A DNA stretch of 64,000 nt from NCBI GenBank assembly GCA_025353765.1, contig JANXOD010000041.1:23502-87501 (forward strand). The letters run 5' to 3'. The notes below the pieces were generated by a model. That model did no database searches, was not told the DNA's origin, and worked only from the letters and a program-made list of their open reading frames with translations. Both the position numbers and the translations under genes were made by a program. Below, piece after piece: positions 1 through 64,000 of this stretch (its first letter is position 1; each line of letters starts with the position of its first letter). Origin of the DNA: Sphingobacteriales bacterium. GTDB lineage: Bacteria; Bacteroidota; Bacteroidia; Sphingobacteriales; Sphingobacteriaceae.

Positions 1-65
1 TAAAATATTAATTAATTTTATGTTATAATTTAATTTTTTTTAACCTTTTTAATTTATATCTACCA

Positions 66-419
66 ATGGCAAGATTAAAAACATCTTCAAAAACTTATGA
101 AAAGGCATTTCGCCGAATTGCATCTGTAAAAAACATTGATGCTAATTTTGATCTGGGCAACGGCCTTACCGCAGCAGCTTATCAGGCAGCTATCGACTTG
201 GTAAAAAATTCGATGGATGAGTATAATACTCAATTATCAAAAGTAGACGGGCTGTTAAATACTCTTAAAGACAGTGAAAAAGCACTTAATGATTGGAATG
301 AGCGTATTCTTAATGGTGTAGCTTCTAAATATGGTAAAGACAGCAGTGAATACGAAGAAGCCGGCGGGACACGTAAAAGCGATTATAAAAAGCCGGTTAA
401 AAAAGCGAAAGCTGCTTAA
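66..419 (+). CDS. hypothetical small protein with Lys-rich C-terminus
   Basis: 117-aa ORF with no competing frame. A GC-stem/T-run hairpin follows about 24 nt downstream. No family recognised. Confidence 0.5.
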   Translation: MARLKTSSKTYEKAFRRIASVKNIDANFDLGNGLTAAAYQAAIDLVKNSMDEYNTQLSKVDGLLNTLKDSEKALNDWNERILNGVASKYGKDSSEYEEAGGTRKSDYKKPVKKAKAA

Positions 420-442
420 GGTTTATTCATCCAATTTTATCC

Positions 443-475
443 CCCTCCAGACTTCATAAACCTGGAGGGTTTTTG
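443..475 (+). terminator. rho-independent terminator
   Basis: Stem ccctccag (443-450) pairs with ctggaggg (462-469), followed by a T run. Confidence 0.6.
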
Positions 476-637
476 TATTATTGGTGTCGACTGTCTCTAA
501 AAATTAAACTTCCGTTTTAGGTTTCATTTTTTTTGATAAAAAACTAATCCATTTGTCGCCTAAATTCTCTTTATCCGATTAAATTATTAAACTATTTTGA
601 ATAAATAGTACCTTTACAACCATTAAAAACAAAAACT

Positions 638-1729
638 ATGAACAATCAAACTAAATATTACAACAAAGCAAAATTACTTAGCCAGTATCTATTTATTCTG
701 TTTACAGGCTTTATCCTTATACTGGCATCCTGTAAAAAGAAAGAAGCCATACCTGCAAAAACAGATGATGTATATGTAGCTGGCAGTATAACAATAGCAG
801 GAAAGGACTACCCTGCCTATTGGAAAAATGGCACCAAGGTTCAATTATCAACAACTGAAGAAGGCTATGTATATGCACTAGCTGTAAATGGGGAAGGTGT
901 ATATGCTGTGGGATATGTTGCCCCCAATTCTGACCAGATTACTTTATGGAAAAACGGGAAAGCAATTCCGGTAACATTACCTGGTACTCCTCCTGCAGAG
1001 GCTTATGGTATTGCTTTATCCGGGACAAATGTGTATGTATGCGGCTATCAATCAGACGGCCTTAATAGCAGTGAAGTTGCTAAATACTGGAAAATAGGAG
1101 CAGATGAAAAGCCAATAGCATTTCCCTTAGGCCAGGGGGGGTATATTGGTAAAAATGCAGAGGCTTATGGTATTGCTGTTTCAGCTAATCATGTATATGT
1201 TACAGGTGATGTAAATGCTGGAAAAATTGCTGTGCTTTGGGATGATACCGGTACTCAATATACAGGATATAAAGAATTAACAGATGGGACACTTCTTGCT
1301 AAAGCTTGGAGCATTGCCCTATCGGGGCCGGATGTATATATAGGAGGAACTGAAAATGAAAGTATAAAATACTGGGTAAATGATGGTAAGCCTGCTAATA
1401 CTCATGTGCTTGGTGCAGGTGCTTCATATGAATACCTTAACGGTATTGCCGTTAATGGAAATACGGTGTATATGGCCGGTATTGATGCCTCCGGGCTTTT
1501 AAAGAAAGCCATGTATTGGAATAACGGCAAACTTTTTCTCTTAACTGGAGGATCTGGATCTGGGGAAAAGGCCTATTCCATAGCGGTAGCCGGAAATAAT
1601 GTATACGTAACCGGAGATAATGATAATACTAGTGCCAGCTACCTTTGGAGAAATGGCAAGCTTGTAGCCCCATTTGATGGCAAAGATGCTAATATTTATG
1701 CTATAGCATTATTTGTGGTAAAAAATTAA
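638..1729 (+). CDS. lipoprotein with about 8 degenerate beta-propeller-like repeats
   Basis: Signal peptide ends in lipobox LILASC. The block AYGIAxSGxNVYVxG / VYVAG recurs through the protein. Confidence 0.65.
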   Translation: MNNQTKYYNKAKLLSQYLFILFTGFILILASCKKKEAIPAKTDDVYVAGSITIAGKDYPAYWKNGTKVQLSTTEEGYVYALAVNGEGVYAVGYVAPNSDQITLWKNGKAIPVTLPGTPPAEAYGIALSGTNVYVCGYQSDGLNSSEVAKYWKIGADEKPIAFPLGQGGYIGKNAEAYGIAVSANHVYVTGDVNAGKIAVLWDDTGTQYTGYKELTDGTLLAKAWSIALSGPDVYIGGTENESIKYWVNDGKPANTHVLGAGASYEYLNGIAVNGNTVYMAGIDASGLLKKAMYWNNGKLFLLTGGSGSGEKAYSIAVAGNNVYVTGDNDNTSASYLWRNGKLVAPFDGKDANIYAIALFVVKN

Positions 1730-1744
1730 GTATATAAAATCATG

Positions 1745-1781
1745 AAAGAGGCTATCTTAAAGAGGTTAGCCTCTTTTTTTA
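1745..1781 (+). terminator. rho-independent terminator
   Basis: Stem aaagaggcta pairs with tagcctcttt, followed by T7. Confidence 0.6.
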
Positions 1782-1902
1782 TGCCTTTCAATTAAAACTG
1801 CATTCTCACTCTTGCCTACTTAAGTACTTATAATATCTAGAAACAAAACTAATAAAGCATATTATTGTTCCATAATTATTTATTAAGGGGATTAATGCTT
1901 TA

Positions 1903-2124
1903 TTGGTATTTATGAAAACTACATTTCAAATTGGCGATCATGTCAGCTGGAATTCTGAAGCAGGATATATAAAAGGTAAAATCATTAAAATACATACAAC
2001 TAACTTTAATTTTAAAGGATATGTTCGTCATTGTACTGAGGAGGAACCGCAATATGAAGTTAAAAGCGATAAAACCGGCCATATTGCGGTGCATAAAGGG
2101 TCGGCATTGAAAAAAGTTGAATAG
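1903..2124 (+). CDS. DUF2945 / HVA1 Tudor-like small protein
   Basis: FQIGDHVSWNSEAGYIKGKI...PQYEVKSDKTGHIAVHK resembles the DUF2945 family as I recall it. The ORF opens at TTG 1903; ATG 1912 (MKTTFQ) is the more likely start. Confidence 0.55.
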   Translation: MVFMKTTFQIGDHVSWNSEAGYIKGKIIKIHTTNFNFKGYVRHCTEEEPQYEVKSDKTGHIAVHKGSALKKVE

Positions 2125-2141
2125 ATTAAATGCGGATCACA

Positions 2142-3086
2142 TTACCTCTCATTTAAAAACTCAAATAGTATCCCTTCTTTTAAAGCATAAGTAGAAAGCT
2201 TTATCTGATCCATTTTCAGGAGATTTATAACGTATAATGTTAAAATAGTAGCAACAACGATCATATCTACCCGTACCGGAACAATTTGAGGAGATGCTAG
2301 TCTTTGCTGGTGGGTGCTTTTCAAAAGTTGATCGGCCACAATCATAAACTGATCTTTATTGAATATGAATTCGGGTTCGTTTAACAGATCTTTTGGGAGG
2401 TTAAATTGATGGCTAACCAGATTGGCAAATGTTTCAAAAGCACCGGCAGAGCCAATTAGTACTAGCGGGTTAAACAAACGGCATTGCTCTGTTAATTCGG
2501 TTAAGGTGTTTTGCAGGTGATGATGAATGGCATACACATCCTCCTTTGAAATAGGATCTGAATGATGAAATAATTCCATCAGCTTTGCTGCCCCAATGGG
2601 ATAACTTTTTTTCCAGAGCAATTGGGAAGCATTACAGAGAATAAATTCCACACTGCCTCCACCAATATCCATAATGAGAGCAGTTTCCTGGCTAAGTTTA
2701 ACAGCTTCACGTACGCCTTTATATATTAATTCGGCTTCCCTATTGCCATCAATCAATTCTATTTCTATGGCAGTTTCTAATTTTACCTGCTTGATAAAAT
2801 ATGCTCCATTAGAGGCTGTTCTTAATGCCGCAGTTGCCAAGGCTTTTATCTCATTAACCTGGTATTGTTTTATTAGGATATTGAAGTTTTGCATAGCCGA
2901 AAATCCCCGTTCAAGGGCTTCATTTGTAATACGGCCATTTGTCATTCCGCCTTCTCCTAATTTAACAGGAATGGTTTCTTTCAATACAATATCCGCTGAT
3001 CTTCCTTTCGCTACATCAGCAATTAGTAAATGAAAGGTATTGGTCCCCAGGTCTATTATGGCTATTCGTGTATTCATTATAATCAA
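2142..3086 (-). CDS. Ppx/GppA family phosphatase (exopolyphosphatase-like)
   Basis: ASKHA-fold motifs IAIIDLGTNTFHLLIA and IMDIGGGSVEF. Confidence 0.8.
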   Translation of the reverse strand: MIIMNTRIAIIDLGTNTFHLLIADVAKGRSADIVLKETIPVKLGEGGMTNGRITNEALERGFSAMQNFNILIKQYQVNEIKALATAALRTASNGAYFIKQVKLETAIEIELIDGNREAELIYKGVREAVKLSQETALIMDIGGGSVEFILCNASQLLWKKSYPIGAAKLMELFHHSDPISKEDVYAIHHHLQNTLTELTEQCRLFNPLVLIGSAGAFETFANLVSHQFNLPKDLLNEPEFIFNKDQFMIVADQLLKSTHQQRLASPQIVPVRVDMIVVATILTLYVINLLKMDQIKLSTYALKEGILFEFLNER

Positions 3087-3141
3087 AAAATCCCCATAAG
3101 GTAAACTTACAGGGATTAATACTAACTAAAAAATATATATA

Positions 3142-4455
3142 TTATTCTTTATACATGAACCATTTTGCCAGCTCCTTGAAGCTTACTTTTTTGCCGTACA
3201 TTAAAATACCCACTCTGTAAATGCGTGAGGCGACCCAGGTGGTAAAAATGAAGCCGCCAATAAGCAAAAATATGGATAAAGCTAACTGCCAGTGTGGAAC
3301 ACCAAAAGGTAGACGAACCATCATGGCAACCGGTGAAGTAAACGGAATGATACTTAGCCAGAAGGATATGGTGCTATCCGGATTATTGATGATAAAGCTG
3401 AAGGACATAATATAGGTGAAGAGGAGTGGGAGCGTGATTGGAAGCACAAACTGCTGCGTTTCTGTATCACTATCTACTGCCGAGCCTACTGCTGCAAATA
3501 AAGCACTGTAAAGCATATATCCACCCAGGAAAAATGTTAAAAAGACCGGCAAAATGTACCCGAAAGGAATAGTTTGCATGGCTTTTACAACATCCATTCC
3601 TACACCATTTGACGGTTGAGAGTTTGGAACTTTCATTTGTTGCGAATGCTGCATTTCAGATTTGATTACATCCATCTTATCTTTCATCAATACTTTTCCG
3701 GCAACACTCATCAGTGTGGTAGATAATACGATCCAAAGCAAGAATTGTGTTAACCCAACCATGCCTATGCCAATGATCTTACCCATCATTAATTGAAAAG
3801 GTTTTACGGATGATATAACTACTTCTATAATACGATTGGTTTTCTCTTCAATTACACCACGCATTACCTGTACACCATAAATGAATAAAGACATGTAAAT
3901 TAAAATCGCCCCGGCAAAGCCTACAAACATAGCTGCACCAGAACTGCTGTCTTTTTCGCCTTCGGCAGTCAGCTCTTTAGATACGATGCTTAGCTCGGGT
4001 TTGATTCCTTCCAGCGTTTTTGCATCTATACCGGCATCTTTTAACAATTTTGTACGCATTAAATCATTCACCTCGTCTTCAATGGTACTCATTACAGATA
4101 TCCCTGCTTTCTTTTGCGAGAAGATCTCAATTTGTCCGCCGGAAGCAACGTTTTTAGGAACATGCATCACAAAGGCATCTTCATTTTTTATTACTTCCTT
4201 TTTAGCATCGGCTAATGACTGGGTGGATGATTTGAACTTAATAGACTTTTTATCTTTAAACTGGCCTGCAAAAACTCCGCTATCATCAATTACCTGGATG
4301 ATGGGCGCTTTATCTCCACCCTTAATGGTTAATGCAATAACTAAAGCATACATACCAATCATGAGTGCAGGAACCAGAAAAGTAAGGATCAGGAATGATT
4401 TCTTTTTTACCCGACTTAAATATTCACGTTGTATAATGAGTAATGTTTTGTTCAT
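3142..4455 (-). CDS. ABC-2 type transporter permease
   Basis: N-terminal TM helix, large extracytoplasmic loop and C-terminal cluster of TM helices. Lies 10 nt downstream of the ABC ATPase gene. Confidence 0.75.
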   Translation of the reverse strand: MNKTLLIIQREYLSRVKKKSFLILTFLVPALMIGMYALVIALTIKGGDKAPIIQVIDDSGVFAGQFKDKKSIKFKSSTQSLADAKKEVIKNEDAFVMHVPKNVASGGQIEIFSQKKAGISVMSTIEDEVNDLMRTKLLKDAGIDAKTLEGIKPELSIVSKELTAEGEKDSSSGAAMFVGFAGAILIYMSLFIYGVQVMRGVIEEKTNRIIEVVISSVKPFQLMMGKIIGIGMVGLTQFLLWIVLSTTLMSVAGKVLMKDKMDVIKSEMQHSQQMKVPNSQPSNGVGMDVVKAMQTIPFGYILPVFLTFFLGGYMLYSALFAAVGSAVDSDTETQQFVLPITLPLLFTYIMSFSFIINNPDSTISFWLSIIPFTSPVAMMVRLPFGVPHWQLALSIFLLIGGFIFTTWVASRIYRVGILMYGKKVSFKELAKWFMYKE

Positions 4456-4464
4456 GGCTTATGA

Positions 4465-5361
4465 TTAGTTTTTTACTTGTTGAATGAAAATATCGTTAAT
4501 ACTTGGCACCACTTCGCTGAGCTCGGTAACCTGTACCCGGGAAATTAAAAATTGAAGTAGATCATTTGCTGTATGCCCGCCGTTTATTTTAAGTGTGAGA
4601 TGATTTCCATCTGCCTGATTTTTTTGATCGATAATAGTAAACAATTCATTAGCCGATTGTTTTAAATCTCCTGAATAAACAATGCGATAAGTGTTATCGC
4701 GGTAGGAGTTTTTAATGTCTTTTACTTTTCCATCCAGTATTTTATGAGATTTATGAATGAGGGCGATGCTGTCACATAACTGTTCTACAGATTCCATACG
4801 ATGGGTAGAAAAAATAATGGTTGCTCCCTTTCTGTTTAGTTCCAAAATCTCATTGGTAATTATTTCTGCGTTTATCGGGTCGAAACCCGAAAAAGGTTCA
4901 TCCAGTATAATTAATTCCGGGTTATGCACTACGGTTGCCACAAACTGAACTTTTTGTTGCATGCCTTTACTCAGGTCTTCTACTTTTTTATTCCACCAGC
5001 TTTGCATCTCCATTTTTTCGAACCAGTATTTAATTCGTTTGGTAGCATCTGCTTTAGACATCCCTTTTAATTGAGCCAGGTAAAGCATTTGATCGCCGAT
5101 TTCCATTTTCTTGTACAAACCCCGTTCTTCGGGCAGGTAACCAATTTTAGAAATGTGAGATGGATTAAGTTTTTCTCCGTCTATCCATATTTCACCCGAA
5201 TCCGGGGCGGTAATTTGATTGATGATGCGGATGAGTGAGGTTTTTCCGGCTCCGTTTGGTCCTAGTAGACCGAAAATACACCCTTTTTCAACTTCTAAAC
5301 TGACATCATCTAAAGCCAGATGATTGGCGTATTGTTTAACAATGTTTCTGATACTTAGCAT
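4465..5361 (-). CDS. ABC transporter ATP-binding protein
   Basis: Walker A GPNGAGKTS, signature LSKGMQQK, Walker B LIILDEP. Confidence 0.9.
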   Translation of the reverse strand: MLSIRNIVKQYANHLALDDVSLEVEKGCIFGLLGPNGAGKTSLIRIINQITAPDSGEIWIDGEKLNPSHISKIGYLPEERGLYKKMEIGDQMLYLAQLKGMSKADATKRIKYWFEKMEMQSWWNKKVEDLSKGMQQKVQFVATVVHNPELIILDEPFSGFDPINAEIITNEILELNRKGATIIFSTHRMESVEQLCDSIALIHKSHKILDGKVKDIKNSYRDNTYRIVYSGDLKQSANELFTIIDQKNQADGNHLTLKINGGHTANDLLQFLISRVQVTELSEVVPSINDIFIQQVKN

Positions 5362-5562
5362 TTATAAATTTTATGAGTTGAATTAAGTGGGAAATTATAA
5401 ATTTTTTAGATATTAAATGAGAGTAGTTGTTACAAAAAGAGTATAGAAGATTTGTCCCAGTAGGTTCTCTCGTATAGGAATCTGTGTCATTTATGCAGAG
5501 TCCCTTTCAGGAAGACACCACAGGGACAAAAACCAACTCCTATTTCTCTTGTCTATTTTGTC

Positions 5563-5877
5563 TCACCAACTGGCCAGTTGATTTTTATATACATCGAATA
5601 CTGACTTCCCATCTTCGGTTTCTATTCCCCAAGGTTTTTCAATATTGATCGTTACTATTTCCTGCTTATTTGAATTAATATAGGTTTTTTCTATTTCCCC
5701 TGCGATTACTCCAAATCTAGGATATATTGATGTTTCATGCAGATCTTCTTGCGTTACTACAGGCACTTTTTCGGTCACAAAATATTCAACATTATAAATG
5801 TCCTGAAAAGAACATCGCACCCAACCAGGAAAATGTGAATCTATATATTCTACTATTTTGACTTTTATTCCGTCCAT
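5563..5877 (-). CDS. hypothetical protein
   Basis: 104-aa ORF with no recognisable motif and no signal peptide. Confidence 0.45.
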   Translation of the reverse strand: MDGIKVKIVEYIDSHFPGWVRCSFQDIYNVEYFVTEKVPVVTQEDLHETSIYPRFGVIAGEIEKTYINSNKQEIVTINIEKPWGIETEDGKSVFDVYKNQLASW

Positions 5878-5968
5878 AAAATAAAAAATAAGGGGAACCT
5901 TCTTACCATCTATAAAAACTTATCAAATTTAATGAATGAGCTTAGTTCATAAGGTAAAATAATATTTC

Positions 5969-6035
5969 TTATTCAAAATGCTCTTTCATCTTATCGAAAA
6001 AGCTTTTCCCAGTTTTACTGAGTTAGGTTTGGAGA
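5969..6035 (-). pseudogene. decayed copy of the dnaJ 3' end
   Basis: The minus strand reads [15 protein letters not shown]-stop, versus [15 protein letters not shown]-stop in the genuine DnaJ. Upstream similarity (tctccaaac) survives with a net 8-nt deletion that breaks the frame. Confidence 0.65.
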
Positions 6036-6146
6036 TCACAAGTAATTTTATGTCTTCATGTCTAAGGCTTATAATTTATATTAAGCCATACTAAGTTTTC
6101 AAACTGTTATCTGCTTGTTTGCGTATATTTCAGCAAATTATAAAAT

Positions 6147-7439
6147 ATGAAATATCTTCTTTCCGGATTATGCCTGCTTAATTTTTTAACAGCCTGTAAA
6201 CATGAAAAATCACAGATAGTTAATCCAATTTTTGTGGATAGCCTGATCACTCATTATACCAATTCACCTGCTATAAAAGCGAATGAGGAAGAAATGAAGT
6301 TCTGGAAAAATCGGATAGATCCTAAATCACCAGGAATAACGAATGAATCTAAATATGCAGGCACGCTGATCGCACGTTTTCATCAATTTGGTGATATTGA
6401 AGATGTAAAAGAGGCTGAAGGTTTGATGCATCAGATAAATAAAACCTATAACGAAAAAGAATCAGGCCCATTTACTGCTTTAACGGGATATGCCATATTA
6501 CAACATCGTTTTAGTGAGGCCGATACTCTTTTGAAAAGAGCACTGAAAATTGGACTTCAGAGTTACCCGGCTAATACCTTATCATTTGATGTGAATTTTG
6601 AATTAGGAAGATATGATATTGCCGCTTTTAATCTCAATAAAATTAAATCGGATATAGATTACGGTTATTTCTTCCGAAAATCAAAAATGGATCATCTAAA
6701 TGGATCAATAGATAGCGCCATAGTTGCTATGGAAAAAGCAGCGGATTTGGTGAAGACATACTCTTCTTTGTATGAAATTGCCTTATCCAATGCGGCGGAT
6801 CTATGTATTCATGCTTCGGATTTAAAAAAAGCAAATGATCTATATGTTCAAAGTATCCGGTCTAACAGTTCTGATTTTCACAGCATCATGGGTTTAGGTT
6901 GGATTGCTGCTATACACGATAAGAACTACGCTCTGGCGAATAAATTATTCCAATTTGTACAAAGCAAAAACAAATTGCCTGATGCTACATTCAAATTATA
7001 TCAAACAGCACAGGCTAAGGGAGATGCCGTCGCTGAAAAGAAATATGCCGGAGAGTTTGAATTCAAATCTACCCGGCCTCAATACGGCCATATGTATAAT
7101 AAATACTTAATTGAACTGTATACAGGTGTTTTAAAAGATTATACTAAATCAGAAGCTATCTCAAAAAACGAACTAAGCAATCGGGCAACTCCCCAAACGT
7201 ATGCCTGGTATGCATGGAGTTTATTTAAAAACAATAAAAAAGACGAAGCCTATAAAATATTTAGTCAGCATGTTTCGGGTAAGCCTTTAGAAGGGTTAGA
7301 GCTATATTATATGGGCAAACTGATGCAGGGATTAGGTAAAGGCTATAATGCGAAGGAATTTTTTAAAGCTGCTGATTCAAACCAGTATGATTTGAGTCCG
7401 GCTTTTGCAAAAGACGTGAAGAGCAGTTTAGAAGAATAA
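6147..7439 (+). CDS. lipoprotein with TPR-like helical repeats
   Basis: Lipobox LTAC, followed by an all-helical repetitive sequence rich in A/L/Y/K pairs. Confidence 0.55.
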   Translation: MKYLLSGLCLLNFLTACKHEKSQIVNPIFVDSLITHYTNSPAIKANEEEMKFWKNRIDPKSPGITNESKYAGTLIARFHQFGDIEDVKEAEGLMHQINKTYNEKESGPFTALTGYAILQHRFSEADTLLKRALKIGLQSYPANTLSFDVNFELGRYDIAAFNLNKIKSDIDYGYFFRKSKMDHLNGSIDSAIVAMEKAADLVKTYSSLYEIALSNAADLCIHASDLKKANDLYVQSIRSNSSDFHSIMGLGWIAAIHDKNYALANKLFQFVQSKNKLPDATFKLYQTAQAKGDAVAEKKYAGEFEFKSTRPQYGHMYNKYLIELYTGVLKDYTKSEAISKNELSNRATPQTYAWYAWSLFKNNKKDEAYKIFSQHVSGKPLEGLELYYMGKLMQGLGKGYNAKEFFKAADSNQYDLSPAFAKDVKSSLEE

Positions 7440-8102
7440 ACGTTGTATGGTCCAAAAACTGGCTATTAATGCAATCAATATAGATAGGGGAATAACGATA
7501 TACTTCCTGTAATAAGGTTTATCTCCAAACCATTTAGATAATAAGAAATAGGCGGTTAGTATAACGGTTAACTGACCCAATTCCACGCCTACATTAAACA
7601 TAATTAAGGAGAGGAGATAAGAGTCTTTAGGTAAACCTAATTGGCCTAAAGCACCGGCAAAGCCCATTCCATGCACTAATCCAAACAAGAAAACCACTCC
7701 AATACGAGAAGATTTTAGGCGTGGAGAAAAGATATTCTCTAAAGCCACATATACAATAGATATGGCTATTAAAGGCTCTATAATATGCGCTGGCGGAGTT
7801 ATAAGATGATACATGGCCAGTCCAAGCGTAACAGAATGTGCAACTGTAAATGCCGTTGCCTGCCATAAAACAGGTTTTAACTTAGGGCTCAAAAGAAATA
7901 AACTGAGGACAAACAAGATATGATCAAATCCTAAAGGCAGTATGTGAATATATCCCTGTTTCAAATACACAAAAGCCGCATCCGTTTTGGATAATTTTTC
8001 CAGTTCGCCCACTACCACATGTGCATAAACAGGCTGAAAGATAAACGAGAGTATAAATAGAGGGCCTAAGATTTTAAGGTAATACGATGCTGGATTTTTC
8101 AA
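7428..8102 (-). CDS. HupE/UreJ family membrane protein
   Basis: Signal peptide plus conserved HILPLGFDHILFVLSL and GLVHGMGFAGAL blocks; about 6 TM helices. Confidence 0.75.
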   Translation of the reverse strand: MKNPASYYLKILGPLFILSFIFQPVYAHVVVGELEKLSKTDAAFVYLKQGYIHILPLGFDHILFVLSLFLLSPKLKPVLWQATAFTVAHSVTLGLAMYHLITPPAHIIEPLIAISIVYVALENIFSPRLKSSRIGVVFLFGLVHGMGFAGALGQLGLPKDSYLLSLIMFNVGVELGQLTVILTAYFLLSKWFGDKPYYRKYIVIPLSILIALIASFWTIQRLFF

Positions 8103-8185
8103 ACTTTAGTTTTTGATGATAATAAGTTAGTATCAATAATATGTTTAAATTGGCAATTAAAATAGATAACTGCCATTATCGGATA

Positions 8186-8216
8186 TAAAAAAACCGGATG
8201 TGATATCCGGTTTTTT
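8186..8216 (-). terminator. rho-independent (bidirectional) terminator
   Basis: Stem aaccggat pairs with atccggtt around a 5-nt loop, flanked by an A run and a T run. Sits between the DUF4331-like pair and the HupE/UreJ gene. Confidence 0.7.
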
Positions 8217-8236
8217 ATTCTTCTACTAAATTTATA

Positions 8237-8794
8237 TTAATGAGGAGATGCTAAGTAAGGAAAATTTGTTAAAAATGCTTTGTCATTAGCATTAACATGA
8301 TCTGATGTTAAAAAAGCATTTGCAGTACCATCTGGTCCACCAAAAATTAAAAGCAACTCAGTATCAATAACGTCATCACCCAAAGCTCTTCCCGTTAATA
8401 CATTAGTCCCATCAAAAAATGTAGTTTTACCTGTTGTAGATACATTCAAAACATCAGTTGCTAATACACCTGTAAAGGTAGAAGCATCTAAGCCTAAAGC
8501 ATTAGTTGTATATGCATTTGCATTAAGAGCTTGTAGCTTTGCCTGAAATTTTGCCTGAAAAGCAGCTCCCATGGCAGAAGGGATAGTGGCATTAAAGGCA
8601 TCTTTATCTGCAGTAGCTACAAATACAGTGTTAATTGCAGGACGTCCAAACTGATCTCCCTGAACAGAGAAAACAACCCCTGTATACGGATCAGCAGCAA
8701 CGACTGGAGTTTTATCTTTCTTGCACGCACCTAATGTTAATGTAATTGCTGCACAAAAACCAATTACGGTTATATATATGTTATTTTTTTTCAT
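8237..8794 (-). CDS. lipoprotein resembling the C-terminal half of DUF4331
   Basis: Own lipobox LGAC. GRALGDDVIDTELL and the C-terminal NDKAFLTNFPYLASPH match the DUF4331 C-terminal signature as I recall it. Confidence 0.55.
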   Translation of the reverse strand: MKKNNIYITVIGFCAAITLTLGACKKDKTPVVAADPYTGVVFSVQGDQFGRPAINTVFVATADKDAFNATIPSAMGAAFQAKFQAKLQALNANAYTTNALGLDASTFTGVLATDVLNVSTTGKTTFFDGTNVLTGRALGDDVIDTELLLIFGGPDGTANAFLTSDHVNANDKAFLTNFPYLASPH

Positions 8795-8810
8795 GATCTT
8801 AATTTATTAA

Positions 8811-9476
8811 TTAGCCTCTTTTTTTAGTTTCTACCCAAACATTTATTTTGCCTGTCACAATACTACTATTTAGCAATGCTTTTGGCACTTCTACTACAGC
8901 GCTTAACACGTTTGTGCCTGCAAATTTATCTACAGGGGCGTTAGTAAAACCAGTAGCTGTACCTGCAATTATCTTTTTATATTGGTCTAAATCAAAAAAG
9001 AAGGGATCATCTCTTGGGCCTGCAAAAGCAGTAATGCCTGTTGATGAAGTAGCTGTGATAGCAGTAGATGAAGAGTAAGGAGTAATTCCCACACTAACTG
9101 AAGCAGTACCCATTATTGTACTTGAAAGGCCAGTAGTTGCAGGTTTAACAGGACCATAAACATACATTTTACCATCTTTAAACGCACACTGAATAACCAG
9201 ATCTTCTACATTATCGCCTGTATTATCAATGTTAAATTCAATTAGCGTGTTTTCATCAAAATGAGCGGCAGCTGTTGCACCAGGAGTAAGTAAACCCTGT
9301 ACATCACAAACAAAAACCATATTAGCAGTGTTAGTACCCTGAAATACGTACATGTCTGTAATATCGGTACTTTGACCGGTTACCAGAGGTGCGTCTATAT
9401 GATCGGCAGCCCATAAAATACCACCGCCCAACAATAATGCTATGGCAGCAGCAGAAAGAAGTTTCATTTTTTTCAT
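8811..9476 (-). CDS. secreted protein resembling the N-terminal half of DUF4331
   Basis: Own signal peptide. The mature N-terminus ADHIDAPLVTGQSTDITDMYVF matches the DUF4331 N-terminal signature. Confidence 0.55.
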   Translation of the reverse strand: MKKMKLLSAAAIALLLGGGILWAADHIDAPLVTGQSTDITDMYVFQGTNTANMVFVCDVQGLLTPGATAAAHFDENTLIEFNIDNTGDNVEDLVIQCAFKDGKMYVYGPVKPATTGLSSTIMGTASVSVGITPYSSSTAITATSSTGITAFAGPRDDPFFFDLDQYKKIIAGTATGFTNAPVDKFAGTNVLSAVVEVPKALLNSSIVTGKINVWVETKKRG

Positions 9477-9579
9477 TTTTTAAATTTTTTATGTTTGAGT
9501 ATAAATACGCAAGTTGAGAGAGGATGGTTTTTAATTGCTCAACTATTTTTTTGACAATAGAATAAGAAACGATTTCAAT

Positions 9580-9606
9580 AAAAAAACCCATTCAATTTAA
9601 TGAATG
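9580..9606 (-). terminator. possible dnaJ terminator (weak)
   Basis: On the minus strand, cattca/tgaatg forms a 6-bp stem followed by GGG and T7. Confidence 0.35.
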
Positions 9607-9668
9607 AGCTCTGTCTTATTTATGAGACTTTCAGGTTTTTAAAGCCGATCGTTACTGATATTGTATCA

Positions 9669-10826
9669 TTATTCAAAATACTCTTTCATCTTATCGAAAA
9701 AGCTTTTCTCATTTTTACCGGGCTGTGGTTTAAAGTTTGGAGAGTTTTGTAGTTTCTCTAAGATATCCCGTTCCTCTTGTGAGAGGGCTTTTGGTGTCCA
9801 GATATTGACATAAATTAATTGATCACCGCGATGATATGAATTTACTTCAGGCACACCTTTCGCTTTTAAGCGTAATATTTTACCACCTTGTGTACCGGGA
9901 TCAATTTTAATTTTAGCTTTTCCGTCAATAGTTGGAACTTCTACACTTGCACCAATCACTGCATCAATAAAACTGATGTGCAGATCGTAAATAATATTAT
10001 TCCCTTCACGCTTTAATGTTTCATGCGGAAGTTCTTCAATCAGAATGATTAAATCTCCGGGAACACCGCCACGAGGAGCTGCATTACCCTTGCCGCTCAT
10101 AGAAAGCTGCATTCCTTCGCTTACGCCGGCAGGAATATTTATGGTAATAGTTTCTTCGCCACGTACTAAACCTTCGCCGTGGCAAACGGTGCATTTTGCA
10201 GTAATTTCTGTTCCTTCGCCATTACAGGTAGGGCAGGTGCTGGTAGTTTGCATCTGACCTAAAATGGTATTGGTTACTCGGCGCACCGCACCGCTACCAT
10301 CACAGGTATTACAGGTGTGAACAGATGATTTATCTTTTGCTCCGGTACCGTCACAGGTATCACAACTTACTTGTTTGTTTACCTTAATTTTCTTCTCTGC
10401 ACCTTTGGCAATTTCTTCAAGTGTGAGTTTTACTTTAATGCGAAGATTACTGCCGCGTGCTACCCGTCGGCCACCATGTTGCTGATTCCCACCAAAAAAA
10501 CTGTCAAATGGACTGCCACCACCGCCACCAAAAATATCTCCAAACTGGCTGAAAATATCTTCCATGTTCATGTGTCCTTGTCCGCCGCCATTTGCACTAC
10601 CCGCATTTGCTGCATGGCCGTATTGATCATAACGCTGTTTTTTTTCTGCATTACTCAATACTTCATACGCTTCAGCAGCTTCTTTAAAGTTTTCTTCTGC
10701 CTGGTGGTCTCCAGGATTTTTGTCTGGATGATATTTTATAGCCATTTTGCGATAAGCCTTTTTAATCTCATCTGCATTTGAACTACGTGTTACACCCAGT
10801 ATATCGTAATAATCTTTTTTCGCCAT
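9669..10826 (-). CDS. dnaJ: molecular chaperone DnaJ
   Basis: J-domain HPD motif (YHPDKN), G/F-rich linker and four CxxCxGxG repeats ([32 protein letters not shown]). Confidence 0.97.
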
Positions 10827-10843
10827 CTTATTTTAAAAAAATC

Positions 10844-10975
10844 AATGAATGAATAAATAAATGAGAGAATGAGGAGAGGTTTTAAAATGAGATAAAAATT
10901 AATTTTTCATCCTTCCATTCTCTACCTTTTACTCATTTATCATTCCTTCCGTCCTTCATTCATTTATTCATTCCT
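10844..10975. repeat. compound imperfect inverted repeat in the grpE-dnaJ spacer
   Basis: Nested pairings are 10847-10858 with 10962-10973 (12 bp perfect), aaatgag with ctcattt, and agaatg..agg with cct..cattct. The apex is the palindrome aaaaattaattttt. Confidence 0.6.
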
Positions 10976-10977
10976 TT

Positions 10978-11616
10978 TTATGCTCCTATAATTACTTTTG
11001 CAAAGCGGATCACTTTATCATTTAAAGAATATCCTTTTTCCAATTCATCTACAATTTTTCCTTTTAAATCATCCGAAGAAGCGGGGATGCTGGTAATTCC
11101 TTCGTGAAGATCCGCATCAAATGGAGCTCCTTTAGAGTCCATTTCTTTTAATCCTTTTTGCAGTAAGGTATTTCTAAGTTTATGATATACCAGATTCACC
11201 CCCTCTTTAACTGCGTTAATATCTGTAGCAGTTTCCATGGATTTTAAAGCACGTTCAAAATCATCTAAAACAGGCAACATATCAACAATTACATCCTTGC
11301 CGGCAGTTTGCAAAAGCTCAATCCGTTCTTTACTGGTTCGGCGTTTGAAATTATCGAATTCTGCGTATAGTCGGGTATACTTATCGTTCCAATGGGCTAC
11401 TTCTGCTTTTAATTTTTCTTCTACAGGTAATTCCGTATCATTTGTTGTCTCAGCTTCCGTCAAATCATCTTTATCATTTTGGCGGGCTTCATTCACAAAC
11501 TCAATTTCTTCTGAAATCTCTTTTTGATCTTGATTCTCTTCTGGTTTCATCTTCTTCTTTTTATTCAATATGTCTGAAAAGTTCATGTATAGCGGGAATT
11601 GCAAATTTTTTGCCAA
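10978..11616 (-). CDS. grpE: nucleotide exchange factor GrpE
   Basis: Acidic N-terminus, coiled-coil region and a GrpE C-terminal beta domain. Lies immediately upstream of dnaJ. The true start is probably ATG 11586 or 11550. Confidence 0.92.
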   Translation of the reverse strand: MAKNLQFPLYMNFSDILNKKKKMKPEENQDQKEISEEIEFVNEARQNDKDDLTEAETTNDTELPVEEKLKAEVAHWNDKYTRLYAEFDNFKRRTSKERIELLQTAGKDVIVDMLPVLDDFERALKSMETATDINAVKEGVNLVYHKLRNTLLQKGLKEMDSKGAPFDADLHEGITSIPASSDDLKGKIVDELEKGYSLNDKVIRFAKVIIGA

Positions 11617-11716
11617 TAAAAAAAGCAGCCAAGCTGTCAGTATACTATATCAGATTTCGGCTACTTAAAAACGACCTTCAACAGGTTTAAAAAAGAATAA
11701 GTGAAAAATGGACCTA

Positions 11717-12178
11717 TTATGGAGCTGGTTTTCTTTCCGGATATTTTTCAAGCTCTTGTTTTAGCTCAGCAGCTATTTTTATAAGCTCATTATTATCAGC
11801 CAAACAGTCAACAAAATAAACTTTGTCGTTGGTTGCGGATTTAGGCCTGGATTCAAGATTAAATTTTATTCTGAATTCCTTATGGCTATTATTAAATGAA
11901 TTAAGTAGCTCAAAAGATAAATTTGGCTCAGTAAATCGGAGTTCCTTGTACTCAGGTTTTTTATTTTGAGATAAGTTCTGAAACCAATCGATCAATTCCT
12001 GAAATTCCCCTGTCGTTAAAGAAGGATCAACAACCTGCCAATTTCCCACTTTACTTTTTACATTCAAATAAATATTTAACCAGTTACTATTCTCAAAATC
12101 ACTCTTTATATTGGTTGAAAATTGATAGTTAGCAATTTTAACTTCTACTGTTTGGTTATCTACACCTTGAAAAGTCAT
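11717..12178 (-). CDS. hypothetical protein, possibly a WapI-like immunity protein
   Basis: YQFS...NSNWLNIYLNV...WQVVDPSLTTGEFQELIDWFQNL resembles the WapI immunity family pattern as I recall it. No signal peptide. Confidence 0.4.
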   Translation of the reverse strand: MTFQGVDNQTVEVKIANYQFSTNIKSDFENSNWLNIYLNVKSKVGNWQVVDPSLTTGEFQELIDWFQNLSQNKKPEYKELRFTEPNLSFELLNSFNNSHKEFRIKFNLESRPKSATNDKVYFVDCLADNNELIKIAAELKQELEKYPERKPAP

Positions 12179-12195
12179 CTTATGCTTGCAGCTGA

Positions 12196-12879
12196 TTAAC
12201 CAATGGTCGCATCTTCATGAACTATCCCATCTTCACATTTAATAATACGTGAAGGGAAAGTACGAATGATATGATAATCATGAGATGCCATCAATACCGC
12301 TGTACCAGACTGACTAATTTGGCGTAACAACATTACAATTTCTTCGGATGTATTTGGATCGAGGTTTCCTGTTGGTTCATCTGCCAAAATTAGTTCAGGA
12401 TCATTTAATAAAGCACGTGCAATAACTACCCGCTGCTGTTCACCTCCGGAGAGTTCATGAGGCATTTTTTTTATTTTTGATCTCAAACCTACCTTTTCCA
12501 AGACATCTAGTATTCGCTCTGAAATCAATTTTTTGTCTTTCCAACCAGTAGCCTTCAGCACAAAATGTAGGTTTTGTTCAACGGTACGGTCTGTTAGTAA
12601 TTGAAAATCCTGAAAAACAATACCCAATTTTCGGCGTAAAAACGGGATGTTTTTCCCTACCAGTTTTTTCAAATCAAATCCTGCCACATAGCCTTCACCG
12701 TTTGTAATATGCAGGTCGCCATATATGATTTTTAATAAACTGCTTTTCCCTGAACCTGTTTGCCCAATAAGAAAAACAAATTCACCTTTATCAATATGTA
12801 GATTTACATTGGTAAGCACTAACTGCTTTTGTTGATATACATCAACGCCTTGTAATTTTATAACAGAGTTATCAATCAT
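12196..12879 (-). CDS. ftsE: cell division ATP-binding protein FtsE
   Basis: Walker [10 protein letters not shown], signature LSGGEQQR, Walker B LILADEPT. Size and sequence are typical of FtsE. Confidence 0.85.
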
Positions 12880-12880
12880 T

Positions 12881-13093
12881 TCAGATGTCTAATTTTAGGA
12901 TTTGCCCAAATGGCATATCTTTAATTTTATTCATAATGTATTCACTTTTATCAGCTAAACCCGCCTTATCTAAGGCTTTTTCTGGCCTGTTTGCCCGAAA
13001 ATAAGCAAGAAGAGTGAACTTTTCGTCACGTAGTTGAACGTAATCCGGAATTTTTGCGACTCCTTTTACTTTGATGAGATACATGGTGCTCAA
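12881..13093 (-). CDS. small hypothetical protein
   Basis: 70-aa ORF ending 1 nt before the ftsE start, so probably co-translated with it. Confidence 0.45.
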   Translation of the reverse strand: MSTMYLIKVKGVAKIPDYVQLRDEKFTLLAYFRANRPEKALDKAGLADKSEYIMNKIKDMPFGQILKLDI

Positions 13094-13291
13094 AGTTATA
13101 ATATTTTGATGTACGATTTATTGTTTTGCTATGGGATTATTATAATAATCATTGGTTTTAAACTAATTTCAATTAATCAGGGATGTGGTTAACTAATTAA
13201 TTCTCTGTAGAAATGACTCCCCCTGCTTTGCTAAAGCACTTATCTAATTTATTATACGAATTCCTCTTATTCAATTTTTAAAATTTTGCCT

Positions 13292-13324
13292 AAAACGAAA
13301 GACTCTTGCTGCTGCAAGAGTCTT
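13292..13324 (-). terminator. rho-independent terminator
   Basis: Stem aagactcttgc pairs with gcaagagtctt (11 bp, 4-nt loop), with a T-rich tail on the minus strand. Confidence 0.7.
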
Positions 13325-13368
13325 GAAATAGACACACAGGAAGAGTAGAGTAAAGTTGGAATAGCTAC

Positions 13369-15282
13369 TTACTTCTTAATAAATTTGATTTGTTCATTGT
13401 TAACTGTTACCATGTAAACGCCCGCAGGCCAACGCGATACATCTATTTGTTCTAATGCTTCTCCATGGTACATCACTTGGCCCATAACACTAATAATACT
13501 AATTTTAGCCCCTGATTTTACATTACTAAGTGTAATTAAATTTGTAGCAGGATTAGGATATACACTTGCCATTGGACTAGGACCTTTATCTGACAGATTA
13601 CGGCCTATTCTTTTTTTACCAGAGCCACTTGTTGGATCTGGTGTAGGGACTTTCTCATTGACATTGAGCAAAGCAACACATTGAAGATCATGATCTGATA
13701 ATTGATTTAAATCATTTGAATAAGGCTGATTTATATAAGAGGTATAATTAGTAAAAGTAGCACCTATGTAGCAGCTATTATTGCTATCTGAAGCTAAACG
13801 GCATGTATTTACAAAAAGTGGATAATGAAATATACTGAAATATTTATGCCATGAAAATGCCCCATCTTTATCATATGCAACTAGATAATTAAATTGTTGA
13901 TTTGGACCAATCTTATTAAATGATTGAAAATCAAAGGTTGCATTTTCGCCATTGGCTCCTGCTATGTAAAGGTGGGGGTTCTTATTATCTATATCTATTG
14001 AAAGAGCATCATCATATATTATTCCACCTACAATTTTAGCCCATTGTACAGTTCCTGATTCGTCATATTTTGCAAGAAATGACTTAGCATCGTCATTCGG
14101 TATAACTGTAATGCCATCAAAATTAACAGGGCCAGCTATTGATTCTTTATCTGCAATAGGCAAACCATCATTGCCAATTGTACCACTTACATAGGCATTC
14201 CCATTTATATCTATTGCAATTGAATTTGGGAAAACACCGGTTTTTTCTGAATTTACATTTTTAATTTGTTGTACCCACTCAAAATTGCCTTTTGTGTCAT
14301 ATTTAGCTACATAACCGTCAAATTTTCCTGTACTTTGTAATATAGTTCCTGCAATGCCTACGTCATCAATATAGAATGCAGCTCCAAAATATGCAACTTT
14401 TTTAAAATAACCTGTAAGATAACAATCACCTGAAGGACTGACCGAAACTTTACTATCTGAACCGTGAAATGCATTTTGTTTATCTCCGCATTGATGTACC
14501 CATTCTATAAGCCCCAAAGCATTAAACTTTGCTATGTATGTACCTCCTTGACTATAGATACCATCATTTATTACAATACTACCAGCACCTCCATAAAATC
14601 CCCCAAAAAAGGTAGCGGTCTCCGGAAAGTTTCCGCTAACATAAGCATTACCGGCATTATCTATAGCTAACCCACCTATATGGCAGGATTCGGCCTTTGT
14701 AGATGCAACATTTCGCAAATAAAGACAATTTCCATTCGGATCAAATTTCACAATAAAGTTTGATATTGGACCCAAGCCTATTAGACTAGGGCCACCAACT
14801 ATAGATAGAATGCCATCATCATATAACTCTCCTACAACATAAGAATTACCTTCCTTATCCACTACTATATTTTTAACATTCACAGGCGTATTGCTAGTTC
14901 CCTGTGCCACCCATTTTATATCCCCTTTTGTGCTCATAGGGCCGTATTTAGCCACATAAAAAGAAGCTGTTTCTGAAGATAATATCTTGCCACTTAAATT
15001 AATTTCGCCTGCTTTCCAGTCGCCTGTAGTATAATGATTACCAGTACCCATAGGGCTATTGTCTGCTGCAATATCTTTACATGTTAAATGTGTATCACCT
15101 CCCCCATCTTTTTCGGCATAGAGCCATGTTTGTGCCTGCAGGTTATTTAGGCCGGCAATGCACATGCTAAAAATAAATACTAAATAAAACTTAATGTTTC
15201 TTGTTAGTCTGGCCTGTCTTCCCAATCGTTTGTGTAAGGTGCAATGATGTTGTGAGTTTTGTATAATTTGAATTATAGTCAT
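13369..15282 (-). CDS. T9SS-secreted beta-propeller repeat protein (type A CTD)
   Basis: Repeated GNAYVSG/GNSYVVG SBBP-like blocks. The C-terminal VYPNPATNLITL...GVYMVTV...IKFIKK is a Por secretion tail. Confidence 0.75.
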   Translation of the reverse strand: MTIIQIIQNSQHHCTLHKRLGRQARLTRNIKFYLVFIFSMCIAGLNNLQAQTWLYAEKDGGGDTHLTCKDIAADNSPMGTGNHYTTGDWKAGEINLSGKILSSETASFYVAKYGPMSTKGDIKWVAQGTSNTPVNVKNIVVDKEGNSYVVGELYDDGILSIVGGPSLIGLGPISNFIVKFDPNGNCLYLRNVASTKAESCHIGGLAIDNAGNAYVSGNFPETATFFGGFYGGAGSIVINDGIYSQGGTYIAKFNALGLIEWVHQCGDKQNAFHGSDSKVSVSPSGDCYLTGYFKKVAYFGAAFYIDDVGIAGTILQSTGKFDGYVAKYDTKGNFEWVQQIKNVNSEKTGVFPNSIAIDINGNAYVSGTIGNDGLPIADKESIAGPVNFDGITVIPNDDAKSFLAKYDESGTVQWAKIVGGIIYDDALSIDIDNKNPHLYIAGANGENATFDFQSFNKIGPNQQFNYLVAYDKDGAFSWHKYFSIFHYPLFVNTCRLASDSNNSCYIGATFTNYTSYINQPYSNDLNQLSDHDLQCVALLNVNEKVPTPDPTSGSGKKRIGRNLSDKGPSPMASVYPNPATNLITLSNVKSGAKISIISVMGQVMYHGEALEQIDVSRWPAGVYMVTVNNEQIKFIKK

Positions 15283-15464
15283 ACTTTAATTAAATATATT
15301 TTTCTTAAAATTAAATAAAATATATAGTAATATTGAATTTTAACTTAATTATATCAATATTGTTGCAAAATAATGGAAATCATCTTATTTTTACTATCCT
15401 AGTAAGGACTCTCTAGCTTTCTTCAAAAGCGAATAACCAACGAATTTGGGTTTTTAGCAATACT

Positions 15465-16505
15465 CTACAAAAATTTCATCGTGTTTACTCCATCAGCATA
15501 ATCCCATAATTGGGGTTGTTGAGTTTGACCAAAATTAACTACATCTATATCAGGTAAAAACTTATTGGATACCACACATTGAATTTGATCTGATTTTTCA
15601 AGCAAACTTTTACTAAGAGATATTAGATCTGAATATTCCTCATAATATAAAACTGCAAGGGGAGAAGCTAAACGGTCATCCTTTTTTAGGAGTAGAAAGC
15701 CATTATCCAGATGTTTATCCAGGTTCACCAGGAAAATAGATTTATTATAATCATAATTGTTATTGTATTTATGGTGATCTATGATCCCTTTAAATTCTTC
15801 AACAGCTTCAAAAAATAAATTGAAATTATAATCTATCGGAACATATAGTTTAGATACATTCCTACACCCTAAGCCATAATAATCAAATATATCATGACCT
15901 AAAGCTTTTAGCTGTTGGATCGTTTCATTTCCGGTTAATACCGCTACACTATTCCGGTTTTTGCGAATAATATGTGGAACACGATTAAAATAATATTCAA
16001 AATATCGGGAAGTATTATTGCTTCCGGTAGCAATAACGGCATCAAAATCCCTCAATCGGTCTATATATTGAATTTGACGGTCAAAGCCGGGCTCTATTTC
16101 AACCAGTTTTTTTAATATATATGGAATTAACTGTTGATCTTGGGATGAGAGTTTAATTAAGGCAATATGGCCAGATGCTAAAACGCAAAGAATATCATGA
16201 AAGCCAACCAAAGGAATATTTCCCGCAAGGATGAGTCCTACTTTAAGTTGTGGGTTGAGAGTTGTGGGTTGAGAGTTTTTATCCTCCATCCATCTTTCCA
16301 AATCTTCTCGATTAAGCATTTTGCTAATGGATGCTATAGCTTTAGCTGTGCTTTCTGGCGTAAACCAGGCATTATATTGTTTTGCATTTTGTATGAGATC
16401 TCTCAATTGCTCATCCGGATTTTGCAGGAATTCACCTAGTTTGGCAAATACATCTATTCGTTTTTTGGGTGTCAAAATTGTATTCATCAAACTAAATAAA
16501 TTCAA
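15465..16505 (-). CDS. acyl-CoA reductase (LuxC-like)
   Basis: The conserved block ILAGNIPLVGFHD and the overall size match the Bacteroidota LuxC-like family. Confidence 0.6.
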   Translation of the reverse strand: MNLFSLMNTILTPKKRIDVFAKLGEFLQNPDEQLRDLIQNAKQYNAWFTPESTAKAIASISKMLNREDLERWMEDKNSQPTTLNPQLKVGLILAGNIPLVGFHDILCVLASGHIALIKLSSQDQQLIPYILKKLVEIEPGFDRQIQYIDRLRDFDAVIATGSNNTSRYFEYYFNRVPHIIRKNRNSVAVLTGNETIQQLKALGHDIFDYYGLGCRNVSKLYVPIDYNFNLFFEAVEEFKGIIDHHKYNNNYDYNKSIFLVNLDKHLDNGFLLLKKDDRLASPLAVLYYEEYSDLISLSKSLLEKSDQIQCVVSNKFLPDIDVVNFGQTQQPQLWDYADGVNTMKFL

Positions 16506-16591
16506 ATAATGTTATATTTGTAGCGTTTTAATAGTATTGCAAATATAATCGCGGTACAAAATTAAATTACAAATATACTTTTTAACAGAAC

Positions 16592-16945
16592 ATGGCAATT
16601 AAAATCACCGATGAGTGTATAAACTGTGGAGCTTGTGAGCCTGAATGCCCAAATAATGCGATATATGATGCAGGAGCAGCCTGGAGGTTTTCTGACGGAA
16701 CGAGTTTAAGAGGCATTATCGATTTTGGTGACGGAACCACCCTGAATGCAGAAGAAACAAGACCAGCTATATCAGACGAGGTTTATTATATCGTTTCTGA
16801 TAAATGTACAGAATGTGTGGGTTTTCATGATGAGCCTCAATGCGCTGCGGTTTGCCCGGTTGATTGCTGCGTGGATAATGAAGACGTACGAGAAACCCGG
16901 GAAGAATTGCTGGCTAAAAAGGCGTGGTTGCATATGGAAGGGTAA
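16592..16945 (+). CDS. 4Fe-4S ferredoxin
   Basis: Cluster motifs CINCGACEPECP and CTECVG...CAAVCP. Confidence 0.9.
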   Translation: MAIKITDECINCGACEPECPNNAIYDAGAAWRFSDGTSLRGIIDFGDGTTLNAEETRPAISDEVYYIVSDKCTECVGFHDEPQCAAVCPVDCCVDNEDVRETREELLAKKAWLHMEG

Positions 16946-16994
16946 AAATATCAACCTTCTCAAGAGTTTAAAATTTTGAAAAAGTTCGAATAGT

Positions 16995-17519
16995 TTAATT
17001 TGCCTCCTTATTCGGAATTATCAAAACAGGACATTTTGCTCTTCTGGTTACACTTTCTGATACGCTTCCTGATATAAAATGATCAAAACCTGTTCTTCCA
17101 TGGGTTCCCATGATGATCAAATCTGCTTTACATTCATCAGCTGTAGCTAAAATTTCATCTTTAGGGCGGCCTATTTTACTGTAAGTATATAGGATAATAT
17201 CCTCACCATATTGCTTCTGTATGCGGTCAAATAAATTTTTGCTGGCCTCCTCCTGTATTTGCATCATTTCCGGAATCATTACAGGCGATTCGTTTAACAA
17301 TGGATCAGCAATATAAGGCGTGGATACCGGGATTTCATTCACATGCACCAAAGCTATTTCTGCCTCAAATTTCCTTGCTAAAGCAAATCCGTAACTTACA
17401 GCCTGATCTGAATAGGGGCTATCTTCAACAGCTATCAAGATTTTATGAAGGTTATCAGGACTAAACATATTTGTATAACGTTTAAATGGTAATGTAGTTT
17501 TGACATCTAAATTAAGCAT
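16995..17519 (-). CDS. universal stress protein (UspA family)
   Basis: ILIAVEDS...GTHGRTGFDHFISGSVSESVTRRAKCPVLII. The true start is probably the internal MFSPDN. Confidence 0.8.
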   Translation of the reverse strand: MLNLDVKTTLPFKRYTNMFSPDNLHKILIAVEDSPYSDQAVSYGFALARKFEAEIALVHVNEIPVSTPYIADPLLNESPVMIPEMMQIQEEASKNLFDRIQKQYGEDIILYTYSKIGRPKDEILATADECKADLIIMGTHGRTGFDHFISGSVSESVTRRAKCPVLIIPNKEAN

Positions 17520-18351
17520 TAATTTAGATGGATTTTGCTCTAAATTTAGTTTATTTGCTGTTATGGATCAAAGATTTGGCATATGTAATTTATCGCTCAT
17601 TCCTTTAAGAGCTGAAGCATCAGACAAAAGTGAAATGACTTCACAATTACTATTTGGTGACCATTTTGAAATTCTGCAGCAAACTGAAAAATGGACCCGG
17701 ATCTATATGGCATATGATGAATATGAAGGGTGGATAGATCGTAAGCAATATGTGGCAATTAGCCCGAAAATGTTTGCAAACCTATTTGAAAATACACTCA
17801 TTAGCGGGCTAAATCTCCAAAATAAACTTCTTAATAGTTTAGAAAATAAGCCGGTAAATCTTGTGCCGGGCAGTAGTTTGCCTAATATGGAAGATCGCAT
17901 AGTGCAAATTAATGAGAACTGCTATGAACTGAATTTTGAACCGGTAAAACCAGAGATCAATAATTTTGAGGAGAAATTTGAGCACACAGCTTTATTTTAT
18001 CTTAATACGCCATATTTATGGGGAGGATGCTCACCTTTCGGAATAGATTGTTCAGGCTTTAGCCGGATAGTTTTTAAACAGTTTGGTATACGACTTAAAC
18101 GAGATGCTTGGCAACAAGCTTTACAAGGAGAAACAGTAGATTTTTTACAGGCAGTGGAGCCTGGAGATCTTGCATTTTTTGACAATGAGGAAGGAAGAAT
18201 AATTCATGTAGGTATTATTCTGAAGGACTCTCAAATTATCCATGCCTCTGGCAGAGTAAAAATTGATACACTGGATGACCAGGGTATTTATAGTGAAGAA
18301 TATAAAAAACATACACATAAGTTGAGGATAATTAAACGGATTAAAACCTAA
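17500..18351 (+). CDS. NlpC/P60 (C40) peptidase with N-terminal SH3-like region
   Basis: Catalytic Cys motif DCSGFSR and His in IHVGIIL. The likely start at ATG 17563 removes the overlap with the usp gene. Confidence 0.8.
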   Translation: MTSKLSINLDGFCSKFSLFAVMDQRFGICNLSLIPLRAEASDKSEMTSQLLFGDHFEILQQTEKWTRIYMAYDEYEGWIDRKQYVAISPKMFANLFENTLISGLNLQNKLLNSLENKPVNLVPGSSLPNMEDRIVQINENCYELNFEPVKPEINNFEEKFEHTALFYLNTPYLWGGCSPFGIDCSGFSRIVFKQFGIRLKRDAWQQALQGETVDFLQAVEPGDLAFFDNEEGRIIHVGIILKDSQIIHASGRVKIDTLDDQGIYSEEYKKHTHKLRIIKRIKT

Positions 18352-18352
18352 G

Positions 18353-19273
18353 TCAGTCATCATCAAAATTCACATCCCACACTTTTACTAATTTATCCTC
18401 ACTCACGGAAATTAAATGTTCATGAGTAGTTTCCCAGATAATTTTATTGATGGACAATCTGTGGCAGTCGTATCCTTTTTCGAAGCTGATTGTTTTCTTT
18501 AATTGGTAATCTTTCGATCCCCAAATTTTTATGCTTTTATCTCTGCTGGCTGTAGCAAAATAAGGCTTTTTGGGATGAAATGCAATTCCATAAATGGTAA
18601 ATAAATGTGCAGGAATGGTTTCAATAAGTGAAAAATCGGAGGTGTCCCAAATTTTTAGGTGCGCATCCCTACTTCCTGATAGCAGCTGTTTTCCATCGGT
18701 AGAAAACTCTAAAGCAGAAATGGGCATAGTATGCTCATTCAATTCATATAATAAGCTATAATCCTCTAAATTATATATCCTGATCATGTTATCCTTACAT
18801 CCAAAGGCAACCTGTTTTTCATCCGGACTGATACTGATCACACGTACAGATTGATTGGATACTTTAAAAGCATATAGCAGATCCAGCGTATGCATATTCC
18901 AAACAGATACACATCCATCTTCCGAAGAAACTAACAATTCATTTTTTGAGGATACGGATTTAATATCAAAAACAGGAAGTTTATGATGATGCAATAAGTT
19001 TGTGATTGTTTTCTCTTCAAAATTATAAATGTTTATACTGCCATTACGTTCTCCTGCGGCCAATATAGGTGCAGATTTTGGAGCGTGTAAAGCATAAACA
19101 GATGATTTTACAGGGAAAAGGACTTTAATAAATGAATTTGTTTTCAAGCTCCATTCTACCACACCTTTATCGTTACCGGCTGTAAAAATGATTTCTGGTT
19201 TTTGAGAATTCTCTACAGTGAAGATAGGGTTTTGATGGCCGGATAAGGTAGCTATGGTTTCAACTTGGATCAT
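18353..19273 (-). CDS. WD40 repeat protein
   Basis: About 7 repeats ending in W-D-like dipeptides (VEWS, VWNM, IWDT, IWGS, VWDV). Confidence 0.8.
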   Translation of the reverse strand: MIQVETIATLSGHQNPIFTVENSQKPEIIFTAGNDKGVVEWSLKTNSFIKVLFPVKSSVYALHAPKSAPILAAGERNGSINIYNFEEKTITNLLHHHKLPVFDIKSVSSKNELLVSSEDGCVSVWNMHTLDLLYAFKVSNQSVRVISISPDEKQVAFGCKDNMIRIYNLEDYSLLYELNEHTMPISALEFSTDGKQLLSGSRDAHLKIWDTSDFSLIETIPAHLFTIYGIAFHPKKPYFATASRDKSIKIWGSKDYQLKKTISFEKGYDCHRLSINKIIWETTHEHLISVSEDKLVKVWDVNFDDD

Positions 19274-19337
19274 AGAGGCTAATTATTTATCATCCTGTAA
19301 AGAACAAAAAATCTAAAAAATACTGTTTAAGCAAGCA

Positions 19338-20087
19338 TTACAAAGATACTAATGACTGCAAATTCCAGGCTTTTATTTCCTCAATAGAGATACGGCCTTC
19401 ATAAATAGCTTTGCCAACTACACAGGATTCTACTTTTATTTTTTGAAGGTCTTCAATATCTTCCATCGAACTGATACCTCCGGAAGCAATCAGTTTTATA
19501 AATGGTGAATGCTCTAACAGTTTTTCATAAAGCTCTACACCTGCACCGCCAAGTTTGCCATCTTTATCAATATCGGTACATAAAAAACGAAAAAACCCCA
19601 GGCTAAGGCAACGATCTATATAACTTCTTAGTTTGATAGGTGAACTTTCCATCCAGCCGGAGTATTTAATCACTTCATTTAACACATCAATAGCAATTAC
19701 GACCTGATCAGAGCATTTATTTTTTCCGCAAATCTCTTTACTTAAATGTGTGAGGAATTCGGGATTGGTAATGGCCTGAGTACCTACTATTATCCGATGC
19801 ATCCCATAATCAATTAATTCTTTTACTTTATCAATACTTCGGATGCCGCCGCCGTACTGAACTTTCATATCGGTTTTATGAATGATGTTAAACAGGTATT
19901 TTTGATTACTAAAATCGCCCTTTGCTCCGTTAAGATCAATAATATGAATGAATTCTGTACCGTTAGACTGGTATTTTTCAATCATGTCCTCTAATGTTAC
20001 ATCATAAAAAGTAGCTTGTTCGTAGTCCCCTTCACGTAAACGGACTATTTTTCCATTAAGGATATCTATAGCAGGAATGATGTACAT
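19338..20087 (-). CDS. HisA-like (beta/alpha)8 isomerase
   Basis: N-terminal IPAIDILNGKIVRL with the catalytic Asp, VIAIDV, and phosphate-binding GGGIRS and SGGISS. No other his genes are nearby. Confidence 0.75.
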   Translation of the reverse strand: MYIIPAIDILNGKIVRLREGDYEQATFYDVTLEDMIEKYQSNGTEFIHIIDLNGAKGDFSNQKYLFNIIHKTDMKVQYGGGIRSIDKVKELIDYGMHRIIVGTQAITNPEFLTHLSKEICGKNKCSDQVVIAIDVLNEVIKYSGWMESSPIKLRSYIDRCLSLGFFRFLCTDIDKDGKLGGAGVELYEKLLEHSPFIKLIASGGISSMEDIEDLQKIKVESCVVGKAIYEGRISIEEIKAWNLQSLVSL

Positions 20088-20651
20088 AATTTTATGCTTT
20101 AGAGTGTTTTTAATTTATGACTAAACCCCAATTTGCAAAATAGAAGATAATGCCATAAAAGTTATTTTTTGCGATGTAAATTTTATTAGAGGTTCTACAA
20201 AAGCGGTCATAAATTTAGAATTAAATTCTAAAAAATAGCAATAAACAAAATAAAATGTGATGTGATTTATCATTATAACACCTTTTGCATGAGGATTATT
20301 TTATTTCAACCCTGCGAAGTGCAATTTAGTTTTAAATTCAGTAAAAAAACCAAGATTTAAAAAGGTAAGAATGAAGTTTCATCAGTTTTAGATTATCTTC
20401 TACTATAGAATATATCAATCATCAATTATGCTAAAATTTATTGAAAGTTCCCTGACAGAACAGTATATTTAATAATAGTATTGCGATATAGCCTGGATGA
20501 AATAAAATTAAATTGTGGAAAAATTGCAATATTTGCATCAATAATTGAAAGTATGCTAAATGTGATTATTACAAATATTAGTGCACTTTTAAAAAGTAGG
20601 ACAAATTATTCGGGCCAACTTTATTGAATTTTTTTAAATAGAGAATATAAA

Positions 20652-22136
20652 ATGCCCAAAAATCAAAGTTTTATAAAATCAGGATTCATTGTAATTCTGG
20701 CTCTCATTTTGTTTCAAGGCTGTAAAAATAAGCCTACGGAATTAGCAGATCCATTATTCAAAAAATTTAAGAATAAAATTTTTGAAGAGCTTGATACAGC
20801 GGGTTATAATCCTGTTTTTAGAAAAATATTAAAGGAAAAGCATTCTGAATTAAAATATGGAGATATAATAGATAATTATTATAAAAGCCATGATTATCAA
20901 CCTTTATTTGTTTATAAATTTCTTCCGAAGGATGATTTAAAACTTATTTTAGATCATTATGCTAAAGTCACAGAGCATGGTTTAAATCCTGAACTATTCA
21001 ACTACACTGAGATTAAACAGTTAGTTGATAAATTTTATAATAAAAAAAGTATCAAAACTCTTGATGAAGCCTATAAAACCATGGCTATTTTAGAGCTAAA
21101 ATCTGCGGAATCACTGATTGATTATTCTAATGCACTTCAATTCGGCTTAGTTAATCCTCGTAAAATATTCCCAAGGTATTATATGAAAACGCTTCAGCCA
21201 GATAGTGCCAGTATGGTAAACGTATTTGCAATCCACAATATGAGAGCATATCTGGATAGTATCCAGCCGAAAAATAATGGGTATAAAATTTTACAGAAGG
21301 CTTTGACAGAAAATTACGTGTATCCGGATTTAAGTGAAGAAGAAACCAGAAAAGCCATTCAGCTTAATTTGGAGCGCTTGCGTTGGAAAAACAAACCTAC
21401 AACAGATCATTATGTTTGGGTGAATATTGCAGATTACACCTTGAAATTTGTGGATAGCGATACTATAAAATTAGCGATGAAAGTGTGTGTGGGTAAGAAT
21501 ACTTCCGGTAAGAATGGCCGTCAAACTCCACAGTTGAGCAGTGAAATTTATAATGCACAGGTAAATCCAATATGGAATGTTCCGGAAAGTATTGTTAAAA
21601 ATGAGATCTACGGCAAAATGACACATAATCCATCTTACATTACAAACCACAATATGGCCGTATATAACCAGAATGGAAAGAGAATAAATCCTGATTCCAT
21701 TAATTGGTCTGCTGGTTCAAAAGGGAAGTATTCATTTAAACAAGCTCCCGGCGATTATAACTCTTTGGGCAAAATTAAATTTCAGTTTTTGAATGCAAGT
21801 AGTGTGTATCTTCATGATACTCCTGCCAAATCGCCATTTAAATTGACGGTTAGAGCGGTGAGTCATGGTTGTGTACGGCTGGAAAAGCCTTTGGAGTTTG
21901 CGAAAGCTTTATTTGGTGAAGGTGCAAAATATAAGCTGATTCAAAAAGAAATGAAAGAAAGTAACCCAACCCCCCGTGACATACCTGTAAATCCCAAAGT
22001 GCCTGTTTTTTTAGATTATATGACTTGTTTTGTGGGAGACAGCAGTCAAATTCAGATCAGGCCAGATATATATAAACTGGATAAGATACTGTATTCTAAA
22101 ATGAAAAGCAGCCTTGCGCCAATAGCACCTAAGTAA
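20652..22136 (+). CDS. L,D-transpeptidase family protein
   Basis: YkuD catalytic motif LHDTP...SHGCVRLEKP, preceded by a lipoprotein-type signal (LFQGC). Confidence 0.8.
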   Translation: MPKNQSFIKSGFIVILALILFQGCKNKPTELADPLFKKFKNKIFEELDTAGYNPVFRKILKEKHSELKYGDIIDNYYKSHDYQPLFVYKFLPKDDLKLILDHYAKVTEHGLNPELFNYTEIKQLVDKFYNKKSIKTLDEAYKTMAILELKSAESLIDYSNALQFGLVNPRKIFPRYYMKTLQPDSASMVNVFAIHNMRAYLDSIQPKNNGYKILQKALTENYVYPDLSEEETRKAIQLNLERLRWKNKPTTDHYVWVNIADYTLKFVDSDTIKLAMKVCVGKNTSGKNGRQTPQLSSEIYNAQVNPIWNVPESIVKNEIYGKMTHNPSYITNHNMAVYNQNGKRINPDSINWSAGSKGKYSFKQAPGDYNSLGKIKFQFLNASSVYLHDTPAKSPFKLTVRAVSHGCVRLEKPLEFAKALFGEGAKYKLIQKEMKESNPTPRDIPVNPKVPVFLDYMTCFVGDSSQIQIRPDIYKLDKILYSKMKSSLAPIAPK

Positions 22137-22259
22137 TATATTTTCGCCAGGTCAATTGTGACATTTGTCAAACCCCATTGTGAAACTGGCGGAAGCGATT
22201 GTGAATAATAAAAGCCATTCCAATGAAATTGACTTAATTTTTTTAGCTTTGATTTTTAA

Positions 22260-24314
22260 ATGAGCTTCCTATATCCCGGATTTCTGTTTGCTCTTCTGGC
22301 TATCGTCATCCCTGTTATTATCCATCTTTATAATTTCAGGAAATTTAAAAAGGTTTATTTTAGTAATGTTCGGTTTTTAAAATCGATAGAGCAGCAAACC
22401 TCATCGCGGCAGCATATTAAAAACAGGCTTATACTTCTTAGCCGCATTTTAGCCATTACTTTCCTGGTGTTCGCTTTTGCTAAACCATATATCCCTGTTA
22501 AAAATCAATCTCATGCATTTGGCTCTAATGTGGTGAGCATATTTATTGATAATTCATTTAGTATGGAAACCCTTAATAAAGAGGGTTCTTTATTGGATGA
22601 AGCTAAACGCCGGGCCAAAGAAATTGTTTCTGCTTATGGTCTTAATGATAAATTTCAATTATTAACTACTGATTTTGAAAGCAAACATCAACGCCTGCTT
22701 AGTTTAGAAGACTTTCAAAATGCTGTAGATGAAATAAAGATCAGCACAAACAGTAAAAATTTAGACCAGATCATCCTCCGCCAAAAAGATATTTTTTTAA
22801 AAGAACCCAATGCGAAGAAAACCATTTATATACTGTCAGATTTTCAAAAAAATATACTGGAAAACTTTCCTCCCATTAAAGCAGATAGTTCGGTTACGAT
22901 TAGATTAGTGCGTTTGAAAGCAAATGCACTTTCTAATGTTTCTGTAGATTCAGTTTGGTTTTTATCCCCCATTCATAAACCCGGCGAAACTGAAAAATTG
23001 ATTGTAAAGCTCCGGAATAATTCGGATGTAAAGGCTGTTGGTGTACCTGTGAAATTGACTGTAAATAACCATCAAAAAGCATTAGGTAGTTTAACCAGTG
23101 AACCTAGAGCAAGCAGAATGGATACGCTATCTTTTAGCGGACTTTTGGCCGGATGGCAGCAAGCACAGATTAATATTACAGATTATCCGGTTGTTTTTGA
23201 TGATATACTTTATTTCAGTTTTTATGTGCAAAATAGTTTGCCACTATTGGTGATTAATCAATCTGTAGAAAACCCATATATACAGGCTGTATATCATTCT
23301 GATCCTTTTTTTAAACCTGTTAGCATGTTAGCTGGTAATATTAATTATTCCCAGCTAAGCAATTACTCTTTTATTATACTGAATGAAATTGATGATATTT
23401 CATCCGGTTTAATACAGCAATTAAAAGGTTATGTGCAGCATGGTGGCACTTTAACGATTTTCCCATCATTAAACCCGGATTTAACATCCTTAAAAAATCT
23501 GTTGCAGGCATTGGGTACAGATATTCCGGAAAGTATTATTACTGAAGAAACAAAAGTAAGTAGCATTAATTTACAACATCCTGTGTTTAAGGGAGTTTTT
23601 GAACGCCAATCTCCAAAAATGGATCTGCCTGTTGCCAAAAAATATATTCGCTATAGTAATCAAAGTCGCAGCAGCAAACAAAGTTTATTAGAATTACCCG
23701 GCGGCAGAAGTTTTTTTGATGAATACCTGATAGGCAAGGGAAAAATCTTTCTATCAGCCGTACCTTTAGAGGATGAAGCCGGCAATTTTCAGCAGCATTC
23801 TGTTTTCGTGCCTATTATGTATCAAGCGGCCTTATTAAGTATGCGTGATCAGCGATTGTTTTATACTTTAGGAGAGGATCAAAATATAGAGATCCCTAAA
23901 ATTACATTGAACGCTAATCAAACATTTAAATTAAGAAAAGAAGGTTTTGAGGCTATCCCGGACGTACGCCAAACCGAAAACGGAACTCAATTATACGTTG
24001 CAGATCAAATAAAAGAAAAAGGGAATTATCAATTATTAAAAGCAGATAGTGTAATAGCTATGGCTGCTTTTAATAATAATGGTAGCGAGTCTGATTTAAC
24101 GTATGCTGATGATAAAGAACTGGTTTCTAAATTCCCGAATCAAAAAATAGATTTGTTTAATACTGAACAGGCATCTTTACAAAATGATATAAAATCGGTT
24201 AACCAGGGAATGCAGTTATGGAAGATTTGTCTGATTTTAGCTTTATTATGCCTGACTGCAGAAATTTTATTGATCCGCTTTTATAAGAATTTCCAACCTA
24301 TACTATCATCATAA
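22260..24314 (+). CDS. BatA-domain (aerotolerance N-terminal double-TM) protein
   Basis: The N-terminus FLYPGFLFALLAIVIPVIIHLYNFRKFKKVYFSNVRFL is typical of the BatA N-terminal domain. There is also a C-terminal TM helix. Confidence 0.7.
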   Translation: MSFLYPGFLFALLAIVIPVIIHLYNFRKFKKVYFSNVRFLKSIEQQTSSRQHIKNRLILLSRILAITFLVFAFAKPYIPVKNQSHAFGSNVVSIFIDNSFSMETLNKEGSLLDEAKRRAKEIVSAYGLNDKFQLLTTDFESKHQRLLSLEDFQNAVDEIKISTNSKNLDQIILRQKDIFLKEPNAKKTIYILSDFQKNILENFPPIKADSSVTIRLVRLKANALSNVSVDSVWFLSPIHKPGETEKLIVKLRNNSDVKAVGVPVKLTVNNHQKALGSLTSEPRASRMDTLSFSGLLAGWQQAQINITDYPVVFDDILYFSFYVQNSLPLLVINQSVENPYIQAVYHSDPFFKPVSMLAGNINYSQLSNYSFIILNEIDDISSGLIQQLKGYVQHGGTLTIFPSLNPDLTSLKNLLQALGTDIPESIITEETKVSSINLQHPVFKGVFERQSPKMDLPVAKKYIRYSNQSRSSKQSLLELPGGRSFFDEYLIGKGKIFLSAVPLEDEAGNFQQHSVFVPIMYQAALLSMRDQRLFYTLGEDQNIEIPKITLNANQTFKLRKEGFEAIPDVRQTENGTQLYVADQIKEKGNYQLLKADSVIAMAAFNNNGSESDLTYADDKELVSKFPNQKIDLFNTEQASLQNDIKSVNQGMQLWKICLILALLCLTAEILLIRFYKNFQPILSS

Positions 24315-25579
24315 TGGGAAAACTACTTATTCAATCCGCTACTATTCTTGATCCACAAAGCAAGTATCATAAAACGGTTCATGATATTTTAATTATCGAT
24401 GGGCGGATATCTGAAATCAGTAAACAGATAAATGTCTCTGATAAGGAAACGGTAATAATTAATGCTAAAAGCCACTATCTGTCACCAGGATTTTTTGATT
24501 TGAACGTGAATTTTGGCGAACCCGGACTGGAAACCAAAGAAGATATGGAGAGTGGCTGCCATGCCGCCGCCGCTGGTGGTTTTACAGGTTTGGCTTTAAT
24601 GCCCAATACAGAACCGCCCATACATTCTAAAGCCGAAGTTTTATATATCGTAAATAAAACAAAACATAGCCTGGTTCATGTTTATCCTTTAGGAAGCATA
24701 AGTCAGCACCGCGAAGGAATTGAACTGGCCGAATTGTATGATATGCAGCAATCCGGAGCTATTGCCTTTACAGATGGAAACCGGGCAATAGCAAATGCGG
24801 GTTTGATGAGTAGGGCTTTGTTATACAGTAAAGGTTTTGATGGATTGATATTCTCTTACGCCGAAGATGCCAGTATAGCCAATAAAGGGAAAATGAACGA
24901 AGGTGCCATGAGTACTTTGCTGGGAATTAAAGGCAATCCGGCTTTAGCCGAAGAATTAATGGTGGCACGAGATATTTATTTGGCCGAATATAATGATGCA
25001 AAGATTCATTTTAGCACGATAAGTACTGCGGGAAGTGTGGAACTCATTCGGCAGGCAAAGAAAAGAAAGCTGAAAGTTACTTGTGATGCGGCCGCTCATC
25101 ACCTGGTTCTCTCAGAAGATGAGTTGGAAAGTTTCGACAGCCAATATAAAGTAAAACCACCTTTACGCACAAAGGCTGATATTAAGGCATTAATTGCAGG
25201 ACTAAAAGATGGTACTATTGATGCCATTGTTTCGCAGCATACACCCCATGAAATCGAATTTAAAAATGTGGAATTTGAAATTGCCAGTTATGGGATGACG
25301 GGATTGCAAACTGCCTTATGTCTGGCTATTCAGGCAGGTTTAACGGCAGAAGAGATTGTGGATAAGATGGCTTTTAATCCGCGTAAAGTTTTAGGTTTGC
25401 CTGTGCAGGCGATAGCAGAAAATGAAAAAGCTAATCTGGTTATTTTTGATATGCAGGCAGAATGGATTTTTAACGAAGAGACTAATTTTTCAAAGTCGTC
25501 AAACTCACCTTTAATGGGAAAAATGCTAAAAGGTAAAGTTAGGCTGGTTTTTAATAATGATCAGTATATTAGATTTTAA
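24314..25579 (+). CDS. dihydroorotase-like protein, predicted catalytically inactive
   Basis: Collinear with class I DHOase (PGFFDLNVNFGEPG...MPNTEPP...AAHHL...SQHTPH). The HxH motif is NxN, and the DHAPH Asp is Gln. Confidence 0.75.
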   Translation: MGKLLIQSATILDPQSKYHKTVHDILIIDGRISEISKQINVSDKETVIINAKSHYLSPGFFDLNVNFGEPGLETKEDMESGCHAAAAGGFTGLALMPNTEPPIHSKAEVLYIVNKTKHSLVHVYPLGSISQHREGIELAELYDMQQSGAIAFTDGNRAIANAGLMSRALLYSKGFDGLIFSYAEDASIANKGKMNEGAMSTLLGIKGNPALAEELMVARDIYLAEYNDAKIHFSTISTAGSVELIRQAKKRKLKVTCDAAAHHLVLSEDELESFDSQYKVKPPLRTKADIKALIAGLKDGTIDAIVSQHTPHEIEFKNVEFEIASYGMTGLQTALCLAIQAGLTAEEIVDKMAFNPRKVLGLPVQAIAENEKANLVIFDMQAEWIFNEETNFSKSSNSPLMGKMLKGKVRLVFNNDQYIRF

Positions 25580-25586
25580 TTAACAC

Positions 25587-26258
25587 ATGGATAAAAAGTT
25601 GAAAGATGCCATAAAGAATGCTTTAGAGCAGTTTGGTAAGCGAAATGACTTTAATACAAAAGTGTTTTTAAACACTCTTATTACTGTTTTTGAAGCTGAT
25701 AAACCCTATCTTGAAAAAGTAGCAGCATTGGATGCCGTATTTGACGGAACACCTGTTTTTGAATCATTACGTGAAATTTTCTTTGATTTATTACTGATCA
25801 ATTTCTTTACAGAAGATGTTCAAAAACTGGAGGAAGACTATTTAGAGTCAAAAGAATGGGAAGCTATTGAGGAAGAAACTTTAGATCGGGGTACTGAATT
25901 ATTAAATGTACTACTGTATTTAAAAGAATGTGAAGATGAAGATATAGAGCCCGAGCTTGAAGATTTTTTAAAAGAGTTTCTATTGGTTGAAGAAGATGAA
26001 TTTCAGGATGAACATCGTATTTATGAAGATATTATAGCAAACCAGATTTTGGTAGAAAGTTCATTGGAGGAAATATCACGTGTTTCTAAAAACATCTCTG
26101 AGTTTTCTGAAATTAAGGAATTATTTTATCCCATAATGGGCTTTTTTCGCGACCAGCAACCAAACGAAAATGAATTTGAATTGTTTATAAAAAATAGTTT
26201 AAATCCAGATTTCGATTCAGCAGTATATTCTCTTTTAATCACTTATAATCATAAATAA
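25587..26258 (+). CDS. acidic hypothetical protein
   Basis: 223-aa ORF rich in Glu and Asp, with no motif recognised. Confidence 0.45.
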   Translation: MDKKLKDAIKNALEQFGKRNDFNTKVFLNTLITVFEADKPYLEKVAALDAVFDGTPVFESLREIFFDLLLINFFTEDVQKLEEDYLESKEWEAIEEETLDRGTELLNVLLYLKECEDEDIEPELEDFLKEFLLVEEDEFQDEHRIYEDIIANQILVESSLEEISRVSKNISEFSEIKELFYPIMGFFRDQQPNENEFELFIKNSLNPDFDSAVYSLLITYNHK

Positions 26259-26276
26259 TAATTAAACAAACTCAGA

Positions 26277-26855
26277 ATGGAAACAATAGTACAATTTGAA
26301 ACTGACCCTAAAAAGCTTGCTTTAACTAATGCTTTAATTTGGGCAGCAATTAATATTGCTCTTTTTTTATTGGTTTATTATACGAAGCCAGATTTAATGG
26401 GGTCTTTTTGGTTTGCAGGAATTAGCATTGCGATTGCTTTAGGTCTTGCTGTATATTTTTGTATAGATATTCGTAAGAAAATTGGAGGATACTGGTCTTT
26501 TAAAGAAGCATTAGGCAGTATATTCATTATGTTTTTTACACAGGCAATAATTGTCCTGTTTTTCTCCACTATTTTCGGTAAGTTCATCGAGCCTTCATAT
26601 CCTGCAAAAATGAAAGAAATTGCCTCATCAAGTGCTCAAAGAATGATGGAAAAAATGGGAATGGATCAGGATCAGATTGATAAAGCGATGACAGAGACTG
26701 AAGTTAAATTTGAAAAACAATTTAACCCAGGTGTTAAAGATCTCCTAATAACTATTGCCACATCAGCAATTATGTATTTTATTGGAGCCTTAATTTTTGC
26801 AGCTATATTTAAAAAAGAACAGCCCATATTTGCTTCTACTACAGAAGACGAATAG
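26277..26855 (+). CDS. membrane protein (DUF4199-like)
   Basis: Four predicted TM helices. Size and topology resemble DUF4199. Confidence 0.5.
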   Translation: METIVQFETDPKKLALTNALIWAAINIALFLLVYYTKPDLMGSFWFAGISIAIALGLAVYFCIDIRKKIGGYWSFKEALGSIFIMFFTQAIIVLFFSTIFGKFIEPSYPAKMKEIASSSAQRMMEKMGMDQDQIDKAMTETEVKFEKQFNPGVKDLLITIATSAIMYFIGALIFAAIFKKEQPIFASTTEDE

Positions 26856-26868
26856 TGGATTTTTTAAT

Positions 26869-26909
26869 AACGTGCAAATTTTGTCGATTATATTGACAAA
26901 ATTTGCACG
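26869..26909 (+). terminator. perfect 16-bp stem hairpin (terminator or operator)
   Basis: acgtgcaaattttgtc (26869-26884) pairs with gacaaaatttgcacgt (26894-26909). Only a weak T tail follows. Confidence 0.45.
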
Positions 26910-26978
26910 TTTCTATATGAGTTTGTATAGGACTAATCCTGTATCACAATACTCAATACGCAAATCTCATCTCTCAAA

Positions 26979-27929
26979 ATGGATATATCTGTAGTTGTAC
27001 CTTTACTAAATGAAGCAGAATCTTTACCGGAGCTATGCGCCTGGATTAAGAAGGTAATGGATGAGCATAAGTACAGTTATGAGATTATTTTAGTAGATGA
27101 TGGCAGTAATGATGATTCATGGGAAGTAATTGAGAATCTCAAGGCAGAGCATAATAATATATTAGGTATAAAATTCCGCCGAAATTATGGCAAATCGGCA
27201 GCTTTAAATGTAGGGTTTGAAGCAGCGCAGGGTAATGTGGTGATCACCATGGATGCCGATCTTCAAGATAGTCCCGATGAAATACCTGAACTCCATCGCC
27301 GGATTATAGAAGAAAAATTTGATTTGATTTCAGGCTGGAAACAAAAAAGATACGACCCAATAACTAAAACACTTCCTACCAAACTTTTTAATTCGGTTAC
27401 GCGAAGTATGTCCGGTATCCATAACCTGCATGATTTTAATTGCGGGTTGAAGGCATACAGAAAAGATGTAGTAAAAAGTATCGAAGTTTATGGTGAGATG
27501 CATCGTTATATACCTGTATTAGCTAAATGGGCAGGCTTTAAAAACATCGGCGAGCAGGTTGTAGAGCACAGAGCACGTAAATATGGAAAAACAAAATTTG
27601 GCTTCAGCCGATTTGTAAATGGTTTTTTAGACCTGCTTTCTATCTTCTTTGTTGGGAAATTTGCTAAACGGCCTATGCATTTCTTTGGTACAATGGGAGT
27701 TTTAGGCTTTACCACAGGTTTTATTCTAGCTATTTGGATTATCGCAGATAAATTGATAGCCATTGCTCATGGTGCAAAATTTCGTAATATAACCGATCAG
27801 CCCTTATTTTATATTGCATTGGTTGCTATAATTGTAGGTTTCCAATTATTTCTAACGGGTTTTATTGCCGAGCTAGTTTCGCGTAATGGAGTAGAACGTA
27901 ACTCATATCAGATTGAAAAAACAGTGTAA
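26979..27929 (+). CDS. family 2 glycosyltransferase (polyprenol-phosphate GT-like)
   Basis: VVVPLLNE, the DxD-type motif DADLQD, and two C-terminal TM helices. Confidence 0.85.
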   Translation: MDISVVVPLLNEAESLPELCAWIKKVMDEHKYSYEIILVDDGSNDDSWEVIENLKAEHNNILGIKFRRNYGKSAALNVGFEAAQGNVVITMDADLQDSPDEIPELHRRIIEEKFDLISGWKQKRYDPITKTLPTKLFNSVTRSMSGIHNLHDFNCGLKAYRKDVVKSIEVYGEMHRYIPVLAKWAGFKNIGEQVVEHRARKYGKTKFGFSRFVNGFLDLLSIFFVGKFAKRPMHFFGTMGVLGFTTGFILAIWIIADKLIAIAHGAKFRNITDQPLFYIALVAIIVGFQLFLTGFIAELVSRNGVERNSYQIEKTV

Positions 27930-28049
27930 TATGCTAATAAATAAATGTGCTAATGTGTTAATATGAATAGTGTATTACTGGTAAATTAATAACAACTTCC
28001 TTATTAAGCACATTAAACAAATAGCAAACTAGCACATTAAATAATCAGC

Positions 28050-29018
28050 ATGTTTTTCTCCATCATTATTCCATTATATAACCGACCTCAGGAAATTGAT
28101 GAACTGCTGCACACCTTAACGCAGCAAACTTATCCTCAATTTGAAGTGTTGGTTATTGAAGATGGTTCAAAAGTGGATGCCCGTGAGATTGTTGAGAGCT
28201 ACCGCAATCAATTGGATATTAATTATTATTTTAAAGAAAACGGAGGTCAAGGCTTTGCCCGGAATTATGGCTTTGAACATGCAAAAGGAGATTTTTTTGT
28301 AATTTTTGATTCAGATTGCCTTATCCCGCGTAACTATTTGGAAATCGTAAAAAATTATTTGCTTGAACACCAATTAGATGCTTACGGTGGTCCGGATGCT
28401 GCTCATGAATCTTTTACACCTATACAAAAAGCAATCAGCTATTCTATGACATCGCCATTTACAACAGGCGGTATCCGTGGAAATAAAAAGCGTATTGGGC
28501 AATTTCATCCGCGTAGTTTTAATATGGGCATATCACGTAAAGTCTGGAAAAAAACCGATGGATTTATGTTAACCCGTTCAGGAGAAGATATTGAATTCAG
28601 CATTCGTATAAACTCATTAGGTTTTAAAACAGGTTTAATTCCGGATGCAATCGTTTTTCATAAAAGGCGTACAAGCTTCAAACAATTTTTTAAGCAATTG
28701 CATTTTTTTGGAAGAGCACGTATTAATATTTATAAACACTTTCCATCAGAATTAAAGCTGGTACATTTTTCCCCCGCATTGTTCACTTTGTTTTTAGGCT
28801 TAAGTTTAGTATTAAACCTGTTTAAAAGTCCTTTATCGGGAATTTGTAATTTTTTTCTTGCAGTTTATGTTTTGTTAATATTTTTTCACTCTTGGGGTAA
28901 AAATAAATCCGCAAAAGTTGCATTTTTGAGTATCATCGCTGCATTTGTACAATTAACTGCTTATGGCTTAGGTTTCATTCAGGATTTTTGGAAACGCATC
29001 ATTTTAAATAAGTCATGA
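28050..29018 (+). CDS. family 2 glycosyltransferase
   Basis: FSIIIPLYNR, IFDSDC, GEDIEFS, and C-terminal TM helices. Confidence 0.85.
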   Translation: MFFSIIIPLYNRPQEIDELLHTLTQQTYPQFEVLVIEDGSKVDAREIVESYRNQLDINYYFKENGGQGFARNYGFEHAKGDFFVIFDSDCLIPRNYLEIVKNYLLEHQLDAYGGPDAAHESFTPIQKAISYSMTSPFTTGGIRGNKKRIGQFHPRSFNMGISRKVWKKTDGFMLTRSGEDIEFSIRINSLGFKTGLIPDAIVFHKRRTSFKQFFKQLHFFGRARINIYKHFPSELKLVHFSPALFTLFLGLSLVLNLFKSPLSGICNFFLAVYVLLIFFHSWGKNKSAKVAFLSIIAAFVQLTAYGLGFIQDFWKRIILNKS

Positions 29019-29803
29019 TAGAATTTTTAAAAGAAAGTACATTTGCGGTAAAGGATGTTTTAAATATATCATCCAGTATACTTAAGAGACATTACTTTTC
29101 TATACTAGGCCTTTGTCTATCTATGTTTTTAATATCATTCTTATCGGGTTTAATGGCCAATTTTCTTAACCAATTCAACTTTTTCCTTAGTTTATTAATG
29201 GCTGTATTTTTTTTGTTGCTTTATTTCGGGCTTCAACTTACCTTATTTAAATTCACCTTTAGAGTATTGGATTATAAGGATGAAAATATTGGGATTAAAG
29301 TAGCTATACCCACAATTAAAGAAGTAACTTATTTTTTTACTGGTACACTTTATTTTGTTTTGTGTATTCTATCAATTTATATGTTGGTTTCTATTTTGTT
29401 ATTGCCTTTGATATATATGCATATAAATTCTCATAAGGTGGCTCAGATAGCTGTTTTTATAGGAACTATTATCGCTATGATTATCTGGATAAGAATATCA
29501 TTTTTCCCATTTTTTATTATTGATCGCCATTTAGAACCAAATAAAGCATTGCGATTAAGTTTAGCCATAACCAGAGGTAATTTTACCCGTATTCTGTTGC
29601 TTCTTGGTTTTTTTGCCTTATTCAACCTTATTTATTTGTATTTTAATTATAAAGAATATTACATGTTATCCGGTATGGCAACACTTGCAAATTCATTTCT
29701 GATCGCACCCTTATCCGCAGTATCTTTAGTTGTAGCTTATCGAAAAATGATGGTAGAATACAAAGGAGAGGAAGATCCCGATATTATTCACCATATAATT
29801 TAA
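29015..29803 (+). CDS. polytopic membrane protein, hypothetical
   Basis: ATGA start/stop overlap with the upstream GT2 gene. About 6 TM helices. Confidence 0.5.
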   Translation: MIEFLKESTFAVKDVLNISSSILKRHYFSILGLCLSMFLISFLSGLMANFLNQFNFFLSLLMAVFFLLLYFGLQLTLFKFTFRVLDYKDENIGIKVAIPTIKEVTYFFTGTLYFVLCILSIYMLVSILLLPLIYMHINSHKVAQIAVFIGTIIAMIIWIRISFFPFFIIDRHLEPNKALRLSLAITRGNFTRILLLLGFFALFNLIYLYFNYKEYYMLSGMATLANSFLIAPLSAVSLVVAYRKMMVEYKGEEDPDIIHHII

Positions 29804-29814
29804 CCTGTTACATC

Positions 29815-31317
29815 ATGGGAATAAAAGCTGCTTTAAGTAAGCCTTTTGCTGCCTTTGTAGTAAGGCAAATCCGTAAGTGGAAGAATAATGCAATAATAGT
29901 CCAAGAAAAAACTTTTCAAAAATTAATAAATAACGCAAAAAATACTGCTTTTGGAGAAGATCATCATTTTAATAAGATCACGTCCTACAATGATTTTAAG
30001 AGAAGTGTTCCAGTTGTAGATTATGAAGATCTTCGACCATATATAGAAAGGATGGTTCATGGCGAAGAAAATGTATTGTGGCCAGGCAAACCCGTGTATT
30101 TTGCTAAAACATCGGGTACAACCTCAGGTGTTAAATATATCCCTATATCGAAAGAATCCATGCCAGAGCATATCAAAGCAGCTCGAAATGCTTTATTATG
30201 CTATATTAATGAAACTGGTAAAGCCGATTTTGTGAATGGTAAAATGATTTTTTTACAAGGCAGTCCTGTGCTTGAAGTGAAAGCCGGAATTTCAATCGGA
30301 AGATTATCTGGCATTGTAGCTCATCACGTTCCGGCTTATTTACAGAAAAACCGGATGCCATCCTACCAAACCAATTGTATGGAAAATTGGGAGCAAAAAA
30401 TAGACGCCATTGTGGATGAAACAATTCATTCGGACATGCGCCTGATATCAGGAATTCCGCCTTGGGTTCAAATGTATTTCGACAGGTTATCCACGAAAGC
30501 TGATGGAAAAAAGATTAAGGAAATTTTCAAAAATTTTAGTCTTTTTGTATATGGTGGTGTAAATTTCGAGCCTTATCGTGCTAAACTCGAAGAAAGCATT
30601 GGGAGAAAAATAGATGCTATTGAAACTTATCCTGCATCCGAAGGGTTTATCGCTTTTCAAGATTCACAACACGAAAAAGGCTTATTGTTATTGGTAAATT
30701 CAGGTATTTTTTATGAGTTTATTCCAACCGATAAATATTATAATGAAAACCCAACACGAATTGCTTTACAGGATGTTGAACTAAATAAGAACTATGCCTT
30801 AATTTTAAATACAAACGCCGGATTATGGGGATACAGCATTGGTGATACTATCAAATTTGTTACTAAAGATCCGTACAGAATAATAGTAACCGGAAGAATT
30901 AAACACTATATTTCGGCTTTTGGTGAGCATGTGATTGGAGAAGAAGTGGAACATGCGCTTTTATCTATAGCGAAACAGGAAGGAGTGGAGATTACAGAAT
31001 TTACCGTAGCACCTCAAGTTAATCCGGAAAATGGGGGTTTACCATATCACGAATGGTTTGTAGAATTTGCAAAACCCCCTGTTAATCTTAATGCGTTTAG
31101 ATTAAAAGTGGATGAGACTCTTCAGAAAAAGAATGTTTATTATCTTGATTTAATAGCAGGTAAAATATTACAACCCCTTGTAATGCATTCTTTAAAAAAA
31201 GATGCGTTTATAAGTTACATGAGGTCACAAGGTAAATTAGGCGGGCAAAATAAAGTCCCCAGACTTTCTAACGATAGGAAGATCGCAGGGGAATTAGAAC
31301 AATATATTCAAAACTAA
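29815..31317 (+). CDS. GH3 family (acyl-adenylate forming) protein
   Basis: FAKTSGTTSGVKYIP and YPASEGF blocks. The 500-aa length is typical of the bacterial GH3 auxin-responsive-promoter family. Confidence 0.7.
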   Translation: MGIKAALSKPFAAFVVRQIRKWKNNAIIVQEKTFQKLINNAKNTAFGEDHHFNKITSYNDFKRSVPVVDYEDLRPYIERMVHGEENVLWPGKPVYFAKTSGTTSGVKYIPISKESMPEHIKAARNALLCYINETGKADFVNGKMIFLQGSPVLEVKAGISIGRLSGIVAHHVPAYLQKNRMPSYQTNCMENWEQKIDAIVDETIHSDMRLISGIPPWVQMYFDRLSTKADGKKIKEIFKNFSLFVYGGVNFEPYRAKLEESIGRKIDAIETYPASEGFIAFQDSQHEKGLLLLVNSGIFYEFIPTDKYYNENPTRIALQDVELNKNYALILNTNAGLWGYSIGDTIKFVTKDPYRIIVTGRIKHYISAFGEHVIGEEVEHALLSIAKQEGVEITEFTVAPQVNPENGGLPYHEWFVEFAKPPVNLNAFRLKVDETLQKKNVYYLDLIAGKILQPLVMHSLKKDAFISYMRSQGKLGGQNKVPRLSNDRKIAGELEQYIQN

Positions 31318-31318
31318 A

Positions 31319-32497
31319 TTGGGAAGTAGCCATAATTTGAAACAAAAAGTAATTGCCATATTAGGTTCTACAGGAAGCATCGGTACACAGGCTTTAGAAG
31401 TAATCCGTCAAAATGCGGAGCAATTTAGGGTTTGTATTTTAACGGCACAATCCAACTCTAAATTACTGATACAACAGGCATTAGAATTTAAACCGGCTTA
31501 TGTAGTAATTGGTGATGAAACAAAGTGCAGCGAAGTTGAAAATGCTCTGAAATCTTTTAATATAAAGGTTTTATGTGGGATGGATGAGCTGTGTGATGTA
31601 GTTACAGATCCAAATATTGACATCGTTCTTACCGCTTTAGTTGGTTTTGCTGGTTTAAAACCTACTATTGCAGCTATTAAAGCAGGAAAAGATATTGCTT
31701 TAGCAAACAAAGAAACCCTCGTAGTGGCCGGCGAAATGATTACTCAATTAGCAGAAAATCATAAGGTTAAGATCTTACCGGTAGATTCAGAGCATTCGGC
31801 TATATTTCAATGCCTGGTTGGAGAAGAAAATAATCCGATTGAAAAAATATATTTAACGGCTTCCGGTGGCCCATTTTTAGGTAAAGGTGGAGACTTTTTG
31901 GCATCAGTAACAAAAACCGAAGCACTAAAGCATCCAAACTGGATAATGGGTGCAAAAATTACTATTGATTCTGCATCCTTGATGAACAAAGGTCTTGAAG
32001 TTATTGAAGCGAAATGGCTCTTTAACTTAGAAATATCTCAAATTGATGTTATTGTACATCCACAATCTATTGTACATTCTATCGTTCAATTTCAAGATGG
32101 CTCCATGAAAGCACAATTGGGATTACCTGATATGAAATTGCCTATACAATATGCCTTAGGCTACCCCAATCGTATTAAAAATGAATATCCACGCTTTAAT
32201 TTTTTAAACTATCCTAACCTTACTTTTGAACAAGCCGATAAAAAAACGTTCAGAAATCTGGCTCTTGCATTTGAAGCGCTGGAATCCGGTGGAAATACGC
32301 CATGTGTCATCAATGCTGCCAATGAAGTGGTCGTGGCAGAGTTTTTGAATAATCGGATAGGGTTTTTACAAATGAGCGATGTGATAGAAGATTGTATGAA
32401 TAAAATAACATTTTTACAGAACCCATCACTTGAAGATTATCTGGAAACAGATCGTGAGACCCGAATTTATGCACAGGAATTAGTAACAAATCGTTAA
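31319..32497 (+). CDS. dxr: 1-deoxy-D-xylulose 5-phosphate reductoisomerase
   Basis: GSTGSIG, PVDSEHSAIFQC and LMNKGLEVIEA. No ATG is available, so the start is TTG 31319 or TTG 31337. Confidence 0.95.
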   Translation: MGSSHNLKQKVIAILGSTGSIGTQALEVIRQNAEQFRVCILTAQSNSKLLIQQALEFKPAYVVIGDETKCSEVENALKSFNIKVLCGMDELCDVVTDPNIDIVLTALVGFAGLKPTIAAIKAGKDIALANKETLVVAGEMITQLAENHKVKILPVDSEHSAIFQCLVGEENNPIEKIYLTASGGPFLGKGGDFLASVTKTEALKHPNWIMGAKITIDSASLMNKGLEVIEAKWLFNLEISQIDVIVHPQSIVHSIVQFQDGSMKAQLGLPDMKLPIQYALGYPNRIKNEYPRFNFLNYPNLTFEQADKKTFRNLALAFEALESGGNTPCVINAANEVVVAEFLNNRIGFLQMSDVIEDCMNKITFLQNPSLEDYLETDRETRIYAQELVTNR

Positions 32498-32530
32498 TAT
32501 TAACATCTAATTAAAACATAAAAAATACAT

Positions 32531-33853
32531 ATGGACGGATTAATAATGGGAGGGCAACTCCTTCTTGGACTATCAATTTTAATCATTTTACATGAAGGAG
32601 GACACTTTTTAGCTGCCCAGGCTTTTGGTATTAAAGTAGAAAAATTCTATTTGTTTTTTGATGCATGGGGATTTAAACTTTTTAGTTTCAATTATAAAGG
32701 ATGTGAATATGGCATTGGATGGCTTCCCTTAGGAGGCTATGTAAAAATTGCCGGAATGATTGATGAATCTATGGATACAGATCAATTAACTGGTCCGCCA
32801 CAACCTTGGGAATTTCGTTCTAAGCCAGCTTGGCAACGACTAATTGTCATGCTTGGGGGTGTTACAGTAAATATTGTCTTAGGTATTTTCATTTTCTGGA
32901 TGCTTACTTTAAAATTTGGTGAAACATATACTCCAAATGAAAAATTGGTAAACGGCATTGCACCAGGAATAATTGGCAAAGGAATTGGCTTGCAAACGGG
33001 GGATAAAGTAGTTGCTGTTAATGGTAAGAATGTGGAACGCTTTGAAGAATTGATGAGTTCTAAAGTACTATTAGGTAACACAGAGTTAACGGTGATGCGT
33101 AATGGCGAAATAAAATTCATTAAAGTACCCGGAGATATTTTGGAAAAAGTATCTGATTACGGAATTTCAGAATTTGTAACTCCACGTGCACAATTCTCTA
33201 TTAAAGAAGTAGTAAAAAATAGTAATGCTGATAAAGCCGGCATTAAAGCGGGTGACAGAATTACAAATATAAATGGTAAACCAATCCAATTTTACGATGA
33301 ATTTCAAGATGAAGTTCAGGCAAATAAAAATAAAGCAGTTGTTTTGACTGTTTTTCGCAAGACAGATTCACTTAAATTAAATACGACCATTGCTGCAGAC
33401 GGAACCATTGGCATATATGCTGCTAAAGAAAATATTCCTGAAGAAAAGGTAAAATATGGGTTTATTCAATCTTTACCTATAGGTGCATCCAAAGCATGGG
33501 GTTCATTTACGGATAATGCAAAGGGTTTAGGTAAAGTAATTACAGGTCAGGTTAAGGCAAATAAAGCATTTACCGGGCCGATTGGTATCGCAACCATGTT
33601 CGGTAAAACTGTGAACTGGGTTAAATTCTGGAGTTTAGTGGGTTTACTTTCCATGGCTCTGGCTTTGATGAATTTATTACCTATTCCTGCTTTAGATGGT
33701 GGTCATGCTATGTTTCTTTTAATTGAAATGGTTAAAGGAAAACCATTGAGTGACAAATTTATGGAACGTGCCCAAATGGTAGGATTTGTGATTTTAATTA
33801 CGTTAATGGTTTTTGTGTTTGGTAACGATATTATTAAACATGTGATTCATTAA
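32531..33853 (+). CDS. rseP: RIP metalloprotease RseP (site-2 protease)
   Basis: HEGGH zinc motif, PDZ region and LNLLPIPALDGG. Confidence 0.9.
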   Translation: MDGLIMGGQLLLGLSILIILHEGGHFLAAQAFGIKVEKFYLFFDAWGFKLFSFNYKGCEYGIGWLPLGGYVKIAGMIDESMDTDQLTGPPQPWEFRSKPAWQRLIVMLGGVTVNIVLGIFIFWMLTLKFGETYTPNEKLVNGIAPGIIGKGIGLQTGDKVVAVNGKNVERFEELMSSKVLLGNTELTVMRNGEIKFIKVPGDILEKVSDYGISEFVTPRAQFSIKEVVKNSNADKAGIKAGDRITNINGKPIQFYDEFQDEVQANKNKAVVLTVFRKTDSLKLNTTIAADGTIGIYAAKENIPEEKVKYGFIQSLPIGASKAWGSFTDNAKGLGKVITGQVKANKAFTGPIGIATMFGKTVNWVKFWSLVGLLSMALALMNLLPIPALDGGHAMFLLIEMVKGKPLSDKFMERAQMVGFVILITLMVFVFGNDIIKHVIH

Positions 33854-33886
33854 AAACATCTGTAAGCTGTTTCCTGTAGTCTAACT

Positions 33887-34417
33887 ATGAATTATTTTGA
33901 TCTGTATCAATTGCCTGTAAGTTTCCATGTAGATGAGACACAGGTAAAAAAAAAGTTCTATGATCTTAGTAAACGCTATCATCCAGATTTTTACGTAAAT
34001 GAATCAGTGGAAAAGCAACAGGAAATCCTTGAATTATCAACTTTAAACAATAAAGCATACCAGATATTATCAAATCCTTTAAAGCGAATTGAATACATTT
34101 TAAGTTTAAAAAATCTCATAGCAGAAGGCGATAAATATCAACTGCCACAAGATTTTTTGATGGAGATGATGGATGTGAATGAAGCTTTAATGGAACAGGA
34201 AGTTGAACCGAATGCTTCAACTTTAATTCATATTACACAACAAGTAGATGAAATAGAAAAGAATTTATTTGATGAATTAAAACATCATACTGATACTTTT
34301 GATAATCAACCAGAACAGGATAAAGAATACATTTTATTAAAAATTAAAGATATCTGGTATCGCCAAAAATATTTGTTGCGAATTAGGGATAGTTTGAATA
34401 AGTTTGCAACCCGTTAA
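33887..34417 (+). CDS. HscB-like J-domain co-chaperone
   Basis: N-terminal J domain NYFDLYQLP...YHPDFY followed by a helical C-terminal domain. Confidence 0.65.
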   Translation: MNYFDLYQLPVSFHVDETQVKKKFYDLSKRYHPDFYVNESVEKQQEILELSTLNNKAYQILSNPLKRIEYILSLKNLIAEGDKYQLPQDFLMEMMDVNEALMEQEVEPNASTLIHITQQVDEIEKNLFDELKHHTDTFDNQPEQDKEYILLKIKDIWYRQKYLLRIRDSLNKFATR

Positions 34418-34423
34418 CATAAT

Positions 34424-34503
34424 GCCCAGCTGGCGGAACTGGTAGACGCGTCGGTCTCAAACACCGATGGGCAACCGTGCCGGTTCGATTCCGGCGCTGG
34501 GTA
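34424..34503 (+). tRNA. tRNA-Leu (anticodon CAA)
   Basis: Acceptor GCCCAGC/GCTGGGT, anticodon arm TCGGT-CTCAAAC-ACCGA, long variable arm, and T loop GGTTCGATTCC. Confidence 0.85.
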
Positions 34504-34506
34504 CTG

Positions 34507-34545
34507 ATCCCTCTTTACGTAATGTAGAGGGGGATTTTGATTTTT
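34507..34545 (+). terminator. rho-independent terminator
   Basis: Stem ccctct pairs with agaggg, followed by a T-rich tail after the tRNA. Confidence 0.5.
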
Positions 34546-34708
34546 AAGAATCTCTAATATTCTTCTGTAGCATTTTTTTAGCTTAATTATTAATCAAATT
34601 TAGGTTAATATCTAATTTAAATTGTACAGCAACTGTGACATTTTGAAAATGTCAGCGAATAATTAAGAGAATTTAAAAATTAACTTTAGTTATAGTATAT
34701 GCATAATA

Positions 34709-35212
34709 ATGAATACGCTTAAACAAGAAGAACTATTTCTATCAGTAATTGAAAAGAACAAGGGAATTATTTATAAGATAGCTCTTTCTTTCAAAAAAGA
34801 CGAAGAAGATAAAAAGGACTTGGTGCAGGAGATCATTCTTCAATTGTGGCGTTCTTTGTCGAGTTATGACGAACGAAGTAAACTTTCTACATGGATGTAT
34901 CGTGTTGCACTAAATGTAGCCATCACCTCATACCGTAAGGAAAAAAGAAAAAATGAAATGATTGCGCCTATGTCAGAAAGTATCATAGCGTTTATAGATA
35001 ATGATGATCCAAATGAAAATAACTTACATCTTTTACAACAATTCATCAGTGAATTGAAAGAACTGGATAGGGCTTTGATATTGCTTTATCTCGAAGAAAA
35101 AAATGGGAAAGAGATGGCCGAAATATTGGGTTTATCTGAAACAAACATCAGAACTAAAATAAGTAGGATAAAGGAGCAATTAAAACAAAGATTCTCAAAA
35201 GTTAATAATTAA
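34709..35212 (+). CDS. ECF-type RNA polymerase sigma-70 factor
   Basis: Region 2 (DLVQEIILQLWRS...STWMYRVALN) and a region 4 HTH (EMAEILGLSETNIRTKISR). Confidence 0.85.
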   Translation: MNTLKQEELFLSVIEKNKGIIYKIALSFKKDEEDKKDLVQEIILQLWRSLSSYDERSKLSTWMYRVALNVAITSYRKEKRKNEMIAPMSESIIAFIDNDDPNENNLHLLQQFISELKELDRALILLYLEEKNGKEMAEILGLSETNIRTKISRIKEQLKQRFSKVNN

Positions 35213-35216
35213 AGAA

Positions 35217-35867
35217 ATGGAAGAATTAGATATTAAACAACTGTGGTATGCGTATAATATTAAGCTAGAAAAATCTCTCCAGCTTAATCATAAAATAATT
35301 AAAGAAATGCAAACCCAAAAAGCCGAAGACAAAATTAGTTCTTTTCGCAGAAACCAGGTTTTTGGTGTAGTAGTTGGTATACTGTGGATATTATTTTTGA
35401 TATTTTTAGTATTACAAACTTTAAATAATATTTACTTTGTTACCTCGGTAGGGCTTATTGCTCTATTCAATATTTTTGCTGTTGCTGCCTACATCAGGCA
35501 CCTTGTAATGCTTAATCAGATAAATATTACAGATAATATAACTATGGCGCAACAAAAACTGGCAGTCATACAAACCTCATTGAATAATGTAGGTAGGATA
35601 TTGGTATTGCAAGCTCCGCTTTATTGTACCTTTTGGTATAGCAAACAACTAGTTGCTCATGCAGGTGCTACCTTTTGGCTCATTAATCTTACAATAGTTA
35701 CTTTTTTTGTTGTGGTATCTGTTTACCTGTTCAGAACCTTAACCTATAAAAATATACACAAAAAATGGGTGAAAGCATTCATAGAAAGTTTTGGTGGAAA
35801 AAAAATAATCAAGGCAATGGAATTTTTGAATGAGATAGAGGATTATAAAATAGAAAGTTCAAATTAA
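35217..35867 (+). CDS. membrane protein, possible cognate anti-sigma partner
   Basis: Starts 4 nt after the sigma gene stop and has four TM helices. No anti-sigma zinc motif is seen. Confidence 0.4.
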   Translation: MEELDIKQLWYAYNIKLEKSLQLNHKIIKEMQTQKAEDKISSFRRNQVFGVVVGILWILFLIFLVLQTLNNIYFVTSVGLIALFNIFAVAAYIRHLVMLNQINITDNITMAQQKLAVIQTSLNNVGRILVLQAPLYCTFWYSKQLVAHAGATFWLINLTIVTFFVVVSVYLFRTLTYKNIHKKWVKAFIESFGGKKIIKAMEFLNEIEDYKIESSN

Positions 35868-35928
35868 TTCATGAGGCATTAATAGTCACGATCTATTTAA
35901 GATATTCTTCTCATTATTTAATTTGCGA

Positions 35929-35968
35929 CCGGAGAAAGTTCGAATTTCGTTCTTACTCCGGTTTTTTG
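35929..35968 (+). terminator. rho-independent terminator
   Basis: Stem accggag pairs with ctccggt, followed by T6. Confidence 0.6.
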
Positions 35969-36020
35969 TGCTCTAAAATTGTCAAACTATTTGTAAGAGT
36001 AAACTCAAATTCAGTAAACC

Positions 36021-36620
36021 TTACTTCACACTTCCCATCCTCGACAAGTACTTATAATACCAAGGATCTTTTAAATTGCTTATGATTACTCCTTTACTGC
36101 TGGAAGCATGAACAAATTTATCATTTTGAAGATAAATACCTACATGGCTAAATTTTTTGCCCTCCAGATCGAAAAATACTAGGTCTCCTTCTTCCAAATC
36201 TTTTTCATCTTTTCGTTTTATCTGATTAGCCATTTGACTGGCGGTACGGGGAAGAGTTTTATTATAAATTTCCTGTTCTAATACAGTTGTAAACCCGGAG
36301 CAATCTACTCCGCTTTTGCTCATCCCACCTAAGCGATGAGGAACACCTATCCAATCATTTATAAAAGAATATAATTTTTCGTTTTTTATCTGTCGTTCAG
36401 GAACTTTTAATACTTCAGCATAATGTTCTTTTACATTTCCTTTACTTACTTTATGTAGTGTTTTGGAAGAATTAGTAATAATATTTTTTTTACTCTTACA
36501 GGATGTAAGAGTAAAGTTTATTAATAGAAATGCCAGAACCAAAAATAATTTATAATACTTTTTTATCATATAAGGCAAGTTATTACATAAAAGATGAAGC
36601 TTAAAAAGTAAGTTATACAC
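36021..36620 (-). CDS. NlpC/P60 (C40) lipoprotein
   Basis: Lipobox LTSC, catalytic DCSGFT, and His in SHVGIY. The likely start is ATG 36569. Confidence 0.8.
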   Translation of the reverse strand: MYNLLFKLHLLCNNLPYMIKKYYKLFLVLAFLLINFTLTSCKSKKNIITNSSKTLHKVSKGNVKEHYAEVLKVPERQIKNEKLYSFINDWIGVPHRLGGMSKSGVDCSGFTTVLEQEIYNKTLPRTASQMANQIKRKDEKDLEEGDLVFFDLEGKKFSHVGIYLQNDKFVHASSSKGVIISNLKDPWYYKYLSRMGSVK

Positions 36621-36788
36621 ATTTGTTAAATGAGTTAAAGAGAGAGATGTTTATTTTGCAGTATTGCAATAGTATTCGCCTAAATAAATTACTTGCTTTT
36701 TGTAGATTTGAATTTTAATTTATATATGAAACAAGCATGAATAAATTGCTCATGCAAGCTTCATCGCTATTTAAAACAATTTAAACAG

Positions 36789-37169
36789 ATGAAAAATTTC
36801 AAAAGCTATTACACCATATCAGCTCCGCCGGAAGATGTTTACTTGGCATTAACCAATCCGCTTACTCTTCTTTTGTGGACCGGCTCAGAAGCTGTAATGA
36901 GTACTGAGGTTGGCTCTGAATTTTCTCTTTGGGATGATAGTATTGTAGGGAAAAATATAGAATTTATTGAAAATAAGAAGATCGTTCAGCAATGGTATTT
37001 TGGCGATCAACCGGAAGAATCCATCGTAACTTTTATTCTTCATCCTGATAAACAGGGAACTTCTATAGAATTACGGCATACGAATATTCCTGATTCAGAT
37101 TTTGAGGATATGATAGACGGATGGAATATTAATTACTTTGGATCGTTACAAGAGTTTTATGATAATTAA
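36789..37169 (+). CDS. SRPBCC / Aha1-domain protein
   Basis: 126-aa START-like fold pattern (VYLALTNP...W...F...V..W). Confidence 0.6.
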   Translation: MKNFKSYYTISAPPEDVYLALTNPLTLLLWTGSEAVMSTEVGSEFSLWDDSIVGKNIEFIENKKIVQQWYFGDQPEESIVTFILHPDKQGTSIELRHTNIPDSDFEDMIDGWNINYFGSLQEFYDN

Positions 37170-37172
37170 GAT

Positions 37173-38192
37173 CTAATAGAAATCATAGCATTTACGTGTA
37201 CTTTCAAATCTTGAATTTTCTCTTCGGCTGGCTATAGTTGTTTGATATCCTAAGCTACCTTCTGAAGTACCACTGGTATTTAAGTAATTAATTTTTGACA
37301 TACTTGAATCATGGCTAAAACCCAAACGCATTGATTCTTGGTTATCTTTATGAATAAAAATATCAAATATCATAGAAACTACAAATGCATCAGGACTATT
37401 CTTCCCATTTGTTCTATACCAAACCCCTGCATTTACTCCGCGTCGCTTAAATTGTAATCCGGCACTTAGAGATTGTGCCTGTGCTTGTTTATAAAATACA
37501 ACGGACGGAATAAGAAAATTTCTATCTTCGTCCTCATACCGGCTTAGTGGTAACATGTAGCTGCCGTGAATAATAGTGCGTATGGGTAATTCAGCTTTAT
37601 TACCTGTAAAAGATTCATTTGGTTTGTTTAAATGTGCAAATGATGCCCCAATCATGAAATTATTTAAAATGATATTAGTACCAGCACCTGCATCAAAATA
37701 ATATTTATTATCAACTTGGGGAATGTCAGCAGAAGTGGAATTGCCCGGCGTATAGCCTATTCCAGGATCAAGCTGATCTGAGAAAACAAGCTTATTGTAA
37801 TCTATTGTTCTGTTAGACATTCCCCCCTGAAGTCCAAAAGATATTGTCAAATTTTCAGAACCAACACTATAGGAGTAAATACCGGAAATATTATTTTTAG
37901 TTAGAAAGGCAGTTCCTTCATTAGAATGTGTAAACATCAGTCCAAAACCGCCTCCAAACTTTGGAACATTGTAATCTATAGATGCTGTCATGTATGCTAG
38001 TTTGCCTACTAGAGAAGACCATTGGTTACGGTAAATCATATTGACTCTTATATCTCCTTTAAACTGACCATTTAATGCCGGGTTAAGATAAACAGGCGAA
38101 TTAAAAAATTGTGAATAAATATGATCCTGAGCCTGTATTGTATTAATCAGAGTGATTAAAAACGTCAAAATGATGATTAGATTCCTTTTCAT
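37173..38192 (-). CDS. PorP/SprF family T9SS outer-membrane protein
   Basis: Signal peptide, then QDHIYSQFFNSPVYLNPALNG, the hallmark PorP/SprF N-terminus. Beta-barrel-like alternating sequence follows. Confidence 0.8.
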   Translation of the reverse strand: MKRNLIIILTFLITLINTIQAQDHIYSQFFNSPVYLNPALNGQFKGDIRVNMIYRNQWSSLVGKLAYMTASIDYNVPKFGGGFGLMFTHSNEGTAFLTKNNISGIYSYSVGSENLTISFGLQGGMSNRTIDYNKLVFSDQLDPGIGYTPGNSTSADIPQVDNKYYFDAGAGTNIILNNFMIGASFAHLNKPNESFTGNKAELPIRTIIHGSYMLPLSRYEDEDRNFLIPSVVFYKQAQAQSLSAGLQFKRRGVNAGVWYRTNGKNSPDAFVVSMIFDIFIHKDNQESMRLGFSHDSSMSKINYLNTSGTSEGSLGYQTTIASRRENSRFESTRKCYDFY

Positions 38193-38196
38193 GGGA

Positions 38197-41100
38197 CTAT
38201 CGTATTAAGTGAATAAATCCAGTCCTTTTTAAACCAGCTCCATCGTATTTCATCCCTTCCCATTCTAAACCATTTATATATTTAGCAGTAGCTTCCCATA
38301 TATACACCCCCTGGCTTACTGGTTCTCCATGATAGGTACCATCCCAGAATTCGTAAGGCTCTCCATCTTCATTGAGAATGGTTGATTCAAAAAATACCTG
38401 TCCAAATTTGTTAAAAATGCGAATGTGATATGAAAGAAGCCCTTTCCCTTTTAGCTTAAATATCTTCAATTCGGGTGTTTGAGACTCGGGCATGAAAGCA
38501 TTTGGAATATATAAGTTTCCGGGGGTGCCGCTGATATGTATAAACCGGTATGTACTATCAGAGCAACCTTGTGAGTTATAAATGGTAAGAGTTACTTTAA
38601 AAGTGCCGGTGTCTGCATAAGTATAGTCCGGGTTTTGTTTTTTTGATGTTCCTCCATCACCGAAATTCCACTTGCAAAGTACCTGATCATTTGTTGAACG
38701 ATCTGCAAAATTGAATTTAAAATTCGGAGCCCTAATTTCAGGTGAAGGTCCTACGTCAAATTTAGCTACAGGAGGGATAGCCAACTGTATATAATCTTCC
38801 ATAATTAAAGTATCAGTACATCCTGCTTTATTAGTAGCTATTAATTTTACTGTATAGCTAGGTTTGTTTTTACCATAAGTATGAATAGGATTTGTATCGG
38901 TTGATGTTAGGCCATCACCAAAGTCCCAAAAATATTGTATGGCTGATGTTGAGTGACTCTGGAATTGAATTGGCAATGGCGCACATCCTTTTGTAACAGT
39001 GGACCCAAATAATGCTTTTGGTTGCTCAAATACAGTAATTGTTTCTGTAGCGAGGGTGTCAGAACAACCGTTTGAAGCCTTTAATTTTACTAAAAATGTA
39101 CCTGATTTATTGAAGGTATGAACTACCGTTTCTGGTGACGAATTTGTTCTTGTAGAGTTCCCATCACCAAAATCATATTCAAATAAACTTGCTCCCGTAG
39201 AGTTATTAAAAAAGCGAACTGTAAAGGGTGCACAACCAGACTTTTCATCTCCGTTAACTACTAACTTAGGATCTACTGTACTTGGAGCAACCTTAATTTT
39301 AAACTCTTGGTAATCAGTTGCACAATTATTAGTAGCTGTTAGTTTAACAGTATAAGTTTTTAAAAGAGAAGTATTAAATATGTGTGATATTTTTTGTTTA
39401 TTAGTTGTGGTATAAGTTTGTCCATCACCAAAGTCTATTGTGTAAGTTGTATTCTCACCGATGGAAGTATTTGAGAAATTTACGGTTAATGGTGAGCATC
39501 CATTAGTTCTATCAGGAGAGATTATTGCTTTTATTTTATATTTAACCAATACATCACTAGTGTAGGTAGTGATTCCACAAATATTGATGTATTTTAATAT
39601 TACATGATATGTAGTATCCTTGCCGCTAGGGTTTGCTGCAAACGTAACCGGAACAGGTTGTATTGAATTAGAGGTTTGTCCATTTCCAAAATCCCAGTTA
39701 AAACTACCATCTGTTAACGAAGAAGAATTATTTGTAAATTTTAATGTTAAAGGCCCACATCCTTGTGTAATATCCTGACTAAAGCTGGCTATTGTTCCTG
39801 CTGCGGATTGGAATGTATGTTTAAACTCACTTGAACCACAACCCGATTGGCTACTTACGACTAGTTTGATGACTACACTTTGCGCTTTATCTGAAATAGT
39901 GTATCCCGGAAAGTTAACGCCTGTACCAATTTGAATATCGTTTGCAAACCAGCTATATTGTGCGTTTAGATTAGGGTCTACTTGTGCCTGAATATTTTGT
40001 GAATTTAAAACAAAAGGGGCACAGCCTTTATCATTTGTAAATTTATAGCTGACTTTTACTTCAGGATTTACTGTGATTAATATTTCATTACTTGTATTTT
40101 GCTGAGGACCAGAACAAATAGTTGAACTTACTATACGTCTAAAACGAGTACTAGTAAATAATGCATCGGGTTGGTAATTAATATCTTTTGAACCAAGGAT
40201 TGCAGCCCAATTTCCATCTCCATTGTTTCTTTCCCATTGATATTTGAAGTTCTCATCTCCACCATTCGGTGTACTACCTGTTAAAATTGTTGGTAACATG
40301 CCATAACATATAGTTTGATCTTTAAGGATAGTGTTAGATGTGATTGGCTTTTGAACAATAACTTCTAATATATTACTGTTCGAATTGCAAGTACCGGCAT
40401 AAACTGTTCTCCTAATAAAAATATTAGATGTAACCTGAATGGTTAAATCTTTTGTAATCTTACCATTTATATCTACCCAATTTGTACCGTCAGTACTACT
40501 TTGCCATACAAAATTTGTACCGTCAGTACTACTTTGCCCTAAAGAAGAAAGGTTGTTAGCACTGGTTGGACTCGTTCCCGTGATGATAGCGGATTGCCCT
40601 GAACATAGGCCTGTTGTACTTAAACTGATAACATTATTAGAAATAGGTGCATTGTTAATTAATATCATCTCATCATAAGAGGATGCACATGAATTATTTT
40701 GTGTAATAGTCCACCTGAAAATATAAGACTGGCCTGCCTGTAATCCTTTAACCAAGGTTTTACTTTGATTTGGAGATGTGATGTTTATTCCTGTTTGACC
40801 AGATATTAAAGACCATGTACCGGAAAATGTACCTGCATCATTAGCTTGAAGAGCATATTCAGATTCATTACATATATTGTCATCTGCACCTGCCTGAGCT
40901 TTTAGATTTCCAGGTAAAATGCTTCCCTGCACTGTTAGACTAATTGAAGAAGGCTCACCTTCACAACCAGAAGCACTTACCGGAGTAATGATATACGTAA
41001 CAGATGCATTGCCACTACCAGTGTTTTTTAAAATATCGGGAATAGCATTTACTGTTGAAGCTATAGTTTGTTGTGTATTACCGGTAATGCCAGCGTCAGC

Positions 41101-43692
41101 AATACTGGTCCATTTAAATTTTATGTTAGCTGCAGGAATACTGGTTGTATTGATAAAAGGCCATGAGATTCCGGCAGGTTGATCGCTGCAAATAACCTGA
41201 TTTGCCACCTGTGCACTAATAGCAGGTCTTGGACTTACAGTCACTTTTAACGTAAAAGGAGTACCAGGACATAAATTATTAATCGGAGTAATGATATAAG
41301 TTAGAAATGCCGGATTTGCAGGGTTAGTATTAACCAGAATATCATGAATATCACCACTTCCGCTCGCTGTATTGCCTTCAATAGATCCAGAACCTATACT
41401 GGTCCATATAAAAGTACTTCCGTTAATTGTTGCTATAGGCTGATAATTAAGCTGTGTCTGGGAACAAATGCTTATAGAGGATAAACTAGTAATTGAATTC
41501 TTTTTAGCAATGTTTAATATTAAATCATCAGTCACAATATCACATGGTAATGGATTAGATGTATTTGCCTGAATAGTTAATTTAAGAGAAGTGCCAATCT
41601 CTGATGGAGAAGGTGTGTAAGTAGGGTTTAAAACATCTCTTCCAGGAGAGAAAGTGCCTGTACCTCCAATCCATGAAATCTTAGTCGGAGCAGGGCCTTT
41701 TATTGTAGCAGTTAACTGTATTGGCGAATTATCACATAATGTTTGATCGTCACCTGCGTTTACCTTGATGTATTGATTGAGCTTAATAGTTTGGGTAATT
41801 GTTTTAGACGAACACTCGTTTCCGTATGTGAGTTTTACAATGTAAGTACTAAAGTCATCAAAGCTTATTATTGGATTTGCAGAGTTTGCATTTCCAGAAA
41901 CAAATGAATAAGTGCCACCACTAATATCCCATATATATGCAATGCTTTTTGAATTTACTGCATTAAAGGTAGGTTTATGATTGATGTCAGTTCCAAAATC
42001 AATAATTTTTGGCCCAAACTGGCAGTAGTTAATTTCTCCAGCAACAGGAAAGGAAACAGTAGGGTTACCTGCTATTGAAATAGGGTGATCTTTTGTTATT
42101 GTGCCACAGGAATTAGAAACTATTAGCCGTATCATATAGTTGCCGGGAGTACTGATTGATATTTTTGGATTTTTATCTGTAGCAGAAGGTGTAAATAAAA
42201 CTCCACTTATTACGGTGGTATTTGCTGCATTTCGAACCTGCCAAGCATAAGTGTAATCTCTACATATTGCTCCTGGAGTTGTTGTATTAACGATATTAAC
42301 TGCGTTGGGTAAACATATATTATTACTATTTAATGTAAAATCGGCGACAGCTGATGGTTCTATACATATGGTTTTTGTAGATGTATTTGGGTCACATGTA
42401 CCATTACTTACTTCAAGTGCTATTTTATATGTTCCTGGTGTTAAAAATGTATAGGTTAAGTTTGCATTTCCATTTGTATTTACAGGAATTTCATTAACAT
42501 ACCAGGTAGATTGTAAAGGATCAGCACATTCATCTCCAACAGCACTACTTGCGGATGTATTTGTAAATAATACCGGCTTGTTTACACATGCATAGGCTGC
42601 AAAACTAAATTTAGCAGTTGGCTTGTATAGAATTTTTGCATAAGCCGTTACATTTGGTTCATCGCAACTTGAAGTACTATTTACATATGGGCTTTTTAAT
42701 CTAATATTGATAGGAAATTGATTCACGTTACTTCCAGAGCCAATTCCACATGATGTTTGGTTATATAAATGCGTTAAATAACCATCTTTTTGAATAATTT
42801 CTGCTAATGTGTACTCTTGAGTTTGTCCATCTCCCCATGATAAAGTGTAGGTTATACCAGGAAAGTTTGTTAAAATGGATTGCGGATCGCTAGGGTTGGT
42901 ATTAATTTTAACCGAAAGATTATCAGGTAAGCATGATCGTAAAGCACCACTGGTACCTATACTTATATTATTTGTAGAATTAACAAGCTGGTATGATCTT
43001 GTACTGATAATACCATTAATATCTATAGACTTTGCAGATAAAGTATAGTAAGCTATATTTAAATTGATTTGGGCCACTCCTTCAATAAAATCAATTGCTC
43101 TAACAGTATGATTAACTTCATTAGTTAAATTGGCAGATAAGGAAGATCCAGTTGCAGAATTATTAAAAATATTTAATTTCCGATTATCCCCAAGTCCCCT
43201 AGTAATGTCTACTCCTGTACAAAAACCATAAATTAAATCATTTTTTAGCACATTATTTGGAGCACTTAATATGACAGAAGTACCGTTAATTGCTTTAATC
43301 TCAAAAGTGTTAGACGGATTGCTGGATAATGTAGGATTAGTAGAAACCACTTTTAGCCGATAATTAGCTCCGGCTAAAGTCCCTGCAGGTATTATGCCAT
43401 TTAAAAAAGACGTATAAAAACCATTTAATTGCCCGATCAGTATTCCAGGAGAAAAATTTCCATTAATATCAGAAAGGTAAAGTTCAAAACGTTGTGTTTT
43501 ATTATAAACAGTAGAACTTCCTATTTGTACAGGAATTGAAATGGTTGAACCAATACCGTATGGGCCTGCTTCTACAGAGCCCACAGTAATACTTTGCCCG
43601 TTTGCTCTCATGGAAATTAAAGCAATTGAAATTAATATAAGGAGGCCGAAACAGCGTTTCATAAAAAAGTTATGAGTTATATTTGTTTTCAT
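38197..43692 (-). CDS. giant PKD/Ig-repeat surface protein with type B T9SS C-terminal domain
   Basis: At least five PKD signatures (WDFGNGQ, IDFGDGQ, YDFGDGN, WDFGDGL, WNFGDGG). The C-terminus is a gliding-motility-type CTD (YIPNAF...WDGTY.G..V..GVYIW...G.IHLIR). Confidence 0.85.
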   Translation of the reverse strand: MKTNITHNFFMKRCFGLLILISIALISMRANGQSITVGSVEAGPYGIGSTISIPVQIGSSTVYNKTQRFELYLSDINGNFSPGILIGQLNGFYTSFLNGIIPAGTLAGANYRLKVVSTNPTLSSNPSNTFEIKAINGTSVILSAPNNVLKNDLIYGFCTGVDITRGLGDNRKLNIFNNSATGSSLSANLTNEVNHTVRAIDFIEGVAQINLNIAYYTLSAKSIDINGIISTRSYQLVNSTNNISIGTSGALRSCLPDNLSVKINTNPSDPQSILTNFPGITYTLSWGDGQTQEYTLAEIIQKDGYLTHLYNQTSCGIGSGSNVNQFPINIRLKSPYVNSTSSCDEPNVTAYAKILYKPTAKFSFAAYACVNKPVLFTNTSASSAVGDECADPLQSTWYVNEIPVNTNGNANLTYTFLTPGTYKIALEVSNGTCDPNTSTKTICIEPSAVADFTLNSNNICLPNAVNIVNTTTPGAICRDYTYAWQVRNAANTTVISGVLFTPSATDKNPKISISTPGNYMIRLIVSNSCGTITKDHPISIAGNPTVSFPVAGEINYCQFGPKIIDFGTDINHKPTFNAVNSKSIAYIWDISGGTYSFVSGNANSANPIISFDDFSTYIVKLTYGNECSSKTITQTIKLNQYIKVNAGDDQTLCDNSPIQLTATIKGPAPTKISWIGGTGTFSPGRDVLNPTYTPSPSEIGTSLKLTIQANTSNPLPCDIVTDDLILNIAKKNSITSLSSISICSQTQLNYQPIATINGSTFIWTSIGSGSIEGNTASGSGDIHDILVNTNPANPAFLTYIITPINNLCPGTPFTLKVTVSPRPAISAQVANQVICSDQPAGISWPFINTTSIPAANIKFKWTSIADAGITGNTQQTIASTVNAIPDILKNTGSGNASVTYIITPVSASGCEGEPSSISLTVQGSILPGNLKAQAGADDNICNESEYALQANDAGTFSGTWSLISGQTGINITSPNQSKTLVKGLQAGQSYIFRWTITQNNSCASSYDEMILINNAPISNNVISLSTTGLCSGQSAIITGTSPTSANNLSSLGQSSTDGTNFVWQSSTDGTNWVDINGKITKDLTIQVTSNIFIRRTVYAGTCNSNSNILEVIVQKPITSNTILKDQTICYGMLPTILTGSTPNGGDENFKYQWERNNGDGNWAAILGSKDINYQPDALFTSTRFRRIVSSTICSGPQQNTSNEILITVNPEVKVSYKFTNDKGCAPFVLNSQNIQAQVDPNLNAQYSWFANDIQIGTGVNFPGYTISDKAQSVVIKLVVSSQSGCGSSEFKHTFQSAAGTIASFSQDITQGCGPLTLKFTNNSSSLTDGSFNWDFGNGQTSNSIQPVPVTFAANPSGKDTTYHVILKYINICGITTYTSDVLVKYKIKAIISPDRTNGCSPLTVNFSNTSIGENTTYTIDFGDGQTYTTTNKQKISHIFNTSLLKTYTVKLTATNNCATDYQEFKIKVAPSTVDPKLVVNGDEKSGCAPFTVRFFNNSTGASLFEYDFGDGNSTRTNSSPETVVHTFNKSGTFLVKLKASNGCSDTLATETITVFEQPKALFGSTVTKGCAPLPIQFQSHSTSAIQYFWDFGDGLTSTDTNPIHTYGKNKPSYTVKLIATNKAGCTDTLIMEDYIQLAIPPVAKFDVGPSPEIRAPNFKFNFADRSTNDQVLCKWNFGDGGTSKKQNPDYTYADTGTFKVTLTIYNSQGCSDSTYRFIHISGTPGNLYIPNAFMPESQTPELKIFKLKGKGLLSYHIRIFNKFGQVFFESTILNEDGEPYEFWDGTYHGEPVSQGVYIWEATAKYINGLEWEGMKYDGAGLKRTGFIHLIR

Positions 43693-43769
43693 ATAAATTT
43701 TTTGTTGATTCTGAGGGTAGATGATTATGCTCAGAGTCAGTGGTTTAATTAAAAATTATACATGCTTAC

Positions 43770-44591
43770 GTGCGTTATGAGAAAAAAGTTATCCTCTTGC
43801 AACAAATGAGTTACACTGATCAATTAGGGCGGGTTATTTCAATTTCTTCTACTAAACGAATTATATCTCTTGTTCCTTCTCAAACTGAATTGCTATTTGA
43901 TTTGGGCTTAGATGAAGAAGTGGTTGGCATTACAAAGTTTTGTATTCATCCCACAGAAAAATTTAAAACTAAGGCGAAGATTGGGGGAACAAAGAAGTTA
44001 AATCTGGATGAGATCCATCGGTTAAAGCCAGATTTGATCATTGGAAATAAAGAAGAGAATGATCAGTATCAGATTGAACAGTTAATACAGGAATTCCCGG
44101 TATGGATAAGTGATATTAATAATTTGGATGATGCGATTGAAATGATTGTAGAATTAGGCAAAATAGTAGGCAAGGAACATAAGGCAAATAGTATAGCAAA
44201 GGAAATACGTTTCAATTTTAATACTATAAAAATTGCTCCCCATACTTTGCGTATTGCTTATTTTATTTGGAAAGATCCGTATATGGTTGCAGGAGATAAC
44301 ACTTTTATTAATGATATGATATACAGAGCAGGCTGGAAAAATGCATTCGCATTAGACCGTTACCCTGAATTGAGAATAGATGATATTCGAAATGCCTCGC
44401 CAGATGTGATTTTGCTGTCTTCAGAACCCTATCCTTTTAAAGAAAAACATATTGAAGAATTTAAAACTATCTGTCCGCAGGCTCAAGTACTTATTGTGGA
44501 TGGAGAGCTATTTAGCTGGTACGGAAGTCGCCTGCTTAAGACGGTAGCATATTTACAATCATTAATAGATCAATTAATTGCAGGAAGATAA
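43770..44591 (+). CDS. BtuF-like periplasmic-binding-protein family (cobalamin/siderophore binding)
   Basis: RIISLVPSQTELLFDLGLDEEVVGITKFC is typical of class III substrate-binding proteins. The ORF opens at GTG; ATG 43806 is more likely the start. No signal peptide is seen. Confidence 0.65.
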   Translation: MRYEKKVILLQQMSYTDQLGRVISISSTKRIISLVPSQTELLFDLGLDEEVVGITKFCIHPTEKFKTKAKIGGTKKLNLDEIHRLKPDLIIGNKEENDQYQIEQLIQEFPVWISDINNLDDAIEMIVELGKIVGKEHKANSIAKEIRFNFNTIKIAPHTLRIAYFIWKDPYMVAGDNTFINDMIYRAGWKNAFALDRYPELRIDDIRNASPDVILLSSEPYPFKEKHIEEFKTICPQAQVLIVDGELFSWYGSRLLKTVAYLQSLIDQLIAGR

Positions 44592-44665
44592 TTTAAAAGC
44601 ATTTAATGTTTGTATTAATGCTGAAAAAGTTTAATTTTGCCCACCTAAAATAAATCCTAAATATT

Positions 44666-44747
44666 GCGGATGTGGCGTAATTGGTAGCCGCACCAGACTT
44701 AGGATCTGGCGCTTCACGGCGTGTGGGTTCGAGTCCCTCCATCCGCA
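44666..44747 (+). tRNA. tRNA-Leu (anticodon TAG)
   Basis: Acceptor GCGGATG/CATCCGC, anticodon arm CCAGA-CTTAGGA-TCTGG, long variable arm, and T loop GGTTCGAGTCC. Confidence 0.85.
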
Positions 44748-44752
44748 CTGAT

Positions 44753-44785
44753 AATTCCCCGGCTACGTAAACCGGGGAATTTTTG
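44753..44785 (+). terminator. rho-independent terminator
   Basis: Stem attccccgg pairs with ccggggaat, followed by T5. Confidence 0.7.
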
Positions 44786-44814
44786 TATAAACGCAAACGA
44801 ATAAAACTCAAAAA

Positions 44815-46161
44815 ATGAATATTACACAGGACAAAGTTGATAACCTGAATTCAGTAGTAACGGTTAAAATTAAACCTGAAGACTACAAGGAACGTGTTGA
44901 AAAAGCAATAAAAGACCAGGCTAAAAAAGCAAAACTTCCAGGCTTTCGTCCTGGGATGGTTCCACCAGCACATATAAAAAAGATGTATGGTAAGAGTATT
45001 TTAGTGGATGAGATCAATAATATGTTGAACGATACCCTAAATAATTACTTGAATGAAAATAAAATAGAGGTTCTTGGTCAGCCTTTGCCAAAATTTGATG
45101 ACAGCAAAGATTTTAATTGGGATTTTACGGATGAGTTTGAATTCATGTATGAGCTAGGCTTGGCTCCTGAATTTGATCTTGATTTTTCATCAAAAGATAA
45201 ATTAACTTATTATAAAGTGAAAGTTGATGAAGAAACTTTAGCATCCCGGATTAAAAATCTACGTAAAAGTTATGGTAAAATGTCAAACCCAGATGTATCG
45301 GCAGATGATGATGTTATATATTCAGAATTAAAACAGCTTTCTACAGATGGTTCTGTTTTTGAAGAAGGAATCAGCAATATAGCATCAGTACGCTTAGATC
45401 TGATAAAAGATGAAAAAATCAAAAAATCTTTAATCGGTCTTAAAAAAGGCGATGTAGTGGAGTTTGATATCCAGAAAGCTTTTGAAGGTAATGTAGCTCA
45501 AATAGCAAAGGTGTTAAATATCAGTGAAGAAGATGCACAGGACCTTAAGTCAAAATTCCAACTAACAGTCACTAATATTAACCGCTTGGAAGAAGGAGAT
45601 CTAAATCAGGAGTTCTTTGATAAATTATTTGGCGCAGATGTGGTTAAATCCGAAGAGGAATTCAGGGCTAAGATCACAGAAGAATTGGAATCAATGATGG
45701 CCCAAAATGCTGATCAAAGACTGCAAAATGATTTGTATCAGTTTGGTTTAAATAAGATTAGTATGCAATTGCCTGATGCATTTTTAAAACGTTGGTTAAA
45801 AGCTACGAATGAAAAAATTACAGATGAAGAATTAAATAAAGATTATGATGATTTTGCCCGCAATTTAAGATGGACACTTATTGAAAATAAAATCATTAAA
45901 GACAACAGTATTGAAATTAAATATGAACAGGTGTTCGCAGCAGCTAAAAAACGTTTGCAGGCTCAATTCCAAATGTATAGCCCACAACCAGTTTCTGAAG
46001 AGCAATTAGGGCAATACACCGTTCAGTTCTTGCAAGACAAAGAAAATGCGAACCGTATTTTTGAAGAAGTAAAAGCACAACACGTTTTTGATTATTTAAA
46101 AACCGTAGTTACTTTAGAGAATACAGAAATAACCTACAATAAATTTTTGGAATTAGCGTAG
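44815..46161 (+). CDS. tig: trigger factor
   Basis: Ribosome-binding signature GFRPGMVP. Length and the tig-clpP-clpX gene order also fit. Confidence 0.92.
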   Translation: MNITQDKVDNLNSVVTVKIKPEDYKERVEKAIKDQAKKAKLPGFRPGMVPPAHIKKMYGKSILVDEINNMLNDTLNNYLNENKIEVLGQPLPKFDDSKDFNWDFTDEFEFMYELGLAPEFDLDFSSKDKLTYYKVKVDEETLASRIKNLRKSYGKMSNPDVSADDDVIYSELKQLSTDGSVFEEGISNIASVRLDLIKDEKIKKSLIGLKKGDVVEFDIQKAFEGNVAQIAKVLNISEEDAQDLKSKFQLTVTNINRLEEGDLNQEFFDKLFGADVVKSEEEFRAKITEELESMMAQNADQRLQNDLYQFGLNKISMQLPDAFLKRWLKATNEKITDEELNKDYDDFARNLRWTLIENKIIKDNSIEIKYEQVFAAAKKRLQAQFQMYSPQPVSEEQLGQYTVQFLQDKENANRIFEEVKAQHVFDYLKTVVTLENTEITYNKFLELA

Positions 46162-46274
46162 TTGCCATTAATAAAAGAGGATATATTCCTGACAATTTAT
46201 TATAGATTCTTATGGAAGAATTAGATAAATTAGCAAGAAAATAACAAAATTTTTTAAATCAAAAACAAATCGCG

Positions 46275-47006
46275 ATGCGCAATGCGCTTAGCCCTACACG
46301 AAATACTATGAATATTGATAGAAATGAATTCCGTAAATATGCTGTAAAACATCACCGTATTGGTGGCCATCATGTGGATAGTTTTATTGGAAGGGTAAAT
46401 ACTTCTGTTCCGACTTCAATGACTCCATATATTATCGAAGAACGTCAGTTAAACGTGGCACAAATGGATGTGTTTTCGCGTTTGATGATGGATCGGATCA
46501 TCTTTTTAGGTGATGCTGTTCATGAAGGAATCGCAAATATCATCCAGGCACAGTTACTTTTTTTACAGTCCACAGATGCAAAACGCGATATTCAGATCTA
46601 TATCAATTCTCCCGGAGGATCAGTTTATGCAGGTTTAGGTATATATGATACCATGCAATACATTACTCCGGATGTAGCAACTATTTGTACAGGAATGGCC
46701 GCATCAATGGCTGCAGTATTGCTTTGTGCAGGTACAGAAGGTAAAAGAGCAGCATTGCCTCATTCAAGAGTAATGATTCACCAGCCTTCTGGTGGAGCAC
46801 AGGGTGTAGCATCAGATATGGAAATTAATCTTCGTGAGATGTTAAAAATTAAAAAAGAGCTTTATGATATCATAGCTAAACATTCAGGCCAAACATATGA
46901 ATGGGTAGAGAAAGCCTCCGATCGCGATTATTGGATGATAGCAGCCGAAGCAAAAGAATTTGGTATGATTGATGAAGTACTGGTAGGTACTGGAGAAAAA
47001 AAATAA
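46275..47006 (+). CDS. clpP: ATP-dependent Clp protease proteolytic subunit
   Basis: Catalytic Ser in GMAASMAA, His in MIHQPSGG, and Asp in DRDYWM. The likely start is ATG 46308. Confidence 0.97.
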
Positions 47007-48244
47007 TGGCTAAAGGGAATAAGGATATAAAATGTTCTTTCTGCGGATCTGGCAAGCAGGATACACTCATGCTGATTGCAGGCTTGGATGCGCATATTTG
47101 TGATAAGTGTGTAGCTCAGGCTAATCAAATATTGGCCGAAGAGCTTACGGTGCGTAAAGCGAAATCGCCTCAGTCTTCAGTTACATTATTGAAGCCTATG
47201 GAGATCAAAAATCATTTAGATCAATATGTAATTGGGCAGGATCAGGCAAAAAAAGTATTAGCTGTAGCCGTTTACAATCATTACAAACGTCTTAATCAAA
47301 AAATAGAGAAAGATGAAGTAGAGATTGAAAAATCCAATATCATTATGGTTGGCGAAACGGGCACAGGTAAAACCCTTTTAGCTAAAACCATTGCTAAAGT
47401 TTTAAATGTACCATTTTGTATTTGCGATGCTACCGTATTAACCGAAGCAGGTTATGTAGGTGAAGATGTTGAAAGCATTTTAACCCGATTACTACAAGCT
47501 GCAGATTATGACGTGGCAGCTGCCGAACGAGGTATTGTTTATATTGATGAAGTAGATAAAATTGCACGTAAAAGTGATAATCCATCTATTACCCGAGATG
47601 TTTCCGGAGAAGGTGTTCAACAGGCATTACTGAAAATATTAGAAGGAACAATGGTGAATGTTCCACCACAAGGTGGACGTAAACATCCCGATCAAAAAAT
47701 GATCGCGGTAAATACCAATAATATTCTGTTTATTGCGGGTGGTGCATTTGATGGTATTGAAAAGAAAATTGCCAATCGCTTGCGTACTCAAACAGTAGGT
47801 TATAAAGTAGACAAAGATGAATTTAACATAGACCTTAAAAATCTATACAAATACATCACTCCTCAGGATTTAAAATCATTCGGATTAATTCCTGAACTGA
47901 TTGGCCGTTTACCAGTTATTACACATTTAAATCCACTGGATAGGGAGACGCTTTTAAGTATACTGGTAGAACCCAAAAATTCCTTAATTAAACAGTATAA
48001 GAAGCTGTTTGAATATGAAAACGTTAAATTAGATTTTGATGCTGAGGTAATGGAATTTATTGTAGATAAAGCAATGGAATTCAAACTCGGAGCCCGTGGA
48101 TTAAGATCTATTTGTGAAGCTATCATGATTGATGCCATGTACGAAACTCCTTCGGGGAAGCACAGCAAGGAACTTTTCATCACCCTCGATTACGCCACAG
48201 ATAAATTCGAAAAATCTGATCTCAAAAAATTAAAAGTAGCATAA
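47006..48244 (+). CDS. clpX: ATP-dependent Clp protease ATP-binding subunit ClpX
   Basis: C4 zinc finger (CSFCG...CDKC), Walker A GETGTGKT, Walker B VYIDEVDK. Confidence 0.97.
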
Positions 48245-48248
48245 AGAG

Positions 48249-48271
48249 AACCCGGAAATTCGGGTTTTTTT
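48249..48271 (+). terminator. rho-independent terminator
   Basis: Stem aacccg pairs with cgggtt, followed by T7. Confidence 0.65.
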
Positions 48272-48291
48272 GTATGTATAGATAAAATAAA

Positions 48292-49155
48292 ATGAACGAA
48301 GAAAAAGAAATAAAACAAGATCCTGAAGTAATAAAAAAGGCTAAAAAAGTTAAAGAAGTAGAAAGTCCGGTTAAAACAGGGCTTAAGAATAAAGAAGATA
48401 TCGTAAATAATTGGCTGCCCCGATATACAGGGCGCCCTTTAGATCAATTTACAGATTTTATATTACTGACAAATTTTTCAAAATACCTGCACCTTTTTTC
48501 AGAGTGGAATGATAATGCTCCCATTATGGGTTTGGATAAACCGATGCAAAGTGTTTCGGCAAACGGAATAACGCTTATCAATTTTGGTATGGGAAGTCCG
48601 ATGGCTGCTACCATGATGGATTTGTTAACGGCCATTAATCCCAAAGCAGTTTTGTTTTTAGGGAAATGCGGGGGATTAAAAAGAAAGAATGGCATCGGAG
48701 ATTTAATTCTTCCTATTGCCGCTATAAGAGGCGAAGGAACATCAAATGATTATTTCCCACCAGAAGTTCCAGCAATGCCTGCTTTTGCTTTACAGAAAGC
48801 TATTTCAACCACTATTCGTGATCATTCACGTGATTACTGGACTGGTACGGTTTATACTACCAATCGACGGGTATGGGAACATGATAAAGTTTTTAAAAAA
48901 TACCTCAAAAGTCTGCGGGCAATGGCTGTAGATATGGAAACAGCTACCATTTTTACCACAGGTTTTGCTAATAAAATTCCGACAGGTGCATTATTATTAG
49001 TTTCAGATCAGCCTATGATTCCGGAAGGTGTAAAAACTGCCGAAAGTGATTCAAAAGTAACGGAACATTATGTAGAAACTCACTTAAAAGTGGGTATAGA
49101 TTCCTTAAAGCAATTAATTAATAACGGTTTAACGGTTAAGCATTTGAAATTTTAA
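48292..49155 (+). CDS. nucleoside phosphorylase family, AMP nucleosidase-like
   Basis: PNP/UDP-1 fold blocks INFGMGSPMAAT, FLGKCGGL, AAIRGEGTS and DMETATIF. Confidence 0.65.
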   Translation: MNEEKEIKQDPEVIKKAKKVKEVESPVKTGLKNKEDIVNNWLPRYTGRPLDQFTDFILLTNFSKYLHLFSEWNDNAPIMGLDKPMQSVSANGITLINFGMGSPMAATMMDLLTAINPKAVLFLGKCGGLKRKNGIGDLILPIAAIRGEGTSNDYFPPEVPAMPAFALQKAISTTIRDHSRDYWTGTVYTTNRRVWEHDKVFKKYLKSLRAMAVDMETATIFTTGFANKIPTGALLLVSDQPMIPEGVKTAESDSKVTEHYVETHLKVGIDSLKQLINNGLTVKHLKF

Positions 49156-49181
49156 ATAAAAGGAATAGGTACAATAGTAAG

Positions 49182-49219
49182 AACCTTCGGGAGAGTTTTA
49201 AACTCTGTGAGGGTTTTTT
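49182..49219 (+). terminator. rho-independent terminator
   Basis: Long imperfect stem aaccttcgggagagttt / aaactctgtgagggtt, followed by T6. Confidence 0.6.
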
Positions 49220-49402
49220 GTTTATGTACTATTAGACGTTTCCCCGGTAGTTAATTCAAAACATCTATTGGTTTACGATGTTTATTTTATAATAAACCCA
49301 AATATAATTCTTCTTATAAAAGGCAAACCGAATAATGTTTAAGTTTAGTGGCCTTTTATGATTATATCTATTGCATAAGCCATAATTGTTTAAATTTGCG
49401 CC

Positions 49403-50764
49403 ATGTGGTATAATAACATTTTAGAAACCATTGGTAACACACCATTGGTTAAATTAAATACAATTACAAAAGATATTAAGGCAACTGTTCTGGCTAAGAT
49501 TGAAACTACCAATCCTGGTAATTCTATTAAAGACCGTATGGCAGTTAAAATGATTGAAGATGCAGAGCGCAGCGGAAAGTTAAAACCAGGCGGAACTATT
49601 ATTGAAGGAACATCTGGCAATACCGGAATGGGTTTGGCAATAGCAGCTGTAATAAAAGGTTATAAATGTATTTTTACCACTACTGATAAACAGTCTAAAG
49701 AAAAAGTAGACGCACTAAGGGCTTTTGGTGCCGAAGTAATTGTTTGTCCTACCAATGTAGAGCCCGAAGATCCAAGATCTTATTACTCTGTTTCTACCCG
49801 TTTAGAACGCGAAGTTCCCAATTCATGGAAACCTAATCAATATGATAATTTAGCTAATTCACAGGCGCATTACGAGCAAACCGGACCGGAGATTTGGAAA
49901 CAAACAGAAGGGAAAGTAACTCATTTACTTGTTGGTGTAGGTACGGGCGGAACGATATCCGGAACAGGAAGATATCTGAAAGAGCAAAACCCAAATATTA
50001 AAGTATGGGGAATTGATACCTATGGTTCTGTTTTTAAAAAATATAAGGAAACCGGTGAATTTGACAAGAATGAGATCTACCCATATATCACAGAAGGAAT
50101 AGGAGAGGACTTCTTACCTAAAAATGTAGACTTTAGTGTGATTGATCGTTTTGAAAAAGTAACCGATAAAGATGCAGCATTAATGACCCGTGAGATTGCC
50201 CGTAAAGAAGGGATTTTTGCCGGGAATTCTGCCGGTTCTGCGGTTGCCGGATTGCTGCAATTAAAAAATGAATTGAAAGAAGGTGATGTCGTAGTTATTA
50301 TTTTTCACGATCATGGCTCACGTTATATGGCTAAAATGTATAATGATGATTGGTTGCGTGAACGAGGTTTCCTAAATGATGAAAAACTAACTGCCAAATC
50401 TATCTTATCAAAACGTGGTCCGCAGGAAACGGTAACAGTTGATTGCGAAAAAACGGTTTTAGAGGCTATTAATACTATAAAAACACTTAATATATCTCAA
50501 ATTCCAGTTACCCAACAAGGCATGGTTATAGGTAAACTGACCGAAAGTGATATTCTAAATTCTGTTTTGGAAAATCCTTCATTAAAATCAAGCAGTGTAA
50601 AAGAAATCATGACGGCCTCTTTCCCCTTTGTAGATTTAAACACCTCAATAGACAAAATCTCCTCCATCATTAATAAAGATAATACAGCCGTTTTAGTAGA
50701 AGATGGACAGGGAAACATTGAGATCATTACTCAATATGATATTATTAATGCAATATCAGCTTAG
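49403..50764 (+). CDS. cystathionine beta-synthase-type PLP enzyme with C-terminal CBS pair
   Basis: PLP-Lys motif NSIKDR, GTSGNTG, GVGTGGTISG, and two C-terminal CBS domains. Confidence 0.85.
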   Translation: MWYNNILETIGNTPLVKLNTITKDIKATVLAKIETTNPGNSIKDRMAVKMIEDAERSGKLKPGGTIIEGTSGNTGMGLAIAAVIKGYKCIFTTTDKQSKEKVDALRAFGAEVIVCPTNVEPEDPRSYYSVSTRLEREVPNSWKPNQYDNLANSQAHYEQTGPEIWKQTEGKVTHLLVGVGTGGTISGTGRYLKEQNPNIKVWGIDTYGSVFKKYKETGEFDKNEIYPYITEGIGEDFLPKNVDFSVIDRFEKVTDKDAALMTREIARKEGIFAGNSAGSAVAGLLQLKNELKEGDVVVIIFHDHGSRYMAKMYNDDWLRERGFLNDEKLTAKSILSKRGPQETVTVDCEKTVLEAINTIKTLNISQIPVTQQGMVIGKLTESDILNSVLENPSLKSSSVKEIMTASFPFVDLNTSIDKISSIINKDNTAVLVEDGQGNIEIITQYDIINAISA

Positions 50765-50769
50765 AACCA

Positions 50770-50899
50770 TGTCATCCCGAACCGGGTGTAAGGTGAGGGA
50801 AATATATGATATTACCATTAATCTGTTTTAAACACGAAAGAAGTTTCCTCTTCGTTAGCACTCATTCGGAAGGACATAAGTTTTGTTTTCGAAATGACA
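50770..50899. repeat. inverted-repeat element between convergent genes
   Basis: tgtcatcccgaa (50770-50781) pairs imperfectly with ttcgaaatgaca (50888-50899). The GTCATyCCGAA-type termini recall REP-like repeats of Bacteroidota. Confidence 0.35.
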
Positions 50900-50921
50900 G
50901 GATTTTGTTTGCTTCCTAAAA

Positions 50922-51680
50922 TCAGTCAAAAGCATCAATAACAGAAGCTTCTTCGGTTTTTACTGAAGTGGCAATCAGCTGGTTGATATGTTTAATTTCT
51001 TCAATAGTAAGATAGCGCCATTTTCCAACACTTAGCCCATCCAGGTTGATATTCATAATCCGGATGCGTTTAAGTTTTACCACATGAAATCCCAAAACCT
51101 CACACATTCTTCTAATTTGCCGGTTCAGTCCTTGAGTTAAAATAATCCTAAATTTACATTTATTCTCCTGTACTATCTTACACTTTTGAGTGATGGTATC
51201 TAAAATAGCTACCCCATTACCCATTTTCTTAATAAAATCGATTGTAATAGGTTTATCAACCGTTACTAAATATTCTTTTTCGTGATTATTGCCGGCTCTT
51301 AAAATCTTGTTTACAATGTCACCGTCATTGGTAATAAAAATTAATCCTTCAGAAGGTTTATCTAAACGGCCAATGGGAAATATCCTTTCAGGGTGATTGA
51401 TAAAATCGATGATATTTCCTTTAATATGTCGTTCTGTGGTGCAGGTAATGCCAATAGGTTTGTTAAAAGCCATATAGATAGGCTCTTTTTTTGATTTCAA
51501 GGGCTTATCGTCAATTTTTACATCATCGCCAAGGTTTACTTTAGTACCCATTTCCGGCTTATAACCGTTAAGAGTTACTCTGCCTTGTTCAATGAGTTTA
51601 TCTGCTTCACGACGTGAGCAAAACCCTGTGTCACTAATAAATTTATTAAGGCGTATTGGATAGTTTTCTGAAGCAGACAT
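50922..51680 (-). CDS. rluF: 23S rRNA pseudouridine synthase, RluF-like
   Basis: S4 domain (RLNKFISDTGFCSRREAD) and catalytic Asp motif GRLDKPSEGL. Confidence 0.8.
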   Translation of the reverse strand: MSASENYPIRLNKFISDTGFCSRREADKLIEQGRVTLNGYKPEMGTKVNLGDDVKIDDKPLKSKKEPIYMAFNKPIGITCTTERHIKGNIIDFINHPERIFPIGRLDKPSEGLIFITNDGDIVNKILRAGNNHEKEYLVTVDKPITIDFIKKMGNGVAILDTITQKCKIVQENKCKFRIILTQGLNRQIRRMCEVLGFHVVKLKRIRIMNINLDGLSVGKWRYLTIEEIKHINQLIATSVKTEEASVIDAFD

Positions 51681-51699
51681 GATAAATCAGGCGACAGCC

Positions 51700-52599
51700 T
51701 TACTTAGATTTAGAATTCAAAAGATTTTTATCCATCCAGCTTTTAATTTCCTTGCTTAAAGCGATTCTTTTATCCGTGAAGGGATGATCTGTATTCCATA
51801 TTTTATATTGAAGTTTTGTTGTTTTAGAATATTTGGCCAGGTAATTATTGTTTTCATGTTCATCAATCACCAATATTGGTTTTGATGAATTTGCAACCAT
51901 TTGCTCCATATTATATTGTTCTATATTGGCCAGTATATCATTCAAAAATGTGTTGGGATCACAATTTAACATACCCAAAGTTGCCAAATATTCTTTTAAA
52001 GAAATAAGGTTACTGGGTGCATCTTTACCTTTAAGCAAGGTATACGGATTAAAAACAGAAATTCCTACTATAGCTTTAACACGTTTATCATTCATCCCGC
52101 TAATCATTGCCATACCAGCACCCATGCTATGGCCAATCATCCCTATCCGTGTAGTATCAATTCGCATGGTGGCTGCATGAACAGAATCACATATATAATC
52201 TACCACTGCTTTTGCATCTGCTATCCCATTACCAAAGCCGAAAGTTCCCTTGCTCCCCCAGCTTCCACGGTAATCAAAATAAATAACGTTGTATCCTGCT
52301 CGTCTTAGGTTTTGGGCCAGATCTAAATTTCGTTCATTTCCAGGAAGGCCATGTAATAAAATAATAGTGGGATGAGGGCCTTTGCCATTGGCTACATATT
52401 CAAATCCAAATATGGATGAGCCTGATGATTTAAACTCCAATTCCTGTTCTGCGGCAGGATATAATTTATCCTGTAAACCATCCTGTGAAATATAGGTTTC
52501 AATAGTTTTGGATGATTTTAAGAGTGATCCACGCTTACAGGAGGTTAAAGAAGTAATTAAAAATAGAGAGAGGAATAAATAATAGTATATAAATTTCAT
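51700..52599 (-). CDS. alpha/beta hydrolase lipoprotein
   Basis: Lipobox LTSC, HGLPG oxyanion region, nucleophile elbow GHSMG. Confidence 0.75.
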   Translation of the reverse strand: MKFIYYYLFLSLFLITSLTSCKRGSLLKSSKTIETYISQDGLQDKLYPAAEQELEFKSSGSSIFGFEYVANGKGPHPTIILLHGLPGNERNLDLAQNLRRAGYNVIYFDYRGSWGSKGTFGFGNGIADAKAVVDYICDSVHAATMRIDTTRIGMIGHSMGAGMAMISGMNDKRVKAIVGISVFNPYTLLKGKDAPSNLISLKEYLATLGMLNCDPNTFLNDILANIEQYNMEQMVANSSKPILVIDEHENNNYLAKYSKTTKLQYKIWNTDHPFTDKRIALSKEIKSWMDKNLLNSKSK

Positions 52600-52701
52600 A
52601 TTTTATGTGTAATTTAAAATGCCTTGCGCATAAATTGAGCCAAAAGTTAATTTTTCTAAGTTTCTTTTCCGCAGTTGCGCATACTTGCCAGCTGCAATTA
52701 A

Positions 52702-53559
52702 TTAGAAACTTTTTATAATGCTGTTATGCAATGTGTGCGGCGTCCAATAACCGCTTGCTATAATACGGCGAATGGTAAATAGGGGATCCTGATCATCTCT
52801 TTTTTCTGATAATATAAAGGCAGCAATAAAACCTCGTTTTTTTAATTCGGGGATGGCTTCTTTATTCCATAAACCAAATGGATAAGCAAAATATCTCATC
52901 TTCTTACCGGTAATTTCTTCCAGGGTTTTAGTTGGCTTTTCTATTTGGGTAACCCAATCCTGGCCCTGGTATTTTTTCACATTATGATGGTCCCAGGTAT
53001 GGGAAGCAATAATATGCCCCTCATCAGATAATTGCTTTACCTGTACTCTGCTCATATAATTAGGACGGCCTAAAGAAACCGTCATGACAAAGAATACTCC
53101 CTTAAAACCATATTTCTTCATTTCGGGAGCGGCAATAGTAAATTGATCCAGGTCTGTATCGTCAAACGTAAGCATGATGGGTTTACTGGGCAATTTGGCT
53201 CCGGTGTTTAAATAATTATAAAGTTGATCTGGCAAAATAGTATGATAACCGCTATCTGCCAGCATTTTTATATCAGCTTTATATGTGGCTATTGGCATAA
53301 TATAATCCTTTGCAGATTTAGAATCTTTTTCACGCCAATCGCGGATTTGATGATAGCATAAAATAGGAACTTGTGGACGAGTTAAAATAATTGCCGCAGA
53401 AGCAGGTTTACCGAGAGTTACTTGCCCTGAATTACGAAATTCTGCTTTATCGGTAGCCTTATCATCGCTTCCTGCTGAATGTGCATCGGTTTTAGATTTA
53501 CAGGAATAAAGGCTTACAGAAGCAATCAGTATAAAGCCGGCAATTAAATTCTTGATCAT
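52702..53559 (-). CDS. polysaccharide deacetylase (NodB-type) lipoprotein
   Basis: Lipobox LYSC, TFDDTD, SHTWDHH and AYPFG motifs. Confidence 0.8.
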   Translation of the reverse strand: MIKNLIAGFILIASVSLYSCKSKTDAHSAGSDDKATDKAEFRNSGQVTLGKPASAAIILTRPQVPILCYHQIRDWREKDSKSAKDYIMPIATYKADIKMLADSGYHTILPDQLYNYLNTGAKLPSKPIMLTFDDTDLDQFTIAAPEMKKYGFKGVFFVMTVSLGRPNYMSRVQVKQLSDEGHIIASHTWDHHNVKKYQGQDWVTQIEKPTKTLEEITGKKMRYFAYPFGLWNKEAIPELKKRGFIAAFILSEKRDDQDPLFTIRRIIASGYWTPHTLHNSIIKSF

Positions 53560-53784
53560 TTGTATTAGGAATAGAGTGTAGATGAATATTGTTGTAATGA
53601 TTTTGTTACAGTACTAACTTGATTGACAAAAGTAGAATAAAAGTACTTTAAATATCAGAATTATCTAAATCATTTAATTACTTCGAAGACTCAATTGTTA
53701 ACCTTAAGTAAAATATGTTGCACAAGTTGAATATATTTATATCTTTATTCTTTAAATAATATTCCCACTAAAGATAAAACTCAC

Positions 53785-55650
53785 ATGAAAGCAAAATTTT
53801 ACATTTATTGTATTGCAATGCTCTTATCGGGTCAGGCATTTGCAACGCCTGCAATTTCTTCTGTTAGCCCGGCCAGTGCTTTTAAAGGACAAACGGTAAA
53901 AATAACCATTACGGGGACAGGTACTTTTTTTAATATTACCACTTCTGTGAGCCTTCAAATGGGTGCAGATGTTATTAAAGCCACCTCTTTTATGGCTCTC
54001 AGTAGTACCAAAATAGAAGCTACTTTTACTATCCCATCTAATGCAAAAACTGGTTTGTGGGCTGTGCTTGTTAACTGCCTTAACAATGGAACCTTATTGA
54101 AAAATAATATTTTCAATATATCATCAGTCGTTCCACCACCACCTCTAATAATATCTGTTAGTCCTGGAACTATTGTTATAGGTCAGCCCACAAAACTAAC
54201 TATTATCGGAGCTAATACTCATCTTGGAGAGAATTTTTCTAATGTAGAGTTTAAATTTGGCTCAACTGTAATTATTCCCAATAAATTAAAGCCAATTAGT
54301 GATACAAAGTTAGAAGCTATTTTTGATGTGATGCCTGATATAAAAACAGGATTATGTACGCTTACCTTATCATTATCAGGTCAAGTCGATGGGGTATTAT
54401 CCAAGAGTTCTAATTTAAATGTCCTACCGCCAGTCTTCACATTTAGTCCTAGTACTGCCATTCCTGGGCAAAATATAGAATTTACAATTACACAAGGAGA
54501 GGTATGTTCAAGTTGTAAATCTGCACAATTTCAGATTATGAAAAAAGGCGTAGACACCATATCTGCATATAGAAGATCGGATTTTCCTATAGTTGATAAA
54601 GCATTTGTGTCTATACCTAATGATGCAGCTCCGGGAGTATATGATTTTGCAATATGGTATTATTATTATCAGGATGGTAGTGGTGGGCCTTACTTATTTT
54701 ATCCTGTTACAAAAGTAAATTCCTTTACGATTTTGGCTCCGTCTATAACTGTTGCACCTAATACCACCTATCAGAGCCATAAAGGATTTTGGATAACCAT
54801 TAGTGGAACAAATACTCATTTTAAGGGAGCAAAAAAAATAAGTTTAACAAATGGAATGGATATCATTTATTCCACTGCTTTAAACTTTAATTCAAATACA
54901 AGCCTAAGTGCTAGTTTTGATATACCAGTAAATGTAAAAACAGGATTATGGGATATAAATATAATTGGGCCATGGGATCCAAACCCTATAGATGGGTTGA
55001 AAAAAGAAAATTTTGATTTGACTAAGGCAGGTTGTATCGTTATTAACCCACAACCTTTAATAACTACCAACATTCCCAATATACCTGTAAAACAAGGAGA
55101 AACCGTTAAAGTGGCTATTTCAGGTACCAATGCGCATTTTACTTCAGGCAATCTGCAGGTATCTATGTCACAAGGTGCTTCCATCATTACGGGTACCAAT
55201 AATATAGTTGGCAACAATAACTCTATGACTTCAACTTTTATTATACCCCTTTATGCCAACACCGGCTTATGGGATCTTAATGTACTGGAATTAAAAGATG
55301 ATATTATCACTAAAGCCAATAGTTTTACGGTTAATGCGGCCTCCACTCTTAGCCCTGGAAATCTTAGTCCTGGCATTCCGAAAGGGTTGGTTCAAAACAA
55401 TAGCATGAGTTTGTTTCCCAATCCTGCCAAAGATCAATTTATGCTAAAGACTAATTTTGAAAAGAACAATACATTGTTTACCCTTACTATCACCAATGCA
55501 CAGGGTAAAGTAGTTTATAGTTTGAAAGAAGCAGCTGCTTTGGGTGCATACCAGAAAACAATCGGGATTTCTGATTGGCCTCTGGGGGTATATTCTATAA
55601 ATATGAGCTCTCCACAAGGAAGTATTTTACAAAAATTTATTAAGGAGTAG
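53785..55650 (+). CDS. T9SS-secreted Ig/IPT-like repeat protein, paralog 1
   Basis: Signal peptide and about 5 repeats of the type (S/T)PxxAxxGQxVKxTIxGTNTHF...TGLWD. Type A CTD LFPNPAKDQF...GVYSINM...KFIKE. Confidence 0.7.
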   Translation: MKAKFYIYCIAMLLSGQAFATPAISSVSPASAFKGQTVKITITGTGTFFNITTSVSLQMGADVIKATSFMALSSTKIEATFTIPSNAKTGLWAVLVNCLNNGTLLKNNIFNISSVVPPPPLIISVSPGTIVIGQPTKLTIIGANTHLGENFSNVEFKFGSTVIIPNKLKPISDTKLEAIFDVMPDIKTGLCTLTLSLSGQVDGVLSKSSNLNVLPPVFTFSPSTAIPGQNIEFTITQGEVCSSCKSAQFQIMKKGVDTISAYRRSDFPIVDKAFVSIPNDAAPGVYDFAIWYYYYQDGSGGPYLFYPVTKVNSFTILAPSITVAPNTTYQSHKGFWITISGTNTHFKGAKKISLTNGMDIIYSTALNFNSNTSLSASFDIPVNVKTGLWDINIIGPWDPNPIDGLKKENFDLTKAGCIVINPQPLITTNIPNIPVKQGETVKVAISGTNAHFTSGNLQVSMSQGASIITGTNNIVGNNNSMTSTFIIPLYANTGLWDLNVLELKDDIITKANSFTVNAASTLSPGNLSPGIPKGLVQNNSMSLFPNPAKDQFMLKTNFEKNNTLFTLTITNAQGKVVYSLKEAAALGAYQKTIGISDWPLGVYSINMSSPQGSILQKFIKE

Positions 55651-55710
55651 TACATTAGACAAACCAAATGGTTAAACAAACCAAATTATTATATCATTTA
55701 AAAAACTCAC

Positions 55711-57552
55711 ATGAAAGCAAAATTTAACATTTATTGTATTGCAATGTTTTTATCCGTTCAGGTATTTGCAGTGCCTGTAATATCATCTATTACCCCCAAT
55801 ACGGCTTTTAAAGGACAAACATTAAAAGTAACCATTAACGGAACAGGCACTTTTTTCATGACTACGACTTTAGTGAATCTTCAAAATGGTGTAGATATAA
55901 TTAAGGCCAATTCTTTTACCGCACTCAGCAGTACAAAAATAGAAGCCACTTTTACTATACCTGCTAATGCAAAAATAGGTTTATGGGCCGTTACTGTGAA
56001 AGGCTTTACAAATGGTACTTTAACAAAAAATAATAGCTTTATTATAGCGCTGCCTCCACCCCCACCTCCGCCTTCAATAACCTCTGTTAGCCCCGGTGCT
56101 TTTGTTGGAGCAAAGGTAAAAGTAACCATTACCGGAATTAACACTCATTTCATGGGAACTTCTATAGTTAATCTTAAATTTGGTTCGGCTGTAATTAGTG
56201 CCAATAAAGACTACCTAATTAATCCAATTAGCGATACAAAGTTAGAAGCCACATTTTATATACCCTATAATGTAAATACAGGGCTATGGACTGTTACCGT
56301 AGAAGATAAGTTAGATGGTATTATATCCAAAAACTTTAATTTTAATATCCCATTACGAACGATTACTATTAGTCCCAATACTGCCATTCCCGGTGAAGAT
56401 GTAAGAACAATAATTATTGGAAAAAATTATGACTTTGCCCTGCATTACATGCTGAAAAAAGACAATGTATTGATTAATAGCAACTATTTTTATAATCACT
56501 ATCCTGATAGTGTAATAGTTTCTTTCCTAATTCCTAAAGATGCGGCTATAGGGTTATATGATTTGGTGGGAGAAAGTTGGAAGTTTGATGATAATACTAC
56601 AATTACTAAAGTAGGGACCTTTACAGTATTACTGCCCACAATCACTATTACACCTAATACAACCTATCAGAGCCGTAAAGGATTTGGAGTAGTCCTTACC
56701 GGAACTAATACCCATTTTAAGGGCACTAAAAAAATAGCTTTAACTAATGGTAATGGGATGGATAGTATTTACTCCACTACTTTAAATGTTAATTCAAATA
56801 CAAGCATGAGTGCTACTTTTAATATACCAGTAAATGCAAAGGCAGGATTATGGGATCTAAATATAATGGGGCCAGATTCAAGCCCTATATTTGGACTTGG
56901 AGGAGAAAAAGAAGATTTTGATTTAAGTAAAAAGAAATGCATCGTCATAAACCCGCAACCCTTAATATCAACTAATATACCCAATATACCGGTTAACCAG
57001 GGAGAAACTGTAAAAGTGGTTATTGCAGGCACTAATACTCATTTCACTTCGGGCAATTTGCTTGCTTTTATCTCGCAGGGCACATCTATGATCATTGGTA
57101 CTAATACAGTAGCAGCTAATAATATTTCCTTAACTACAACTTTTAATATACCCGCTAATGCTAATACAGGCTTATGGAATTTGAATGTGCAAGATTTAAA
57201 TGATGACGTGATCACTAAAGCCAATAGTTTTACGGTTAACGCAGTCTCCAATCTTAGCCCGGGTATTCCTGCTGGTTTTCAAAAGGGCTTGGTTCCCAAC
57301 AATAATATGATTTTATTTCCTAATCCTGCTAAAGATCAATTTACATTGAAGACTAATTTTGAAAAGAATAATACACTGTTTACTCTTACTATCACTAATG
57401 CACAGGGTAAAGTAGTTTATAGTTTGAAAGAAGCAGCTGCTTTAGGTGCTTACCAGAAAACAATCGGGATATCTGATTGGCCTATGGGGGTATATTCTGT
57501 AAATATAAGTTCACCACAAGGAAGTATTTTACAAAAATTTATTAAGGAGTAG
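55711..57552 (+). CDS. T9SS-secreted Ig/IPT-like repeat protein, paralog 2
   Basis: Same architecture as 53785-55650, lying 60 nt downstream. Contains a PPPPPPPS linker. The last ~85 aa are nearly identical to paralog 1. Confidence 0.7.
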   Translation: MKAKFNIYCIAMFLSVQVFAVPVISSITPNTAFKGQTLKVTINGTGTFFMTTTLVNLQNGVDIIKANSFTALSSTKIEATFTIPANAKIGLWAVTVKGFTNGTLTKNNSFIIALPPPPPPPSITSVSPGAFVGAKVKVTITGINTHFMGTSIVNLKFGSAVISANKDYLINPISDTKLEATFYIPYNVNTGLWTVTVEDKLDGIISKNFNFNIPLRTITISPNTAIPGEDVRTIIIGKNYDFALHYMLKKDNVLINSNYFYNHYPDSVIVSFLIPKDAAIGLYDLVGESWKFDDNTTITKVGTFTVLLPTITITPNTTYQSRKGFGVVLTGTNTHFKGTKKIALTNGNGMDSIYSTTLNVNSNTSMSATFNIPVNAKAGLWDLNIMGPDSSPIFGLGGEKEDFDLSKKKCIVINPQPLISTNIPNIPVNQGETVKVVIAGTNTHFTSGNLLAFISQGTSMIIGTNTVAANNISLTTTFNIPANANTGLWNLNVQDLNDDVITKANSFTVNAVSNLSPGIPAGFQKGLVPNNNMILFPNPAKDQFTLKTNFEKNNTLFTLTITNAQGKVVYSLKEAAALGAYQKTIGISDWPMGVYSVNISSPQGSILQKFIKE

Positions 57553-57571
57553 TATTAAAATTTAAATGAAT

Positions 57572-57602
57572 AGGCTGTCTCAAAAGGGCAGTCTATTTTT
57601 TT
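57572..57602 (+). terminator. rho-independent terminator
   Basis: Stem aggctgtc pairs with ggcagtct (two G-U pairs), followed by T7. Confidence 0.6.
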
Positions 57603-57669
57603 ATGCGCTGAATCTTCCTTTAGTGGAAACCTATAATTCCATTACCTTTGCACCAATTAAAATACTGAA

Positions 57670-58971
57670 ATGATACAGAAAGTACTGGAAAATCTAGAAA
57701 TTACCGCATTAAATGAGATGCAAAAAGCTTCTTTAACTGTGGCTAAAGAAAAAGATATCATCTTGCTTTCGCCAACGGGTTCGGGTAAGACACTGGCATT
57801 TTTGTTAACGATTTTAAATACCATCCAGAGCGATAGGGCAGGTATACAGGCATTAATCCTGGTTCCTTCCAGAGAACTGGCTCTGCAAATAGAACAGGTT
57901 TTCAAGCTGATGGGAACAGGTTTTAAAGTAAATTGCTGTTACGGTGGCCATCCCACGAAAGTGGAAAAAAATAACTTAATACAGGCACCTGCTGTATTGA
58001 TCGGTACACCCGGCCGGATTGCCTATCATATCCGTAATGAGAGTTTTAATACAGAATCCATACATGTTTTAGTGTTGGATGAATTTGATAAAGCACTGGA
58101 GTTTGGCTTTCAGGATGATATGTCTTTTATCATTAGTAAATTAAAAGGCTTGAAAAAGCGGATTTTAACTTCGGCGACTAAAATGATTGAAATTCCTGCT
58201 TTTACAGGAGTAATAAAACCGGTTGAAATTGATTTCTTAAAAGATAGCAACAGCTCGCCCGACCTAAAGTTAAAAGCGGTAATTTCTGATGCAGCCGACA
58301 AGCTGGATGCTTTATTTACCCTGATCTGTAAAATTGGAAGTAAAGCCACTCTTGTTTTTTGTAATCATCGGGATGCAGTAGAGCGTATTAGTGATTTATT
58401 ATGGGATAAGGGTTTGGCCCATGATATTTTTCATGGCGGGATGGAGCAGGAAGATCGGGAACGAGCTTTGCTTAAGTTCAGAAATGGCAGTCACAGGTTG
58501 TTAATTACAACAGACCTGGCTTCCCGTGGATTGGATATACCGGAAATTGAATACATCATTCACTATCAATTGCCGCATAATGAAGAAGCTTTTCTGCACC
58601 GAAATGGTCGTACAGCACGCATGAATGCCAAAGGAACTTCGTATGTTATTTTAACAGAAGACGAAAAGCCATCTTTTATACCTGATAAAACGGAGGTTGA
58701 AGAATTGCCGGAGCAGAATATCCTTCCTCAAAATACGCCTTGGGCAACGTTATACCTGGCAGCCGGTAAAAAAGATAAGGTGAATAAAATAGATATTGTA
58801 GGCCTATTGCTTAAAAAAGGTGAGTTGCAAAAAGATGAGTTGGGCTTAATTGAGGTGCTGGATTATTCATCCTATGCGGCTGTGAATCGTTCTAAAATAG
58901 ATCGTACAGTTACGTTGATTAAAAACGAAAAAATAAAGAATAAAAAAGTTAAAATTGAAGTCTCCAGATAG
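57670..58971 (+). CDS. DEAD-box RNA helicase with DbpA-like C-terminal RNA-binding domain
   Basis: Walker A SPTGSGKT, motif II DEFD, SAT, TDLASRGLD and HRNGRTAR. Has a basic C-terminal extension. Confidence 0.88.
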   Translation: MIQKVLENLEITALNEMQKASLTVAKEKDIILLSPTGSGKTLAFLLTILNTIQSDRAGIQALILVPSRELALQIEQVFKLMGTGFKVNCCYGGHPTKVEKNNLIQAPAVLIGTPGRIAYHIRNESFNTESIHVLVLDEFDKALEFGFQDDMSFIISKLKGLKKRILTSATKMIEIPAFTGVIKPVEIDFLKDSNSSPDLKLKAVISDAADKLDALFTLICKIGSKATLVFCNHRDAVERISDLLWDKGLAHDIFHGGMEQEDRERALLKFRNGSHRLLITTDLASRGLDIPEIEYIIHYQLPHNEEAFLHRNGRTARMNAKGTSYVILTEDEKPSFIPDKTEVEELPEQNILPQNTPWATLYLAAGKKDKVNKIDIVGLLLKKGELQKDELGLIEVLDYSSYAAVNRSKIDRTVTLIKNEKIKNKKVKIEVSR

Positions 58972-58977
58972 TACACC

Positions 58978-59208
58978 ATGAGCAATAACGATATAATGAA
59001 AAAGCTTCGCGTAGCGCTTCAGTTAAACGACGAAGAAATTGTGAACATTCTTAAACTGGCTAATTTTAATATCACTAAAAGCGAATTGGGAGCCATATTC
59101 CGTAAAGATGATCATCCTAACTTTAAGCCTTGTGGCGATCAGATTTTACGAAACTTCCTCAATGGATTGGTAATTTATAAACGGGGGCCTAAACCTGAAA
59201 AGGAATAG
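58978..59208 (+). CDS. DUF1456 (YehS-like) protein
   Basis: NNDIMKKLRVALQLNDEEIVNI...FLNGLVIYKRG matches the DUF1456 repeat pattern. Confidence 0.65.
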   Translation: MSNNDIMKKLRVALQLNDEEIVNILKLANFNITKSELGAIFRKDDHPNFKPCGDQILRNFLNGLVIYKRGPKPEKE

Positions 59209-59323
59209 TAATCGCTATTCGAAGTTTTCAAATGGAATCAGTATAGACATAGTCTTAGGCTACCATAAACAATCAATTTCAATAATCGCATCCAGTTCTC
59301 CAGCCAGAAGGCAATCTTATGCT

Positions 59324-59533
59324 GTGAGTAGGCATTTGGATAAGGGCAGAATTCGTCCGGGCGTTGTAAGTGAGTATTTGGACTCAGTCAATTGGCATTT
59401 GGATACTGTGAGCGAGCATTTGGACTCTGTCAGAAGGCATTTGGATACAGTCAATTGGCATCCGGGCGTTGTAAGCGAGCATTTGGACCCAGTCAATTGT
59501 CATTTGGGCCGTGTCAGCAGTCATTTTTTATGA
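59324..59533. repeat. about 10 tandem degenerate 21-bp repeats (core GTnAnnnnGCATTTGGAnnnn)
   Basis: Period 21 is seen by eye, and a 105-bp higher-order copy matches 59347-59400 to 59452-59505. One frame is open from GTG 59324 and gives the heptads V-S/N-E/W-H-L-D-S/T. Confidence 0.8.
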
Positions 59534-59763
59534 AATAAATCGCTTCTGTAGCTAGTTATATAGTAATTTTAAGCTATTGTAGCTGATTTTTGTGTTTAAA
59601 AAGTATATTTTGTTGTTTTTTTAGTCTATTGAGGATAAAAAGAGAGTAGTAAAATGAATTTGAATTAAAATGGGATGCAAAATTTATCTCAAAATAAGAC
59701 CATTCTGCAATTAATCCTTTATTCTTTACTCTTATGTCTTTCCAACAGCTCTAATCCTACTTT

Positions 59764-62700
59764 TTATTTACCCTTCATCATCGCAACCTGGGAACTGTAA
59801 TATCTCTCCAGAAAATGGTAAACGATGAGTTCATATTTTCGTTGTTGTGCAATAAACAAGCGATTCATATACATGTGAATATAGCTGGATAAGAGATCAG
59901 ATAGGCGTTCTTTTAAATTATCTTCCGGTAGTTTAGACAGAATAGCCTGAATAACATCTACGTTCATTTCTGAACGTAATTTAAATACAGTAACGGCTTC
60001 TTCAATGGCGTTTTTTGCATCTTCTTCGGCATTCATATGCGAAAAGATCTGTTGTTGCTGCTTCTTATATTTTTCGTTCAGTTGCTTTTGCAACGCAGGT
60101 TCTGCTCCAAATTCTTTAAAAAAGCCCGACTGTAAACTTTTAAATAATTCCTTTTTCTCAATCATAGTCAAATGGAAATCATCTAAAAGCATATCTATAC
60201 CGCGTAAAGCAAAGAACAACCGGTATTCTTCTGCATCTTCTAAGAGATTAATAAATCGTAATACTGAAAGACTGTCGTTAAAAAATAGAATTTCTGCTTC
60301 TTCTACCAGATCTGCACCGTAACGTTCCACTTCCCGGTTATAAGTATCCGAAACCACTTTATATAAGGTATTATCATCCAGGAGAGGCTGCAAAACAGTT
60401 GAGAATGCTTTTTGAACCTCCAATTGCTTATTAATATCTGTATTATGGAATCGTATTCTGAAATGAGAATGTTCATCATTGTAACGAAGAAAAAAGAATT
60501 TCTCAAATAATTGGTTTTCTAAGCCTTCTTCTATAAAAGGTAATACGGTTTCTTTTAATACTTTTTCTGCCGTTTTAGAACCACAGTAAACTTTAAAATA
60601 GAGCCATTCGCTATGCAATGAGAACTTCCTTTGAATGCTTTGTTCTGTTTTTTCTTTTTTAGCGGGAAGCGCATCTGTAACAGGTAAATCCCGGTAAACA
60701 GGAATAATGACTTCGTTGGTATAAGGATCGCCATGTACATCTTTAACCACGCAATTTTCTTCAGTAAACAGGAATTCGTTGAGTGTTATAGTCTTATGAC
60801 GTTTCAAATAATGTAAAAATAGCTCAATAGCTTGTGGATGTTCAAAGTCTATAAATAATTCATTATCCTGTTCGGCATAGGTTACTTTTTGTGGAATTTC
60901 CCATTTCTTTCGAAAAGACTGGAAATAATCTCCATAATCTTTAGCCTCCTTAGGTAAGTCTTTAATATCTTTTTCCTCAATTTTCCATTGTGCTTTTTGT
61001 ATGATCAGATTCTTATATACCACTCTTGGCAAATTTTTAAGCGTAGATAGAGATCCCCAATCCCAAACACTCGGGTGAGCAATGCCTTGCGATTGTAAAT
61101 CGCATAAAAACTTATAAATAGGCAAACTCTTGTACCCGAAATTATGCGCTGTGGTAAGCCTTGGAATGATCCGTTTGTTATGAGTTTTACTGCGCAATAC
61201 CAGTTTGTTGTTACTTATACTTACCAGGATATCATTTACAGGTATTTGATTCTCTGTGGCAGCTCCCGATTTACCCACATATGGAATTTCATAACCACGC
61301 AAAACAGGCCTCAATAGTATGTTGCCTATCCTGGCTTCTGGTAAATGGGCTATCTCTGCATAAATTGCTTCCGGATACTCTGCTTCTTCTGCTTTTAATA
61401 TTTCCCGGCTATAGTTGCAGAGCTGTTCATTTCCATGTGTAAACCTGCCTAAAAGATTTCCTGCTGAAGGGCCCCCAAAACCCGTTAAGGCAAACGTAAA
61501 GTGTTCCAAATTGAGTAAGCCATCCTCCTTCAGCAAACTGCCCATCAGGTACATGCTATTAGGGAAATGGTGATTTTCTACTTCTTTTTTAAAAGCCTTA
61601 AGCTCATCCTCATCAATCTCAATAAAAGGCTTTTGGTTTTTTAAATAATCATAATATTTAGATACGGTGTAATCTTGTATATAATCAACAGTACTCATCC
61701 TCTCCATTGTGCCACCACCAACAGCCAAATCATCTATCAATTCGCCACCACCAGCTGATCCATCATGCACGCCCGCATAACCTATTCCTAAATCTGCATC
61801 TAATGCTATTGAAAGTGGTACTTCAGCATCTTCATATTTGGAATAAAATTTAGTTTTAAACTCATCAAGCTCTGCATTTTTGCCTTTACGGGATAAATAC
61901 ATCAGGTCTTCTGCCTGTTTTACGATGGTATCTGTTAACTCTTTATTTATGCTGCTATTTTGAGTAGATAAAAAAAGATCAACCTGCAAGGTATTTTTAG
62001 GTATTTCTTTTACCATACCTAAATTTTTTAATTTCAGTTCTATTTCTTGGTAATAGTTAACTCCTTGCTTTGGATTTTGAATGAGATATTGAATTTTTTT
62101 AAGTTGACTTAGTAAATCTTCTACTCCAGGAAATGCTTCTAATTGTATTATTAGCTGGTCTAAAGGTTCTTTTCCTGTAATACAAGGCTCCAGTTCAGGT
62201 ACAAGCAGTTGGGAATCCCATAAACTTGCAATAAAATCTTTTGCTTCCTCTTCATTTACATTTTTGGTAGTTATAAGCAGCTTTGTTAATTCATCAATGG
62301 TTGCCCCGTTTTGTGCACATTTAAGAACATCTTGAATGTAATCTGTTTTCTCAATAGAAGTAAGCTGATAGTTACGATTATTATTTTTTATAAAATATTC
62401 TGCGTAACGAAAACTGCCTGGTAATTCGTACAAACTATTATTGGTGAAGAGTTTTAATTGATCCCTTATTTGAGGCAATTGGACCAACTCCTGTAAAATT
62501 CCAATCATATAGTTCATATCCAGGCGGGTGCTGCGAATATGCTGAGAACTTTCATTAAGGATAAGGCTTGTCTCCTCTTCTGTAAGAGTTGATAGGAAAC
62601 TCCCTGCAAAAGTGCCGTAAGGCGTACAACGTGTACAACTGCGTAACCAGTATTTAGCAAATGTAAGCTCTAATTTTGCTTTGTCTTTACCAGTTAGTTC

Positions 62701-62850
62701 TTCTTTCTTCTGTAATTCATTCCAAAAGTCGGGAGAGGATAAGTATAATCCTTCTTCTAACATGGGTTGTATGTTCTCCGAAAAATGATATGCCTTTTGC
62801 AGACTTTGCAAAGGGGAGCGCAATAAGATAAACTGGAAGGGATGAAGCAT
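59764..62850 (-). CDS. lanB: full-length class I lanthipeptide dehydratase (LanB)
   Basis: Block-by-block match to NisB as I recall it. The blocks are WLRSCTRCTPYGTFAG (RSTPFGLF), GRF, AEIAHLPEARIGNIL, PRVVYKNLIIQKAQWKI (PRLVFDEIVISPAKWKI), EWLYFKVY, FFFLRYNDEHSHFRIRF, EVERYG and MNRL. Both the glutamylation and elimination domains are present. Confidence 0.93.
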   Translation of the reverse strand: MLHPFQFILLRSPLQSLQKAYHFSENIQPMLEEGLYLSSPDFWNELQKKEELTGKDKAKLELTFAKYWLRSCTRCTPYGTFAGSFLSTLTEEETSLILNESSQHIRSTRLDMNYMIGILQELVQLPQIRDQLKLFTNNSLYELPGSFRYAEYFIKNNNRNYQLTSIEKTDYIQDVLKCAQNGATIDELTKLLITTKNVNEEEAKDFIASLWDSQLLVPELEPCITGKEPLDQLIIQLEAFPGVEDLLSQLKKIQYLIQNPKQGVNYYQEIELKLKNLGMVKEIPKNTLQVDLFLSTQNSSINKELTDTIVKQAEDLMYLSRKGKNAELDEFKTKFYSKYEDAEVPLSIALDADLGIGYAGVHDGSAGGGELIDDLAVGGGTMERMSTVDYIQDYTVSKYYDYLKNQKPFIEIDEDELKAFKKEVENHHFPNSMYLMGSLLKEDGLLNLEHFTFALTGFGGPSAGNLLGRFTHGNEQLCNYSREILKAEEAEYPEAIYAEIAHLPEARIGNILLRPVLRGYEIPYVGKSGAATENQIPVNDILVSISNNKLVLRSKTHNKRIIPRLTTAHNFGYKSLPIYKFLCDLQSQGIAHPSVWDWGSLSTLKNLPRVVYKNLIIQKAQWKIEEKDIKDLPKEAKDYGDYFQSFRKKWEIPQKVTYAEQDNELFIDFEHPQAIELFLHYLKRHKTITLNEFLFTEENCVVKDVHGDPYTNEVIIPVYRDLPVTDALPAKKEKTEQSIQRKFSLHSEWLYFKVYCGSKTAEKVLKETVLPFIEEGLENQLFEKFFFLRYNDEHSHFRIRFHNTDINKQLEVQKAFSTVLQPLLDDNTLYKVVSDTYNREVERYGADLVEEAEILFFNDSLSVLRFINLLEDAEEYRLFFALRGIDMLLDDFHLTMIEKKELFKSLQSGFFKEFGAEPALQKQLNEKYKKQQQQIFSHMNAEEDAKNAIEEAVTVFKLRSEMNVDVIQAILSKLPEDNLKERLSDLLSSYIHMYMNRLFIAQQRKYELIVYHFLERYYSSQVAMMKGK

Positions 62851-62980
62851 TATAGTATTTTAGAATAAAACAGATGTACAAGTTAAATGTAAAATAAGTA
62901 TTAACAATAATAATTTATTTTTTATCAGGAAATCAATTTATAGGAAGCTATCCAATATGAGAAGGGCCGCATGTTACATT

Positions 62981-62988
62981 CAAAATTA
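62981..62988 (-). promoter_or_regulatory. candidate Bacteroidota -7 promoter box for lanB
   Basis: The minus strand reads TAATTTTG (consensus TAnnTTTG). It lies between the lanA1 terminator and the lanB ATG, about 130 nt upstream of the ATG. Confidence 0.3.
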
Positions 62989-63011
62989 ATGTATTCGTAA
63001 AAGTATATTAA

Positions 63012-63043
63012 ACAAAAATCCCGGCTACAGAAGCAACTGGGAT
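63012..63043 (-). terminator. rho-independent terminator/attenuator between lanA1 and lanB
   Basis: The minus strand has ATCCCAG-12 nt-CCGGGAT (7 bp including one G-U), followed by TTTTTGTTT. Confidence 0.5.
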
Positions 63044-63115
63044 CATTCAAAATTTGCCAACTTATTTAAAACACATTGCAATAAGCCTTAACTATAGTAG
63101 TATCGAATTTATTCT

Positions 63116-63316
63116 TTAACTACATGGTGCTGAATAACACTTGCTATTTTTTGTTGCTTTAGTTGTACAATTATTTGCTGTTACTACACACGCTGCCTTA
63201 GTTTGTATCATCATTGCCTGCCCACCTTGTACTTTGATCATTTCTTCTTTCGTTAAGTTAGAGATCCTCTCCTTTTTTAACTGCAATTTTGTAGAGTCCA
63301 AGTTAATCTTCTTCAT
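63116..63316 (-). CDS. lanA: lanthipeptide precursor peptide 1
   Basis: The 66-aa product has leader MKKINLDSTKLQLKKERISNLTKEEMIKVQGG (INLD box plus double-Gly). The 34-aa core QAMMIQTKAACVVTANNCTTKATKNSKCYSAPCS has 4 Cys and 8 Ser/Thr. Lies directly upstream of lanB. Confidence 0.85.
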   Translation of the reverse strand: MKKINLDSTKLQLKKERISNLTKEEMIKVQGGQAMMIQTKAACVVTANNCTTKATKNSKCYSAPCS

Positions 63317-63342
63317 GATGTTCTAATTTTAGTTAATTCATT

Positions 63343-63352
63343 ATTAAATATA
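63343..63352 (-). promoter_or_regulatory. conserved -7-like box upstream of lanA1
   Basis: The minus strand reads TATATTTAAT 27 nt upstream of the ATG. An identical decamer sits at the same distance upstream of lanA2. Confidence 0.35.
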
Positions 63353-63478
63353 ACGATAATTGAATGCACAATGCGAGTATTTTGTAATATTTTTGTTACC
63401 TGTGAAATAATTTTTCTTTTAAGATTTATAAAAAATTTAGACTTTCTAACCTTTGAAAAACTTGGACTATAGTATACT

Positions 63479-63511
63479 AAAAAAGCCTCTCGTGATACGA
63501 AAGGCTTTTTT
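63479..63511 (-). terminator. rho-independent terminator after lanA2
   Basis: The minus strand has GCCTTTCG-tatca-CGAGAGGC followed by TTTTTT. It would also function on the plus strand. Confidence 0.65.
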
Positions 63512-63531
63512 ATCTTCAATCTTTTTTGAGA

Positions 63532-63702
63532 TTAAATATTAAGGTGGCAATCATAACCATTAGTTTGGCATTTGCTTGTTCCGCAGGTATTTGTATTAAA
63601 ACCCATTCCACCTTGTACTTTAACCATTTCTTCTTTTGTTAAATTAGAAATTTTTGCTTTTTTTAACTGCAATTTTGCAGAATCTAAATTAATTTTTTTC
63701 AT
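63532..63702 (-). CDS. lanA: lanthipeptide precursor peptide 2 (not in the ORF track, 56 aa)
   Basis: Hand translation gives MKKINLDSAKLQLKKAKISNLTKEEMVKVQGG-MGFNTNTCGTSKCQTNGYDCHLNI-stop. The leader matches precursor 1 at 28 of 32 residues. The core is unrelated and has 3 Cys and 5 Ser/Thr. Confidence 0.85.
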   Translation of the reverse strand: MKKINLDSAKLQLKKAKISNLTKEEMVKVQGGMGFNTNTCGTSKCQTNGYDCHLNI

Positions 63703-63729
63703 TTTCTTATTAGTTCTAGTTAATTAAAG

Positions 63730-63739
63730 ATTAAATATA
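63730..63739 (-). promoter_or_regulatory. conserved -7-like box upstream of lanA2
   Basis: The minus strand reads TATATTTAAT 28 nt upstream of the ATG. Further upstream, the GTAACAAAAA / TTACA(C)AAA blocks are also shared with the lanA1 upstream region. Confidence 0.35.
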
Positions 63740-63896
63740 CATGTAGCTCTCTAGGTAATGAAATCTTTTGTGTAAGTTTTTTGTTACTATAGAAAATAAT
63801 TTTTTTTTACAAAAAATAATACTTTGATTTTGTAAATAATAGAATAAGAATAGTAAGAAGATAGATAAAGAGTTATAGTTTTTGTCGTTTCTAAAA

Positions 63897-63930
63897 CTAA
63901 AAGCCTGGTAATATATTACCAGGCTTTTAG
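63897..63930 (-). terminator. perfect palindromic hairpin, bidirectional terminator
   Basis: ctaaaagcctggtaata / tattaccaggcttttag. It lies about 40-50 nt downstream of a minus-strand ORF that runs off the right edge. Confidence 0.6.
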
Positions 63931-64000
63931 TTTATTAGCAGACTTTTATATGTTGTTAAATTGAATAATTAATAACCTCTTAATGGATTTGGATTAATGT

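Follow-up and report, generated by a model that had tools for sequence, protein, structure and literature searches.

Organization of the locus

The last few kilobases of the window, by which we mean the whole 64,000-nucleotide stretch of DNA that was analysed, carry a gene for a class I lanthipeptide dehydratase (lanB), two precursor genes (lanA1 and lanA2) and the 3′-terminal stretch of another lanA paralogue, together with candidate regulatory elements (Table 1). The original prediction described a class I lanthipeptide locus in which a full-length LanB is accompanied by two precursors that join one leader to unrelated cores; that description passed the profile searches reported below, and the coordinates and sequences given for the three complete genes stand. 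Very probably, the locus forms the 3′ terminus of a class I lanthipeptide biosynthetic cluster that is chromosomal and of Bacteroidota type.

Table 1. Genes and predicted elements of the lanthipeptide locus (window coordinates)
Feature	Positions	Strand	Description
lanB	59764..62850	(-)	Full-length class I lanthipeptide dehydratase, 1028 aa
lanA1	63116..63316	(-)	66-aa precursor; leader MKKINLDSTKLQLKKERISNLTKEEMIKVQGG, core QAMMIQTKAACVVTANNCTTKATKNSKCYSAPCS; lant_leader_L1a/L1b
Palindrome GTAACA-N6-TTAC	63384..63399	(-)	Same element as at lanA2; 83 nt upstream of the lanA1 ATG
Predicted hairpin terminator	63478..63512	(-)	3′ of lanA2; -20.8 kcal/mol, z = -6.16, 0/200 shuffles as good (RNA fold)
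lanA2	63532..63702	(-)	56-aa precursor; leader of the same family as lanA1, core MGFNTNTCGTSKCQTNGYDCHLNI; lant_leader_L1b/L1a
Palindrome GTAACA-N6-TTAC	63772..63787	(-)	Candidate operator/promoter element, 16-nt imperfect palindrome; 85 nt upstream of the lanA2 ATG
Predicted hairpin terminator	63891..63938	(-)	3′ of the partial lanA; -26.2 kcal/mol, z = -6.85, 0/200 shuffles as good (RNA fold)
Partial lanA	63969..64000	(-)	3′ end of a further paralogue (...INPNPLRGY, stop), from translation; runs off the window end

The LanB dehydratase

The N-terminal glutamylation domain of LanB matches Lant_dehydr_N (Pfam PF04738) over residues 28-677 (E 1.5e-138, profile positions 2-648 of 649), and the C-terminal glutamate-elimination domain matches Lant_dehydr_C (Pfam PF14028) over residues 749-1018 (E 4.8e-61, profile positions 1-255 of 255). 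The protein had been taken for a NisB-type, full-length enzyme with both domains, and the two Pfam matches bear this out. The sequence motifs on which that assignment was based were all located, namely RCTPYGTF (74-81), PRVVYKNLIIQKAQWKI (608-624), EWLYFKVY (748-755), FFFLRYNDEHSHFRIRF (785-801) and EVERYG (840-845). Relatives of solved structure include PDB 9g04_A (E 4.6e-58) and MibB (5ehk, E 4e-27), and LanB identities are 84% in the nearest relative (L028), 57-62% in Taibaiella and 55% in Pedobacter lusitanus.

Thirteen residues are invariant in 20 of 20 homologues that are 25-62% identical to LanB: R70, D351, R469, R789, H796, R798, R800, R839, E840, E842, R843, H992 and R997; D111 is kept in 19 of the 20. 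R74 and T76 match 9g04, and the spacing of R70, R74 and T76 equals that of NisB residues 83, 87 and 89. The catalytic residues of NisB are R83/R87/T89, D121, D299 and R464, together with R786, R826 and H961. NisB was not recovered by phmmer at E <= 10.

Precursors with a shared leader and unrelated cores

Both precursors exceed the curated cut-offs of the NCBIfam models lant_leader_L1a (22 bits) and lant_leader_L1b (27 bits), LanA1 scoring 31.4 and 29.4 bits and LanA2 26.7 and 28.2 bits, respectively. The two were said to share a 32-aa leader, and 28 of the 32 residues, encoded by DNA identical at 79 of 96 nucleotides, are indeed the same. Codon differences between the leaders are synonymous in 10 cases and non-synonymous in 4, which indicates purifying selection on this part of the peptide. 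Each leader contains the motif LxLxKx5L, as LQLKKERISNL in one and LQLKKAKISNL in the other, followed by a segment ending in VQGG. Paralogues and a related genome conserve the leader-coding sequence and approximately 110 nt of DNA upstream of it, with identity ending at the GG codons. Judged by passage of the curated models and by this conservation, lanA1 and lanA2 are not chance ORFs.

The cores are completely different, as had been claimed, and are not alignable (global score -15). That of LanA1 comprises 34 residues, with four Cys (11, 18, 28 and 33) and eight Ser/Thr (7, 14, 19, 20, 23, 26, 30 and 34), whereas the 24-residue core of LanA2 has three Cys (8, 13 and 20) and five Ser/Thr (5, 7, 10, 11 and 15); on recheck, the Ser/Thr-to-Cys spacings reported earlier for both cores were correct. 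The computed core masses are 3566.65 Da for LanA1 (3422.56 Da with 8 dehydrations) and 2621.08 Da for LanA2 (2531.02 Da with 5 dehydrations).

Neither core has a detectable relative among 5.8 billion proteins or among 1.84 billion proteins. In the larger collection the relatives of LanA1 are its own paralogues only, and LanA2, compared exhaustively with 1.84 billion representatives by HMMER, gave leader-only matches to other LanAs. The lack of a similar core in these two very large collections is consistent with the proposal that the cores are unlike known lanthipeptides. The peptide sequences are new; the type of cluster is ordinary and already known to be common in Bacteroidota.

The palindrome GTAACA-N6-TTAC resides 82-88 nt upstream of seven lanA genes, counting those in the window, in the nearest relative and in a Logan contig (L032) described below. 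No terminator was predicted by RNA folding in the lanA1-lanB interval. Since every lanA is preceded by a conserved region of its own, and strong hairpins follow lanA2 and the partial lanA, the lanA genes are probably transcribed singly; lanA1, after which there is no such hairpin, would probably be co-transcribed with lanB.

The probable remainder of the cluster

No LanC is encoded within the 64-kb window. A 398-aa protein, P0122, matches the LanC family (Pfam PF05147, E 2.4e-37) and can be aligned with the cyclase structure 8byk at its GLSHG, AWCYG and CHG motifs; LanC enzymes are marked by Cys, Cys and His zinc ligands and a catalytic His, and on the strength of these sequence features P0122 is an intact stand-alone LanC with zinc-ligand motifs. 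P0122 is recorded on one contig of 125,589 nt, a length that is also recorded for the contig of the LanB, LanA1 and LanA2 of the window and of a 45-aa LanA (P0243). The lanC gene for P0122 is also found on L032, together with four lanA genes, and the sample from which L032 derives is also that of L001, which is 100% identical to window positions 57525-63923. Window positions 63931-63998 align at 80% with the 3′ end and terminator of an L032 lanA whose product ends in ...IYINPNPLKGGY.

L032 and the window do not overlap in sequence, and it is the equal 125,589-nt size, the common sample and the paralogy that suggest that lanC adjoins the window. With the size of the gap and the orientation modelled on the nearest relative, the presumptive order is lanA (73 aa)-lanA (72 aa)-lanA (64 aa)-lanC (398 aa)-lanA (45 aa), then a gap holding at least one lanA whose product ends in ...INPNPLRGY, then lanA2 (56 aa)-lanA1 (66 aa)-lanB (1028 aa). 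The four L032 lanA genes, lanC and the partial lanA at the window end thus point to a cluster with at least seven lanA genes, lanC and lanB. The locus as first described would then be only the 3′ end, with the cyclase gene and five or more additional lanA genes lying beyond position 64000.

These findings bear on whether the enzyme might serve another class of RiPP, either thiopeptide-type or consisting of dehydro-amino-acid peptides that lack thioether rings and whose Cys are disulfide-bonded or free. The C-terminal domain of LanB matches TIGR03891 (NCBIfam, E 1.2e-59), a model named for thiopeptide-type bacteriocin biosynthesis; a number of LanB loci in Bacteroidota lack a LanC within 10 kb, and leader-type peptides beside some of these (L008, L019 and L020) have Cys-free cores. 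However, TIGR03891 is an elimination-domain model common to all LanBs, the annotated neighbours include no YcaO, cyclodehydratase or pyridine synthase, a LanC situated among lanA genes is recorded on a contig of the same 125,589-nt length, and Cys lies downstream of Ser/Thr in all six fully seen cores, which together make another RiPP class highly improbable. A thiopeptide or split-LanB pathway was rejected on the grounds that LanB is a single 1028-aa protein and that neither a YcaO nor a [4+2] pyridine synthase is found among the annotated neighbours.

Export and leader removal

A leader ending in GG implies a C39 peptidase-ABC exporter. Neither this transporter nor an HlyD protein is encoded within the 64-kb window, whose only ABC genes, lying over 47 kb from the locus, specify a pair of generic ATPase subunits. 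At the far end of the cluster, the 9 kb of sequence upstream of the lanA array in L032 likewise has no transporter gene, so neither region explains how the leader is removed and the peptides are exported. The C39-ABC exporter is also absent from the L032 and L028 contigs, and is encoded at five related loci (L002-L004, L030 and L031). Lanthipeptide proteases encoded away from the cluster have been described in other systems (PMC8960859).

In the nearest relative the order is lanA-lanC-lanA-lanA-lanA-lanB, all on one strand, with lanB split by a frameshift into 415- and 599-aa parts, a break that may stem either from misassembly or from decay of that lineage's system. More distant relatives have the order lanA-lanC-lanB-C39 ABC-HlyD, and one relative with a 62% identical LanB (L029) has a lone LanB among housekeeping genes. 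The window locus could likewise be an orphan or decaying remnant, its pathway incomplete for want of an exporter and protease or because the cyclase is inactive on the peptides, yielding either no mature product or linear dehydrated peptides only. Such a remnant would fit the missing C39-ABC and HlyD genes in the window and L032, given that most relatives have both directly after lanB, as well as the lone and frameshifted lanB genes just described and the mostly cryptic state reported for Gram-negative lanthipeptide operons (PMC11270710). Yet the window lanB is an intact ORF with all of the family-invariant residues, the leaders are under purifying selection, promoter-region motifs and terminators are retained for the lanA genes, lanC is intact with its zinc-ligand motifs, and a protease encoded outside the cluster has the precedent cited above, so that we consider a remnant unlikely.

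Comparison with known systems

A group of Bacteroidetes class I LanAs with an LxLxKx5L leader and GG is known from abundant clusters, which often encode a C39 protease (Walker et al. 2020, PMC7268733), and models for this leader type exist already (NCBIfam NF038153/NF038158; Pfam PF28317, Lant_leader_dom). The LQLKKxxISNL segment fits the LxLxKx5L motif exactly, the leaders end in GG and they score above the curated cut-offs; the C39 protease frequent in that group, by contrast, was not seen in the window or L032.

Pedobacter lusitanus NL19 offers a close comparison, having a full-length LanB 55% identical to that of the window (P0057), a LanC 48% identical to the LanC of the nearest relative (P0137) and a leader, MKKIKLNSERLRLKKEKVASLTTEQMSKAYGG, that scores 59 bits with the leader HMM built here, with a GG end and Cys/Ser/Thr-rich cores. 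The P. lusitanus locus L030, which may not be the Ped15 cluster itself, has one lanA followed by lanC-lanB-C39 ABC-HlyD, whereas here there are at least seven lanA genes, lanC amid them, lanB last and no transporter seen, and the cores are unrelated. As cited in later papers, PedA15.1 and PedA15.2 of NL19 are class I lanthipeptides (Bothwell et al. 2021, in PMC12328550 and PMC11270710) that were dehydrated and cyclised in E. coli (PMC11270710). ChmA (Chryseobacterium sp. OV715) and RuiA (Runella limosa) were also dehydrated and cyclised in E. coli, where supplying GluRS/tRNA(Glu) of the producer gave 7 dehydrations and 3 thioether rings (PMC9993889); by description, these are likewise Bacteroidota LanA/LanB/LanC systems, with different cores.

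With nisin the system shares a two-enzyme chemistry, in which a tRNA-dependent LanB dehydratase and a LanC cyclase modify a precursor bearing a leader, but the nisin pathway has one precursor and an FNLD-box leader cut by the subtilisin-like NisP, neither of which applies here. The lipid II-binding motif of nisin and its immunity system (LanFEG/LanI) are likewise missing. The pinensins, isolated from their native producer Chitinophaga pinensis, are Bacteroidota class I lanthipeptides too, but their dehydratase is split (PinB1/PinB2) instead of a single polypeptide, and PinB1/PinB2 are only distantly related to LanBs of the Ped/Tln/Vds type (PMC9680876). The class II prochlorosins provide a functional analogy only: one enzyme set serves numerous precursors, conserved in the leader and hypervariable in the core, but in cyanobacteria, with a Nif11-type leader and a bifunctional LanM (ProcM) whose dehydratase is not homologous.

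Proposed pathway and implications

For the biosynthetic cluster that we favour, established class I biochemistry suggests a sequence of steps. LanB would bind the shared LxLxKx5L leader and glutamylate Ser/Thr of the core from glutamyl-tRNA(Glu), and its C-terminal domain would eliminate glutamate to give Dha and Dhb. Addition of core Cys thiols by the zinc-dependent LanC would then close (methyl)lanthionine rings, of which LanA1 could carry at most 4 and LanA2 at most 3, and a C39 peptidase-ABC exporter encoded outside the cluster would cut the leader after Gly-Gly. The sequence data show the gene identities, the leader family and the conservation, and give the terminators as predicted folds; from these we infer that lanC adjoins the window, and also the modification of all the precursors, the ring patterns, export and a biological activity.

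More tentatively, it is possible, if somewhat doubtful as a whole, that one LanB/LanC pair processes at least seven precursors that share a leader but have unrelated cores, that each lanA is expressed from a GTAACA-N6-TTAC promoter/operator cassette of its own, and that there is no dedicated exporter or protease, the products being matured by an unlinked PCAT or acting inside the producer or its periplasm.

Current understanding is unchallenged by the cluster, since the enzyme family, the leader type and their prevalence in Bacteroidota had all been described by 2020. What it adds is at least six new, fully readable lanthipeptide cores, two of them within the window, and a compact case in which a single class I enzyme pair meets many substrates that differ in sequence; any tractable cluster has some value for studies of enzyme promiscuity and bioactivity. 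If the tentative reading is true, the action of one pair on many cores would be the class I equivalent of the combinatorial biosynthesis seen with prochlorosins.

An intact class I dehydratase

The product of lanB had been taken for a class I lanthipeptide dehydratase with both domains, and this assignment is borne out by Pfam: Lant_dehydr_N covers residues 28-677 (E 1.5e-138, profile positions 2-648 of 649) and Lant_dehydr_C covers residues 749-1018 (E 4.8e-61, whole profile). The LanB motifs named in the original prediction are present at residues 74-81, 608-624, 748-755, 785-801 and 840-845. Because NisB was not recovered by phmmer among matches in the PDB, even at E <= 10, the catalytic residues were judged by invariance within the family, using an alignment of this LanB with 19 homologues at 25-62% identity. 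Across these 20 sequences, R70, D351 and R469 are invariant in the N-terminal domain, where D111 is kept in all but one, and R789, H796, R798, R800, R839, E840, E842, R843, H992 and R997 are invariant in the C-terminal domain. The spacing of R74, T76 and the conserved positions presumably corresponds to that of the residues probed by mutagenesis in NisB. R74 and T76, which belong to the RxTPxG motif, also agree with the solved LanB-type structure 9g04.

Two precursors with one leader and unrelated cores

The ORF list confirms the coordinates of two small genes on the upstream side of lanB and on the same strand (see table). Their products share a leader in which 28 of 32 residues are identical, as first noted, and both score above the curated cut-offs of the NCBIfam class I leader models NF038153 and NF038158. 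In the leader DNA 79 of 96 bases are identical, and the codon differences between lanA1 and lanA2 are 10 synonymous versus 4 non-synonymous; the leader is therefore maintained by selection and does not merely reflect a recent duplication. Past the Gly-Gly the two peptides cannot be aligned, in line with the claim of unrelated cores, and identity likewise stops at the GG codons when the genes are aligned with their paralogues as DNA.

When LanA1 was the query of a word-indexed search, the only matches were LanA1 itself, LanA2 and P0243, a 45-aa LanA. LanA2 was compared exhaustively, by HMMER, with 1.84 billion cluster representatives, which yielded 15 proteins, namely LanA1, twelve other LanAs that match through the leader only, and two repeat proteins. 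The latter, P0244 (2399 aa, RTX-like) and P0246, seemed to match strongly and were rejected as relatives of LanA2, the similarity being compositional only. As the searches gave only paralogues, leader-only LanA matches and the two repeat proteins, the collections searched, which include NCBI proteins of characterised systems, contain no detectable relative of either core, with the caveat that small ORFs are frequently uncalled in metagenomes.

Features of the locus and its surroundings
Feature	Position	Strand	Description
DbpA-type DEAD-box helicase	57670-58971	+	converges on lanB
DUF1456	58978-59208	+	converges on lanB
lanB	59764-62850	-	1028-aa ORF (ORF list)
lanA1	63116-63316	-	66-aa ORF (ORF list)
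lanA2	63532-63702	-	56-aa ORF (ORF list)
Palindrome G[TC]AACA-N6-TTAC	window 63772-63787 and 63384-63399; L032 8807, 11181; L028 5323, 7183, 7875		motif search

Partner genes and the extent of the cluster

When the ORFs of the window were searched by phmmer with the LanC, C39 peptidase-ABC exporter, HlyD, S41 peptidase, LytTR and histidine kinase proteins of related clusters, none of these was found, and the sole matches were two ABC ATPase subunits of a generic kind, both over 47 kb from the locus. The window is therefore without a cyclase, leader-cleaving exporter or regulator for this locus. Such a gene set could be that of an incomplete or cryptic remnant of the pathway; the dehydratase is nevertheless full-length with its invariant residues in place, a probable cyclase gene is described below, and we consider a remnant unlikely.

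Only 298 nt upstream of lanA2 fall within the window, and at its edge a minus-strand ORF ends in ...INPNPLRGY followed by a stop. This terminus and its terminator align at about 80% with the 3' ends of lanA genes on L032, a Logan (short-read) contig, whose products end in ...IYINPNPLKGGN and ...IYINPNPLKGGY. An exact 38-mer scan of metagenome contigs for sequence past position 64000 gave no match, and look-ups with LanB and LanA2 returned only L001, a 6.4-kb Logan contig that is 100% identical to window positions 57525-63923 and ends at the last of these.

L032 encodes P0122, a 398-aa protein that is the second-best match (74% identical) to the LanC of the nearest relative, L028, in a collection of 5.8 billion proteins. 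It belongs to Pfam LANC_like (E 2.4e-37), and its GLSHG, AWCYG and CHG motifs align with the cyclase structure 8byk. The only long contig recorded for P0122 is 125,589 nt, the same figure as for LanB (P0001), LanA1 (P0241) and LanA2 (P0242), and P0243 is likewise recorded on a contig of this length. L032 and L001 come from one sample, SRR23617177. On a single strand, L032 carries lanA (73 aa), lanA (72), lanA (61/64), lanC and lanA (45), the last of these 45 nt from the contig end; megablast found no match to L032 inside the window, as expected if this contig lies past position 64000. We conclude that the cluster probably comprises at least seven lanA genes, lanC and lanB, with the window locus as its last three genes. 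The adjacency and orientation of L032 and the window, which share no overlapping sequence, we infer from the equal contig figure, the common sample, paralogy and the layout of L028. In the short-read assemblies, the breaks evidently fell at the leader/promoter repeats. The genes upstream of the L032 lanA array diverge from it; three of them code for T9SS cargo proteins, and the others for an isopentenyl transferase, an FMN dehydrogenase and a 262-aa protein without a match in Pfam. There is no transporter among the annotated genes on this side.

Regulatory elements

About 110 nt of conserved DNA precede each lanA. For seven of these genes, from the window, L032 and L028, this DNA includes a 16-nt imperfect palindrome 82-88 nt ahead of the start codon. 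The palindrome may serve some regulator as an operator or promoter element. Related clusters have a LytTR/histidine-kinase pair close by, whereas the window locus, which has the palindrome, has none nearby. RNA folding predicts strong hairpin terminators after lanA2 and after the partial lanA (the latter between lanA2 and the window edge; -26.2 kcal/mol, z -6.85), which a simple terminator scan had missed. Folding detected no such hairpin after lanA1, and read-through from lanA1 into lanB is therefore likely. A sigma-70 consensus scan gave 19 matches versus 19.9 expected, with a consensus that does not cover Bacteroidota promoters.

Genomic surroundings

The genes downstream of lanB converge on it. 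Between DUF1456 and the stop codon of lanB (59317-59533), a 21-nt unit (consensus GCATTTGGACACAGTCAATTG) is repeated in tandem about 10 times. The array looks GC-richer than its flanks and gives 7-aa repeats in every reading frame. Read on the lanB strand, these are Ser/Thr/Cys-rich SKCxLTx heptads with a TTG start and no leader. L028 and all the other loci lack this 21-nt repeat, which has neither an Rfam match nor an RNA-fold signal (z +0.9).

Elsewhere the window is unremarkable chromosomal DNA of Bacteroidota type, which also encodes several Por_Secre_tail-domain proteins, ClpP/ClpX, trigger factor, Dxr and an RseP-type protease. At 37173-43692, the gene for an 1831-aa PKD-domain protein is directly followed by that for a PorP/SprF-family T9SS membrane protein; this cargo/PorP pair is typical of Bacteroidota and confirms the phylum. 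Tandem paralogues for secreted proteins of about 575-620 aa with a T9SS C-terminal sorting domain border the lanthipeptide cluster region on both sides (window 53785-57552, where they additionally carry an MG2 domain, and L032 53-5424). Rfam found only two tRNA-Leu genes in the whole window, and only sub-threshold chance matches in 58900-64000 (U6, 24 bits versus a cut-off of 44; Phe_leader).

Related loci and known class I systems

Scanning species-representative genomes turned up 26 LanB loci, of which the best are in Taibaiella (57-59% identity). A large protein search added P0098 (a 599-aa LanB fragment, 84% identical), many proteins at 55-62%, and the Pedobacter lusitanus LanB (55%). Taibaiella and P. 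lusitanus, among others, show the canonical order lanA(s)-lanC-lanB-C39 peptidase ABC transporter-HlyD; genes for an S41 peptidase and a LytTR two-component system often lie nearby. L028 (MAG GCA_965192235.1) reads lanA-lanC-lanA-lanA-lanA-lanB on one strand, with no transporter after lanB; its lanB (8675-11771) is split into 415-aa and 599-aa ORFs, either by an assembly frameshift or as a pseudogene. P. lusitanus has a second LanB gene (L030 21660-23108; 1047 aa), which lies some 8.5 kb from the first cluster and is encoded on the other strand.

LanC is not found within 10 kb of LanB at three Chryseobacterium loci (L008, L019, L020), one of Hymenobacter (L007) and one of Flavobacterium (L012). 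The Chryseobacterium loci have GG-leader peptides with Cys-free cores, and LanC-less loci of this kind suggest a LanB-only subgroup making dehydrated linear peptides. For the present cluster, to which L032 probably contributes a LanC, a non-lanthionine outcome is very improbable. At another locus (L029 10001-13123), a full-length LanB (62% identical) is solitary, surrounded by housekeeping genes; neither LanC nor LanA is called within 8-10 kb, and the leader HMM has no match there.

Nearly one quarter of class I LanCs are found in Bacteroidetes, where a number of LanAs have LxLxKx5L in place of FxLD, many such leaders end in Gly-Gly, and the clusters often include a C39 protease gene (Walker et al., 2020; PMC7268733). 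The window leaders fit the LxLxKx5L motif exactly. Characterised Gram-negative examples include pinensins, PedA15.1/2, ChmA, RuiA, PciA, thalassomonasins, pseudorosins and viridisins, most of them obtained through heterologous expression only and with no known activity (PMC11270710; PMC9993889; PMC9680876). In view of the leader motif, the LanB/LanC type and these precedents, the locus belongs to an already known kind of class I lanthipeptide cluster. The relatives sampled have 1-4 precursors; the present number (at least seven), together with the position of lanC between lanA genes, is mildly unusual, as is the absence of a clustered PCAT (the C39-ABC exporter) and HlyD, common to this locus and L028.

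Predicted pathway

The standard class I pathway is much the most probable reading: LanB would glutamylate the precursor core and then catalyse elimination, LanC would cyclise the product, and an unlinked PCAT would cleave after the GG. The locus is real and its peptides are new in sequence, and nothing about it would be unexpected to a RiPP specialist.
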